64,000 bases of DNA from Welwitschia mirabilis (taxonomy: Eukaryota). The notes under the pieces were generated by a model. That model saw nothing but the letters and a program-made list of their open reading frames with translations. It searched no databases and was not told where the DNA came from. The DNA is taken from positions 11,034,974-11,098,973 of the forward strand of contig JBOZIK010000001.1 in NCBI GenBank assembly GCA_051453625.1. Direction: 5' to 3'. Positions within the stretch are counted from its first letter, which is position 1. Every line of letters begins with the position of its first letter. Of this stretch, positions 1-64,000 are shown piece after piece. Both the position numbers and the translations under genes were made by a program.

Positions 1-90
1 GCCGAATGAGGCAGTGAAGTTAAATATTATATGAGAAGCATAGATCGCCAAATGAGGCAGTGGGCTTCACAGATCGCCGAATGAGGCAGT
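1..90 (+). repeat. Three copies of a ~20-bp motif (agatc)gcc(g/a)aatgaggcagt
   Basis: Copies at 1-15 (partial), 42-61 and 71-90. Confidence 0.9.
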
Positions 91-1068
91 TAAGTTAATA
101 ATGATTACATATATTATATTTGATATTCTTGTTCATAACTATGAGTTTATTATTCATGAATGTCTTGAATTTCTTAAAAGTCTTGAACTTTTCCTTGTTG
201 TCTTGATCCTTGAAGAATCTTGCCAAAATACCTATTCTTGCTTGGGCTATACTGGGGGCTATGAAAATTTCACAGTTTTCATTCCATATCTTTTTGTGAC
301 GGGTGATAAATCTAAAGTATAATTGCTGAGATGACATGAGTTCATGATGGATCGTTGGATCTATAATGGTAGAAAAATGTTTTGATTATTATATCTCATT
401 GGGCTATTGGAGTTAATTACTTGAATCTCATGAACAATCATTATGTCAATTGTTATTTTTATGTGAGAGAGATTCTATTTATTCATAATTATGTGGCTTG
501 TAATATTTGAAGTTACTTGAAATTCTATAATTCATGTAAAACTTGTTATTTGAAGATCAAATCTTCTAGTTCTTATCTGATGAAATTTATCTTAAATCTT
601 ATCCATGTATTATGAAACATTATATTTGATATCAAATTGAACGATTATCAATTTTTGGGTATCTTTTGAAATAGATCTAAATTATGCATTATTATTATAT
701 TGTAATTGGAAACTTGCATTAGAAAATTTTTGAAAGATTTTGTGAAAAGTTGATGTTTTCTTGAATCTATTAGAAGTTTTGTAATGTATCTTCGATAAAA
801 TTTCTTTAAAATGTGGACAAGAGACTTTCTCTCCTTCCCAAAAGAAGTTATAAATTCTTGTGATGGACATTACAAAGTTTAACTTTTCTATCAATAATAT
901 AGATAGTTTTTAATTATTGCTTTTGAGGATAAGAATTAGGATTTAATTCCTTACTAAGTAAATAACGTTCGTAAGTTTAGAATGAGAAAAGCGAGCATTT
1001 CATTTCGGGGTATCATAGCATCAGAATAAGTTAAAAGTTTTCAACATTAGAAATTTTAGGATGTCACA
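1..1068 (+). mobile_element. 3' part of a Gypsy (Tekay/Del-like) LTR, starting before the window
   Basis: Ends ...ggatgtcaca and is followed after 3 nt by a perfect Met PBS. Contains internal short repeats. Lineage inferred from terminus style only. Confidence 0.55.
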
Positions 1069-1071
1069 TTT

Positions 1072-1083
1072 TGGTATCAGAGC
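1072..1083 (+). promoter_or_regulatory. Primer binding site, tRNA-iMet
   Basis: tggtatcagagc directly after an LTR-like ...CA end. Confidence 0.85.
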
Positions 1084-1839
1084 ATAAACTATGGAAGTTT
1101 GCAACTGTTGAAATTTTGGACTTTACAATATTAAAGAGCTTTAACACATATAATAAGCAAATTATATAAGGCAATGACTATAAAAACTTTTAAATTTTTC
1201 ACCTATACTAGTTCAATCACTCTCATACTTCCTTCACATGACCCCATTTCTTAGGTGCACATAGTTTGATGGACCCTATCTAGAACTGATCTACTCCTTT
1301 GACATTGAAGGCAAGAAACTAAGTGATTTTAAATGCATGTAAATTCATTTGAAAGCTCACCCTGTCAACCAGATATTAAAAAAAATTAACCAAATCTAAA
1401 AGCTTTCCCTTTTACATAGTCCTAAGAATAATATAAAGTAAAGGTTGCATTTTATATTAGGGAAAAATTAATCTTTAAATAAATCCATTTTGAATTCTAG
1501 TAATTCTACTATAGTAGTTTTATAATAATCATAATTATCTAAGTTAAGATTATTATATTACATAGAAAACTATTTTAATGCATCATTGGAAAACTAAGTA
1601 AGATGAAAAGAGGGTTTAAAAATTCATAATACATGATAACAAGCTTATAAAAACATGAAAACATATCAAAATGATAATAAACATATAACATAAACACCCA
1701 ACATCCAATGTGATACACATCTTCCCCCCTTTTGACCTCGATAACAAAGGAAGTGAATGAAACATTCTTCAATCTTCTAACTCTTCCTCTAACTCAAATG
1801 AGTCTTTCTTAGAAAAACACCCTACTTGAGAAGGTCTAT

Positions 1840-2800
1840 CTTATGCTTCTTCCTCTAAAGTATTTGCTATTAGTGTGCCTAAAGCAACAAAGACCTCCTT
1901 AATATGATAAGTTCTAGAGTTAACTTTCTTAATCATGAAAAGCATTTCATATTGTAAAGAAAGTTTGATAGGAAGGGTTTGGTCAAATTTAGAGGAGGTT
2001 TCAAATATATACATGCAAGAAAGAATTTCATACCCCATCGAAACCATCAAGGTAATAGATTCTAGCTTAGGATGAAAGTTAATCCTATAATGTTTGCAAA
2101 TATTAGTGATGTGAACAAAGTGAGGTAGGAATTTTTTCTAATGATATTTAAGTTGAAAAACCATTCTTTTTAGTGCAATGGATGGAACATCTGTAGACTT
2201 CATTTCTCCTATAGGATAGATTAAATAGGCATAGTAGTTAGAAGTATTAGATCTATAAGTTGCAAGAGAAAAAAAATTATAAGTAAAGATAAGGTAAAAA
2301 AAATGATACTTACATAAAAAATAGGAGGTGGGTAGGTTCTTCTTCCATTAAATCCATTTTCTACTATGGTGACTTGGTTCTTGTTTTTAATGCTATTTGG
2401 AAGATATTAAAACTTCTCAAGGTTACTTCTTAGACTCTTGGTAAGAGTAAAGATTAGATTTAGAGTAATCTCGATCTTCTTATCCAAGATGAAAGTTGAT
2501 ATAGTGGATGTCTCTACATTTTAAGAAGAATTTGCATGAAAAATTCTTATAAGTAGAGGATAGTCAAGACCTAAGACATTAACAAATTAGGTATCCTTAA
2601 ACTCCTTTGGAATTTGCTAACTTCTCCAAGATTTCTTACTTCATGGAATTTAACTTTCCTTTCTTAAAAAACTACCTTCTTCTCAAACTAGTCTAAATAC
2701 ATCTGTACACCTTCTTTAGACATCCCTATAAAGAAATAAAAGGCTAGTTTGCTATCCAAATCCTTTTACCTTTAGTTATAAGAGAGACCCTCTACCATTT
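1840..2800 (-). pseudogene. SIRE extra (env-like / plant transposon protein) ORF relic
   Basis: Minus-strand DYPLLIRIFHAN (~2565-2530) matches the YPxLVREFYAN-type motif. LPHFVHITNICKHY (~2130-2088) matches the LPYGxxITxI-type motif. Lies between RNase H and the PPT. Confidence 0.7.
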
Positions 2801-3189
2801 TAAAAGCTTAGAAATAAGGATCAAATAAAGATCATTAGATAGAAAGTTAGAAATGTTGATAGCTACAATGGTGAGAAAAGGAGAAAAGGCTCATGATTAA
2901 ATAGAAAAGGGCTAGCTTACTAAATAAGTTTCTAGAGATAAGGTGGATCTAATAAAATTTTGGAGTTTAAAAATATTTTTAGGATTTTTAAATACCACCC
3001 TAATTAACTGCATCATTTTTCCATCAACTTGCTTGGTCAACCAGTCAAGAACCTAGTTAACCCAATTATAATGTCCAATTTAAATCTGAGTAACCAAATA
3101 AAAGTTTAATTAATTCCATATAAATGGGATGATCAAGTAAACTTGAATGAAAGTTGGATTAACTATCCTACACTCAGTTAGAGGACAAC

Positions 3190-6100
3190 GACGAAATGCC
3201 TAGCTCCCTTCTTAAGATGAAAAATATATCAAAATTTAGGTGCTTAGTAAAGATATCTATTAGTTTATCGTTAGATTTCATAAAATTCATAAAATTATTA
3301 CTCTTTTCAACTTGATCTAGAAGGAAATGATGTTTAATATTTATTTGTTTAGTGAAAAAGTAAAGAAGGATATTTTAAAGATGTTAATGGCGCTTGCATT
3401 ATCACAAAAAATTAGGATCTATCCATAATTCATTTGTAAATCCTTTATCATTCCCTTCATCCATAGAATTTGAGTGTAATAGCTCTTGATAACAATTTAC
3501 TTTGCTTTTGTAGTTGACAAGCATACTGAGTTTTGTATTTTTCTTACCAAAGAAACTAAGCATGATTTAAGTAAGAAATATTTTTTGCTTTTACTTTTTC
3601 TATCATCCTTGCATCTAGCCCCATTTATCTCATCAAACCCTGCAAGATCATAAGATGTTACATGAGGATACTAGAGGTCTAACTCACTTGTACATACTTA
3701 CTTGTACCTTTATTATATCTCATGATTCATTTAGCATCTTATTGGGGGGATTCCTTTGGATTAACATGGTATCTACCATGTACACTAACGCTAAACATTA
3801 TATCAAGTCTAACTAGTAGTTAGATACAACAAGTTTCAAATCATCCTTCTATATAATTTTTGTATCTATTGATTTATCATTTAGATCTAAATCCATACAT
3901 TTCTTATAGACAGAGGAATATTAACTATCTTAGTGCATTCTCTAAACTAAACTACTTAACTAAATTCTTTTCATACTTTGTTTGAAATACAAAGATACCT
4001 TGATCACTTTGTTTCATTTGCAATTTGACAAACATACTTACCTCTCCTATCATGTTCATCTCAAAATGTTTCTACATTAATCTAGCAAATTCTAATAATA
4101 GATAGTTATTTGAAGCTCCAAGAATAATTTCATTCATATATATTGGAATAATAATGAATTCTTTGCCTACATTTTTTATGAATAAACTCTTATCTATTTA
4201 GCCTCTTTGATATCCACTATTTAAAAGAAAACTAGCTAGTTTTTCATACCAAGTTCTTTATGCTTACTTTAAACCATATAGGTCCTTTTTAATTTTATAG
4301 ACATAATTTAAATGATGAAGATTAATAAATCCTTTAGGTTGTTCTACATAGACTTTCTCATTCAAGATACCATTTAAGAATGCACTTTTAAAAATCATCT
4401 AGAAAACATTAAAATCTTTGAAAGTGGTACAAGATAGGAACATGAAAATGCTTTCTAACTTGAAAACTAGAGCAAAGGTATCCCCAACATTAATACCTTC
4501 TATTTAATTGTATATTTGGGTAACTAGCTTTATCTTATTATCTATGATTACATTGTTTTGATCACATTGTTTTTGAAAATCCACTTAGTTTTAATCACAT
4601 TCTTGTCTTTCGGTCTTGTCATCATCATAATCCATTCTTCATGTTGTTTAGCCTTTTCAAAGTCTTTAAGCTCTACCTAACAAACATAGGACACATGACC
4701 ACAAAAATGTTATGAATGTTTACTGTAAATCAATGCTAAAGAAAATGAATCAGTGAGCACAAGGACAACATACATAGATTTACATGGAAAACCTTTCAGG
4801 AAAAAATCATGAAAAGTAGATATAGAACTTAATGTTATTCAAGAAGCAAAAGAATCAACCATATATAAAAAACCTCTAAGTAACCTTTAAATAGGTTTAA
4901 GGTTTCAAGCCAAGACAATCTAGAAAGGTCCTTCTTTTTTCCTTTTTTCTTTTTTTCTTTTTTGTAATTTTGAAATACCCTAAGGATTTAAAACATAACC
5001 TCCTTTTACAACATTACAAAAAGAGCGATCAATGTTAAAACATAACATTACAATATAAACAAGACAAGTTTGGCTTTACTTTTCCCATGAAAAAATCTTA
5101 AGGGGATTGTCTTATATGCATATATTAGTTGATATTACTAATGATTGAATCAGAGAATGACCCTTAACTTATTAAATTTATTCTCCTCAAGTTATTGATT
5201 TCTAACTAGATCCATCACTCCTTCTTAAGTATACCTTTTCATAAGAAAAATCTTTAAGAGATTTTCTTTTCTTATCATCTATATTTGATTAACTGAAATT
5301 AGCATCATCATTTTATTCATTTATAGACTCTTTTACTGAGAGAGTATGTTTATGAAAAACTCTATAGGCTCTAATTCAAGAATAATATCCAAGAAAAAGT
5401 AGCTTCATCTATAGTGGAATCAAAATTTTATAAGTTTTCTCTGTCTTTTCATGTGAAACATTTACTCCCAAATGCTTTAAGATAAGGAACATTTCACTTT
5501 CTACTTGTTCACATTTCATAAGGAGTTTTATTCATACCTAGACTTGAGTATACTTGTTTAATGATATGATAAGAAATATTTGTTGCTTTAGTCCAAAAGT
5601 TTCTGGGTACCTATTTATCATTTAGCATTATTCTAGCCATCTCTTAAAGGGCTTGATTTTTCTTTTTAACCTCTCCATTTTGTTATGGAATCTTTGGTGA
5701 TGAAAATTCATGCTTAACACCATTATTAATACAAATTTTTTTAAAATATTGATGCTCAAATTCACCTCCATGATCACTTCTAGTCTTCTTACTAACATAT
5801 CCTTTTTCATTTTGCACTAAATTCCAAATTTCTATAAAATGCTTAAAATATTTAGATTTATTTCTCAAAAATGATACCCAGGAAATTCAAGAGTAGCTAT
5901 AATTGATGACCAAGACATATATTTTACCAATAGGCTTGTAGTTTTAGAAGGGCCTACTAGATCTATATGAATAACATAAAGAGGCATGGTAGTTGATATG
6001 ACATTTTTACTTTTATAAGATGTTTTTATTTACTTTTCTTTTTGACATGTATTACATATGTTATGCTAAACAAAGCTTATTCTTGAAAGATCTCTTACTA

Positions 6101-8212
6101 TCTCCTTCTTTATGAAGATCTCCAAGTGATCATAATTACATGCCTTAATATTTTATGCCATAGATCTTAATTGTTTACATACGAAACATAGCAAGTGAAG
6201 GCAGAAAATTGTTCTATGTAATACACGTTATTAGTCCTTTTTTCTAGAAGTACTATATCATTAATTTTTACCTTTTTAACTTCACATTTGCTATGATAAA
6301 AATTAGCTTTATGCCATTTTTCATAAATCTAATTAATACAAATAAGATTTTGCTTTAAATCATTTACATATAAAACCTCATTAATTTTTGGAATGTTACC
6401 TCCTCCAGTGGTATCTATTCTTTCTATCTTAGCCTTAACATCATTTTTAAAGATGACTTATCCATCAAAAATTTTCAAACATTAGAATCTTGATCAAGTT
6501 CTAGACATATGATGAAAGCATCCATAATCAAGGCACTAATAAGTACCACTACTAGCCTTGCACAGTGCTTAAATTAAGAAACTTTTAAAATCATCAACTT
6601 TTATTGACGTAGTCTTTCATGACCTTTGAGCAAAAATTTGATTAGGCATAAATTTAAATGATAAGTACTAATATTTTTAAAATACATCTTTCTAAATGAA
6701 CAGTTAAATTTAGAGTGATCAAACTTACAACAAAAATAACATGTGAAATTTGTAGTTGAAAGAGTCATATCTTTAATAGTTACCTTAGTGGATAATGTTA
6801 ATATTGAGATACTTTTATATTCAATTCTCTTTTTTTTGAATAAAAATTGATCTAAATTAAACATATTTTTAAGTTTCTTAGATATGTTATGTATCTATTT
6901 AATGTTTTTAAAAAATAATCCAATTTTCTTAGTGAGGCTTAAGTTCTCATCTTGAATCTCTTTAAGTCATTAATTTATTGCCTCCTTTTCCTCATTGAGG
7001 TCCTTAATGATTTTTTTAAATCATTGACTTGCTCATAAAGACTTTTACATTTTTAGTAAAGTTATTAATAGATCTCTTCAACATCATCCTCTTCATTCTC
7101 TTCACTTATGTCCTAGTCATCATGGTCACATTAATACTGTATCATAGTAGTGAGAGATACAAAGGCCATAAATGATAACCTTCTTCTGGATTCTGCTTTA
7201 GTGTTTGATTCACATTATCCATCATCTTCAATATTATCCCATGTAGAAACAAATAATAAGGTCTTTAACTTTTTCATCTCAACTCCATGCTTGTTGTTTA
7301 GTCATTCACTAGCCATATGACCAAAGCTCTTCGATGCATAGCATTGAATCTCCTTTCTTCTTTCAAAAATTTTCTTTGACTTGGAGAAACTTATTCTTAT
7401 GATCTTACTCGATTTCCCTTCTTTTTGTTTTAACATAAATATTTTGAATCTATCCTTAATAAGGTAACCTCATCTTCATCTATCCCCTTCTCTAATTGAT
7501 CATTATTATTTCCTTCATAAGTGCTTTTTTAGGGCTAAGCTCTTTTGCTTATTCTTAGATAAAAATTTAGTTTGTATGCTTGTAGATTTTTGAGAATTTT
7601 GTCAATCCACCTTTTTTTCAAGTCCTTGCTTTCCTTGATTACTATTATCTTAGGTTTAAATATTCTAGGTAAAGATATTAACACATTTCTTACTACTCAT
7701 GATTATTCAATTTTTTTCTTCTAAGACTCTTGATAGAGTTAATAATTAGTTATCTTCACAAAGAATTCTTGCAATGTTTTCTCCTCATCCATTCTGATAA
7801 CTTCAGCTTTGGAGATTACCATTTGAAATTTAGCTTACTTCACACAGGATGTGCCTTTATGAGTAGTTTCTAAAATGATCTAAGATTAATTTATTGATTT
7901 GCAATTACCTATTTTTTCTGGACTCCTTAGCATTAACTACATAGAAAATAGCATTTAAATTAGAAAAGTTAAAATTAGTCAAATTTTTAACTATTAGATT
8001 TCATTTACCCTTATGCTCTAGGGACATAGTTGTATTTCTTGTAGCATCAATATGGGTAGTTATAGGAATATGGCATTCACTTTCTAGAATATCTTCAATA
8101 TCTACATTAATGGATTATAAGAAAATTCTCATCCTAGCCTTCTAGTATCCATAGTTTATTCTATCAAATATTAGATACCTAGTAACAAAGATATCTTTAT
8201 AATAGTACTTAT
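3190..8212 (-). pseudogene. Copia gag-pol relic (gag, protease, integrase, RT, RNase H)
   Basis: Knuckles at ~7345 and CYFCCKFDHSKFNC (~6745-6700). Protease CLDYGCFHHMS (~6535). Integrase LWHKILRH (~6165) and RSDHGGEF (~5780). RT ~4600-3800. RNase H KQINIKHHFL (~3350). Many stops and frameshifts. Confidence 0.9.
4708..5018. mobile_element. Solo LTR (~310 bp, Copia-type) inserted in SIRE pol
   Basis: TG...CA ends (tgttatga...cattaca) with flanks aaaaa/aaaag. Contains the copia-LTR-like motif gatttacatggaaaacc. Interrupts the frame next to FCGHVSYV-x-VELKDFEKA. Confidence 0.65.
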
Positions 8213-8282
8213 GGCTAGGGTTATTAAGTCAAGTAATGGTTAAAATTTTGGTGTTGACTTAACTTGATCCTCTAATATGAAA

Positions 8283-9248
8283 TGTATAATTAAAGTAATC
8301 CTTGTTTGAAATGAGGAGGAGGATGAGGAATAGGATTTTCAAAAATTATTTTAACAACTAATACAGCTTGAGAGTAATACTAAACATAAATCAAATATAA
8401 TGAAAATATACTTGCAAGAATACCAAGAAAAATACTAAAGACACAATTTTTATAATTGTTCAAGAAATATCATATTCTACTCTTAGAAGATAGCCAATAA
8501 CCATGACTATTTTAGATCTCTGTTACGTCACTATCCACGAGGTTTTTAAAGATAACCTTCAACCTTTACAAAATGGGCTTGTATAGGGTAAGTCTTAATC
8601 TTTCAAAAGATTTTGAGTATGAGTGACATAATGATGCCTTAGTATCTAGATTTTCTCAGAAGTAAGTATAACCAAAAGAGCCTTCTTTCTTAAGTATAGT
8701 ATAGGGTTAAGTACAAAAGAAAGTATAAAGATTTTTTAAAGATATGTCTTTTGGATAATAGGTATGGTTCACCTTTTTACCATAGATTGATCCACAATTT
8801 TTTTAGTCCTAATAGTAGTCTTTTATATGATACTATTGGAAAATAGCTATTAGAAGAACAATAGAAAGTTTTGACATATACAATAGGAAGATTAGATAAG
8901 GCAATGGCTAAAAATAACTTTAAAATTTATTGCCTATATTGGTTTTGTCATCCCTATGTTTTATCTTATGGATCTCATTTCTTAGTTGCACATAGTTTGG
9001 ATGACCCTATTTAGACCTTGTTAACCCCACTCCAATTGGCTTGATATGCTTTTTTCATCCCAATGGTTATCTAGTTGGCTTAATGTTTGAGACTTTGAAC
9101 TAATAGTAAAGTAACTGAAATCAGAACAAGTCTAAGCCATGACTTTCTTCCAACCATGAAACCCTCATTTTCTTGCATTTGTGAAGTTACATTACATGAT
9201 CCAGATATCATGTTAGTTTGACATCAAGTGGAAACATAAATCCTAACA
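8283..9248 (-). repeat. 5' LTR of the SIRE-like element
   Basis: Bounded by a decayed PBS on the left and ...tcctaaca on the right. Partial copy at 1100-1290. Confidence 0.75.
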
Positions 9249-11387
9249 TCATTTGGTAGAAATTAAATATATAATTAAAGTCATTAGAGGCTAGACTTAT
9301 TAGTTAGTGAAATATGAAATTATAAGGTTTCAAGTTGTATTTTCCAAGGAGGAAGTTTGGGCTTAAAATATGAAGCCATTTTATGTATAACTCAGTTTAT
9401 GGGGCCTATTTTATAGGCCAAACTATGGAATTTTTTGTTGCAATTAACTATAACATCTCAATTCCTTTCTTAAATTGAAACTAATAAGTCATTTGCTGAA
9501 TTAGGCTAAGAAATGAAATTATGAGACAACTTTTTATATAATTTTTAAGAATGAAATCTTGTAATCATTAGGTCTTAAATTAGGGTATTGAAACTTTGTA
9601 AGAGGCCTAACTTATATTTTCTAAGTTTGTAATAGCCTCTAAATGACCTATAAAATGGAGGGATAGTAAACGTTTAGATATATCATTCTCATATGAATTT
9701 TTATTTTGAGTTTGAACCTTCTAATAAAGGGGTGTTTTCAATAAACTCATAGTTGAGTACATCTATATAATGTTTCTTATTAACAGAAACTACATTCATT
9801 AGTTATTTCTAGTGTTATTATTGTATTTCTAGTTTACATTCCCTAAGCTACATCTTGGACATTTTGTTGTCTGATCTACATCCTCTTGGTATTAAAGCTA
9901 CCATGATAGTATTATTTTGAATTTGTTTATTGAATCAAGTTTGAAGGAGAGAATTCAAAAGAAGCCTCTACCATCCATTTACAAAATAAGTTGATAAATC
10001 AAAAGGAAGACATAAGCAAGCTTGAATACATGATATAAATTCTCATGCAAAATATGTGTGTATATTATACTTACAAAAAGAAAAATCAATTTTTAAAAAG
10101 AAGAAAAAGAAGAGGATGAAGTAAAGAAACCACTCCTAGGGCAAGAGAAATCTTGTTCTTCTCAAAGATAAGACAAAGAATCCTTTGTATGTGGAACCAT
10201 ATAAGGAAAGTATTAAATCAAAAAACTCAAAGATTAGGTTCCTAGTCATAAGAAATACTTTTAAAAAGAAGAAAGGTCCCATAATAGGGGTGCAAATAGC
10301 ACCTTCTCTCTTACATCATCTTGTAATTATTTGGTGGGAATGCTTGAAAATAAAGAGGAATAACTTAGGATATCATCTTGCTATGTAAATTTTACATACA
10401 TCTTAAAGAACAATTCATGACAAGAGCTCATTTTTTTAAAGTTGGCTAGAAAGACGTAAAATCTTTGTGAATAATATAACTTAGTGATATAGTATAGGAA
10501 TGATTTTCATAGCTAATCCATCCAAGAAAGTTATTTTGAAGAAGGTATTATGAAGGTAATGAAATATACTAATGTCCTTAAACTTTTCATTTACAATGAA
10601 GATTCTATGCTTTGTGCTCATAGTATAGAGTAAGCATTTCAACTAACTTTATAGGTTAAAGAGAAATTAAAACACACAGAAAATATCTCTACAAAAAATA
10701 AGGGAAAGGAGAAAGGAATACAAAGAGTTAAGGATAAAGTCTAGAGAAGGTCATAAAACACACTACATCATCAAATGACCAAGAAGAAAAGGATAAACAA
10801 GATATCCATTTTAATGCTAAAAGATGTAATAAACCAATTAATTATTACAGTTACAATAAGATAGGCCATAAAGTATATGAATATAAATATAGAAAAATAG
10901 CAAGGGTAGTATGTATAACAATGTATGAAAAGGAAGGATTTAGTAAGGAATTAAACAAGAAAGTAACTAAAGTCATACCAAGTAAAAAAAGTAAGAATTT
11001 GAATGTTAAAATATTTTGATGAAAAGATTTCACTTCATTTAGTCATCCATGTCAAAGAAAGAAAATTTTTAGGACAATATGCAAATATAAGAATAAAGCA
11101 TGTAAGATTATTATTGATAATGATAACATAGATAATTTGGTCTCTAGGGAAATCATAGAGAATCTATATTTAAATGTACACCCCCTTCCCCTCTTTTTTC
11201 AAACCCTTATCATAGTTGCAAAAGGGATGTCATATCACTATTATTGAATAATGTCTTATTAAAGTTTAAGATTGATAATTTCCAAGATAATGTAAAATGC
11301 GATGTTGTTCTTATGGATTCATGTCATTTACTGCTTGATATGTCCTAACAAGTTAATACTGATACTATACATAATGGTAAGAAAATT

Positions 11388-12463
11388 TAAGGTAGCATGA
11401 CTCGATTTACCAAGAAAGTTAAAATTTGACTTGAAACTCATGAGTAACTTATTAACTCACCAACTCACTTCATTTTGAGTTGTTCTTAAGTATATATAAC
11501 AATATAAAACATTTTAATAATAAGTAATGTGATATGAACTTGTTTATTCGATGGAATCATAGAATCAATTAATGAACATATGATTATATTAATAACAAAA
11601 CACATGAAACATTGATATTTACTATGTAAAATGTAAATTACATAAGTAATAAGCCAAAGTAGTGGTATATATGTAATGTCACAAAATGACAATGAAAAAA
11701 CAAATGAAGTCAAATACTATAAAAAGATATACATCATAAAACCATCAAATGAATAGGAAAACATCCATGAACAAACAATGCAAAACGCTTATTAAAAAGA
11801 TAAACTTACAAACAAACCAAAAGATGCTTGAAGCTTTAACTCCCAAGCCCTCGAGTAGAGATCATTTATTAAGCAAAATGTTGTCTAAAATAACTTAAAG
11901 TCATAATACAACCTCACAAGGAATTAAATAGATGTAGGGCAAAGCTATCTAGAATATTGTAGATCTATTCCCTTTAAATAGTTACAAGTATTAGTTAACC
12001 CATGCAGCACTTTTAAGAGATCATGTTAAACATGAGATGACTTTATTTAAAAATCATCCTTCAAAATAATAATATTTTTTAATAGAATGGTTATCAATAA
12101 AACATCACATTACAAAAGATATAAATTTGTCTTTACAGTATACATGTGAAAAGAAGTGTCCAAATCCAATTCACAACCATATATTTATTCTTTCATAAAT
12201 TATGGTACTTACTTTGTAGCAACAAGTTTAAAAATTTTTAAAATGAAGAAATTTAAATCTTTATCACATGAAAAGAATCAAAAAGGTTTTAGCTTACCTA
12301 GCTCATGATCACTTGGTATGAGTTAAATTTTTTTAAAAAGTTTAAAGAAAAAAAGGAATTCACTTTAACTCAAGGGTGCTAAGTCAAAGAAAGTAACTCA
12401 TCAATCTTTAGAGAGTCATCAACATGTGAGTTACTTGCTTTGACTCAAAGAGTTATGCCCTCG
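11388..12463. mobile_element. Non-autonomous DNA transposon (hAT-like) inserted in CRM-1 between protease and RT
   Basis: The CRM frame breaks after TDTIHNGKK and resumes at TIIDVKEMMFKLLP (compare NNYIIIDTNEKRFELLP in CRM-2). Degenerate inverted ends taaggtagcatgactcg / gagttatgccctcg. Subterminal actc/gagt motif clusters. No clear TSD. Confidence 0.6.
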
Positions 12464-15400
12464 TAACTATAATAGATGTAAAGGAAATGATGTTTAAATT
12501 GTTACCAGATGAAAAAGATATTCAAGAAAGAAAATTAAGATTTTCCAAGTTGGGGAAAAAGGAAATAGCAGAACAAATAAATGAAAGTATTCATCGATTG
12601 AGAGTATTTTTTTCAATTTCCATATAAGATCCCATAAAAATAAAATTAGAAAATCTAATAGACTTGCTAAATTCTTTTTAAGGTATTTTATTAATGACAT
12701 ACCTCCATGATTACACTAAGGATAATTATTAGTACCAAATAGTTCTAGTATCATGTGCATCACTTCCAAATAAGATAGCATATTAAATGAGTCTCTATGA
12801 AAGGGAAGAAATCAACAAATGAGAACAAGAATTATTAGACATGTATCAGGTAAGAGAAAGATTTTCCTCATGTTTAGTTCCACTAGTGATGGCTCAAAAG
12901 AAGAATAGTAAATAATTGCACTTTTGTACTGATGTAAGGTTCATAAATAAGATTACAAAAAGGTACTAGTGTCTAATACCTAGAATCACTGATATGCTTG
13001 TTAATTTAACAAGCTCATGTATTCTTAGTAATTTGGATTTCAAGAGTGGTTATGGTAAAGAAGGATATAAATGAAAGATTGCTTTTAAAACTCTCAATGG
13101 TTTGTATGAATGGTTGGTAATGCAATTTTCTCTAATGTACCTAATACTTCTATGAAATTGATGGTAAATTTTTAAAGATATTTTTCAGAGAATTAGTTAG
13201 TATATTTATAGATAATATTCTAGTTTGTAGCTAGAATTTTTATAGCAAGTAGCACAAAAACTTTTGTAATGATTATAGGAGGATAAGCTTTTATTGAGTC
13301 ATAAGAAGTGTGTCTTTGCATAAGCAAAACTCATACTCCTTGGAGTGGTGGTTTATAAGGAAGGCATCAAGATGAATCCTAATAAGTTTAAATATTATGA
13401 ATTAGCTCACTTCAACATCTGTAAAATAGGTAAGGTACTAAGTCCTTATGAGTGAGCTATATTTTACAAAAATCTATTAAGGATTTGAGTAATATTTGTG
13501 CATCCACATCAGCTACTATATAGAAGGATAGAGCTTTCAAATGGATGAATGAATCTAATGTATAATTTGAAAAACTTAAAAAAAAAAGTATTCCCTTACA
13601 AACTATTCTTTCTCTTTCAAATTTCAGTAGAACATTTCAAGTAGAGTATGATACTCGTGGAAAAGCTATTAGTAAAGTTCTTATCCAAGAGGGTAAGCCC
13701 ATTACTTTCTTTTGTAAAAAGTTGATTGAAGCTAAGAAAATGTGTTTAATTCATTGAAAAGAGTTATGTATAATTTTGCAAGACTATGTCAAAGATGAAG
13801 ACCTTATTTCTTGTATAAGGAATCTGTTTTCCCCTAGTAATTGCTTTCTTTAGTAAAAAGTCATTTGAAGTCAAGCAAAAATGTTGAACTTATGAAAAAG
13901 AGTTATCTATAATTTTCTAAGATTTAAAAAAAGAAACATTATTTGCTACATAAGGAATTTATTCTTTTTACTAATTACAAGGTTTTATAATATTTGAATA
14001 GGTAAAGAAATTACAGGAGCTTAAGTTTTTCATCTAGCATAAAATTGAAAAAAGCAATAAAGTAGCCAATGTGTTGAGTAGGATTGTATGTTGGGTGATT
14101 AATAGGTGGCTTATATGATAAAATAAGTGAAAGAAATATTGAAAATAATATTAGAAATTTAAAATAATGCTAAAAAAATTATAGAAACTATGCTACTACT
14201 AACCTAAAATAAGCACACATAATTAAATAAAAATAAATCAAAGGCTTACTAAAGAACTAGTTGAGACTTAACCATTTAGTTCAAAATTCATCGTCACAAT
14301 AGCCTTTTGATAAAGTTACTTAAACTAGTTAGGTTATTTATTCAAGCTTAATTACCAAGTACATTTATTAAACCAAAAGAAAATATTGAAATAGATGAAA
14401 CATAACATTGATTAAATGAACTACTAAGCAATACATATTTTTAAGTACTTAAATTATCCTAGTTTATGATGAGCTTTAAAAATAGGAGCAAGATTGAAGT
14501 AATATTGCTTTTGCAAGTAATAAAGCAGGTGCATAATGATACTTAAATTCTTTTTAGATTTATATTGAAATACCTATTGTTATCTAAAAATGAGCTATCA
14601 AACTATATTCTCCTTTGCTGGTAAAATTATGGAATGCAGGCAAATGTTGTTGACATAGCTGGAGTTATCTAGCTTGACCTTCTTACCTTGTCTATTTGTA
14701 GAACCTTTTTTTCTAAAAAGATCCCCATTTTTTGTGGTGATCACCTTCTTATACCCTTGTTAGTTTTCTTGTTTCTATTTTTTACTCCTAAGGAATAACT
14801 ATATGGTTGGAGTTGTTATGATGATTTGCTATTTCAACCTTCTCTCTTATCTTCATGCCACTTTGCATCTTGTACCTGAAACATAATAATGAAATACATA
14901 CATACTAACTAACTAAAATGTTAATTAATAAGCATAAAAATAAATAAAAACATCTATTTGATAATGAAATATAAAATTAACATAAGGAAAAACACTATTA
15001 ATAAGTGAAATTTACATAAAATTCATCCTCATCAATTCCTAAGCTTAAATTTTTATTAGTCCCTTAACAAATAAAATATTTACAAGAGATAAAGAAAATG
15101 GACTTGGGTTGGGGGATTTTTAAGATATTTCTTAGAAGGGTAATTTATCCAAATCACGTTCATAGTACGAAAAACTTGGAAAAGTAGAAGCTATAGATTC
15201 TTGTGCTACAATTTTAGTGCTTCACAATTGTTCTTGCTTTTCATACTCAAAATTAGCACTTTTAACCTTCAATGTTGCATAAATGTATTCATGGTTTACT
15301 TGGCTTACAATGATTACTTTATATTCTATACATCACAACTTTCTTACATAGAACTCATGAAGTTATATACAAGAATCCTTCATTAAATAGAGTTCTTCTA

Positions 15401-18400
15401 CAAATCTAACCCTTATAGTTCAGTTGTTTCTATTTTATTATCTTTTGGAAGCTTTTATCTTTTTGAGAAATCTGTCTCCTTAATATTTATCCTATCCAAC
15501 TCTTTACTAATCTTCTTCCTAGAAAGTATTATTTGCATTTGTTTGGAGTAGATATCCATTTCCCTTGATATTCTATGCAGCTCTTTTAGGTAATCCTTTT
15601 GTTGAAAACTTAGTGTGGAACATCTTTCTTATAAACTTTTCTAGACTCTATGACAAGGACGGTCACTTTCTTCATGAAGAGGATTTGATAAGAATCATCA
15701 AGGGTCTCAATGAAGACCATCAAACCTTATATGATGACTAACCTTCCTACCAAGAGCTCTTTTTTATTTCCTTTTTAAGGCTATCCTTGCCTTCTTTCTA
15801 GGAACTCTGATATCGAAAGCTAAGATTTGACTCAAGACCTTTGTGTAAAGTTATCTTACCATGAATTGGAAAGTAATAGAAAACATGATAAAGAATAAAA
15901 ATGCAAGAAAATAAAAAATGTGAAAGTTATAGGTTTAATTTTACTTAATATAGACAAGAACTTGAACTTGTAATGCATTAATTTCACATGATTAAAGAGT
16001 AGTTATGATCTAAACTAAATCTGAAATAGAGTAGACTAAGACTTTTCATACTCTACTAGTGCTGAATAGGATTAAATTTCATGTTGGTATAATGTAAGTC
16101 CAAAAATCTTATTTAGTTGAAGCTAACATCATGGATACTAATGTGATTGATGTGACGTGGAGTTGATGTTATAATGGGAGTCATCCAGAATGAAGAGAAA
16201 TCATTGAGAACAATGTTAAGTGGGATGATGAGGTAATTAAAAGATATATTTAACTGGTAGTCACTCTTCGCAGTACTAGATTCAACAAAATTCATCAAGG
16301 ACTTATGCATTCTTAATAATGGGCATTGAATCCATTGTGAAGGTGATTGAAGGAGTTCGAAGATTATCATCAAGGACTTATGAGTTCTTGACAGGTTCCT
16401 TTAAATTCCCACCATCATTATAATGAAGATAAGTGTATATAAAAATGTAGAATCTCATGCTGTAGTTATAGAAAGAAGTTAAGGAGGTTCATCAAGGATG
16501 AGACCTTCCTCTCCAAAAAGTAAGTTTAAAGGATTAAAGTTAGCTTGAAATATAGTTCAAAGCTTTGGTTTTGGGCTGGTATTAGTTAACTCTTAAACTT
16601 GTGAGTCAAGGGTCTAACTTGAAATCTGATTCTAAGTTTCAACTTTAGATTAGTATCAATTAATCAAGTGATTATTTTTTCTTAATCATAGGGTAAAGAA
16701 ATACTTGGATTGGCTTGAAATATAATTCAAAGTCTCAACTTAGAGTTGATATTAGTCAATCTTTTAATACTTATTTGAATGTACATTTTTGAAGTAAGGA
16801 AGATGAATAATTTATCTTAAAATATAATTCAAAATTTTGACTATGAATTAGTGTCAACTAAAGGATTTCAGCTTTAAATGGCTGATTTGAAATCTAACCA
16901 ATAATTTTGGCTTGGGTTAATGTTAATTAGCCAAGTGATTTTCCTTCTTCTAATTAATTTAAAATTTGATTTCTAATGAAATCCTTCTAGAGAAAAATAC
17001 AAGTAACTTTTATTCTTTATATTTTCTTTAAAAATCAAAGAAAATCTTTTCTTGAGTTATTAAATATGTCCTAAAAGAATTTCTCTTAATTAAAAGTTAT
17101 CCGACATGTCCACAATAAATGTTTGATGACATGGTCTATAATTGCAAGATTCAATGGGTTCTTGCAATGGCATATATCTTAGAAAATTTAAACTAATTAT
17201 AAATCAATCTAAATTTTAACTTTAGGTTGAATCTTGGTCAGTTTGTGATCCTTTGATTTATGACCTACTTAATGATCTATGCTGATACTTGGCACACTTT
17301 TGCTATTTGATAAAATAGGTATATCATTTTTATCAAATATTCCACTTTAAAAACAAACATGTGTGCATAAGATAACTTAGTTAAATTACTCTTGTAAGAT
17401 AAGAGAATAAGATTTGTACTATAAATTGTATTTCCTTCATGTTGATCATTCATCACTTTCCATATGATCTTGAGAATCTTATTACTTAGTTACCTTATAC
17501 TTTCTTTTATCTTCTTTTATCCTTTATTCTTCATGGCTTACACTCCTTTTTTTTTTCTTGTTTCTGCCTCCAACATCAAGAAGATAAAGCATTTTTTATT
17601 TATCTTGGATTCTACACAAAAAAAATGTGCATTAGTACTATAGACCCTCAATTACCTTAAGTCTCTGTCAAATTTGAGAATGCAGTTCAGTAGCTTGCTT
17701 ATTACGATTACAAATCAACTACTAAGGTTTTTGAGGCATTAGATTCCTTCATCACTAAAGCTAGTAAGAATCACTTTAGAAGTGATTTGATTTCTCCAAG
17801 CTTTGGTGCTATAGTTCATCACTTAGTGAGCAAGTACCTGAGGTTGAGAAGTAAAGAACTACAGTAATAGCTTAACCATGGGGAGTAAACTTGCAATATT
17901 TCTTTGGATCAGCTAGCTAGATCGATGCAGGTTCTAAAAAAGAAAGTTAATCAGCTTTAGAGCATCAATCCTATCCTGAGCTTGGCTGCATTAAGTTTTA
18001 ATAAGAAAAATATAAAAAGGATAATATGGGATGTTAAACCTTATCAAAGCTTTGGCTAGTCCATCCAAAGGAGATTGATATGCTGACTGAATCTTTGAGT
18101 CAAATGCATCTCTTACCCTTAGGTAAGAATTCTATTGGGTCAACATCAAAGACTAAGCTTTCTCACAATAGAAATAAGTTTTTTAGTTGCTTTAAAAATT
18201 GAGTTGCTTAAGTGAGATAGTAGTCTATTTAAGAATTTAAGAAGTGTTTTCATTTTTACTTCTATAATTGAATGAAATAATTTCTTTACTTAATAAATTT
18301 TTTAAGTTCTATTCCTAATAAATTATTTTTTACTATTCTTATTATGGGTACATATATTCTATTAAAGGAAATTCAGACTAAACAATTCCTCAAATTGTTA

Positions 18401-18899
18401 AGATTATGCAAATTGATTTAAAACTTCAAAGTTTTCTCTTAGCTTAAATAGAATTTAATAATTGTACATATTACTGAATTGAAAATATTTAGATGCACAT
18501 TTCATTATAGACTAGAATATTTCCTTCTGAAGAGTTTTCTTTTCTGATACCTAGTTGTAATTAGGTTCTAGTTTTAGTAACTAGTTATGTCTCAGATGAC
18601 TCTCAGGGCATAACTACTCCACTTTTCATTTTCACAACTTGTATTAGCCGTAATTAGGAGAGTATAACCTTATCGTAGGAGTAAGGACCTATAGAATATT
18701 TCTTTTTTTTTAATTAAATATCTAGATCATGGCCAACTAATCCCTTAGTGAAGCTCTCGTAACTATCATATTATACTGGAAAAGAATCCTCAGATCTTGG
18801 ACCAATAGACTTCTCTTCTATGTGGGAAGAATCGTTCTAGTTAAATCAGTACTTCACTCTCCTATACACTTACAGTAGAACATTATGGTATTCCCTTTA

Positions 18900-18936
18900 T
18901 AGATATATATAGATATATATATATATATACACACAC
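18900..18936. repeat. (AT)n/(AC)n microsatellite
   Basis: Direct reading. Confidence 0.9.
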
Positions 18937-19071
18937 CTATATACATACATATTCAGAAAGTATTATGTTATGTTATAGAATGTGTCACCTTAATTTTCTT
19001 AATAAAGATAATGCACAATTTCCTATTGAAGACTTATTAAGTTAATTTCTTGATTTATAATTATTTTATTC

Positions 19072-19171
19072 ACCTTAAAGACTTGATAAATTAATAGATT
19101 TAATAAACTTTAAAGAAATGATTACCTTAAAGACTTGGTAAATTAATAGATTGAATAAACTTTAAAGAAAT
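19072..19171. repeat. Two-copy tandem repeat of ~52 bp
   Basis: accttaaagacttg(a/g)taaattaatagatt(t/g)aataaactttaaagaaat occurs twice. Confidence 0.9.
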
Positions 19172-22100
19172 TACATGTCCTTTTTATTATCTAATTTTTG
19201 AAGCTTTATTTCAGAGGTAGAGTGGAAGTATTTTTTCCACTCTATCATGGTTTCCTAAATAATTAAATATGGATTTATAATAATAATACAACCTTACTCT
19301 TTATCCATTAACTTGGTAGGTTACTTTTTCATCAAGATTATAGATTTTATGGCTCCATTCCCTATAATTTTTGTTATGGTATAGCCCTAGTCAATTTTGT
19401 TCATATTTTTATTTTGAATGGAGTTTATTAAAATCATAAATTAATATAAGAGAATTAATATAAAATCTCTTATGTTAAAATTTATTTTTCTGATTCTACT
19501 ATCATAATATATTTTAGTTTGCTATTGTTTAAGTTCTTTACATAGAAGAGCTTCTTTTCTATTTTCATCTAAAATATTCATGTTTTCTATCCATTCCTTT
19601 TGAGTTGCACCTAAATTACATTTTAATTTTTTATCTAACATTTTTATTTTAAATTTAATTAGCAAAATAGCTCTTTTCTCATAGACTAATTTATATGAAT
19701 TAAATCCTATAGTATGTTTCCAAGTTATCCTATAAGTCCATAGAGCTTTATTTTAACTTATCAACCTAATTAGTTTTCTTATTGTTTATAACTTTTCTTA
19801 ATATTCTATTGAACTCTCTATTAGTTACTTTAGCTCGGCCATTAGATTAGGGATGATAAGCAGTAGAGAAAATGTGATGGATTTCAAACTTGGTCGAAAA
19901 TTTCTTGAAAACTTCACTAGTGAAATGAGTTTCCCTATCGGATATAAGACTTTGGGAGGTTCTAAACTGATAGATGCTATTCCTAAGGAAATGTTAACTA
20001 TGTTTATAANNNNNNNNNNNNNNNNNNNNNNNNNNNNNNNNNNNNNNNNNNNNNNNNNNNNNNNNNNNNNNNNNNNNNNNNNNNNNNNNNNNNNNNNNNN
20101 NNNNNNNNNATGTTAACTATGTTTATAAAGAATAATTTATTATATCCTTAGCCTTAGCTCATTTAGTAACATAGTCAATGCAGACCCAGATGTATTTCTT
20201 TTTAAAATATGAAGGATAGGTTCAATAAAATCTATTTCTTAAACATCAAAAGGTTCAATCATTTAAATTCATTATTGTAGTATTTATAACTTTTGGCTAA
20301 ATGTACCTTTGTTTTGACATTATCACAACTTTGGACATAGATGTTTGCATACTTGAGTATGGTGGGCGAATATTATTCCATATGGAAAATTTTCATTCCT
20401 TGTTCTCTTTGCACTATAATGTTCTCCTCCTTCTCCTTCATGAGCTTCCTTTAAAATTTCTTGTTGCAAGTTTTATGCATCTTCTAATGACATGATCTTT
20501 ACATTCTCTAAATAACATCTTATCATGTCAAATATAGTTTGTAGACTTAATTAACAATTTTTTTCTTTCATAATAAGTCATAGAAGAGGGTAATCTTTTA
20601 CTTACAAGAAAATTGATAGTATCAGTATACCACATATTTGTGGTTCTCTGATAAAGGTGCTCATTGAAAAATCATCTTTTATGTTAATTTGCTCTTCATC
20701 TGGGAACTCTAGCCTTGATAAGTGATCTATGACCACGTTCTCTGTTACTTTCCTATTAATGATTTTTAGATCAAACTCCTACATTAATCATATTCATCTC
20801 ATAATTTTCGAGTTTGCTTCTTTCTTATTTATTAGAAATTTAATGACACTATGTTCAGTATGAACTTTTACTTTGTAATCTAAAATACAATGTGTAAATT
20901 TTTCTAATGCCATTACCACTACTAGCAATTCTTTCTTTGGTACTATGTAATTGGGCTGAGCTGGTTTGAAATTCTTATTATCTTCTTTTTTCTATCCTAA
21001 AACTGCACTCATAGCATGTTTAGATGCATCTGTCATAATGTAAAATGGTCTTATCCAATTTGGCCTTTATAGTACAAGTGCTAGTAGAAGCTAATATGTT
21101 AAGGTTTAATAGGGATCTTAACATTCCTTAATATTTCACATCCTTTTATAAAAGATTACTCAAAGGTTTAATGATTTTGTTGAAATTGGATATGAATCTT
21201 CTATAATATCTAACATATCCTAAGAAATATCTCAACTCTTTGAGTTTAGTTAGGGATGAAATATCTTTTATATCTTTGATTTTCTATTCATTAGTTTCAA
21301 TTCCATTTTTTCATATTTTATGTCCTAACATTATTCCATCATAATATGATTTTTCAACTAGCTAAGTTTAAGGCGTGTTTTCTCGCATCTTTATAAAACT
21401 TTTTCTAGTCTCCTAGGTAACTCTTCAAAGTTCTTTCTGAATCTTGAGAAATCATTTATAAATACTTTAACTGATCTTCTTATCATGTCTTAAAAAATAT
21501 TATTTACTAACCTTTAAAAAGTAATGGGAGCATTACATAATCCAAATGGTAGTACTTTATAAGCATAAGTACTCCAATGCCAAGTGAAATTTGTTTTGGC
21601 TTAGTTCTTTAAGGCTATAGAAACCTTATTATAGCCATTATATCTATCTAGGAAGCTATAGTATTGATACCTATACATGCTTTCTAAAAGTTGATTAATA
21701 AATAAAAGAGGAAATTGATCTTTATAGGTTATTGTATTTAACATTTTGAAGTCTATACATGCTCTTAGTTTATTTTATTTCTTTGGTACAACTATTACAA
21801 GACTAATCCATTCTGAATTAGATATTTGGTAAATGAATCCTATCTTAAAGAATTTAAAAATTAGTTGTTTAATCACCTCCTGCATATGTTGATTACACCT
21901 TCTCTCTGATTGTCGACTTGGTTTAATAAAAAAGCCTAAGTAAATTCTGTGTTAGCAGATCTTTGGATCTATTCCTTGGCTTCTTTGCTTTTGAATATTC
22001 TTTTATATCTTCTCTTCTTAGAATGAGTTAGATAGTTATTTATAATTAAAGATCTATTAGTAGCTACCTCAATATACTCTAGCTCTTCCTTAAGAGGAGG

Positions 22101-25100
22101 TTTTTCCATTTCTTTGGTTACTAAATCTTCTTCCTCATATTTCTCCTCATTTTGTTTATTTAACATCAAATTAACTTCCTATGTTATAATTGCATTGGTT
22201 CTTGCTTTGGTATTCTATACCATTTCTTCAATAGCCACTGCATCAAAAATTTTGATTTATTTTTTAAGATCTCTAAGATGAACTTCCATTACCCCTCTTC
22301 TAGAATAAAGAGTAGCATCTATAGTAGTCATCTATAGCCTCCCAAGAATTACTGCATGGGTACGTTCTTAAGTTTTCATTACTATTGAATCTAGCAAATA
22401 AATAAAACCTTTGAGTTCTATGGGTATAACCTTTAGAACTACTCCTGGCATAATTGTCAAACCATCTACTAACTTTTCCTTAGTAAGGTATTAATTTTGG
22501 TTTTTCTAATTCTTCATAAGTTTCATATGCCATAACATTAATATGTACTCCAAGATCTATAAAGTGCTTCTGCTTTAAGTTTTCCATCTATTTTCACATA
22601 TATCATAAGTGTTCCTAGATCACTGTACTTTGCATGTTGTCTATTTTGAAGAACTTATGTGGAACTCCAAGAAACTTGATCCTTTCTTACCATCTCAATT
22701 TGTTTTTATTTCTTATTTTCTTTTTTACTTTTTTGTTTTAAGCTCATGCTCTTCATCTGCTTTTAATACATAGGTACATCCTTTAATAATTTTAAAAGAG
22801 GTTTTAATATTTTTATGTCTTCTAATATCCTTAGTAAATATTTTATATTTTTTCCAACTTTTGCATGTTCTATTTGTTTATTTATCATTGGGAAAGGTTA
22901 AGAATCCACTATGGTATCATCCATTATTTTTCTTTTAGCATTTTTCTCTTCTCTATCTAGGGAATTACTAGGATTTACTTTCTTTTTTTGTGATTCATTT
23001 GTCCCTTTTCCTTTCCTAGATCTAGTATCCAGTGCTTTACTTATTTCTTCTCTAGGATTTGGTTGAGGTTGAGTAAGGATTTTTCTTTCCTTTTTTTCTA
23101 TTTCTAAATTTTATTTTTGGTCTTTTAGATCTCTATTTTTTCAATTTCTATAGTAATCATGCTGCTTTTTTCTCTTTGAGTTTACATATATTTGTAAGGA
23201 TCTCTCCATTTTTCCTTCCCATTTCCTAGTTTGGTAAGGATATGATTCCTTTTTAGTTTGAGATTGACTGCTAGAATTTAAATTCATTCTATTGATATCT
23301 AATTATTAAACAAATTCTTGCATCTAAGTGTATTTTGTTTCATCATGATTATCTTTGTCATAGTGTTTACATGTAGGTCCTTCTTCTCCCTTGAGGTGTC
23401 GCACTGCTAATAGATCAAACTTTGCTACCATACTATAAGTTATTTTTTAGCTACTTCTTCCATAAAAGTGATATTTTTTAAGTTATATACACTATCATAT
23501 AGTTTTAGAATACACACTTCATTTACTTTTTTCTTATTTTCATTTTCTTAATCCCTTACTTGAATCATGTTGTAAAACTGAGTGATGGCTACTCCTACTT
23601 CTTCGACATTTTTAGTTTTAATGCTTTCTCTACATAATAAGTCTAATTCCTTTAATGTTTAACTCTGTATTTCTCTAAGTAAGGCTCTGGCTTGTTCCCT
23701 AGATGTAATTCTATGATTAGAACATTTGTCTAACAATATGTTATACCTATTCATAAATTCATCAAATCTTTCATTCTCTCTTTGTTTAATGTATAGGATT
23801 TATTCTCTTAAATTTTTCACCATTTTCACAGGTTGAGATTTAGCTAGAAAAGCATTCTTAAGGGTTTCTCATGACCTAAAAGCATGATTATGATTCCTAT
23901 TATACCATAATTAAGCATCTCCTTTTAGGAAAAAGGGAAAATATCTTTAAAAATTAGATTCTTTTTTGACTTTTTACCTTCAAAAGTGGGTATTACAATA
24001 GTATTTATGTTTCTTACTTTATCTAGTTATTTTAAGGCTATAGGGTTAATAGGACTTAAATCATCTAATTAGTGGGTATCATGGTTCTATGGTCTTGAAT
24101 CTTCATCATCTTCCCAATACCATCCTGTGATTACCTTCTTTTTAGTTTTCTGACCTAAATGGTTTGAGAAGGTTCTTAGAGTGAATGAGGTAATGTAAGA
24201 AAGCTTTGCAATCATTGTTCAAATTTATTCATTAATTCAGGAAAGATTTGGTCTTTTACCAATTTTCATATGATTATTTCATCCTCCATAAAATCATCTT
24301 TTTCTTCTTCTAATTTAACAATATTTTCAATCCACTTATCTAGACCATATTTATGTGGATCTTTACTATAGCTACCTCTTTCATCTTTACCATTTTTCTT
24401 GACTATCTTATTGCACGGCTTTTTCCGTCATCTCTACTAATTGACTTTGGAGTGGCCTTCTTTCTAGTGCCATAATGATGGATGACTTATACATTTCACA
24501 AAATAATATCAAAAACTATAAAATAATGCTGAAAAAATGTAGAAACTATGCTACTGCTAACTTTAAATAAACATACATCATTAAATAAAAATACATCAAA
24601 GGTGTACCAAAGATCTAGTTGAGACTTAACCATTTATTTCAAAATTCATCATTACAATAGCCTTGAAATGAAGTTACTTAAACTAGTTAGCTTATTTATT
24701 TAAGCTTAATTACTAAGTACATATATTACACCAATGGAGGATACTAAAAGAAATGAAACATAATAGTAATAAAATGAACTGTTTAGTAATACTTATTTCT
24801 AAGTACTAAAATTATCCTAGTTCATGATCACTTATATAAATAAGAGTAAGACTGAAGTAATATTACTTTTGCAAGTAATAAAGCATGTGCATAATGATAC
24901 TCAAATGCTTCTCAACTTTATATTGAAATACCAATTGTTACATAAAGATGAGCTAATAAACTATGTTCTTCTTTGTAGATAATGCTATGGGATGTAGGAA
25001 AATGTTGTTGACATCTTTATAGGCTAGTTGGATATTTCTAGCTTGATCTTCTTGTCTTGTCTATTTCTAGAACCATTTTCCCAAAAAGATCCCCACTTTT

Positions 25101-27576
25101 GGTGGTGATCACCTTCTTATACACTTGTGAGTTTTTTTGTTTCCATTATTTCCTCCTAAGAAATATGTATATGGTTAGGGTTGTTATGCTAATTCGCTAC
25201 CTTGACATTCTCTCTTATCTTCATGCCATTTAATGTCCTGTACCTAAAATGTAATAATGAAATGCATAGATACTAACATACTAACTAATTAACCTTTTGA
25301 TTAGTAAGCATAAAAATAAATAAAAACATCTATTTTTTGATGAAATATATAATTTACATAAGAAAAAACACTTTATTAATAAGCAAAATATACATAAAAT
25401 TCATCCTCATTAGTAATCTTTAGCAAGTTTGATGATAACTTCTCTCATCTTTTAGAACTATATGAATGTGGTCTGTATTTCTGAGAAGTATAGAGTACAA
25501 TAAAGAGACCCTTTAAAGAGTACCACTATAATGATTGTCATATTCAATATGGTTTTCTTTATAAAGAGGTAAAATTATGTGTTCCTAAAGGTTCCATAAG
25601 GAATGAAATTTTATAGGAAAAACATAATGGAAATGTGGCAGGAAATTGTTAGGTGGATAAAACTCATGTATTGGTATAGAGGAATTACTTTTAGCCTTAC
25701 TTGTTTAAGGATGTACAAAAATAGATGAAAACCTATGAAATTTGTTATAGTCTCAAAGGAAGATTTCTAATGCAGAATTGTGCATTCCATGACTAGTCCC
25801 TACAAGACCTATAGAAGATGTAGATATTGATTTTATTCTTAGTTTACCTCAAAAAGTAATGATGTCATGTTATTAGTGGTTGATAGGCTTAGTAAAATGG
25901 CACATTTTACTTCATGTAGAAAGACAAATAATGCATCATATCAACAAATTTGTTCTTCTATTAAATTTTAAGGTTACATGCTTTACTTGGCACTACTATT
26001 ACAAATAGATATGTAAAGTTTGTATCACATTTTTAAAAACATTTGGTGAAATTATTATGAACAAATTTGCAATTATCTTTAGCATACCATTCATGAACCA
26101 AAGAGCCAAAGATTAAAGAGGATTAGTAAAATAGGGCATTGAAACTTGCTTTAATGCTTGTATGTGCTTGTGTGATGGAAACCTAAAACTATGAAAGAGT
26201 CATCTCTCTCAGGCTAAGTTTGCATACTGCAACTCCATCAATAAGAGCACAAGGAAAACACTATTTGAAGTCATGTATCAATTCCACCTAAGAATACTAG
26301 ATTTAGTTGAAAAGATAAAAGCTCCATCAATAATGACAAATGAAGTTGCAACCAAAATTGCAACTCTTCATAAATATATGAAAAGGCAACTTGAGAAATA
26401 AACTTTAAATGCCAAGGAAAATTTAATTAGCAACAATAACATGTTGAGTTTGAAGAAGGTGATATTAGGAATGGCATGCATTCAAAAAGATAAATTCTCC
26501 ATAGGAGCTCATAAAAAGCTAAAGCATAAGGGGGGAAGATCATGTAAGATCATCAAAAAGATTTCTTTAAATGCATACCTATTGGAACTTGCCAAAGGCC
26601 TTTCTTAAACTTTTAGAGTTGTAGATTTGATAAAGTATCATAGCAAGATGGAGACTAAGAACAAATTAATAAAGGATTATAAAAGATGAATAAAGGAAAG
26701 AAAAAAGTGTATGAAACACCTATAATTTTGGACCAACCAGAAAAATCTACAAGGAGAAAGTACTACAAAAACTCTTAGTTTAAATACCAAGAAAATAAAA
26801 GGAATATTTAGTTTTAATGTTTGAAAAAGATTATTACAACTAAATATGATGTAGGAAAACAATACTGCTCATGTGGTATTTCACCTTTAAGTGAGACAGG
26901 ATGATTTAAGAGCACTCTTTAGTAGAAATAAATAATTAATTAAAGGCATTAAACACTATATTTATTAGTTATTATAGTCTAGAATTTTAAGGTTTCAAGT
27001 TGAATTTTCCAAGTAGGAAATTTGGAATTAAAGGATAAAGGTATTTTTATGTATATCCAAGTCTATTAGGCTTATTTTCTATGACAAACAATGGAATCTC
27101 AGGCTATAGCCAGCTACCATGTGTCAATATCTTTCTTAGCATAAACATAACAAATCATATGCTAAATTTGGCAAAGTGATGATGAAGTTATGTCCAAATC
27201 ACTAAAGCCATCTTTTTATGTAATTTTTGGGAATTAAATCTTATAATCATTGGGTTTTAAATTAGAATTTTGTAAAAGCCTAAATTATATTTTATAAGTT
27301 TCTAATAACCTCCTCTATAGTTTAAAAGTTGGAAAGAGTATTAAAATTTTTAATATCGTGCTCATAAGATTTTTCATTTGGAGTTGAAAGCTTGTGATAG
27401 AATAGTGTTTTTAAGATGCACATGCTTGAGAAAATATTGTAAGCTTGTATTATATTAAATATTTCTTTTTAACAAAAAAAATATATTCATTAGTTATTTC
27501 CAATATTATCAATGTATTTCTAGTTTTACATTCCCTAAAATAGATCTTAGGACTTTCATTATGTTGTTCTACATCA

Positions 27577-30500
27577 AGAATACAAGAGAAGAAAAGGAGT
27601 AGATGATTCCTTAGCACAAGACTCTAAAAACTAGGAAAAAAATGGAATACATCATACCTATTATCTTTTATCTAAGGCACAAAGGTAAGAAAAATGCTTG
27701 GAATAAAGGAAAAGAAGGTAAGATGAGGAGATCAATAAGATTACAATAATAAAGTAGACAGTATTTGCTTTTGCTCTTAGTAAGTAAAAATAATGTACTC
27801 TCTTTAAATGGATGTCAAACTAGTAGTGCCTCATTAGGTGAACTATAAGAACATGAGGCATGTAATGCAAGAACATCCTTAAAAAATAAAAATAAATAGT
27901 GTATTCTAGTTAGGGGTCCATTTGTTATTTTAGTGTGCTTATGTGGGAAATAAAATCTTCCATGTGTAATTTCCATGAAGGCACCATGTGTACTTGCCAT
28001 GCAGGTGTTATGTGCAGTTAGCTTAGAGCAAACCTTGGTGAGTGGAATATGTTATGCTTGGAAAAAAACAAAGGTGTAAGGAATAAGGCATGTTTAGATA
28101 CTATTTTTAGTGAAAGGTATAAAAGGCTAATATTAAAAGAATTCTTTCATGATAATGATTCTCCTTAGAGCATTATAAATAAGAGGGTGTAAAGAGATAA
28201 AGGACATGCTAAAGTTGAGAAAAAAGAAGCAAGAGATCTTGGAGTTAAAGCTTGAGAGAAGCTCTTATTGGGGAACTTGAGGAGACAGTTCCTATTGTGA
28301 GATTGTGTCTCACTTGTATTCTCTCTTAAAGGTTATTAGGCATCAAAAGTGGTAGAGCCTAGGTGAGGCTTTTAAAATCCACTGTTGAAGAGAACTAGTG
28401 GAAGATATACTATTTTTTATTCCTATTTGTCAGATTGTGATTTTATATAATTAATAAGAATAAATTATTTTATTTACTCTAATAATAAATATTTTATTTC
28501 CTTCAATACTCTATTTATTACATATCTTCTTTAGTATTTTTTGTTTCTCATTAGAAACATAATCCCAAAAGTGTTCTTGGGGTCTTCATTATATTAGCTC
28601 TACATCGTTTAGTATCATAGCAAGTTTTAGGTTTTTTATGAGTTGGTTGTTGGATTTAATTTTAGGATGCTATGAAAAAGGATAACAGTTTCTCACCTAC
28701 AAAAGTGTTTTGCAAGGCGAGGAGTGATGAGAAGATATTATATTTTAATATAGAAGATGACAAAGATGGTGAGTATGGACTATGCATCCAAGCATTTGGC
28801 ACCAATTCCAAAGAAGAAGCAAGAAACACTCCATGTTAGAGGAACTACCAAAGTAGAGAGTAAGAGGAGCCTATTTACAAAAACCCTAGCAAATCTAGGA
28901 CAAAAGAATCTAGTAAGTATAATGATATTTGAAAGAAGCTTAAAAGTAGAAAATCTTCAAGATTGGATCTGAGGCATGTAACATTACTTCAAGATAAAAG
29001 ACATTAATAAAGAAGATAAGGCAAGGATTGCCTCAATTTGCTTGCAAGGAATTACCACCAGTTTGTGGAAGCATATCTGGAAGGGTCATCAAAATCAAAA
29101 CCTCATCAAAATCAAGACCTTTCAAATTCTTGAAACTATATGAAGAAGAATTTATAAGATAAGTTTATACTACTTTTACATATCACAGAGACAATAAGAA
29201 AGATTCTAATACTTTGGCAAGAAGAAAAGTCTATGATAGGGTACATAAATTTTAGCATACAAGAGATAACCAGATACATCACTAGGTTGAAATTTGTTAT
29301 TCTAGATAAAATTACCATTATCACTCCTAGAATAATGGAAGAAGCATATCAATTAGCACTATGAGTAGATTACAAGTTGCAATGAAGGAATAGTTCAAAT
29401 AGAGAAATATTTAAAGGAAAGAAACCACAAAGAAGGGGTCATCAATAAGAAGAAAAGATAAATTAGAGATGACGGAACAAAGGAAAAGAATAGGTCATAG
29501 GCAAAAGAAGTACTTATAAAGGAAACGTTAGAGGAGGTAATTTCTTTGCAATTTTCTAAAAATGTTATAAGCTAGGACATAAGTCTTATGAGTGTTTATT
29601 AAGCAAGGAAGCTATACAAAAGAATGTTATTTTTGAGGATGTTAGACAAGTGAATAATCCAAAAATAAAGAACCAGAAGAGGCTAGTGATGNNNNNNNNN
29701 NNNNNNNNNNNNNNNNNNNNNNNNNNNNNNNNNNNNNNNNNNNNNNNNNNNNNNNNNNNNNNNNNNNNNNNNNNNNNNNNNNNNNNNNNNNNNNNNNNNN
29801 NNNNNNNNNNNNNNNNNNNNNNNNNNNNNNNNNNNNNNNNNNNNNNNNNNNNNNNNNNNNNNNNNNNNNNNNNNNNNNNNNNNNNNNNNNNNNNNNNNNN
29901 NNNNNNNNNNNNNNNNNNNNNNNNNNNNNNNNNNNNNNNNNNNNNNNNNNNNNNNNNNNNNNNNNNNNNNNNNNNNNNNNNNNNNNNNNNNNNNNNNNNN
30001 NNNNNNNNNNNNNNNNNNNNNNNNNNNNNNNNNNNNNNNNNNNNNNNNNNNNNNNNNNNNNNNNNNNNNNNNNNNNNNNNNNNNNNNNNNNNNNNNNNNN
30101 NNNNNNNNNNNNNNNNNNNGAAAATATGTTTGTTATAAGAACTCTTATACAACATGTAAAAAATGTTAAACCGCCACAAAACAACTCTTTAGAACTACAT
30201 GTAAGTGTAAAGACAAGGTGTGCAAAGTCATAATTGATAATGGAAGCACTAATAACTTGGTTTCTATTAGGATAGTGGAAACATTAAATTTAAAGACTAT
30301 GTTATATCCATCATCATACTGACTCTCTTAGTTGCAAAAGGGAAGCCATGTTATAATAATAGAATAGTGCCTAGCCAAATTTAAAATTGGCAACTTTTAT
30401 ACTCAGGTTTATTGTGTTGTTATTCTTATGAATGTTTGTCATTTTTAAGTGCATACATAATAGGGAGACTAATAATTACATTATAATCGATACAAATGAA

Positions 30501-31172
30501 AAGAGATTTGAGTTGTTACCAAATTTAGAGAAGATTTCAAAGCATAAGATAGATGTATGCTTTGTGGAAAAAAAGAATGTGACAGACAAAATTTTAAAAA
30601 AAAAAAAAAAAGGCTATAGCATGATAGTAGTATTAAAGATGTCTTCAGAACAACAGTTGAAGGAGCATCTAATGAAGGTATAAGATGTTTTAAAATCATT
30701 TACAAATATTTATGTTGATAATTTTCCTTCTGGATTATCACTTATTAGGAGCATAAACCATCAGATAGATCTAGTCCTTGGTGCTTCACTTCCAAACCAA
30801 GCACCATATAGAATGGCATTATATAAAAGAAAGAAGATAAGTAGATAGGTTTAGGAGTTGCTAAACAAGGGGTTTATTAAGAAATATTTATCATCATGTT
30901 TTGTTCCAGTAGTATTGACTCCAAAGAAGGATAGCAAGAAGTTGTGCATGTGTATTGATTTAAGATCTATCAATAAGATGACCATCAAATATTGCTTTCT
31001 TAAGCCTTGTATAAATGATATTTTGAATTGTTTGATAAAAGCATCTATTTTCAGTAAGATAGATTTGAAAAGTGGGTTCTATCAGATTCATATCTAAGAA
31101 GAAGATGAGTGAAAGACTATCTTTAAAACCCTAGATAGGTTATACAAATGGCTGATAATGCCACTCAGATTG
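27577..31172 (+). mobile_element. CRM-like element 2 (partial 5' LTR, gag, protease, start of RT), truncated
   Basis: LTR end ...ctacatcg at 28607, decayed Met PBS tagtatcatagc at 28610. Gag with knuckle ~29560. Protease CKVIIDNGSTNNLVS (~30221). RT VPVVLTPKKD, MCIDLRSINKMT and FSKIDLKSGFYQI. Breaks off after WLIMPLRL. Confidence 0.85.
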
Positions 31173-32854
31173 AAAGGTGACTAGTAGCCAACTTTTTTTA
31201 TGACTTTTGCCAACTTCTTGATGACTTTCTACCAAAAAGTCTCATTAAAAAGTCCTCAAACTTTCAAATTATTTTTTATTTTTTATATTTATTATAGAAT
31301 GTAAATTTAATCAGTATGGTATTTAATACTTTATATGCCAAAAATTAAATTATAAATTTTACTAATTTATAGTAGGTTATCATGCTAATTAATTCATTGA
31401 TTTATATTGATTGTTAGAAACTATTTATGTGACATGATTTTCATGTGGATTGCAAACTTTATATTAAATAAAAAATTTGGTACCTTCTAAGAAAAAAATA
31501 AGCATTAGTTCTCCTAATTGGCATAAGCTTCTCATTTAATAAATGAGATCATGCTTAATTCCTAGATCTAATTCAAGTCTATATAGTATTTTATGAGAAA
31601 GAAGACATGAATCTAATTGAAGTTGCATTGTGACCAAAAAAAATTAAAAAAACAACTAGATCTACATGGTATATACAAATTGAAAATTTTTACTTTGATC
31701 TTATTTAAAAATCATCTTTTTTTGTTATTCTTATAGTTTTCATTAACAGAATAAAATAATATTATTTAACATACCTTGATAAGTAATGCTTATGACATAT
31801 TTTCTCCCTTGATTCTACCTTAGTAATTGTTGTTTTTGTGGTTTATGTGAATAGAGGTTGGGGGTATTTATAAGCTTTTCATAGGGGAAAAACCTTAGAC
31901 CTTTGAACTTTATGACTAATAAAACTTTGAAGACATTATATCTTTCTAAAACTATCATTTTTATATCTTTTATATTTTCACATTAAAGTTTGAAAAATTT
32001 GAAATTTATTAAAGGGAAGTTTAAGAAATGTTTCTTTATGCCTTTCTTTCTTACATAACCTTTTCTTTTCCTCTTTTTACCAATTTTTTTAAGGTTTTAT
32101 CATCTTTTTTAATGTTACACTACTTCGACCATTTCGATATGCTTTTCCATTATACTTTTCGATGATTCTTATATTACTGATGTAGATTACTTTGACCATG
32201 TCGATAAGGTAGAGGTAATCTTTACATAAAGAAACTCAAATTTCTCTTAGAGGTGCATTGAAAAGATTTATTGTCAAGATCAATTTGGAAAATAAAAAAC
32301 CATTTCTCTAATGAAAGGTCAAAAATCCTATTTGTACACAACTAGTGGTTTACTTTAATGTTTAACCTTCCTATCATACTATCATAGAAAGGGACATTTA
32401 GTTTTGAATTTCCCATATCTAAAAGATAAACAAGAATATAATGCCTTGAAACAAAGAGAATGAAATGAGAAGAACGCAAAATAGCTTTTAAAAAATTATG
32501 AACCTAGCATTTTCTATTAGCATTATCTTAAAGGATAATATATCTAAAAACATTGATGAAGGTGAAAATAAGTTTTATATGAAAGTATGAAACCCTCTCA
32601 TAAATAATCTTATTAATAACAAAGGGAAAGCTTAGTTGTTACTAATGAAGATGGTTTTTGAACAATCAGAGGACAGAAAACAAATGTGTCTAGAAACATC
32701 ATCAAAAAACAATGAAGTTCTTTTTCAAACAAAAATACTATTCATTTGATGATGTAAATTTCTAGTTTTGAAATGAAGGCTTTTATAAATATTTCATTTG
32801 AAAATCTTTCATTGTGCTTAAAAATATAATGAATGTAAAGAATGTTAATATTGT

Positions 32855-35069
32855 TGTAGGCGTATCAGATCCACCTATGATCAAGGATTCTAAANNNNNN
32901 NNNNCTTGGAATACTAGGGACCTCACTAAAAGGATTTAATAGAAAAAAATTTAGTTTAATAGTTAAGATAGCTTTTATAATTTGAGTTCATTCTTGAAGA
33001 AGTGTGTGCCATTAAGGTCACAATGACTAGCTTTAATTTCTTAATCTTGTTGTGATTCAAATTCATGATTGTTTGGTGTTTACTTTCAAATTCAAAATCT
33101 CGTATTAACCAAGTTTGACAGATACATCATGTGTCAAGTTTAAATTTAAAATTTAAGCTCTTATAGCTTATAATTCAAAGTCTTTTAAATTTGTAATTTC
33201 TCATGAAAACTGTTAATGGCTTATGTATCTTGTCAAAGCCTTTACAAAGTCCCTATTTTCATGTTTTAAAATGTCCTAATAGACGGCACATCTCCATTAG
33301 CAAAATGCATCTCTCTGAAGTTCGGGAATATAATCAAAGAAGGATCTTGCTCTTACATTTTATTTTATCATTTTTAAGCCTACATGATTCTTTCCACTAA
33401 TTTCTCAAAATCTACTCTTATTCCATTAGTCTCTACTCTGCGCACTGGAATCCATCACTATTTATTTGTGTAACTCATACAATGACTACAATTGCATGAT
33501 GTTTTCTAGACATTTATCCAAAGATCCCTTGCTTTTCTCTGCGTTTCAAACTACCTAGGCAAAGAAAGATCTAGAAGGCCCAAACGCATCCACACAGCTA
33601 TGCTTGACAGAGTTCGTCATGTATCATTTTGTCATGTTATGATAACATGCAAAATCTCCGTTAACGGGAGGCCTCTTCCGTTACTTAAAATATTGCAATT
33701 TTAGGGGTTCACAAGAAGGCAAAGTCAGAGAGATTGGTGGTTCAAAGGAGCAGCAAAGCCGGCAAACGCATTTCAGAGAGTCAGATATCCTTTGGATCCC
33801 TCTTCCATCAGCGTCTTAGTAGGAGGTTAAGACATTTTAAAGAACAGAAGCTCTACGCATTCATAAACAAAGTCAAGAATCAGATATAAGCAGAGGATGC
33901 ACAGAAAATAGTAGAGGATCACATGTTACATCAAAACAGATATAGAACCGATTTCTGGTAGAATGAAGGCTTTAAAGGGAATAGAATGAAATGCAAAGGG
34001 GAAAACGCTATAGGTTTCGTCTCTGTTTTAGAGACTGAAAATCCTTGCTGGCGTTGAAATGTATCTTTCATGGTTGCCTCTTTATCTTTGATGCTATAGG
34101 CATCTTCTTCTTTATCTCTGAGCATTTTATAAGTAGAATTTGTCATTTTCTTGATTTGAAATTCCTAATGGATCACGTATAATCTTCTGTGTAATTAGAC
34201 ATAAGCGCTTGATATATGAATAGCTGTGTCATTGTGAAATCAATAGTGTGATCTAAAACTCTCCCGTCTATACTCTGGTTGTGACATCTTTCGGTTCTTG
34301 TTCTGCAGCCACTTTACTCTCCAGCCGGAAGAAAGAGAGGATAAAGGGAGATACATCGTGCATTTCTCTTCTTGAAGGAGCTTGCCTGTTTTAATTGAGT
34401 AAATCAGTTTCACAGATTCATTTGGCCAAAAATTTCAGTCTGGCTGAGAATCCAGAAGTTTCAGATTGGAATTTCAGCCTTCATCTCTTTGAGTGCACTG
34501 TTTGAAGGAAGAACAATTTTCATAGCTTGAAGTACCTCGTCTCTTAAGATTTACTCCGCGTTGCTCGCACTCTTAGAACTCTATTGCTGTGGTATTCACA
34601 GACAAACGCCTTTTTACATATAATTCACTTTAAATTTCAAATCATTTATTGTCATCTCCGCTATTTCAATCCCATAAAGCATTTCCAGAAAAGGGCTTGT
34701 CTTATAACTCTTGCTTCAAATTCGCAGGCTTTAGGTTTTCCATTTTTTAATTACTCTACCAATTTTGTAATGTACTATTATACATTGTAAGTCATTTTCT
34801 TTTACATTTAGTTTTATTTTCTATTACTCAGAAAAAATTTTACAATTAGGGCTAAAATTGTGTTTAAATTTCTCTATTTATTTTCTATTCACGACCCAAG
34901 CTCTTTTCTTTGTTGTTATGAGTTTGCTATTTAATGGATTTAAGATCTGGTTTCCTTGCATTTATTACAGAAGTTAATTTGTCTATACATTTGTGAAAGG
35001 AAGAGAAGCAAGTCCTAATAAAAAGTAAAATCTTAATAACATTATCTCATCTCATTTCTGTAGCGTTCA
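32855..35069. other. Unclassified ~2.2-kb CpG-retaining insertion in the LINE
   Basis: LINE ORF2 is interrupted near its start. Many intact CG dinucleotides at 33280-34730. TG...CA ends are possible but there is no clean 5-bp TSD. Confidence 0.5.
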
Positions 35070-38000
35070 AAACCTAAAGAAGCCAATTTATTGTCTAAGT
35101 TCTTGTTCCATGCTAAAATCTTCAAGTTTTAATTTTGTACATTTTCTCCTTAATTAGTTTTGTAAAATCTTTAATCAAATGAAAGTTTTGGTTCAGAGAT
35201 AAAACTATTAGAAAGCTTTTCAAAGGGTAGACATCTAATCTTTAGAGCCATGTTTCCTAAAGATTGTAGAACTTAAACAACTGAGGCAATGTTTTAATAA
35301 ATTAAATCATTTAATCTATAGAGCACATTTTGATATTTTAGCCTTCGGTTTCAAATATATAATCAAATTCATTAGAAATCTATTTGTTTTATTTTAAACA
35401 AAACCACATTTCTTTAGAAATGGTGTTATGATCGAAGTGAAATTTTTAATTGCTTTTAGTAACAATAGTATGATTGAACATAAAGATGTTAAAATTCTTT
35501 CAAAGTAATTATTTGACTTACTCTCTGTTGTTACTTATATTTTAACGGTCATATTGGTTGTAACACAAATTAACTAAGTTTGCATTTTTAATATACTATA
35601 GTCAATGTTTGTATGGCAATGTTTGTTAAAATGTTTGCACAAGAACTATTTAAAAAAATGTTAAATTTTTAAATCCTCGGACATTTAAATACTCTGATTC
35701 TTTTATAAGAAGTTAAGGTTTCGTTTCAAGTTATGGGTGTTATTTTCACTCAATTTATGAGTAAGGGTAAGAAATAATGTTAGATTTGCTTATAAATACA
35801 TTAATGAAAATGGAAAGATTGAAGTATGATAGAGTTAAAAATAAAATCTTAGATATTAGCAGCTTCAAATTGATCCTTTTAGTTTAGTGACTAAGGAGGA
35901 ATTAGCAAAAATGTAATCTATTTAGCAAATATGAAATTAGTATTATGTAGAAGGTGATTTTATAAAAAGCATGATGCACTAGCTAAGAGTCTAAGATTCC
36001 AGCTACAAATAATTTTTAAAATTCCTTTAAAAAATAATTATTGTAATCAAATCAATAAGTTAATCTTAGAAACTATAGAAATTTCTAATCCTAATAAGAT
36101 TTTAGATGTTTTGATTAACCATTTTAAAATAGTCTTTAAATTACAAGAATTTAATGCTAACAAATTTTATAATATTCACAGTTTCATTCCTAGTGTTTTT
36201 AAGAATAAACATATTAGCTTTCTTGAAAGTGATATTACTTAACAAAACCCTAAAAATTTTTTTTCAATATATCTAGTGACTTATTTCCAAGCTTTGATGG
36301 CATACCTATAGAATTTTATAATGAGAAGTAAAATATTACTAGAAACAACTTCTTCTAAGTAATCAAATAAGCCATGTCTAGGTATTTTTTAGGACTTTAT
36401 ATAACTAAAGGAGTCATCATATTGCTTTCTAAATTTGGTAATAGAAATGTATCCATTGATTGGAGACCAAAAACATTATAAACATTTCTTATAAAATATG
36501 GATAAAATATGTTGCCAAAACACTATAAAAGATTATTTTAGACATTGTTAGTTAAGAAAAATAGGTTTTATTCCTGGTCCATACATTCTTAGCAACATGC
36601 TAACAACTTGAAAAGGACATCCATGAATGTGTAACAATAACATCTATTTCATCAAAATTGACTACAATAAAGTGTATGATCATATTACTTAGAAATTCAT
36701 TCTAAAGTACATAGAAAATATTAGATTTGATCCTAGGTTTTTAGACATGATAAAATATTTTTTTGCTGATTATAATGCTTGCATAGCAATTGATGTAAAA
36801 CTTTATGATAATTTTCCTGTAACAATGTTAATATGAGAGGGTTTCCCACCTGCCTTTTTTCTATCTATCATGGTAGTTAAGTTTTTAAGTTATTACATTA
36901 AGAAAGAATATGGTTTATTTAAATGCATTAAAACCATTTGTGGTTCTAAGTATATGATAAATATGCATTTTTCAAATGATTTATTTTTATTTAAAAAATG
37001 AAAATAGCTACATTGAGAAGATTCTTGAGATAATTGAGCAATATCATACACTTTTAGGATTCAAGATCAATTGGAAGAAGTCTTCTATATAAAATAGTAA
37101 AGGTGATACTTAGTTTCTAAAGAGCAAATCCTAGAAGACTATTAGATAAAACATCATCAAGATTATAGTTATATTAATCTCTTTTAATGGTATAACCTCT
37201 AAGCTTTGGAAGGAGACTCTTAATAAGTCCAAGTAGAAGATCAATAAATGGAAAATAAAAGAACTATGTTATGCAAGAAAAGTATTGATATGCAAGTCAG
37301 TATTTCTTCTTTTCAAAATCTACCTTCAATAATTACAAAAAGATGGAATCTCTACTACGGAGCATTATGTGATTAATTTTAAGCAATAAAAGAGGTTTTA
37401 ACAAATTTTCTTAGAAAATATGTTTCCTTCTAACTAAAAATAGTATTGATACTCATTAAGAGCTTCCATCAAGTACAATAGCCATGCTCTAAATGGATTC
37501 TATGTTCTTTCTCATAGCATAGCATTGTTTATGATCCCTTATTTACTAGATTAAAAAGGTGTAAATCTAAGAACAAGAAGATTTGGAAGGAACTCAACCC
37601 TCTAAATTGAATCATATAGTCTTAGTTAGTCATACCAAGATGTACTCTTTAATAGGATTTGGTTGGCATGAAGAGTGATTCATAATTCCAGTAATTGCAA
37701 CTCTTTAAAAACTTTTAGTTTATTGCTTTAAAGGATTTTTCCTTAGTTGATTCCAAATGGAAACATCCTAAAATGATTTTTAAATCTTAAATGAATAGCT
37801 CATTGGATGTAAATATTTTGGGTATCTTTATCATATGTAGCTTCCAATAGGAATTTTTACCATGGGACTTGTTTGAGTTATTTTATGATTATACACATAA
37901 TGTTAAGAGATTTCATAGTTAGATATTTACTTTTTTAGAGGACATGATAATAGTAATGATAATAATAGCTCAATCCAATAGAGTTTACAATGGAAAAAAG

Positions 38001-38391
38001 GTTTACAACTTTCTTCCTTTTAGACTAGAAAGGGTTTACAATTTGATGAAAGAAGATATAATGATTTCTTAAAATCTATAGAAAATGAGAAATAAATGAC
38101 ATTGAAAGTATCTAGATTAATTGATTTTATAAACTCTAAAAATGCTTACACTTTTAAAGGATGATCATTTTAATTGGTATATTCCTTATAAAAGATTATC
38201 CTTAGATAGTCATTTTTAGGACTTAGGGTTTTCCTTTAATATTTATCGCTTGTTTAAAGACAAGGAATTATCTAATCATACATTTATAACATATAGGTTT
38301 ACTATTAAATGTAACAGTCCAATTAATTTACCTTAATAAGAATAATTTTCTTTAGATTAATTAAAATTATTAGTGAAACATAGGATCAACT

Positions 38392-38422
<31 letters not shown>
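38392..38422. repeat. (AT)n microsatellite
   Basis: Direct reading. Confidence 0.9.
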
Positions 38423-38599
38423 GCATGAAAAACATAAACTAAAAATATTTCTTATAGAAAGATTAACTTGGCTTGCAAATAATAGCAATATCACTTATGT
38501 GTCCTATAGTTCTTTCTAGTGTTTTTCCACATAAAGATATCTTATATATAGTTAATGAGATGTTAAATTGTTTTAATACAAATGTAAATATATGTTTAG

Positions 38600-38960
38600 C
38601 ATAATTCTTAATCAATAGAATAGGAGGTTGCATCTTCTATTGATGAAATTCCAACTCAATTTTTGACCATTATCTAGATGTGAGTTGATTTTATTTTTGA
38701 TTTTAAACTATAAAAACATTGTTGGGCTCAACTCCATATGCTTAGACTTTATCTTGATATACAATTAGAAAGGCAATAGATAGGACATGAGTTGGATGCA
38801 TGCTTACAAATGGCCCTTGCTTTCTTGAAACATCTTTGAATGGTGTAACATGATCTTTCAACACCAAGGGCTTAGGATATCAAATTAGAGTAAATACATA
38901 CATGGGTGAGTAGGAGTGTGGTGATGACATTTACTTCCAAAAGGGTTTATTAAAAAAAAT
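38600..38960 (-). pseudogene. hAT (DUF659-type) transposase fragment
   Basis: Minus-strand SNLIS*ALG...TIQRCFKKARAICKHASN resembles hAT LNLILKDIG...IEKAKxIxKFIYN. Confidence 0.4.
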
Positions 38961-39675
38961 GCAATGTAACCCATCTTTATGATGAAATCTAAGTATGGGA
39001 ATGAACTTTATTAGAATTATCATAGTTTAGTTATCATTTGGTAAATACACCACACAAATGAATGCATACAATTTTAACTAATATGGATATTTAGTTGCTT
39101 ATTTATGTACAAAATATAAATCTAACTTCATTGGGTTTATTTAATTATGAACAATCACACATATAAGGAAAAAAAAATCATACATAATCTTCATTTGACA
39201 TATTATAAAACAATTGCTTTTGAAAATATAGTAATGGAATTCAAGACATTATGAATATCTTCCTTTTATTTTACATAATTTTAAATTCCAAATAAACCGT
39301 ATTTGCACTCTACAGCTTATTTTTAAAGGAAATGAAAATATTCTACACATGAAATTATACTTCTCTTTAAACTCCTTTCTACAAGTTTAACTAGTAATTT
39401 TCTAAGATAATGGTATCATTAATAAAGAGGGGGTAAAATTAAAAATCACAAGATGTAATGGTTACATAAAGTTAATGCATCTATAAAATCAACAAAGGTG
39501 ATAAAAATCAAAAGAACTAATTAAGTTGTCTAGATTGTCAAAGTCAAAACCCTCATAAACTTTTAAAAATATCTATTAAAATACTAGTAAATAAAGAAGA
39601 AAGGATTTTGTATACAAATTATAAATATTAATAATATTATAAAATTAAAACTACACCTTTCTTAAATAGCTAAAA

Positions 39676-39741
39676 TAGGAGATTCACTTACTATTCAAGA
39701 AAAATTATGCTAAACTAGGAGATTCACTTACTATTCAAGAA
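39676..39741. repeat. Direct duplication of 26 bp
   Basis: taggagattcacttactattcaagaa occurs twice. Confidence 0.9.
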
Positions 39742-40113
39742 TAAGTCCTTAATAAGGAAGGAATAAATTATGCTTTATCAAAGAAAACTTAACAGAAATG
39801 ATATAAAATAAAATTTATCTAGTTATTCTACATCTTAAAGTCTTAAATTATTAGAGTAATTTTATTTAATAAATTTTTTCTAATTAATTAGATAATTTCT
39901 AGCCTTCTAAAAACTTCATAATTAAAAATTGATAATTAATTATTTATAAGGGTAAAAATAAATTACTATAGTTTTTCCTAAACTAGACTCATTATATCTG
40001 AGCTACAAGAGTATTAACAACTTGTAATGAACTTCATAGATAGGTACACAATCCAAGACAACAATTTCTCAAACTCAAGCGCATGCATTTCCATTTTCTG
40101 TTAGTACTTAGAG

Positions 40114-40974
40114 ATGGAAGGAAACTGAATCTTTCTTTCTTCATTGCAGAGAAATCAAAGGAAAAATTTAGAGCTTGTATTCAAACTTGATTAAGGGAAC
40201 TAGACCAAGGTGAAACCTAGCTTCTTAGGATGAGGCATTGGGAGAGGTAGATTTAATCTTCTTAAAGTAGAGTTTTATAGCTTCTAGTGTAAACAGTAGC
40301 ACTTAAGTTAGGCACTGGAGTAAGTTCTAGTGAAAATTTTCTAGAAGCCTTTTGGATGCTTTGCAAGGGCAGAAGTGCTCTCAGGAAGAAAGAGTGTGGT
40401 ACTTTCAAGGCTACGGATAACTCAGGGAAGCTTGTTAGTGAAGAAATTATGAGAGATAGGTAGCTAAAATGGCCAAGAAATTTGGGAAGGGGAATCCAAA
40501 AGTAATTGTTATTAGTAAAGATGAGAAAGACGAGGATGGCCTTAGAGTTGGAAGAAGGGCATGTTAGGGAATAAAGTCCTTATGGGGAGAAAGATTCAGA
40601 GGCCACAGTCTAAAAAAAGAGCTAGGCTAAAGTTCAATGAACAAGATTATTAATCAAATTTTTCTAGAAGTTTAGATGAGAAAAGTCTAAGCAAGAATGG
40701 AGGGAGCAGATGGCTGGATTCAGATTTAAAGCCAGATTTTGATAACACGACCACGGAAAAGGATTATAAGAACCATTATGAGGTCCTAGAAATCAGATCT
40801 GGGATTAAGCAAGAGGATATTATTAGGGCCCATAGGAAATTAGTGTTGTGATAACACCCTTATAAAAATAAGAGTAATCCTCAAGAGGCATGGAAGATGA
40901 CTAAAGACGTAAACGGCACTAAGGATGTCCTGACAAATAAGAAGATCAAAGCAATTTTCCATTTTTGTCACTAA
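40114..40974 (+). pseudogene. Decayed ORF with C-terminal DnaJ J-domain (element J1)
   Basis: 40759-40974 translates KDYKNHYEVLEIRSGIKQEDIIRAHRKLVL**HPYKNKSNPQEAWKMTKDVNGTKDVLTNKKIKAIF. ATG at 40114, charged linker with KKRARLK upstream, T-rich 3' region and A-tail 41509-41529 downstream. Confidence 0.8.
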
Positions 40975-42279
40975 TAGAAGCTCACCCAAAAGTATGGGTG
41001 CTAGTCTTAACCTTTATGAAGGGTGTTGGTTTATGTTTTTATTTTTATAGTTTTTGATCAATTTGCAGTCTTTAGATATTAGTTTTGATTTATGTAAGTA
41101 GCTACTAGTTTTGGGAGTTGTTATAAGTTTTTTGATTCCTTGAGTCTCTAAGTGTAAAATGGAAATAGAAAATATGATTCACAATTTTAAAAGAGAAGCT
41201 CTTATTTTGAAAAAAGTTGAAGTAATTTTCGAAGCTACTCACAAGGTTTTTTTTCCTTTCTCTTTTTTTTTGATTTTTTTTTTCAAGAGGAGGTGGAAGC
41301 AATTTTACTATTTTACTCTTAGTACATCAGGAGGGAGTATTTTGCATGTTTTAGGCCTAGTATTTTGCCCAAGATAGATGCAAGTTTAAGCTAATCATTG
41401 TAATCTCAGGTATTTCCTCCTACTTTATTTGTTGTACGTATGTTTCTCTTGGTGATTTTTGTATACTTCTCATGTTTTTATTTTAATAGAAAATGTCCAC
41501 TTTTATTTAAAAAAGAAAAAATAAAAAAATGGACTCATTGTATAAGTTTTAAACATTAAATCTATCAAATTTGGATAGTTAAGAATACATTTTCTAAGAT
41601 TATATATTAAGAATAAAAATTGTATAAATTTTTAAAATTATTATCATACCACACCAAACTAAAAAGGTTATAACCTTTAGACTACTTTGAATTTTTAAAT
41701 GATTTAAATACTTTGGAAATATTATTTAATTTTCTATTATTAAACTATTAAATCACTATAAATAACTTAGTATTAAATCTATAATCTAAGATTAAATGCT
41801 TACTAATTCATATGTTTATTTTTGTAGTTATATATATTAAATAATTTCTAAAAAATTATTAACTTTTAAAATTTACTATTATTAAATTTTTATAATGTTG
41901 ACTGAATTTTGAGCTTACCAAAAAAATCTCATTAAAATATAAGAAATATTTAATGAGTCATGATCTCCCTAAGTTATGTTATCAATTTCAAAAACATGAT
42001 CTTTATCTAAATAAGAACATATAGACTCATATATANNNNNNNNNNNNNNNNNNNNNNNNNNNNNNNNNNNNNNNNNNNNNNNNNNNNNNNNNNNNNNNNN
42101 NNNNNNNNNNNNNNNNNNNNNNNNNNNNNNNNNNNTAAATAAGAACATATAGACTCATATATAAATCTAAGGAACTATAGTTGATGAAATTTAATGCAAA
42201 TACCTAATATACTAAGTCTATGTAATATACACAATAAATTTTAACTAATAAAAATTTATGTTAATTATAAAATTCAATG

Positions 42280-44165
42280 CACAAGATTAAGTAAAAGTAG
42301 ACAACTTCAATGAGCCTTAAGATTAACATGAAGGACTACCTAGCGTAAGTGGGATTCAAGATTAGATAATTCATCCTAATAAAAGGATTCTAATGCATAT
42401 ATGATGCATAAAGAAACTTCAATAATCAATAAATAATTCACAACAAAACATTGGTATCAAAATGTTATAATAAACCCCTTTGTCAATTGGCTATATTATC
42501 CATTGGTAATTGCATCAACTAAGCATGTAAACAGATCACTTAAATCCCTCCTTTATCTCAGTTTTAGCCAAATGGGAGGAATAATTTTAAACAAACAATA
42601 TAATAAGCTTATGCAATGGCCTAATACAATACCTTTTTCATGACACAAATTTCCTTAGAGAATAAATAACATAGGAATATAGGAAGTAGAGGAAACCTAC
42701 TTAGAAATTCATGATTGAAGGATTCCATTTGATAAAGTTTGATGAATAATTAATGAAGTAGTAACTTGTAAGATCCTTATCTCCAAGCTTCAAGCTCTAA
42801 GTTACAATCTCCAAACTCAAAAATAAGAGTACAAGAAGAGAAGAAAAGAATGTGGAAGAGTGAGAGGAGAATTAATATCACAAAGTCATCTAAAAGTGAA
42901 AAATTAATTTTTAAGAGAGGTAAGGGATATCTTTATGGGTAAATAATAAACCAAAATTCCTCGATTCAATTAGTTAAAAAATACACACATCATTTAATCC
43001 ATGAGATAATATGATTACAATAAAGTGGATGTATTAATCCCATTGAATTGAATAAGATGGGTTACACTAAATTGGATAAGATTGATCAATAATAAGTTAG
43101 TTCAGCTTAACTAATAAGTGACATTAATGTGTGAATGGAAAAAAAATACATCATATTTATGATTCATGCATGTAACTAAGGTGAGTAATTCTCGTACTTT
43201 AATTAGCAAGGTTAATGACAAACATTTTTTCTTCATGATAATGCATTCTTGATACTTCAAAAGCTCATAAGCATATTCAATCAACTCACAAACATGCATT
43301 GAATAGTGTTTAATATGCATTAAATGAATACTCTTTTTTCTATGCACTAATTTTAAAAGTTTTATGTGTCATAATGAGATAAACCTTTCTATTTTAGTGA
43401 ATTAAAAAAATTGGATATTTTATAAACCAAGTACTTTTGTAAGGTTAAGAAGAATAAAAATCATAGTATAGTCAAATCTACTCATTCATCCTTCTTACTT
43501 TATTCATAAGAGTGCATATAGTTATTTATGTGCTCATTAATTTTATGATCCATAAAATCCATTAACACAAAACACAAGAAAGCAAATGTCATAATAGAAT
43601 GTAGTACACTTAAATTTTTATCCACTTCTTTTGTCAAATACATTAACCATTTACTTTTACTAAGTAATTTTACTTTTTTGATTTCGATGAGACGCATGAA
43701 TAAGTATGTAGTAATATAAATATTAAATATGTCATTCTTGTAAATATTTTATTATCATTTTATGCATTATTATAAAATTCTCAATTTAATAATTTTACCA
43801 TCTAAAGGAGATGCCTTTATATAAATATAATTCTTTGATTTTAATGTTTGGATAGCGTGTTTATTTTTTTCATAAAAATTTTTATAAAAAAATTATCCAA
43901 AAATATTAAAACTATGAGAATAACCTAAAAATTAAGATTAATTACTTAAAATATTGTATGACTATCTAGAATTCAAAATTAAGCATAATGCATAGATTTT
44001 AACATAAGAAAAAAATATAAGATATCATTTGTAATAAAAATAAATATTATTTTTTATGAAGATTCTAATTAAAGAAGGGATTTCATATTAAAATTATCAT
44101 ATGATTAAGAGATTAACATGTTTAATGTTTCAGTAATTAAAGGTTACAAAATGTGGGATATAACA
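42280..44165. mobile_element. Possible decayed LTR remnant(s)
   Basis: LTR-like purine-rich block at 42650-42940 and a possible terminus gtgggatataaca at 44165. No partner copy or PBS seen. Confidence 0.25.
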
Positions 44166-44939
44166 TTAAGTTCTAGATGCGGACCAATACTACTCTCTAA
44201 ATATGATTGACAGATAAAGAATTTAGAGTTTTTTAAGGTAATCCTAAGCTATCAAACTCTAATGCCTTCATCTAGAATTACATGCAACCTTGAACTTGAT
44301 ATTTATCTATGGTTATTTTATTATAAAGTTCATTTTTAGAATTTATAACTTTCTTATTTTTGATATGTATAATAACGATCTAATGTTTGTAGCATGTCAT
44401 ATTTTAGATACAAACACAAGGAGAAGACTTAACTTGAGGTTAATTAGCTGATGTATCTTTTTGAGCATTTGTTTGATAAACTTACCTAGTATCTACTCCT
44501 CCTAGATCTCCATAAGTGAGCCTCCTTGCATCTTATCTTAGATAAAACTATTGATTAATAAGTAGAGTAGTAATTAAAATGGTTTAATCTTTATTCTCTT
44601 AGGGTATAATGAAAAATCTTTACTTCTATTTCATTTGGCTTATGTAGGCCTTTTGCACTTTAAAACTATATTGTTATTATTTTTCTTGGAGTATGGTCTG
44701 GTAGCCATTTGATGTTTTCATGATTCTTTGATAGTCGATTATTACTTAATATCTCTGGCATTTTGTACTAAATCTTATATTTTGATGTCTAATAACATTT
44801 TTGGCATCTAGCATTCCCTACTAGCTATGTAGATTTTATCTTTTTCTACCACATCTTAATCACTTACTTAATCATAATTAATTATTAATTATACATTAAT
44901 TATTTACTAATTGTATCCACTAGTTAAGACATTAATTAT

Positions 44940-47900
44940 TGATGAAATATAATTTTGTAAAAATAATTAGTAATTTTTGGATGTTTAACCTTTTTAATAA
45001 GTGTGTTTTTATTGTTATTAGATTAATAATTTAGTTAGTATGAATAGGAATGTAATATAAGGATATATATGAATATATATACAATGAATTATGCACTAAG
45101 ATATTCTTAGGTAAAAGAGGTATCACTTGGCAAGAAGATGTAAATAAGACAATAGAATGGTTAAAAAGATAGGATCACCACTCCCATATAGGTAGTTTTA
45201 ACAAGGAAGAAGAGTAACAACCTTGGTAGGAGATTAGAGAACAAAAATAAAGGAAAAAGAAGAAAGTAAAATAATGGTTCTTTGGCAGGAAGGGAAAACT
45301 AGCAATATTATAGGAAAGTCTTAGTTAAGGATCCAAGAAAAGAGCTCTAGTACATTCTTAGAAATGTGACTAGCATCTACATAGCTCCAGTTTCATCTAA
45401 AAATGAAAGCACTTTTAATTATTATTCTATATAATCATAGTACTAAATTTGGTTGCAATTGAAAGCCTAACTTATGCTATGATAAATTACTACATTACTC
45501 ATAAAAGTGTTTTTTGTTTCTTAGCTACGGTATCTATTGTTAGTAGATATCAAGATATAATAGTGCCTAGAAATAGATGTTGTCCAACATTATTTATAAA
45601 TGATTCTGTATTACTTAACCCCTAATTTGTACTTTATGTATAAAATATGTTGTATTTATGCTTCTAATAAAGTCCATTTTCAACCTAATATGCTTGAGTG
45701 ACTATTCTCAAGAGCTAATCATGGTAGCACAACTTAAACTAAATTGGCTGAAAAATTAACCATCTTAGTTAGTTCTTTAGCAATATTTATTAATTTTACT
45801 AATGACTTAGCTTATTTATAGCACATAACCAACATTTTTAATATCTTTATTATAAAAATTATTGTTATTTATACACTTTTATTTGCATAATAATTACAGT
45901 CATTTTGGTACTAGAAGGAGGACATCCTAAAGTTGACTAGCAAAGATGAAGCACTATACAGTCCAAAAAGATAGCCAAATAAAATGAAGACATGAAAAAG
46001 GGAGGTTTGTTAAAAATCCTAAAAAATATAACTTAATAGATCAAAAGGATATTAAAACTAAAATGGAAATAGTACAAGAATACTTTGATGTAGAAGAAAC
46101 TACTTTAGAACATGTAATAAAAGAATAATTTTTTTTTTTAACATATGAATGAAATGGAATAAGGATTAGCTAACCTACTTAGGATACCTCACAATTAAGG
46201 GAATTCTTCTAAAGGATCTTAATCTCACCTTTCTAGAAAGAAATTTTTATTACGTTATAATTAGAAAAATAACGGAGATGCTAATCCCTTAAATAGTGAT
46301 ATCCATTAGTTAGACGAATTAAGTTCCACTAACCTAAATGTATTGGAGATTTCTAATAAAGTAAGAAACATTAACATAACCTCAATCCCTAAAAATTAAA
46401 AAACCACTTATTCATTTGAGTCTGTTTGATTTCTTTGGTAAGGCTAATTATCTAGACTTGGAATCAAAACATTTGAGACATTTTCCTTTTTTCTTAAAAG
46501 GGGGAGCTTAATTATGGTGTTATAGGACCCATAATTATGCTTTTAACTCTTGGAGAATACTTAAAAATGCTTTTTTAAATAAATTTTGATCCATGAGGAT
46601 AATAGAAGACATAATAAAATAAATTTTTAACATCAAATAGAAAGATAATGAGAGATTTAATGAATTTATGAATAGATATAATATATTGCTTGAAAGATGT
46701 GCTAACAATGGAATTTAACTTAGATAAAGAGTAACAGANNNNNNNNNNNNNNNNNNNNNNNNNNNNNNNNNNNNNNNNNNNNNNNNNNNNNNNNNNNNNN
46801 NNNNNNNNNNNNNNNNNNNNNNNNNNNNNNNNNNNNNNTAGATATAATATATTGCTTGATAGATGTGCTAACCATGGAATTTAACTTAGAGAAAGAGTAA
46901 CAGATTTACTTGAGGGTTAGATTCAAATCTTAAAATAAATAGATTTATTATATAGAGAAAGCATTAAAAGCAAAAATTTTCATAAAATCGAGAAAGCTAT
47001 TACTCAATTTTAGAGCATGAACCAAGAATGTATACAAGAAGACAAAAAGAAAAACATTAATAAGGTGTTAACTTCTAAAGTAGAAGGTAATTTGTATAGT
47101 TATAAACATGTTATTATATTTATAGTTCTAACAATATTAGTCTTATGAAAGACGTTGCTGAGAAAGTAACTAACAATATGTTTGAGAAGTTTGATCAACT
47201 ATCTATTCAAAATTTAAAACAAGAAGAAGGATCATCTATGAACATTGTGAATAAGATAGATATGAAGAAACAAGTTGTTTATGGATATAAGAAGTTGTCT
47301 AATGATTAGACATAAATAAGCTAGATGTAAATGTAGGGAACTAACCTTAAGCTAGAAATAAACCTTATCCTTATCAAATCAGAAAATAGAAGACAAAGGT
47401 AGAAAATCCTTTTCAAAAGTATGTCAACTCTAAGATCTACTAATAGTTTGAGTATTATAAAAATTAGAAGAATAAAAATTATAAAAATAATTAAGAAAAA
47501 CACAAGTCAAATAAGAAAGAAAGGAATATTCCTACACAACCACAACCTAACTATAAAGAATCCACTAGTAAAGCAGTGTCTACTAGGTAAGAAAAACCTA
47601 AAGTAATAAAATGGAAACCAAAGAGAAGGAATAAGACAAATACATCCTCCAAAAAAGAAGAAACCTCAACAAAAAACAAAATAGTTATTTTAGAACAGAC
47701 ATGATTCATGACCTTTTCCATGAAATGTAATTAAATTAAGCATCCAAAGATTGAAAAGGATATGGAATATTTAATAAAGGCTCTTAAACATACTACAATA
47801 GCTTATCCCTATTAAAACTACTAAAATATGTGCTAGTTTATTGTAAGTAAATAAAAATTATGTGTTTCCAAAAAAGGAGTAAAAAGGCAGAAAAAGAAAA

Positions 47901-50900
47901 ACAAATAGAAATCATAAAAAAGAATCAAATCTTCTAGGATTCCACATAAATTCTTTAGAAGAAACAACATGAGAAATATAGTGAACCAGGGATGCCTATG
48001 ATAGACATTAAACTTGATAATAGATTCGAGGTTAAAGCCTTGATTGATTTAGGGATAAGTGTAAATTTAATGGCTTATGAAACCTATGAAGAGTTAGAGA
48101 AATCAGAATTATCATCCTTTCAAGGGATGGTTTACCTGATAAATGGATCAATAATAACTCCTAAGGGAATTCTCAAAGATTTTTCTATTAAACTCTAGGG
48201 ATTTACCTATTTATTAAAATATTTAGTTATGAAAAATCAAGGGGACACACATGCAATAATCTTAGAAAGACCTTGTATGGATACTAATGATTCCACTATT
48301 TACTCTATGGAAGGAGTAATAGAGATAAGTTTAGGAGATTTAAAATAAGAAATTAAGTTAGGTGATGTAGCAATTTTATAGAAAATAGGATTAAACCTCA
48401 AGATGGAACTAATTCCATATTACTCTAATAAGTTTATATAATTTTAAAACAATAAAATGAACAAAAATATAAAGAAGAAGGATTAACATCTTAGGAAATT
48501 AAAAAACCACCTCTTAATGATGGATTGAAATACATTGAGATAGCTCTCAATACACCTTTCATAATTAGTAGTATCTTAACTCACTCTTAAAAAGAAAACT
48601 TAATATATTGTTGGTTAAAAGAAAATGAGTATTTGCATGGCATTATACTGATATTAAAGGAATAATCTTGAAATATGCTAATACAAGATCTACCTTGATA
48701 AATTAATTAAAACTTGCAGACAACTTGAAAGAAGATGTAATTCATACATGTAAGAGGTAATTAAATAAGAAGTAATCAAACTCCTAAATATAGGATCTAT
48801 ATATCCTATATCAAACTTAAAATGGATTAGTCATATTATATTCGTACCAAAAAAAGGAAACAAATGATGAGTCTATATAGATTTTAGAATGTTAAAAATA
48901 GTAACCTTTAAAGACCATTTTCCTTGTATCATTTATGAATTAAGTTTTAGATAGAATCGTAGAACAACACTATTATAGTTTACATGAGGGGTATAGTGGG
49001 TACAATCAGATTCCTATAGCTCTAAAAAACTAGGCAAAAACTATCTTTACAAGCTACTAGAAAATCTATGCCTTTAAACTATTAATTTTTGGTTTATGTA
49101 ATTCTCTAGCTACATCTTAAGGATTAGTAAATAGCACATTTCATGACATGATAGGGAGATTAGTTGAAGTATTCATGGATGATTTATCAACCTTTAAAAA
49201 TAAATTTGAGGATTTATTAAACTAATTAAAAAAGGTCTTAAAAAGATGTTAAAAAAAAGGTCAAGCTGATTTGATCTAAGAATCACTTTACAGTCACAGA
49301 AGGGATTGTCTTTGGGCATAAATTCTCACAAAAGGAAATTAAAATCGATGAAAAAAAGGTAAAAACTATAAAAAACATACTATCCTTAAATAAATTAAAA
49401 CAACTTAGATTTTTTCTTCGACATGTCCAATATTGTAGGAGGTTAATAGCTAATTTTAATAAAATTACTAAACCTTTTAAAAAGCTTCTCCAAAAATATG
49501 TGAAATATAATTGTATTGATGAATGCTAAGAAGCCTATCAAACATTAAAAGAAAATTTTCTCATAACTCTTGTGTTACTATAGCCCAATTTGACAAAGTT
49601 ATTTCATATAATAATAGATGCATCTAACCATGCTTTGGAAGTTATTCCAAGAAAAATAGATGATGTAAAAAAAAACCTTATGCTATTACTTATATTAATA
49701 AAACTTTATTATATATTACTAAAAAGAAATTAGGGGAAATGGTCATGTCATTAGAAAAATCAAGACATTGCATTTTAAGATATAAAGTAAAAGTTCATAT
49801 TGATTATAGTGTAATAATATTTTTGATGAAAAAGAAAGAGGCAAATTTGAGGATTATGAAATGGATATTGATAATGTAAGAATTTGATTTAAAAATTATT
49901 GATAGAAAGGAAACAAAAAGTGTAGTGAAAGATCACTTATCTACATTATAATTTCTTGAAGAGGAGGAACAAATTAATATTAGAAATGAATTCCCTAATC
50001 AATACCTTTTCCAAATCGAAATAAACCCATGGTTTATTAATATTGCTAATTTTATAGTTAGTAAAAGACTACCACCTCTCATGAACTAATATTAAAAAAT
50101 AAAATTATTAAGAGAAGTTAGAGATTACATCTGATATGCAAAAATGTTATTTAAAAAAATGTAAAGACCATATTATAAGAAGATGTATTGAAGAAGAATT
50201 ACAGAATAAAATCCTTAAGAAAGCTCATGAAGGAGAAGCCAAAGAACATTATGGTGTAAAAATAAAAAAGATGAAAATCTTACATATAGGATACTATTGG
50301 TTAATAATATTTAAAGATTCTGTTTTCTATGTTAAAAATTGTGATAAATGTTAAAGGGAAGGAGAATCTACTCAAAATATGAAGATGCAACAATAATGAA
50401 TTTAATCAATTGAACCTTTTTATGTATGAAGAATGTATTTTATTATCCCAATTAATCCTTCTTCACATGAAAAGGGATACATCCTAGTACGTGTCAATTA
50501 TTTCATTAGGTGGGCAAAGGCTTAGGCTCTAGCACATTATTCTTCTAAAACTATCATAATTTCTCAACAACATCATCTATCAATTTGGAGCCTTAAAAAG
50601 TCTTATCTCGGATTGAAATACTCATTTTACAAGTGAAATACCTAAAAACTCCTCTAAAAATATGGGATTCATCATAAGCTATCTACTTTCTATCATCCTT
50701 AAACTAATGACCAAGCTAAAGTAACCAATAGGGAATCAAGTAGAATGTTAACAAAACCTATAAACATAAAGAAAACTAGTTGTGCAAAAAAAGTAAATGA
50801 AGCCTTATGGGCATATAAGATAACTTGGAAATAGAGTATAGGGTTTACATCTTATGAATTAGCTTATAGAAAATAGGCAATAGTGCTGATTGAATTCAAA

Positions 50901-51407
50901 ATTAAAACTTTTAAATTAGTTAAAAGTTAAAATGTAATATAGATAAAGCTCAAGAAGATTGGATAGGAAACATGAATATCCTAAATGAATAGAGAAAGAA
51001 AGCCCTTTTAAAAAAGGAAATTACACAACAAAAAATTAAAATATACCATAATAATAAAATAACAAGAATTTAATTTAGTACTGACCTATAACCCTAACAT
51101 GCTTTTACTCAAAAGAGAAATATGAACAAAATTGGCTTGAACCATATATAGTAACAAAAATGATAGGAAATGGAGCCTTTGAAATACATGGTTTAGATGA
51201 AAAAATACCTTATCAAGTAAATGTAAAAATATTAAGGATTTATAATAATCATAAATCTTTACTAAATTATTGAGAAAATCATTATAGGATGGATAGAATA
51301 TTCGCTCTATCTATAGAAATCATTAAATAATAAATAAAAAATAATGTTAACTCTTTAAGGATTATTTTATTCATGTAACTTTTCAAACTATGTGAGATAA
51401 TTGTGAA
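44940..51407 (+). mobile_element. Athila-like element 2 (5' LTR, gag-pol); 3' part interrupted
   Basis: LTR 44940-45902 (tgatg...gtca). PBS tggtactagaaggagg 45906-45921 (tRNA-Asn type). Protease ALIDLGISVNLM. RT KDHFP, GYSGYNQI and FMDDLS. Integrase AHEGEAKEHYG...CDKC and YHP*TNDQAKVTNRE. Homologous to Athila-like element 1. Confidence 0.9.
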
Positions 51408-52455
51408 TCTTCTTTTTTTAAAAAAGAAACCAAACATTATATTAAAAGAGAATAATTACTAGGAAGTAAAATTGTCCTATACTAGGAGGTATAAGAAATC
51501 CAATCAGTAAAAACCAGCCTGCAGACTTTATGTGAGCACACTAGATACAAAGCAAAATTAGGGGTAAAAACTCCCCAAATTCTAGTTTTAACATAGAATG
51601 GAAAAAACTACTATAAACTAAGGAGAACAAGGACTAATATGCCCTATAGTTTGGGAATATATGGCTATGTTAGTACTAGACCAGAAATTGTTCTAAATCA
51701 TCTATTAAAATTTTAAAGATCTAATTCACTTCTTTAAATTTCTCTACTCCTACCTGATTCTTGTTAGGATGAAGTCTAAAATCCTTCTTTTCATAACTCA
51801 ACTTAATAATATTTAACTAATATTTGTGAAATATTTTTAGGATTAATAAGAAACATCTCTTTAATCTATAAATTATAGCCAATAGGACTTCTTTTCTTGG
51901 ATGGTCCATATCAATGTCTTCTTAAGTCTCTTGATTTTCTTCTTTAAAGGAGGAATTTGAATGCGATTGTAAATCTATTCTCTTACTTTGGTTGGCACTA
52001 TTCTCTTCCTTCTAGAAGGGGTTTCTTGAACTTTCTCTGGATGCTGGTGCTCTTATTCTCACTCTTTTATTAGAGGTTTCTCCTGAACTACCTTTTCTTA
52101 TGTTAGGAAAGAAATCACTTCCTCTATAGAATTATCTTAGGGTAGGGGCAGAGATGCTCCTTTATAAGATTGAGAACTTTCTAAGTTGGCCTTTCTCTTA
52201 CATTGAAGAGCTTGTTATGCTTGAACCTTTTCTTCTTTTTTCCTCTAGAATGCTAAGTTTTATTTAAAGTTCTTCAATGAGGATAAGCGAAAGGAGAGGC
52301 CTCCCTCACCCTTAGGTCCCTTGCAACTCTCCACAGTGCCATGTAAAGACCTAAGTGCCTTGATGAATCTTTTCATTGTGATGCCTAAATGGAGAAGTGG
52401 GGTAAGTTAATTTGATTCTCTATGTCTAGGGCCTTGAGGAAAGCAAATATAGCCC
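51408..52455 (-). pseudogene. A-tailed element J2 with decayed ORF ending in a J-domain, 5' end cut by an LTR insertion
   Basis: Minus-strand ~51855-51680 translates CFLLILKIFHKY*LNIIKLSYEKKDFRLHPNKNQVGVEKFKEVN*IFKILIDD (HPNKN = rc of 51757-51771). Charged/basic linker upstream. T-rich 3' region and short A-tail (T-run 51413-51419). Confidence 0.72.
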
Positions 52456-54932
52456 TATTGTGATGCGTATTTATACAATAATTATGCTCAAGAAGACCCT
52501 GTCATTTAAAAATGAAATAGATATTTTACACAACACAATACACTAATATGTATGGGATGGACTTGAATGTCATAATCCGTCAAAGTCTTAGGCTAGAAGA
52601 AAGAGAATTGACTTCAGCAAGAAACACTTACATATTGTAGTAACAAAAATAAATTGCAATGCAGTAAAGTACAATGTAACATACTTACACAAAGTTAATT
52701 TAGAATGAAAAAGGAATAATAAACCTAAACTAATAATGCTTAACCTTAACAAAAGTTTCCCTCATTACCTATATTACTTAAGAAACTATAGAAGCAAAAT
52801 AAACTATAAGGGATAAGTAACAATAAGCATAGAAATAAAAAATAGTTTTTGTATTAAAGTCGAACCACATCCGTGTTACAAAGTAGCCATACCTCAAGAG
52901 AAAGCATAGCCCAACACCAAGGAAGAAATCTTTCTACAACTACCAAGGATGAATCTCTGGTCTTTCGATCTCTTATCATAAGAATTTCTAATATAAGAAA
53001 AGACAAGATAGGCTTAAGGACGGAATTGATACTTATTAATAACAAACACACCAATAATAAAATTGACAAAAAATAATGGGCACAACCCTAACAGTTATGT
53101 AAAAGACATAAAAACAAATGGTAATAGTTAGGTAAATGTTCATTGAAGCATGATAATATATGTCATCCTGCTTATCATTTGAATAATATAGGGGACGATG
53201 TTACATCATAAACAATTCATGTTATCTAACAAATTGATCACATTTGGCATCTTTATTAGCTTTAATTATTCTATAGTCCAGAAGGATTATTGATAAAAAA
53301 TGCTAGTTTCTTTTCAATAAAATAATCAAAGAAGACCATCATCCCCTTCATTGTCCCGATGATAGGTAGGACGACACTCTGCTGATGTGGACTACTGAGT
53401 CAGCATTTCAAGAATATTCTATAATGTATTATCATGTCCATACTCATTTGGATGATAGCCCTGATGATACTCTTATGTAACTGACTCAAACAAGATTCTC
53501 TTGATTGTTTTGTCCATTTTCGAGTCATTGATAAGAATGCCTAACTGCACCAACCGTCTATCCTCATTTGCTGAATTTCCTTATACATAGGTCCTCCTTT
53601 GACTCTCCTTAGCATCTTCGATGCATCGGACATTCTTGTGATAGGAGATCGAAGGGTAGAATATCCATTTGCATGTGTTGCAGAAAGACGTGCACTTGGT
53701 GGCGGGCTGTGAATCTTCCATTGAGACCCAGCTATTTTGTAACCTAGATGAATGTTACTTTTTAACATAAAATCTTATTTTCTTTTCATGCCTACATTGA
53801 AGATATTCTAATTTCCCTTATAGTCTATGTTACTCTTGATCTGGTGACAATTTCTTGGGTGATATAGATTATCAAGTGTAGCCTTTGTTAAGGCTGGAAG
53901 CAAGTAGTGATATAGTTATTTTCAAATTTACATTTAGAATAATCGCATTTTACATTTTACATTGTATATTTATTTTCTTGCATTATTAGCTATTTTCTAA
54001 TTCCTCTTATTCTATAAAGCAATCTAAGTCTTATCTCATAGACTTCAATGAGATATGATATTTTGGGTCTACTACCATTATATTAGTGTTTTGTATTGTT
54101 GGAGATAATTATTTATTTTATTATTGATAGAATCCTTTGAGCTTAAGCACTCACACAAATACACACTACAACAAATTGGCACCATTGCCAGGAAAGTCTA
54201 TTGAGGAGTATGAGAGTTATCATCATTTGAATGAGTACATCAAATTTCTATTCAGTTATTCATCTATAGTGACATTGTATTTTTATTATAAATCATAGGT
54301 TTTCTATTTGTGGTTTTTATTTTTTTCAGTTTTTTTGATTTTCGATTTTTCTTTTTCTTTTACCATTTTTTTAGTTTCGATTTTAAGTTTTAATTTTTTT
54401 TAGAAAAATAGTGGTCTTTCTTTCTGTCGTCCTCATGACAAATAGGACAACAGTGTGATTTCAATTTCTTAGATTTTCATTTTTTTATAATAAATTAGTT
54501 TCTATCGTCTCCTGTGATGTTCGGATGATCAAGTGAACAACAAATCTATTTTTTGTATTTTTTGCTTTCTATTTTTAGTCTCAGTCCTATTTTCTGTTTT
54601 TGTATATCGGTTTTAGTTCTGTTTTGTTTTTCTTTTATTTCTATGTTTGTCATCCCTTCTGTCATTTCCATGATGAACAAGACGATAGTGTTGTTTTTTA
54701 TTTGTTTTTTTTTTGTTTTCTGTTTGCAAGAAACTATGATGTGATTGGTCCAGAAAAGGGCTTATCAGAGAAAAAAAGGGCTACTGACAGAAGAAAGTAT
54801 TTAAAAAAGTTAGGAACATAAAACTCTAAGTGCATATATTATTTTTCCAAGATCATTTTATTTTTATCATTTTTAAGCACCTACCTTCATCTTGAACTAA
54901 AGATTCTCTTCCTTCCATTCTTCTAGAAAAAA

Positions 54933-57400
54933 ATGAATAGTGATCAAGCCACCCATATAAAAATCCTTAGGAGAAATATAACATTTAGAGAACACCCTAA
55001 GGAAAATAGCAATAAAATAATTGAGGATCTTATTGCTGAAAAAAGGAGAAAAGAATCTAAGAATAATAGTAAGAAAATAGTTGGGGAATTTTTTGCTAAG
55101 AAAAAGAGGAGAATCCAAGGAAAATGATAAAAAAACACTTAGAGAGGTTTTTGCAGAAAAAAAGAGACCAACACAAAAAAATGTTGAGAGTAAGGATAGG
55201 GTCCATTCCTCTTTTCAACCACCTTATTATTCCCCATTTTCTTTGCAAAATCCATATAGAACTAATGAAGAAAATCTTAAGTATTCAACCTCATCCAATC
55301 ACTTTTACCCATCCCATTCATCTTTCATGAACTAATATTAATTAAAAAATGATCCAATAAAAGAATTAAGGAATACAATAAAAAAGTGTTATGAAAAACT
55401 CAATAAACTCACAAAAACTTTGGTTGCTTTTATTGAAATGAAAAATTCTCAAACCTATTCTTCTACATCTTACCTTGAGGAAAATGAAAACAACTTATAA
55501 ATGAATAATTATGATCCTTGCTTCCAAGTTGAGAACAAAATTTTAGATCAAACTTTATCATTCTACTCATTAGGAGATGAGCAAAGGAAAGACAATAATA
55601 ACTTGATTACATCTTTCAACAATGAAGATGAGGATGGCTATTTGGATGATAATGATGAGTATATTTATGAGTAAAACTATGATAAAAATGATTATCACAT
55701 TTCCCCTTCTAATGAAAACAACAACATGTAACAAAATGATAAGAATAGCGAAGAAAAGGAAGAAGATGACATTGAGATTTTAGACCGTATCCCAAGCTTT
55801 CACACATTTTGTAAGGATGAAGGAGTTCCACCAATATATGAGATTTAACTTTTAAAACTGATGGAAATAAGCATTGAAATAGAATTAATGGAAAATGATC
55901 AACTAAACTCAGATGAGAATTATAGTTTAGAATTAATGAATTTATTTAAATAGGAAGAGAAATTAAGCTAAGAAACATTAGAATCTCTTTCATCAAATAA
56001 TAAGAGATTTTCTTTTTATAATCTTTCTAGTGATCTTTTTGGGGAATCCACTATCCTGTAAAAGAATAATGATTCTCAACAAAATAAAAAAGAAAAAAAT
56101 AAAATAATCAATTATGAAGAAGAGGGAGATATAATCAAAGAAGAAACTATTCAAAGAAATAATTCTCCAAATCACATTCTTGTTCTTAAAAATAATAAAC
56201 CACATCATCTTAAGGACTTGAGTTCAAAAATCTCTCAGCCTCCTCCTTTGATAACTTCATGTGCAAAAAGTAATATCTTTTCTTCATTTACAAAGTTAAC
56301 TTTACCATGTACTTCCATTGATTATTCTTTTCCAAAACAAAACTTGGGATATCTTGAGATTATTAATTGGGGAAAATCAATCCTAATCCATGTTTGAAAT
56401 TAAAAGTCAAAGATCTTCTTAGGTACATAAAGCCTATCCTAATCTCTCATCCTAAGAAGTTTTTCACAAATATTTTGATCTCTTTTCACACCTTNNNNNN
56501 NNNNNNNNNNNNNNNNNNNNNNNNNNNNNNNNNNNNNNNNNNNNNNNNNNNNNNNNNNNNNNNNNNNNNNNNNNNNNNNNNNNNNNNNNNNNNNCATCAA
56601 ATAATGGGATCTTTCCTTTTTATCTTTTTGAGGAAACCACCAAGTTAGAAGAGAATAATAATCCTTAACAAAATAAAAATGAAAACTAAGAAATAATAAA
56701 TTATAAAGAAGGGAGAGATACAAGCAACAAAGAAATTATTCAAACAAGTACCTATCCAAATCACATTATTTTCCTTGAAAGTAATGAATTACATCATCTT
56801 GAGGACTTTAGTTCAAAAATCTCCCAACCTCTTCCTTTGATAACTTCATGTGCAAAAAGTAATATCTTTTCCTCATTTTGCAAAGTCAACCTTACCATGT
56901 ACTTCCATTGCTCATTTTTTTTCAAAACAAAATTTGGGATGTCTTGGAATTATTAATTAAGCAAAACCATATCTTCTTGATCCCAATCCATGTGTTGAAT
57001 TAAAAGTCAAAGATCTTCTTAGGTACATAAATCCTATCCTAATCTCTTATCCTAAGAAGATTCTTACAAATACTTAGATATTAAATAAAGCCTTTCATGT
57101 TTAATATCAAGCTCTGAATAGAATTTATGTTTCAAATCCTTTACATCATGAGTTCGATAAGAGATTATTTTTCATAAGTTGTATAAATTTTTGATCCCTC
57201 ACATTAATCCTTATGAAAACAAAATTTTATTTGCTCATTTGAAAAAGCCTTATTTTCCTAAGAATCCATATCTTAAATCAAATAATAGGAAACATTTTAG
57301 ATATCCTTCAAAATTAGATTGAAAACTTTCTTTGAGTCCCTTTTCACATGCCTTTCACAATGATGCCCAAGATACTGAAAATTCTCATAAGAGATCATTT
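54933..57400 (+). pseudogene. Decayed low-complexity ORF of the non-autonomous element
   Basis: Starts MNSDQATH. Basic repeats, a Pro/Ser/Tyr segment, an acidic D/E/N tract (55600-55780) and a duplicated block. No catalytic motif recognised. Confidence 0.5.
56025..57080. repeat. Diverged tandem duplication of ~460 bp around an N gap
   Basis: 56025-56480 aligns with ~56615-57080 with substitutions and indels. Confidence 0.8.
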
Positions 57401-60400
57401 TTCAATGACACTTCATTCGTTTATCTCTTATCTGAAGAATGAAAATTATGCTATCAAGGATTATCTTTTTATTCTTTTTTCCTCCAATTGATTTCACTAA
57501 AAAATGAGTGCATACATTTTATGTTTTATCAATTAGTGAATATTTGATTTGGATCTTATTTTTCTAAAAATCTTGAAACCATGTTTCTTTTACTTTCTTA
57601 CTTTCTTTTTCAATAAAAGTATGAGTTAGATTTTAGAAATTGAATTAAATTTATTGGCCTTGATGTTTTTTGATTTTCATGGTAATTTTGATTTTCAATT
57701 TCTATTTTCTCTGTTTTCATCTTCTATTTTTGAATTCCATTTTAGTTTTTAGTTTCTATATTTTTTTCTTCCTATTAATAATATGTCATCTCCTTCATCG
57801 TTCCCATGACAAAGTGAGTGAGTCAGTTTTGATAGTTTTCTAGTTTTTCTATTAATTTTCTATGTTTTGTTTCTTTTTCCTGTGTCTGTCATCCTATATG
57901 TCGTCTAAATGACGAGTAGGATGACAATCAATAAAATGTTGATTTTTGTTTTTTATTTATTTTTGTTATTTTGAGAAAATGTATTTTTATGGCTCTGTTG
58001 AGATTTTTAACTTGACTGCATAAGAATTTCAGATAATGGGCAAGATCTGAAATTACATGAGCAAGCTAACTGAATTTTCTCTTAGCTTTTTCCTTTGAAG
58101 TTAATTATGATATTACTTGATTATTTTTTAAACTTGACTTATGTATTTATCTCTATAACTAGACTTTTGACTTGGGCATTTCAGTGGTAAGATTAGATTC
58201 ACCCAATCTTAGGACATTCCCATGTCCATGAACTTTAATTCAAAGCAGATGCTTTATATTTTACTTTATGGTGAAAAGGTCTTTGATTATTTAAGAGTGT
58301 TCTTTTTTGTATTTATTTTACGAATTTCACCTTTGTCTTTTGAGATGTTGGATTATGTGGAATGTGTTTTTCTTTTCAAAAAAATTAAAAAAGTGAGAAA
58401 TAAATACCATGATGTTTTTAATTATTCTATCTCAAAAACATGATCACCATGATGTCCTACCATAAGTACACTGGGACAAATATTTCCGAGAGGAGCCTTT
58501 GGCAATGTATTATGGTAGCTGTGAAAACTCCACTAGGAGGTCAGTTGATCATGCTTCATGGATCCTTACTTCTCTAACTATGGTTTTACTCCGCTCATCA
58601 TGGATAATAAAGTTATTCTAATAACTTTGAAGCTATGAAACTAGTGGTATTCCTAGTGTCATCAGAGATATTTCTTATTTCTTAGACTCTTAGTCTTTCC
58701 ACATGGTTATTTCATTTCTTTAGATTTGGGTGTTTATTTTGAGATGATGGTAGGTAAGTTTATTTTTGAGTAATTTTTTGGTCTGATCATCCATTTTTAT
58801 CTTTAGCATTATCATAACCACTGCCTTACCAAATGGAGTTTCCATACATTAAGTCGTGCATTTTCACATCAAGTAATATTATAATTTATTTTTTTGAACT
58901 CTGCTAAGTTAAAATATTAGATTAGTGAACTATTTTTTATTTATGTTATCTTATGCCCATCCTTCTTGTTTTCATTTATGATTTGGTTAGTTATTTCAAA
59001 GTCATTACCATATTTTATTATCATGTCTATCCTTTTTTAGTTTTTAGTATTCAATAAAAAGTTGTTTTCTTGAGTTTTCTTACTAAATTTGTGCTTATTT
59101 CTTTTTAGATTTTTTTTGTTGTAATTTCTTCCCATGTTCTTTATATGACAAAACATTTTTTGTCTATAATTTTTCTTTACTTGTCAAAATATTTCATATC
59201 TCTATATTTTTTTTTTTCAAATTTGACATTACGTAGCTTTATACTTTGTTTTGAAAATTGTCCTTATTCTTACTATCTTTTACCTGCCTTCTCACTTTTG
59301 TTTGCCTTCTTTGTTTTATTTGGTAATATGGGACATATCGCCTTTTTTTGGGGGGGAAGAGATCCATTTTCATGGCTCATTTTTCAAAAAATTTTAACTT
59401 ATTTTAAAGCTTTCATGACATAAAATTTTTAAAATTTTTATACATTATGCATTACTTATAATTTATCTATGTAATGTATTTTATGAGCCTATTTTATATC
59501 TTCTAGATTTATCTTTGAAAAATAAATTGGCTCACAACTATGATATTTTTGCCTAGTTTTTGTTAGGGACTGACAAAGGCTAAGTGAGGGGTTATCCTGC
59601 ACTACTAATCTAAGGTCATTTGATGGGGTTTTATGAGTTGTTTTGCAAGCTTTTATACAAGTTTAGGTGCAATTCTGAGGATTTTGGAGATACAAGAAGA
59701 AATCTCAGAAAAGTGCAATTCTTATCTAAATTTGATGCATTAAAGGTACTTTCCAATTCACATAGCTTTAAAAAAGGATTATTGATAAAAATATTGATTT
59801 CTTCTCAAGAAAATAATCAAAGAAGACCGTCTTCCCCTTCGTCGTCCCCACAATAAGCAGGATGATACTCTACTAATGTAGACTACTAAGTTAGCATTTC
59901 AATAATATTCTATAATGTACTATCGTATCCATAGTTGTTCAGACGATAGCCCGGATGACACTTTCATGTAATCGGCTCAAACAAGATTCCCTAAACCATT
60001 TCGTCCATTTCTAAGTCATTGATAAGCATGCCTAACTGCACCAACCGTCTGTCCTCATCTACTGTATTTCCTTATAAATAAGTTCCCCTTTAACTCTTCT
60101 TAGCATCTTTGATGCATCAGACATTCTCATAAGAGGATATCGAAGGGCAGGAGATCCATCTACGTGTGTTGCAGAAAGACATGCATTTGGTGGAGGGCTA
60201 TGAATCTTCCATTGAGACCCAGTTGTTTTGTAATCCAGATGAATATTACTTTTTAATATAAAATCTTGTTTTCTTTTCATGCCTGCGTTGTAGATCTTCT
60301 AATTTTTCTTATAGTCTATGTTGCCCTTGATCTGATAACAATTTCTTAGGTGATATAGATTATCAAGAACAGCCTTCGTTTAGGCTAGAATAAGTAGTGA

Positions 60401-61739
60401 TTAGAGTTATTTTTTCATTTGCATTTATAATAATCACATTTTACATTTTGCATTGTATATTTTTTCCTTGCATTATTAGTTATTTTTTAGTTCCTCTTAT
60501 TTTGTAAAGAAATCTAAGTCTCATCTGTTAGATTTCAATGACATTTTGGGTCTACTTACATTATATTAGTGTGTTATATTATGTGAAATAATTATTTATT
60601 TTATTATTGACAGAATCCTTTGAGCTTAAGAACTCACACAAATACACACCACAACAATAACTAATCATTAAATGCATTAGCCTTAATATTTATCGAAAGT
60701 TTGCCTCAAAATAAAAAGTATTATAAATTGCTCTAAATGCTGCAAAATGTTATGGAGATTGTATGTTTTTGTATCTTTCATCTCAGCTCTTCACTATTAT
60801 AGAAATCTAGCATAATCCTATCTAATATCCTACAAAACTATTCAAAATACCCTATTAAATATATGTAAGTTGGTAGCACAACATAGCTCCTCACTCAGCC
60901 TTGTTGGTCCCTAATAAAACTAGGTAGTAAACCGTGATTACGAGCTAACTTGTTTAATAATAAAAATGGCTAAGGTACTAAATAAATTATCTCAGAAAAA
61001 TTTTCAGGAATATCAAATATTACAAAGTGAATCATGAAAAATTAGAAAATAGAATGTTTTACCTGATTTGAAAACCACCCATGCCATCTTCTGGGTCATC
61101 GTCTAGAGGATTAAAGGGATGATAGGCTCAAAAGATGATCTTAGAAAATAGAAACCTGTGACAGAATTTTTCAGATAAATAATCAGGTAGTGAAAAAAGC
61201 CCCTCACTAAAATATACAATAATGACTAAAAAAATCACCTAAATAAAATTAATTCTCATTATAACGTATGAAAAAGAAAGATAACCATGAAAATTAAATT
61301 AAAATAAATACACCATGCTGAACTAAAAAATGATGTGTATGTATATAACAATGAGTTTCAATAGAAAACTATATAAAAGAGGAGATATAAAGTATAAAAA
61401 AATCAATCTCCTCGTCATCGTATAATGAATTCTATCTAGGCAACTGGCTTAGGTGCAAGAAAAGAAAAGGAAGGACACATAGGGTTAATAGGGAAATGGA
61501 GGTTCAAATATGTGTAAATGGAATAGATTATCTCATTGCTCTAAACATGAATCGCCTTTGGAATATCTATAGTAACACTCTACTTAATGAAGACAACACA
61601 TTGGTGCATGTTAACAATCTGGTCCTCAGAGTATTGTATTCTCCTCTTAACTATTAGGATTCTCTACTCCAATATCTAATCCCTCTAATTTAGAGCCTGT
61701 ATCCTATAGTCTAATGTTTGGATTCCATGATTTACGAAA

Positions 61740-62687
61740 TCTCTAAATGGTCTCAGTGGTCTTTGTTAGGAGAGCCAGTATCTACTCAAGTGTAATACCA
61801 ACCATAGTTCTCTGTACCTAAGGTCGCTCTGCCTCTCTTGGTACCTGTATACTCATGTCCTATAAATAGTGAGTGGAATTCTGTATGTGAGAAATAAACT
61901 ACTCGCCCATGAGCTTTGGTATCCCAAATCATCTGAATAAGGCTAAGAGGAGGCATGCATAACCCAGAGTCTACAACTGTCATGCCTCTACCATCGACTT
62001 GAGTATCCTTCAGATGAAGGTCGGTAATTCCATCTACTCTCCTTCTTGAAAGCTAATAGTATCTCTAAATACGTGACCATAACATAAACTGTTATGGAAT
62101 AATGGACTGGTGTTATGGATCAGCCCTCTATAAAGTACACTGTATGCAGGGCCAACTATATGACAAGAACTCCTCACTTTTCTATCATTAGATCTATCAA
62201 AACATTTAATGCAGTACCATATGCATGGTGCTTCTTAGTCTCTCCAGTAAAATAAATGTCTAAACTTCTATGCCTATCTAAATATTTAGATTGATGTAAT
62301 ATGGGATGGAAGTATGACAATCTCATGGTCTCGAATATATGCTACAATCATGTTGACTAAGTAATCTTGAGAATTTAGATAATGCTCTATATGCATGGTG
62401 TCATAGAACTCTCTCATCTTTGATATAAAATATGACTCATGCATATCTGTAATCCATCAGAGCTGGAGATCTGTGAGCCTTTGATCAATCTTAAGCTCTA
62501 TCTAGCTTATGAAATCTTCAAAGTAATGATCAACATGAATAATGGCTATATGAATCATCACAAAACATCTTTTTTGAGGTGGAGGATGTACTAGCTCTGC
62601 ATACTTAGTCTCTAATGATACTAAAGGGTCTGCCTCTTACTCTATAGCCTTGGCCTCAGCTCAGCTTGTCTAGATCTACACGTATAG
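61740..62687 (-). pseudogene. env-like / plant transposon protein ORF relic
   Basis: Minus-strand HESYFISKMREFYDTMHI (~62443-62390) carries the REFY motif. Preceded by a T-rich tract ending ttttaattgagtag (possible splice acceptor, ~62688). Confidence 0.65.
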
Positions 62688-64000
62688 GGCCTACTCAATT
62701 AAAAATATATAAAAAACATAATGTAATATTAGATAGATATATCAAATACATCACATGAATACACACAATAATGACCCTAAAATTAAATAAAAAAAGAAAA
62801 ATGATAAAAATATGTTCCATATTACCTAGTCATGAGAAGAAAAATGTGAAATGCATGAAAAGTTAAAAAGGAGTTTTTAAGTAAGCCCTACATGTGGTAA
62901 AAATTCAAATTTAATCTAACAAAATTGTAGAACACATTAAGCTGATCAATTTTTCCTAAAGGATTACTATGTTTCAACCTATGATTTGTGAGAAAATAAG
63001 TTTAAAATATGGGAAGNNNNNNNNNNNNNNNNNNNNNNNNNNNNNNNNNNNNNNNNNNNNNNNNNNNNNNNNNNNNNNNNNNNNNNNNNNNNNNNNNNNN
63101 NNNNNNNNNNNNNNNNNNNNNNNNNNNNNNNNNNNNNNNNNNNNNNNNNNNNNNNNNNNNNNNNNNNNNNNNNNNNNNNNNNNNNNNNNNNNNNNNNNNN
63201 NNNNNNNNNNNNNNNNNNNNNNNNNNNNNNNNNNNNNNNNNNNNNNNNNNNNNNNNNNNNNNNNNNNNNNNNNNNNNNNNNNNNNNNNNNNNNNNNNNNN
63301 NNNNNNNNNNNNNNNNNNNNNNNNNNNNNNNNNNNNNNNNNNNNNNNNNNNNNNNNNNNNNNNNNNNNNNNNNNNNNNNNNNNNNNNNNNNNNNNNNNNN
63401 NNNNNNNNNNNNNNNNNNNNNNNNNNNNNNNNNNNNNNNNNNNNNNNNNNNNNNNNNNNNNNNNNNNNNNNNNNNNNNNNNNNNNNNNNNNNNNNNNNNN
63501 NNNNNNNNNNNNNNNNNNNNNNNNNNNNNNNNNNNNNNNNNNNNNNNNNNNNNNNNNNNNNNNNNNNNNNNNNNNNNNNNNNNNNNNNNNNNNNNNNNNN
63601 NNNNNNNNNNNNNNNNAAAGAGAAATTGTGGAAAAGAAGATCAAGCCATGGTTTTAATGCACTATCATCCACTAGCATTTCTAGATGATAGCCCTAAGAT
63701 AAATATCAAAAAATCTTAGGCTATTGTTTGCCTAGTTGTCTAAATGACCAGGTGGATAATGAAACTTCGAAAAAATTTAGAAAAATGAAAAGGTGAGCTA
63801 AATAGGTTAGGATTAGATATTAATATAAAGGTATTAAAACTTATTAGAAATTTCAAAAGATAGGAGATGGATGAATAATCATGACAAATAAGAATTAAGA
63901 ACGAATAAAACTATAAATAATTGAAAGATAAGGCAATGAAAATTTACTAAGTAGCATGAAGCTTTATAAAACATATTAAAAAAACATGCCCAAACTGAAA

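Follow-up and report, generated by a model that had tools for sequence, protein, structure and literature searches.

L1-like retrocopies are known from the dicots Arabidopsis and cassava, where they carry A tails of 10–22 nt and target-site duplications of 13–17 bp; LTR-mediated capture is thought to be dominant in plant genomes, according to the same source (PMC4838847). The antisense extra ORFs of the Ty3/gypsy elements Retand, Grande, and RIRE2 mostly encode Transposase_28, as reported for 97% of Retand clusters (PMC11963269, PMC7264820). Other points of comparison are SINEs and related LINE-dependent non-autonomous retroelements and, at the protein level, the type III (J-domain-only) J-proteins recognised by the Pfam profile PF00226. 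Among the top-ranked literature matches, no published case of a retroelement-borne J-domain was found.

The window, a 64,000-nucleotide stretch of Welwitschia mirabilis contig JBOZIK010000001.1, contains two J-domain sequences on opposite strands, designated J1 and J2 (Table 1). The explanation we favour, with moderate confidence, is that J1 is an ordinary processed pseudogene and J2 an older, separately derived relic of a J-domain. The polyadenylated mRNA behind J1 would have come from a host gene encoding a small J-domain protein and would have been reverse-transcribed at a nicked target by a LINE (L1-like) enzyme. The copy would have landed in a single member of a non-coding, high-copy repeat, leaving the 14-bp duplication and the A tail, and would then have decayed through stops, frameshifts, and the change of HPD to HPY into a functionless sequence. 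J2 is now hemmed in by a minus-strand LTR and, on the other side, by the 3' end of a plus-strand Ty3/gypsy element; it probably arose as a further retrocopy or as a gene fragment, and it is more decayed than J1.

Table 1. Features of the J1 and J2 loci (positions within the window)
Feature	Positions	Strand	Basis and remarks
J1, probable processed pseudogene (retroposed copy of a polyadenylated mRNA)	39998–41529	+	1,532 bp; empty-site joints, loose ends
J1 5' target-site duplication copy (TAGACTCATTATAT)	39984–39997	+	12 of 14 letters identical to 41530–41543
J1 3' target-site duplication copy (TGGACTCATTGTAT)	41530–41543	+	Host repeat resumes at 41544
J1 A-rich tail	41509–41529	+	19 of 21 letters are A; directly 5' of the 3' duplication copy
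J1 J-domain	40771–40956	+	PF00226, E 3.7e-11, 43.4 bits, profile positions 1–61 of 63
J2, limits of the initial annotation	51408–52455	−	Decayed J-domain relic; both ends uncertain
J2 J-domain remnant	51697–51843	−	PF00226, E 7.9e-6, 26.3 bits, profile positions 5–56
Diverged LTR directly upstream of J2	52458–53244	−	Kin of LTRs 53282–54174 and 59774–60657
Decayed Ty3/gypsy gag-pol, 3' end adjoining the J2 A run	46476–51366	+	Homology, Pfam

The two decayed J-domains reported by the initial annotation, one on each strand, were confirmed by the profile search, in which J1 passes the PF00226 cut-off of 27.8 bits and J2 falls just short of it, so that only J1 qualifies as a member of the family. 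A custom profile made from 150 J-domains and run over the six-frame translation of the window scored 58.3 bits for J1 and 10.4 bits for J2 and revealed no third J-domain there. Pfam searches of every sense frame of J1 and J2 found no family besides DnaJ. The J1 domain is interrupted by two in-frame stops (40849–40854) just 5' of its HPYKN motif, and its frame ends at 40972. Two stops interrupt J2, which also has at least one frameshift; its motif reads HPNKN, and helix I, as judged by eye, is found upstream in a different frame, extending to about 51877. The HPD tripeptide, which is required for Hsp70 co-chaperone function, is thus replaced by HPY and HPN, respectively, as had been noted before. 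An intact HPD in an open frame is absent from both, and, judged from their sequences, J1 and J2 cannot act as Hsp70 co-chaperones. They resemble type III J-proteins in their matches to PF00226, but differ from them in these stops and substitutions, and no close relative was found.

The boundaries of J1 are proved by paralogous empty sites. J1 lies within a high-copy repeat, and the insert is missing from the other copies of that repeat: 95 host-repeat contigs in organism A and 94 in the related organism B break off at 39997 and continue with letters matching the window from 41544, the paralogous copies passing directly from 39997 to what corresponds to 41544. Five contigs in organism A (X1) and six in organism B (X4) join 39997 to 41584, skipping 39998–41583, and in the X4 joint the 40 intervening letters equal the distance 41544–41583. 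The GC content is 0.34 in J1 versus 0.215 and 0.209 in its flanks, and depth is 23–46 in the J1 interior versus 2154–3665 in the flanks; both junctions are bridged by own-locus contigs (depth 6.8 and 4.3). The host repeat (41544–45000, six frames) yielded 0 Pfam families. The start of J1, originally placed at 40030, was accordingly moved to the position given in Table 1, and the end was retained.

The coordinates of the duplication were set from the empty-site boundaries. It is 14 bp long with two mismatches, a match with P of about 3e-5 at a fixed place; an initial hunt for the best ungapped match had been swamped by A-rich words, 98 of 300 shuffles equalling its score. Taken together, the A tail, the 14-bp duplication, and the empty paralogous sites argue for LINE-type (target-primed) retroposition of a polyadenylated mRNA in the case of J1. 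J1 resembles the L1-like processed pseudogenes of plants in being inserted as a discrete unit, in its 21-nt A-rich tail and 14-bp duplication, and in the empty site present in related sequence. It differs from them in that its target site is not TTAAAA (canonically TT/AAAA), in that the empty site is represented by paralogous repeat copies rather than by an allele or orthologue, and in that it is assigned by insertion marks rather than by a traced parent gene or intron loss.

J1 is present at single-copy depth in both organisms. At 41411 the total depth was 4.3 in one contig in organism A (X1) and 10 in two contigs in organism B (X4), and the contigs of the J1 locus itself have depths of 4.3–6.8. 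The locus is represented in organism B by contigs covering 39968–40840 (15 differences) and 40819–41654 (10 differences, two gaps); the share of words amounts to 0.95 for organism A versus 0.46–0.57 for organism B. The J1 insertion is common to two related organisms and predates their split. In copy number it agrees with what the initial annotation had set against its own proposal of a retroelement family, namely a few copies representing ordinary processed pseudogenes.

A full HMMER search of 1.84 billion representatives with J1 returned 156 proteins at E ≤ 1e-3 and none at E ≤ 1e-10. None of the best 150 of these 156 proteins has its best stretch starting before query residue 71, which places the centre of the matches in the J-domain (query residues 101–162); the closest protein among the matches listed is 45% identical over the J1 J-domain. 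The matches of the HMMER scans were generic J-domain ones and nothing else, word-index protein searches with the read-throughs of J1 and J2 gave no match, and no parent gene of either was traced in the protein searches. No RNA data set was listed among the holders of J1, and RNA runs compared with J1 and J2 produced partial matches only. The stretch 40637–40678 is matched by 33 (X14) and 15 (X17) RNA reads of organism B with four fixed differences; past 40678 the reads continue with less similar letters that, by eye, can be aligned in frame to the window sequence beginning at 40697. Reads of organism B also match at about 40086. Read by eye, these sequences suggest that a relative of J1 is expressed, which would be expected of a host parent gene.

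J1 and J2 had been described as sharing one layout. Its elements, a J-domain followed by a T-rich 3' stretch and an A run, are present in both, but no further likeness was detected: J1 and J2 gave no match to each other in blastn (E ≤ 1e-3) or tblastx (E ≤ 1), the local DNA alignment was no better than those of shuffled sequences (its score was reached by 20 of 100 and 6 of 100), and permissive blastn of pieces of J1 and J2 against the window returned low-complexity noise only. The weak N-terminal match seen earlier by eye (three identities in 10) was recovered by no search. The J-domains are 26% identical at the protein level and 43% (64/150) at the DNA level. The 3' ends are more alike. In both copies TTTTAATA stands in the T-rich stretch exactly 28 nt before the A-rich run, a placement confined to J1 and J2 among the 228 A-run sites of the window, and the 60 nt preceding the runs are identical in register at 35 positions. 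Composition-matched shuffles gave 22.8 ± 3.1 identities, and 1 of 5000 reached 35; the best of the other 226 sites, an unrelated one, scored 33/60. This likeness may reflect a shared origin of the J1 and J2 3' ends. In plant poly(A) signals, an A-rich element lies 10–35 nt upstream and the surroundings of the site are U-rich. Beyond a generic J-domain and this suggestive 60-nt likeness, the two sequences appear to share nothing detectable.

If one host gene, or close paralogues, had given rise to J1 and J2 as two retrocopies of different age, the common 3' end would be the poly(A) region of the parent. The in-register likeness, the equal order of parts, and the closeness of the two copies agree with such an origin. 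We nevertheless consider it unlikely: the identity of the J-domain DNA is below that of the 3' end, nothing else aligns between the copies, the distances from stop to tail differ (about 535 nt in J1 versus about 245 nt in J2), and J2 has no significant duplication.

Diverged members of one A-tailed, LINE-dependent non-autonomous family, carrying a J-domain gene and a conserved 3' end, would also end alike. The C-terminal J-domain followed at a fixed spacing by TTTTAATA, the 35/60 identity, the genuine retroposition marks of J1, and the fall in depth towards the 5' part of J2, as 5' truncation would give, all speak for this possibility. However, J1 occurs at single-copy depth, with one or two contigs at 41411, and lacks the many copies with common ends at different sites that mark a family. 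The count for J2, 5 to 52 contigs at three sites in its outer parts, points neither way. Homology along the full length, as required of family members, is missing between J1 and J2, whose likeness is confined to the J-domain and the final 60 nt. The J-domains are less alike than the 3' ends, which fits poorly with neutral decay from one master copy, and the 3' likeness is partly expected from plant poly(A) signals; an unrelated site reaches nearly the same score. The A tail and duplication of J1 recall SINEs and other LINE-dependent elements, but a multi-copy family, a tRNA-like head, and the 3' end of a partner LINE are absent, and no LINE domain was found in the scanned parts of the window. 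We therefore assign very little probability to such a family. The earlier proposal of an abundant LINE-mobilised family bringing its own Hsp70 co-chaperone is not supported, less decidedly so for J2 than for J1. LINE-type mobilisation itself is supported for J1 by its insertion marks; of the shared 3' ends and duplications looked for in such elements, the 3' likeness and the J1 duplication were found, and a significant J2 duplication was not.

The limits 51408 and 52455 initially given for J2 are uncertain. Both ends lie in repeated DNA, as indicated by 26–52 contigs at 51526/51539 and five at 52284, and the contig of the J2 locus itself spans 51549–52254 only. Summed depth in the J2 bins is 157–358, falling from the 3' part (358) to the 5' part (157); this and the dozens of contigs over the 3' part show that J2 is partly multi-copy. 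Its A-rich run is 12 nt long (AAAAAAAGAAGA). A 7-nt repeat was seen by eye, but no duplication was significant, 20 of 300 shuffles scoring as high as the best repeat near the ends. Of two metagenome scans, one made with a J2 word and the other with a J2 3' word, each gave 0 matches.

The repeated DNA at the supposed N-terminal and 3' parts of J2 may be part of the neighbouring LTR elements. The LTR directly upstream aligns end to end with its kin at 61% identity over 823 columns (E 2.5e-36). The gypsy element on the other side is 66–75% identical to 19154–23946 on the minus strand and contains Retrotrans_gag, Integrase_H2C2, RT_RNaseH, and Asp_protease_2. J2 could be LTR-retrotransposon cargo, either an antisense piece of a J-domain gene located after pol and before the 3' LTR in the plus-strand Ty3/gypsy family or a sequence captured just inside the minus-strand LTR, copied along ever since. 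It lies 41 bp past the last gypsy homology and antisense to pol, the minus-strand LTR ends 2 bp before it, its contig counts at 51526/51539 fall in the same range as those of the listed pol sites (15–49), and antisense extra ORFs in this position are common in plant Ty3/gypsy elements (PMC11963269, PMC7264820). However, a count of the words "DnaJ" and "J-domain" in the main text of these two papers gave 0 for both. The related full-length gypsy copy in the window (LTRs 14142–15032 and 24500–25410) has no J-domain in the same place: its 4.1-kb pol-to-LTR region (15033–19153) gave no Pfam match in the antisense frames, neither Transposase_28 nor DnaJ. A weak further objection is that 51549–52254 has no variant row among the 40 best-supported (2346 further rows). 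J2 is also unlike the internal region of the LTR element next to it. We consider a cargo origin unlikely. As a candidate start of that internal region J2 was rejected, both for this unlikeness and for a primer-binding site that was unconvincing by eye; the region itself (54175–59773) yielded 0 Pfam families in the plus frames.

Little probability attaches to a broader possibility, that J2 and, more distantly, J1 are low- to middle-copy polyadenylated retro-copies united by a J-domain frame and a conserved 3' module (TTTTAATA 28 nt before the tail), derived from a LINE-dependent element or Ty3/gypsy cargo formerly equipped with an Hsp70 co-chaperone of its own. Three observations are compatible with it: the multi-copy 3' part of J2, its fall in depth towards the 5' part, and the 35/60 likeness. 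Several observations count against the favoured explanation, in which J1 is a processed pseudogene and J2 a relic of independent origin. Two J-domain relics within 12 kb would be an unlikely coincidence if independent; moreover, no parent was found, the target site is non-canonical, the 3' ends share 35 of 60 positions, and J2 is partly multi-copy.

If a retroelement family did carry a J-domain, this would add a new accessory domain to those of plant retroelements. Under the favoured explanation, J1 and J2 reveal neither a new kind of mobile element nor a transposon-borne chaperone, and J1 would represent a tidy case of a host mRNA retroposed by a LINE-type mechanism within a plant-type genome, among plant-type mobile-element debris.

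The J-domains of J1 (a plus-strand pseudogene) and J2 (a minus-strand relic with uncertain ends) are both real. Translated with stops read as X, J1 matched the Pfam DnaJ profile (PF00226) with an E-value of 3.7e-11 and 43.4 bits, above the cut-off of 27.8, while J2 (E 7.9e-6, 26.3 bits) fell just below it. Our own J-domain profile, made from the 150 best database matches, scored 58.3 bits for J1 and 10.4 bits for J2 in a six-frame search of the window, where the next best place reached -3.9 bits and no third J-domain was found. The initial annotation, which had claimed two J-domains with a decayed HPD tripeptide, was borne out in both respects. J1 carries HPY, with two stop codons occupying the consensus place of two residues ahead of the motif, and its frame stops directly past helix IV. 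The J2 domain has HPN in place of HPD and two stops, and its helix I lies, by eye, in another frame. No other Pfam family matched the sense frames of J1 and J2 at E<=1, except for one noise match.

Contigs of the DNA runs of organism A (X1) and the related organism B (X4) were placed on 39800-52700 at 80% likeness. Summed depths in the flanks of J1, which belong to a very abundant repeat, were 3665 and 2154-8496. Within J1 they were 23-46 in the two inner bins (X1, X4) and, in the third bin (41093-41523), which contains a skipped repeat, 248 in X1 and 43 in X4. A joint of 39997 to 41584 was present in 5 contigs of X1 and 6 of X4, and the "between" letters in X4 numbered 40, which is the distance 41544-41583. 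The consensus of the contigs departing from the window at 39997 (95 and 94) continues as the window does from 41544. The stretch 39998-41543 is therefore absent from other copies of this host repeat. The insert is bounded by a target-site duplication (39984-39997 before it and 41530-41543 after the tail) with 12 of 14 letters equal, both mismatches being A/G (P about 3e-5 for a fixed place). Its 3' end is 21 nt with A at 19 of them, and its GC content is 0.34 versus 0.215 and 0.209 in the flanks. The tail, duplication, and empty sites are the signature of polyadenylated RNA copied by a LINE enzyme through target-primed reverse transcription, in agreement with the LINE mobilisation initially proposed. 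A report on dicot retrocopies describes the same kind of marks, the tails being 10-22 nt and the duplications 13-17 bp long (PMC4838847), compared with 21 nt and 14 bp in J1. A six-frame Pfam search of the host repeat (41544-45000) found no domain. The segment 42386-44109 is the most repeated DNA within 39800-52700 (summed depth 3660-8496 in X1), and organism B RNA reads match it only partially at 42500-42571; this repeat family is either transcribed itself or included in transcripts.

Contrary to the initial annotation, J1 does not form an abundant family: its own-locus contigs, which bridge both junctions, have depths of 6.8 and 4.3, and the total depth at 41411 amounts to 4.3 for X1 (one contig) and 10 for X4 (two contigs). 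Organism B contigs covering 39968-40840 and 40819-41654 show 15 differences, and 10 differences and 2 gaps, respectively, relative to the window, and the share of sampled words is 0.46-0.57 in organism B versus 0.95 in organism A. The same insertion occupies the same place in organism B and therefore predates the A/B split. At 41411 the window has T versus G in the sole organism A contig and both organism B contigs; the T probably reflects an error in the assembly or variation in the individual sequenced.

The stretch 40637-40678 is matched, with four fixed differences, by 33 and 15 reads from two RNA runs of organism B; beyond it, the reads no longer match the window at the 80% threshold. By eye, their letters past the match align with the window from 40697, where it reads ATG, once indels of 6 and 3 letters are allowed for. 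In the oligo-dT run, four reads resemble 40056-40085. Since the matched core has stops in all three frames, in the reads too, it would be an untranslated leader. Compared by eye as 30-letter consensus strings, the reads suggest, as a lead only, an expressed J1 relative with a reading frame starting near 40697; given this start, the "N-terminal region and charged linker" of J1 would be mostly leader. A protein search with J1 found 156 proteins at E<=1e-3 (best identity 45%), and in all of the best 150 of these 156 the best stretch begins at query residue 71 at least. No parent protein was found in that search at E<=1e-10, and word-index protein searches for a parent gave no match.

Membership of J1 and J2 in one family, as initially claimed, found no signal in blastn (no match at E<=1e-3), tblastx (none at E<=1), or local alignments. 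The local DNA alignment scored 17 versus 15.1 +/- 1.6 for shuffles (equalled in 20/100), and the composition-aware one 21.2 versus 18.5 +/- 1.9 (equalled in 6/100), with a reverse-complement control of 22.4. Between the J-domains, 12 of 46 aligned residues and 64 of 150 nucleotides are identical; of 150 unrelated J-domains, 149 are nearer than J2 to J1 and 141 are nearer than J1 to J2, these 150 being J1's best matches, a choice favouring them. One comparison points instead to a relationship: with the two A runs aligned at their first position, the 60 nt preceding them agree at 35 positions, including TTTTAATA at -28 in both. Among the window's 227 other A-run sites, only the partner scored 35 and the best unrelated site 33; composition-matched shuffles gave 22.8 +/- 3.1 (1/5000 reaching 35), the best of 48 slid registers was 28, and past 60 nt the register showed no likeness. 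In plants, poly(A) signals impose a U-rich context and, 10-35 nt upstream, an A-rich element, which explains part of the likeness. The likeness is taken to support both ends as mRNA 3' ends and hints weakly at a shared origin.

Measured per 2 kb, the AT-rich window has a GC content of 0.22-0.34. It contains seven runs of N and is made up of decayed LTR retrotransposons of plant type; of its 43 stop-free frames with >=75 codons, the longest has 111 codons. Directly behind the 5' LTR of the element next to J2 lies TGGCACCATTGCCAGG, which we take to resemble the tRNA-Asp-type primer-binding site of Athila/Tat elements, given three CpG-to-CpA changes. Its 5.6-kb inside yielded no Pfam domain in plus frames, so the element is non-autonomous or very decayed; no clean 5-bp duplication was seen around it by eye. 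A direct repeat of about 460 bp (56021-56479 and 56609-57079, 82% identical) flanks a 100-N gap (56495-56594) and may be either a tandem array within this element or an artefact of assembly around the gap. Dispersed direct repeats with 70-74% identity (9252-9882/26918-27575 and 1137-1287/8867-9018) are probably further LTR or element fragments.

Coordinates of the J-domain sequences and neighbouring elements in the window
Feature	Position	Strand	Remarks
J1	39998-41529	+	pseudogene
J1 J-domain	40771-40956	+	PF00226 profile positions 1-61 of 63
J2	51408-52455	-	relic, ends uncertain
J2 J-domain	51697-51843	-	PF00226 match just below cut-off
Diverged LTR preceding J2 on its strand	52458-53244	-	61% identity over 823 columns to the LTR pair 53282-54174 / 59774-60657
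Ty3/gypsy gag-pol	46476-51366	+	detectable homology
Full-length decayed Ty3/gypsy element	14142-25410	-	LTRs, Gag, RT, RNase H, integrase found
Its LTR pair	14142-15032 and 24500-25410		82% identical
Its pol	19154-23946	-	
LTR element	53282-60657		LTRs 0.89 kb, 84% identical
Its LTR pair	53282-54174 and 59774-60657		

J2 has an A run of 12 nt, and 41 bp past it lies the last detectable homology of the plus-strand gag-pol. An end repeat of 7 nt was the sole one seen by eye, and the best-scoring repeat near the ends was equalled in 20/300 shuffles. The own-locus contig spans only 51549-52254 (depth 5.95, no difference), while X1 contig cover is 26 at 51526 and 52 at 51539, compared with 15-49 among the pol sites listed, and site 52284 has 5 contigs. 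Therefore, the supposed tailed 3' region and the supposed N-terminal part may be pieces of the neighbouring elements, or else J2 itself may be multi-copy in part. Local alignment showed no likeness between J2 and the internal region of the neighbouring LTR element. At 4.1 kb, the pol-to-LTR region of the related full-length gypsy element has the length usual in the Retand/Tat lineage (2.9-6.6 kb, PMC11963269), but no recognisable domain, antisense-frame Pfam match, Transposase_28, or J-domain was detected in it. Known antisense extra ORFs of such elements mostly encode Transposase_28 (PMC11963269 and PMC7264820), and the main text of these two papers makes no mention of DnaJ.

The proposed abundant family of J-domain retroelements is not supported, with a residual possibility for J2. 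J1 is probably an ordinary processed pseudogene of the LINE type, derived from a small J-domain gene, and J2 is a second, older J-domain relic, the origin of which may be read in several ways.

Follow-up and report, generated by a model that had tools for sequence, protein, structure and literature searches.

A degenerate J-domain within a 1,532-bp insert, probably an old processed pseudogene derived from the gene of a small class-C-like J-protein

The window considered here is the whole stretch of 64,000 nucleotides, AT-rich eukaryotic DNA that has a GC content of 28% and a CpG observed/expected ratio of 0.18, contains seven N gaps and lacks long ORFs. It contains several decayed pieces of Ty3/gypsy type: an RVT_1 match at 30855-31094, a gag piece at approximately 46479-46712, an aspartyl protease at 47959-48195, an RT RNase H at 49664-49876 and an integrase zinc domain at 50112-50351. 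No RNA family of Rfam was found in the window. The locus of interest is a 1,532-bp block at 39998-41529, separate from the gag piece, which carries the remnant of a J-domain. Tandem repeats near it are limited to short AT-rich ones, and a blastn comparison of 40000-41600 against the window returned the segment itself and no second copy.

The J-domain lies on the forward strand at 40771-40959, where Pfam PF00226 (DnaJ) matches over profile positions 1-62 of 63 with an E-value of 1.1e-11 and a score of 45 bits, against a curated cutoff of 27.8. This match is real and far above chance, and solved structures and alignment identify the same domain. It occupies a single frame, the frame of position 40114, without insertions or deletions, exactly as a preliminary description of this DNA had read it. 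The translation in that frame ends in KDYKNHYEVLEIRSGIKQEDIIRAHRKLVL, two stops, HPYKNKSNPQEAWKMTKDVNGTKDVLTNKKIKAIFHFCH and two further stops; stops were entered as X for the profile search. No other Pfam domain was found in the six frames of 39998-41529. The closest solved structures are the J-domains of DNAJB8 (E 8.8e-10), DNAJB6, DNAJB2 and DNAJC5 (PDB 2dmx, 6u3r, 2lgw and 2n04), with E-values that range from 8.8e-10 to 5.5e-6. They have in common with the remnant the spacing 'HP.KN..N..EA' after helix II. The similarity is limited to the 63-residue domain, however, and in these proteins the J-domain is N-terminal, whereas here about 75 codons precede it and a stop follows.

The HPD tripeptide between helices II and III of a J-domain is required for stimulating the Hsp70 ATPase. 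At the corresponding place, 40849-40863 on the forward strand, the remnant reads TGA TAA CAC CCT TAT. Two in-frame stops (40849-40854) thus stand inside helix II, directly 5' of the His-Pro codons, and the tripeptide is HPY (TAT at 40861-40863), not the HPD expected of a functional Hsp70 co-chaperone. As a comparison set we used those 124 of the 150 nearest J-domain proteins that carry the pattern xxHPxK. The residue after His-Pro is D in 123 of them and E in the remaining one, and in none is it Y. At the first stop position the set includes K (82), R (21) and Q (12), and at the second W (69), Y (34), F (9) and H (6), with no instance of Q. In the helix III core, the alignment shows that the positions occupied by F and A-Y in relatives have been replaced.

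The preliminary description had placed the two stops correctly, but went on to revert them by single T>C changes to Arg-Gln and implied an HPD motif. That reconstruction is not supported. A stop that can be reverted by T>C is any TAA, TAG or TGA, so the reversal carries no evidence. From the codons and the comparison set, TGA may possibly be a former Arg, in which case a CGA codon would have lost its CpG to deamination; a former Gln at TAA is not favoured, given its count of 0 among the 124 relatives. Finally, turning Asp into Tyr takes a G>T transversion, a change that deamination does not produce. Deamination as a general process fares better: the CpG observed/expected ratio of the insert is 0.22, with GpC at 1.10, and this strong depletion, together with the value of 0.18 for the window, makes decay by deamination plausible. 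Among the letters listed for other copies, 10 positions have T or A in the window and C or G elsewhere, 6 are the reverse and about 10 are transversions, so the changes themselves show no clear excess.

The remnant of the reading frame is short. From 39998 to 40545, the forward strand has no recognisable frame, as judged by stop counts, the lack of a Pfam domain and the step in GC content. Per 182 codons, we counted 17 stops in the J frame, and 15 and 11 in the other two. This part contains the ATG at 40114 and may be either a 5' UTR or coding sequence decayed past recognition. The near-complete ORF, with 640 nt of N-terminal sequence starting at 40114, that had been described earlier is therefore rejected; the density of J-frame stops upstream of 40546 is the same as in the other frames. 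A frameshifted path through the 5' part was also tried, running in frame +2 at about 40268-40460, in frame +1 with MAKKFGKGNPKVIVISKDEKDEDG at about 40469-40565 and then in the J frame, and it was likewise set aside, having neither statistical nor homology support.

Coding-like sequence begins at 40546 and extends on the forward strand to 40971, comprising an N-terminal extension of about 75 codons and the J-domain. It holds 3 stops in 142 codons (TAA at 40651, TGA at 40849 and TAA at 40852) and is thus not an uninterrupted frame, although stops are scarcer in it than the background of 107 in 1,363 would predict (p = 0.003, binomial), and scarcer also than in the J frame further upstream (p = 0.009, Fisher). 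Within the extension, in the J frame, lies the basic stretch KKRARLK (40612-40632, forward strand), which had been pointed out before and which may be called NLS-like by composition only. The frame is closed by TAA TAG at 40972-40977, four codons 3' of the Pfam match. What follows on the forward strand, 40978-41508, is T-rich (44% T), lacks any domain, reads as non-coding and resembles a 3' UTR, so that the J-domain is C-terminal in what remains of the frame, as previously reported.

The inverted repeat CACCCA/TGGGTG, which had been noted as a small hairpin near 40985, is indeed present at 40983-41000 in this 3' part. We rejected it as a meaningful element, because it does not rise above chance: shuffled sequence contains on average 3.7 perfect 6-bp stems with loops of 3-8 nt, of which the insert showed one, and at a local z-score of -2.07 its folding is equalled by 9 of 200 shuffles.

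The insert as a whole thus consists, in order, of 548 nt in which no frame is open, 426 nt that are poor in stops, a T-rich 3' part of 537 nt and a tail. Judged by its letters, this layout looks like that of an mRNA. The 5' part is an exception in one respect, as 548 nt without a frame is long for a UTR, and it counts against the reading of the insert as a processed pseudogene that we favour below.

The edges of the block are marked by composition, by a tail and by a repeat of the target. Its GC content is 34%, compared to 21% in the 5' flank (39400-39997) and 18% in the 3' flank (41530-42035), and the steps are sharp, at approximately 40000 (from 16-27% to 34-41%) and approximately 41500. At 41509-41529 of the forward strand is a decayed poly(A) tail, AAAAAAGAAAAAATAAAAAAA, in which 19 of 21 letters are A. 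Its last A, at 41529, is precisely the 3' end assigned in the preliminary description, whose 5' end of 40114 has to be moved out to 39998. Directly after the tail, which therefore sits between the insert and the repeat, comes the 3' copy of a target-site duplication, TGGACTCATTGTAT (41530-41543, forward strand). It agrees at 12 of 14 positions with the core TAGACTCATTATAT at 39984-39997, both mismatches being A/G transitions. This core belongs to the 5' copy, AAACTAGACTCATTATAT (39980-39997, forward strand), which lies in a high-copy AT-rich host repeat. If the preceding A-rich letters are included, 39980-39997 and 41526-41543 agree at 15 of 18 positions (83%; repeat family D16). Matches as good as these within 39900-40100 are found for 11 of 8,876 local 18-mers (0.12%) and for 52 of 8,880 local 14-mers (0.59%). 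The target can be written ...TTTTTCCT/AAACTAG..., with a nick, CT/AAAC, that agrees with the canonical TT/AAAA at only 4 of 6 positions.

An independent check on the duplication came from public DNA. Contig sets from organism A (X1) and organism B (X4), together with two RNA runs from organism B, were aligned to 39850-41700 at a likeness of at least 80. Sampled words of the stretch occur in DNA runs at a fraction of 0.95 in organism A and 0.45-0.58 in organism B (13 rows, 4 studies); no RNA run was listed as matching them. The flanks of the insert belong to a very abundant repeat, for which variant letters occur in 70-126 contigs per position. Past 39997, 98 contigs in X1 and 108 in X4 continue with a different consensus from that of the insert, and by a count made by eye this consensus matches the far side of the insert, 41544-41573, at 26 of 30 letters. 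Of the four letters that disagree, two, 41546 G>C and 41560 A>C, belong to those listed for the repeat family. In addition, some contigs join the two flanks: 39997 to 41584 (4 and 6 contigs) with about 40 letters between the sides, and 39996 to 41563 (4-6 contigs) with 21 letters between them. The host repeat therefore runs on uninterrupted in contigs from which the island is missing together with the tail and one of the two 14-mers, which amounts to an empty-site demonstration of the target-site duplication. Defining that duplication had been put forward earlier as a check on the element, and it now stands at 39980-39997 and 41526-41543, with the empty site in about 100 contigs per organism. 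The window itself supplied no usable empty site; compared to it, the flanks gave only AT-rich matches at 57-77%, apart from a stretch of 37 nt that matches at 81% and an exact repeat of 28 nt that spans an N gap.

Organism B carries the same copy. Two of its contigs diverge from the window by 1.2-1.7%: the one spanning 39968-40840 differs at 15 of 873 nt, and the one spanning 40819-41654 has 10 differences over 836 nt, plus 2 gaps. The 3' junction is bridged in organism B with 125 nt of flank; contigs at the 5' junction have 30 nt of flank, which is one below our bridging criterion of 31 letters. Because the copy is present in organism B, the insertion is older than the split between A and B.

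The unit has no enzymes of its own. We found no reverse transcriptase, endonuclease or LTR-element domain in the six frames of 39998-41529, and in 34001-47202 nothing of the kind apart from the separate gag piece, in agreement with the earlier statement that no reverse transcriptase or endonuclease follows the J-domain. Nor was a LINE ORF found in the parts that were scanned (24 ORFs, and 34001-47202 in six frames), and the unit showed neither terminal inverted repeats nor Helitron-like or MULE-like domains.

From these observations we conclude that 39998-41529 is probably an old and ordinary processed pseudogene, copied, as we infer, from an mRNA whose gene would have encoded a small J-protein like those of class C. 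The locus is not a hidden near-complete gene. When a LINE copies a cellular mRNA in trans by target-primed reverse transcription, it characteristically leaves a poly(A) tail and a duplication of 14-18 nt with an A-rich start, on a unit that has neither flanking LTRs nor its own enzymes. The earlier suggestion that movement would need LINE machinery in trans is thus borne out as regards the tail and the duplication, with a LINE being the presumed source of the enzymes. The starting point would have been the polyadenylated mRNA of a small J-domain protein without a G/F region or zinc finger, whose J-domain was C-terminal, after an extension of about 75 residues. LINE endonuclease and reverse transcriptase, supplied in trans, would have copied this mRNA by target-primed reverse transcription at a nicked chromosomal site. 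The copy would have landed within a member of the very abundant AT-rich repeat, with duplication of 14-18 nt of the target, and has probably been without function since. Neutral decay would then account for the loss of CpG, the 3 stops in the remaining frame, the change of HPD to HPY and the loss of residues from the helix III core.

Comparable copies have been described in plants. According to one study (PMC4838847), L1-like retrocopies in Arabidopsis and cassava were called by a poly(A) tail of 10-22 nt, a duplication of 13-17 bp and the lack of flanking LTRs. The J unit is like them in its tail (21 nt), its 14-18-nt duplication, the A-rich start of its target and its lack of LTRs and enzymes, and it differs from them in its nick, CT/AAAC as opposed to TT/AAAA, and in that its parent, against which the loss of introns that defines a processed copy would show, was not found. 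It is also old: 2 of the 14 duplication positions and 2 of the 21 tail positions have changed since insertion, and the nearest other copies are only about 80% alike.

As to the kind of protein that was copied, J-proteins of classes A and B have an N-terminal J-domain followed by a G/F region and a DnaJ C-terminal domain, and those of class A also a zinc finger; none of these features was detected in the remnant. Class C (type III) comprises the Hsp40 co-chaperones whose sole common feature is the J-domain. The remnant resembles them in that its J-domain is not N-terminal and that no G/F region, zinc finger or DnaJ C-terminal domain was detected. It differs from them in its HPY, its two stops in helix II, its replaced helix III core and its lack of an intact ORF or transcript.

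We searched for the parent in several ways. A word-index search of proteins with the 286-aa read-through gave no match at E ≤ 0.001, and the same type of search with a 132-aa piece gave none at E ≤ 1, either among proteins of similar length or among longer ones. In an exhaustive HMMER search, all 150 matches fell within query residues 36-132, the J-domain starting at residue 66; the top match had 45% identity and an E-value of 4.5e-10, and none reached 1e-10. Hence no parent was found in the protein collections searched, and none was found in the RNA runs. In approximately a quarter of each of the two RNA runs from organism B, 33 and 20 reads were placed, all of them on a 42-nt patch (40637-40678) and with unrelated ends, and we saw neither a transcript of the locus nor one of a parent at least 80% alike.

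Relatives of the insert do exist in the DNA. Besides the copy itself, each of the two organisms has contigs that are 80-90% alike, 3-9 per position. Over the J-domain, matches about 80% alike include 40718-40964, with 49 differences in 247 nt, which lies inside contigs of 1,342 and 5,116 nt; others cover 40036-40159, 40470-40593 and 41028-41089, in a patchy manner. With the 5', J and 3' parts all represented among these contigs, it is the unit as a whole that has relatives. The letters that they share are more canonical than those of the window: with 40790 A>G (E>G) the domain reads EVLG, and with 40949 A>G (K>R) it reads KR. Among the best-supported other letters are also 40863 T>C and, three positions on, 40866 A>G, and 6 of the 13 changes listed for the J region are synonymous.

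Two proposals can be built on these relatives. The first takes the locus for one of a small family of whole-unit copies in two related organisms, whose source would be either a small nuclear C-terminal-J protein gene that is unrepresented in the collections, as the lack of a full-length relative in the protein collections searched would suggest, or a transcribed, dead template with HPY and stops that served as a retroposon master, and which would have spread by retroposition. We regard this as unlikely. The second, which we hold to be quite improbable, is that the insert belongs to a mobile family with few members, either as a retroposon that is non-autonomous and LINE-dependent or as the product of a transcribed-pseudogene master, in which the J remnant was cargo and the template was already dead. 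The tail and duplication at the locus fit such a retroposon equally well, relatives extend over three segments besides the J-domain, and the best-supported other letters listed include no change, and the positions listed no majority change, at 40849-40854 or 40861. If relatives were to share the stops and the Tyr codon, this would point to a template that was already dead and not to a live mRNA. On the positions listed, such sharing is no more than a possibility, and CpG sites such as that of a CGA codon would decay in parallel in all copies. The canonical J letters (EVLG and KR) and the proportion of synonymous changes fit instead with some relatives being, or being near, a functional gene, and the related contigs are few. 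SINE-like LINE-dependent retroposons have an A-rich tail, a duplication and insertion in trans in common with the J unit, which differs from them by its mRNA-like layout, its protein-domain remnant and its mere handful of related contigs.

A processed pseudogene, then, remains our reading, and the junctions bear on whether the insert was copied through RNA at all. It might be the relic of a resident gene, or a duplicate made at the DNA level (segmental or transposon-captured), with the A-run and the direct repeat arising by coincidence in AT-rich DNA. In such flanks A-runs and short repeats are indeed frequent, 0.6-1.6% of local 14-mers having a match at 12 of 14 positions, and the parent gene was not found. 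Coincidence would nevertheless have to explain why, in about 100 contigs of each organism, the empty-site host repeat has its joint precisely where the two copies of the 14-mer lie, why the tail stands exactly between the insert and the 3' copy of the duplication, and why the compositional island has its sharp edges at the same two points; the lack of terminal inverted repeats and of Helitron-like or MULE-like domains speaks against capture by a transposon. We therefore consider this explanation very improbable. The least probable is retroposition mediated by an LTR retrotransposon, in which the mRNA would have been co-packaged and recombined into an LTR element: that route appears, according to the study cited, to be the major one for retroposition in plants (PMC4838847), and the window is full of decayed Ty3/gypsy-type pieces, to one of which the host repeat could belong, but a poly(A) tail and a 14-18-nt duplication of the insert's own at its ends indicate target-primed reverse transcription and not template switching, and no LTR-element domain adjoins the copy within about 5 kb.

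For annotation, the consequence is that 39998-41529 calls for masking, or for the label of a processed pseudogene, and not for a gene prediction, and the copy has little importance beyond that. Its insertion is unusually well documented for its age, by a tail, a duplication and an empty-site consensus, and it provides a clean example of retroposition of the LINE type, not the LTR type, in a genome dominated by Ty3/gypsy debris. Present in two organisms at a divergence of 1.2-1.7%, the copy is also a dated neutral marker. If its parent is a small J-protein specific to this lineage, it is the parent gene, and not the copy, that would be the interesting object.

The sequence on both sides of the retrocopy, most likely a decayed processed pseudogene of a J-domain protein mRNA (39998-41529), belongs to one very abundant AT-rich repeat, of which the flanks at 39850-39997 and 41530-41700 are parts. 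Across the public DNA contigs of the two coded sources, organisms A and B, compared at a likeness of at least 80, summed depths over these flanks run into the thousands, and variant letters occur in 70-126 contigs per flank position. A search within the window found other matches of this repeat, mostly 57-77% alike.

RNA reads from organism B, which carries the same retrocopy, matched this locus: 33 in one run and 20 in another, all confined to a 42-nt patch at 40637-40678. These reads share four fixed differences from the window and continue on either side of the patch into identical sequence unrelated to it. They derive from an expressed transcript from elsewhere that shares a short similar segment, and not from transcription of the retrocopy locus.

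Downstream, an exact 28-nt repeat (42008-42035 and 42136-42163) borders a gap of 100 Ns at 42036-42135 on either side, and looks like an assembly overlap remaining at a scaffold gap. Two pairs of related open stretches were found, and a Pfam search with the peptides of all four matched no family. The stretches at 53544-53774 (-) and 60062-60298 (-), spaced about 6.5 kb apart, encode clearly related peptides (in common, ...LKSNIHLGYK.AGSQWKIHSPPP...SDASKMLRRVKG...) and could be a pair of LTRs or an unclassified repeat that occurs twice. Those at 56062-56394 (+) and 56690-56953 (+), with a spacing of about 630 bp, share ...PNHI..L..N..HHL.D.SSKISQP.PLITSCAKSNIFSSF...; an N gap (56495-56594) falls between them, and the pair may have arisen by tandem duplication or be an artefact of the assembly at that gap.

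The window also holds the decayed interior of a Ty3/gypsy-type LTR retrotransposon on the + strand (46479-50351), in which gag (about 46479-46712), aspartyl protease (47959-48195), the RNase H of the reverse transcriptase (49664-49876) and the integrase zinc-binding domain (50112-50351) follow one another in that order, each interrupted by stops. Further upstream, also on the + strand, a CCHC zinc-knuckle-like stretch (KCYKLGHKSYEC, about 29560) adjoins an N gap (29692-30119), and a reverse-transcriptase fragment (RVT_1; E 3e-4, under the cutoff) lies at 30855-31094. Together these two pieces (29560-31094) probably represent a second decayed LTR-element interior.
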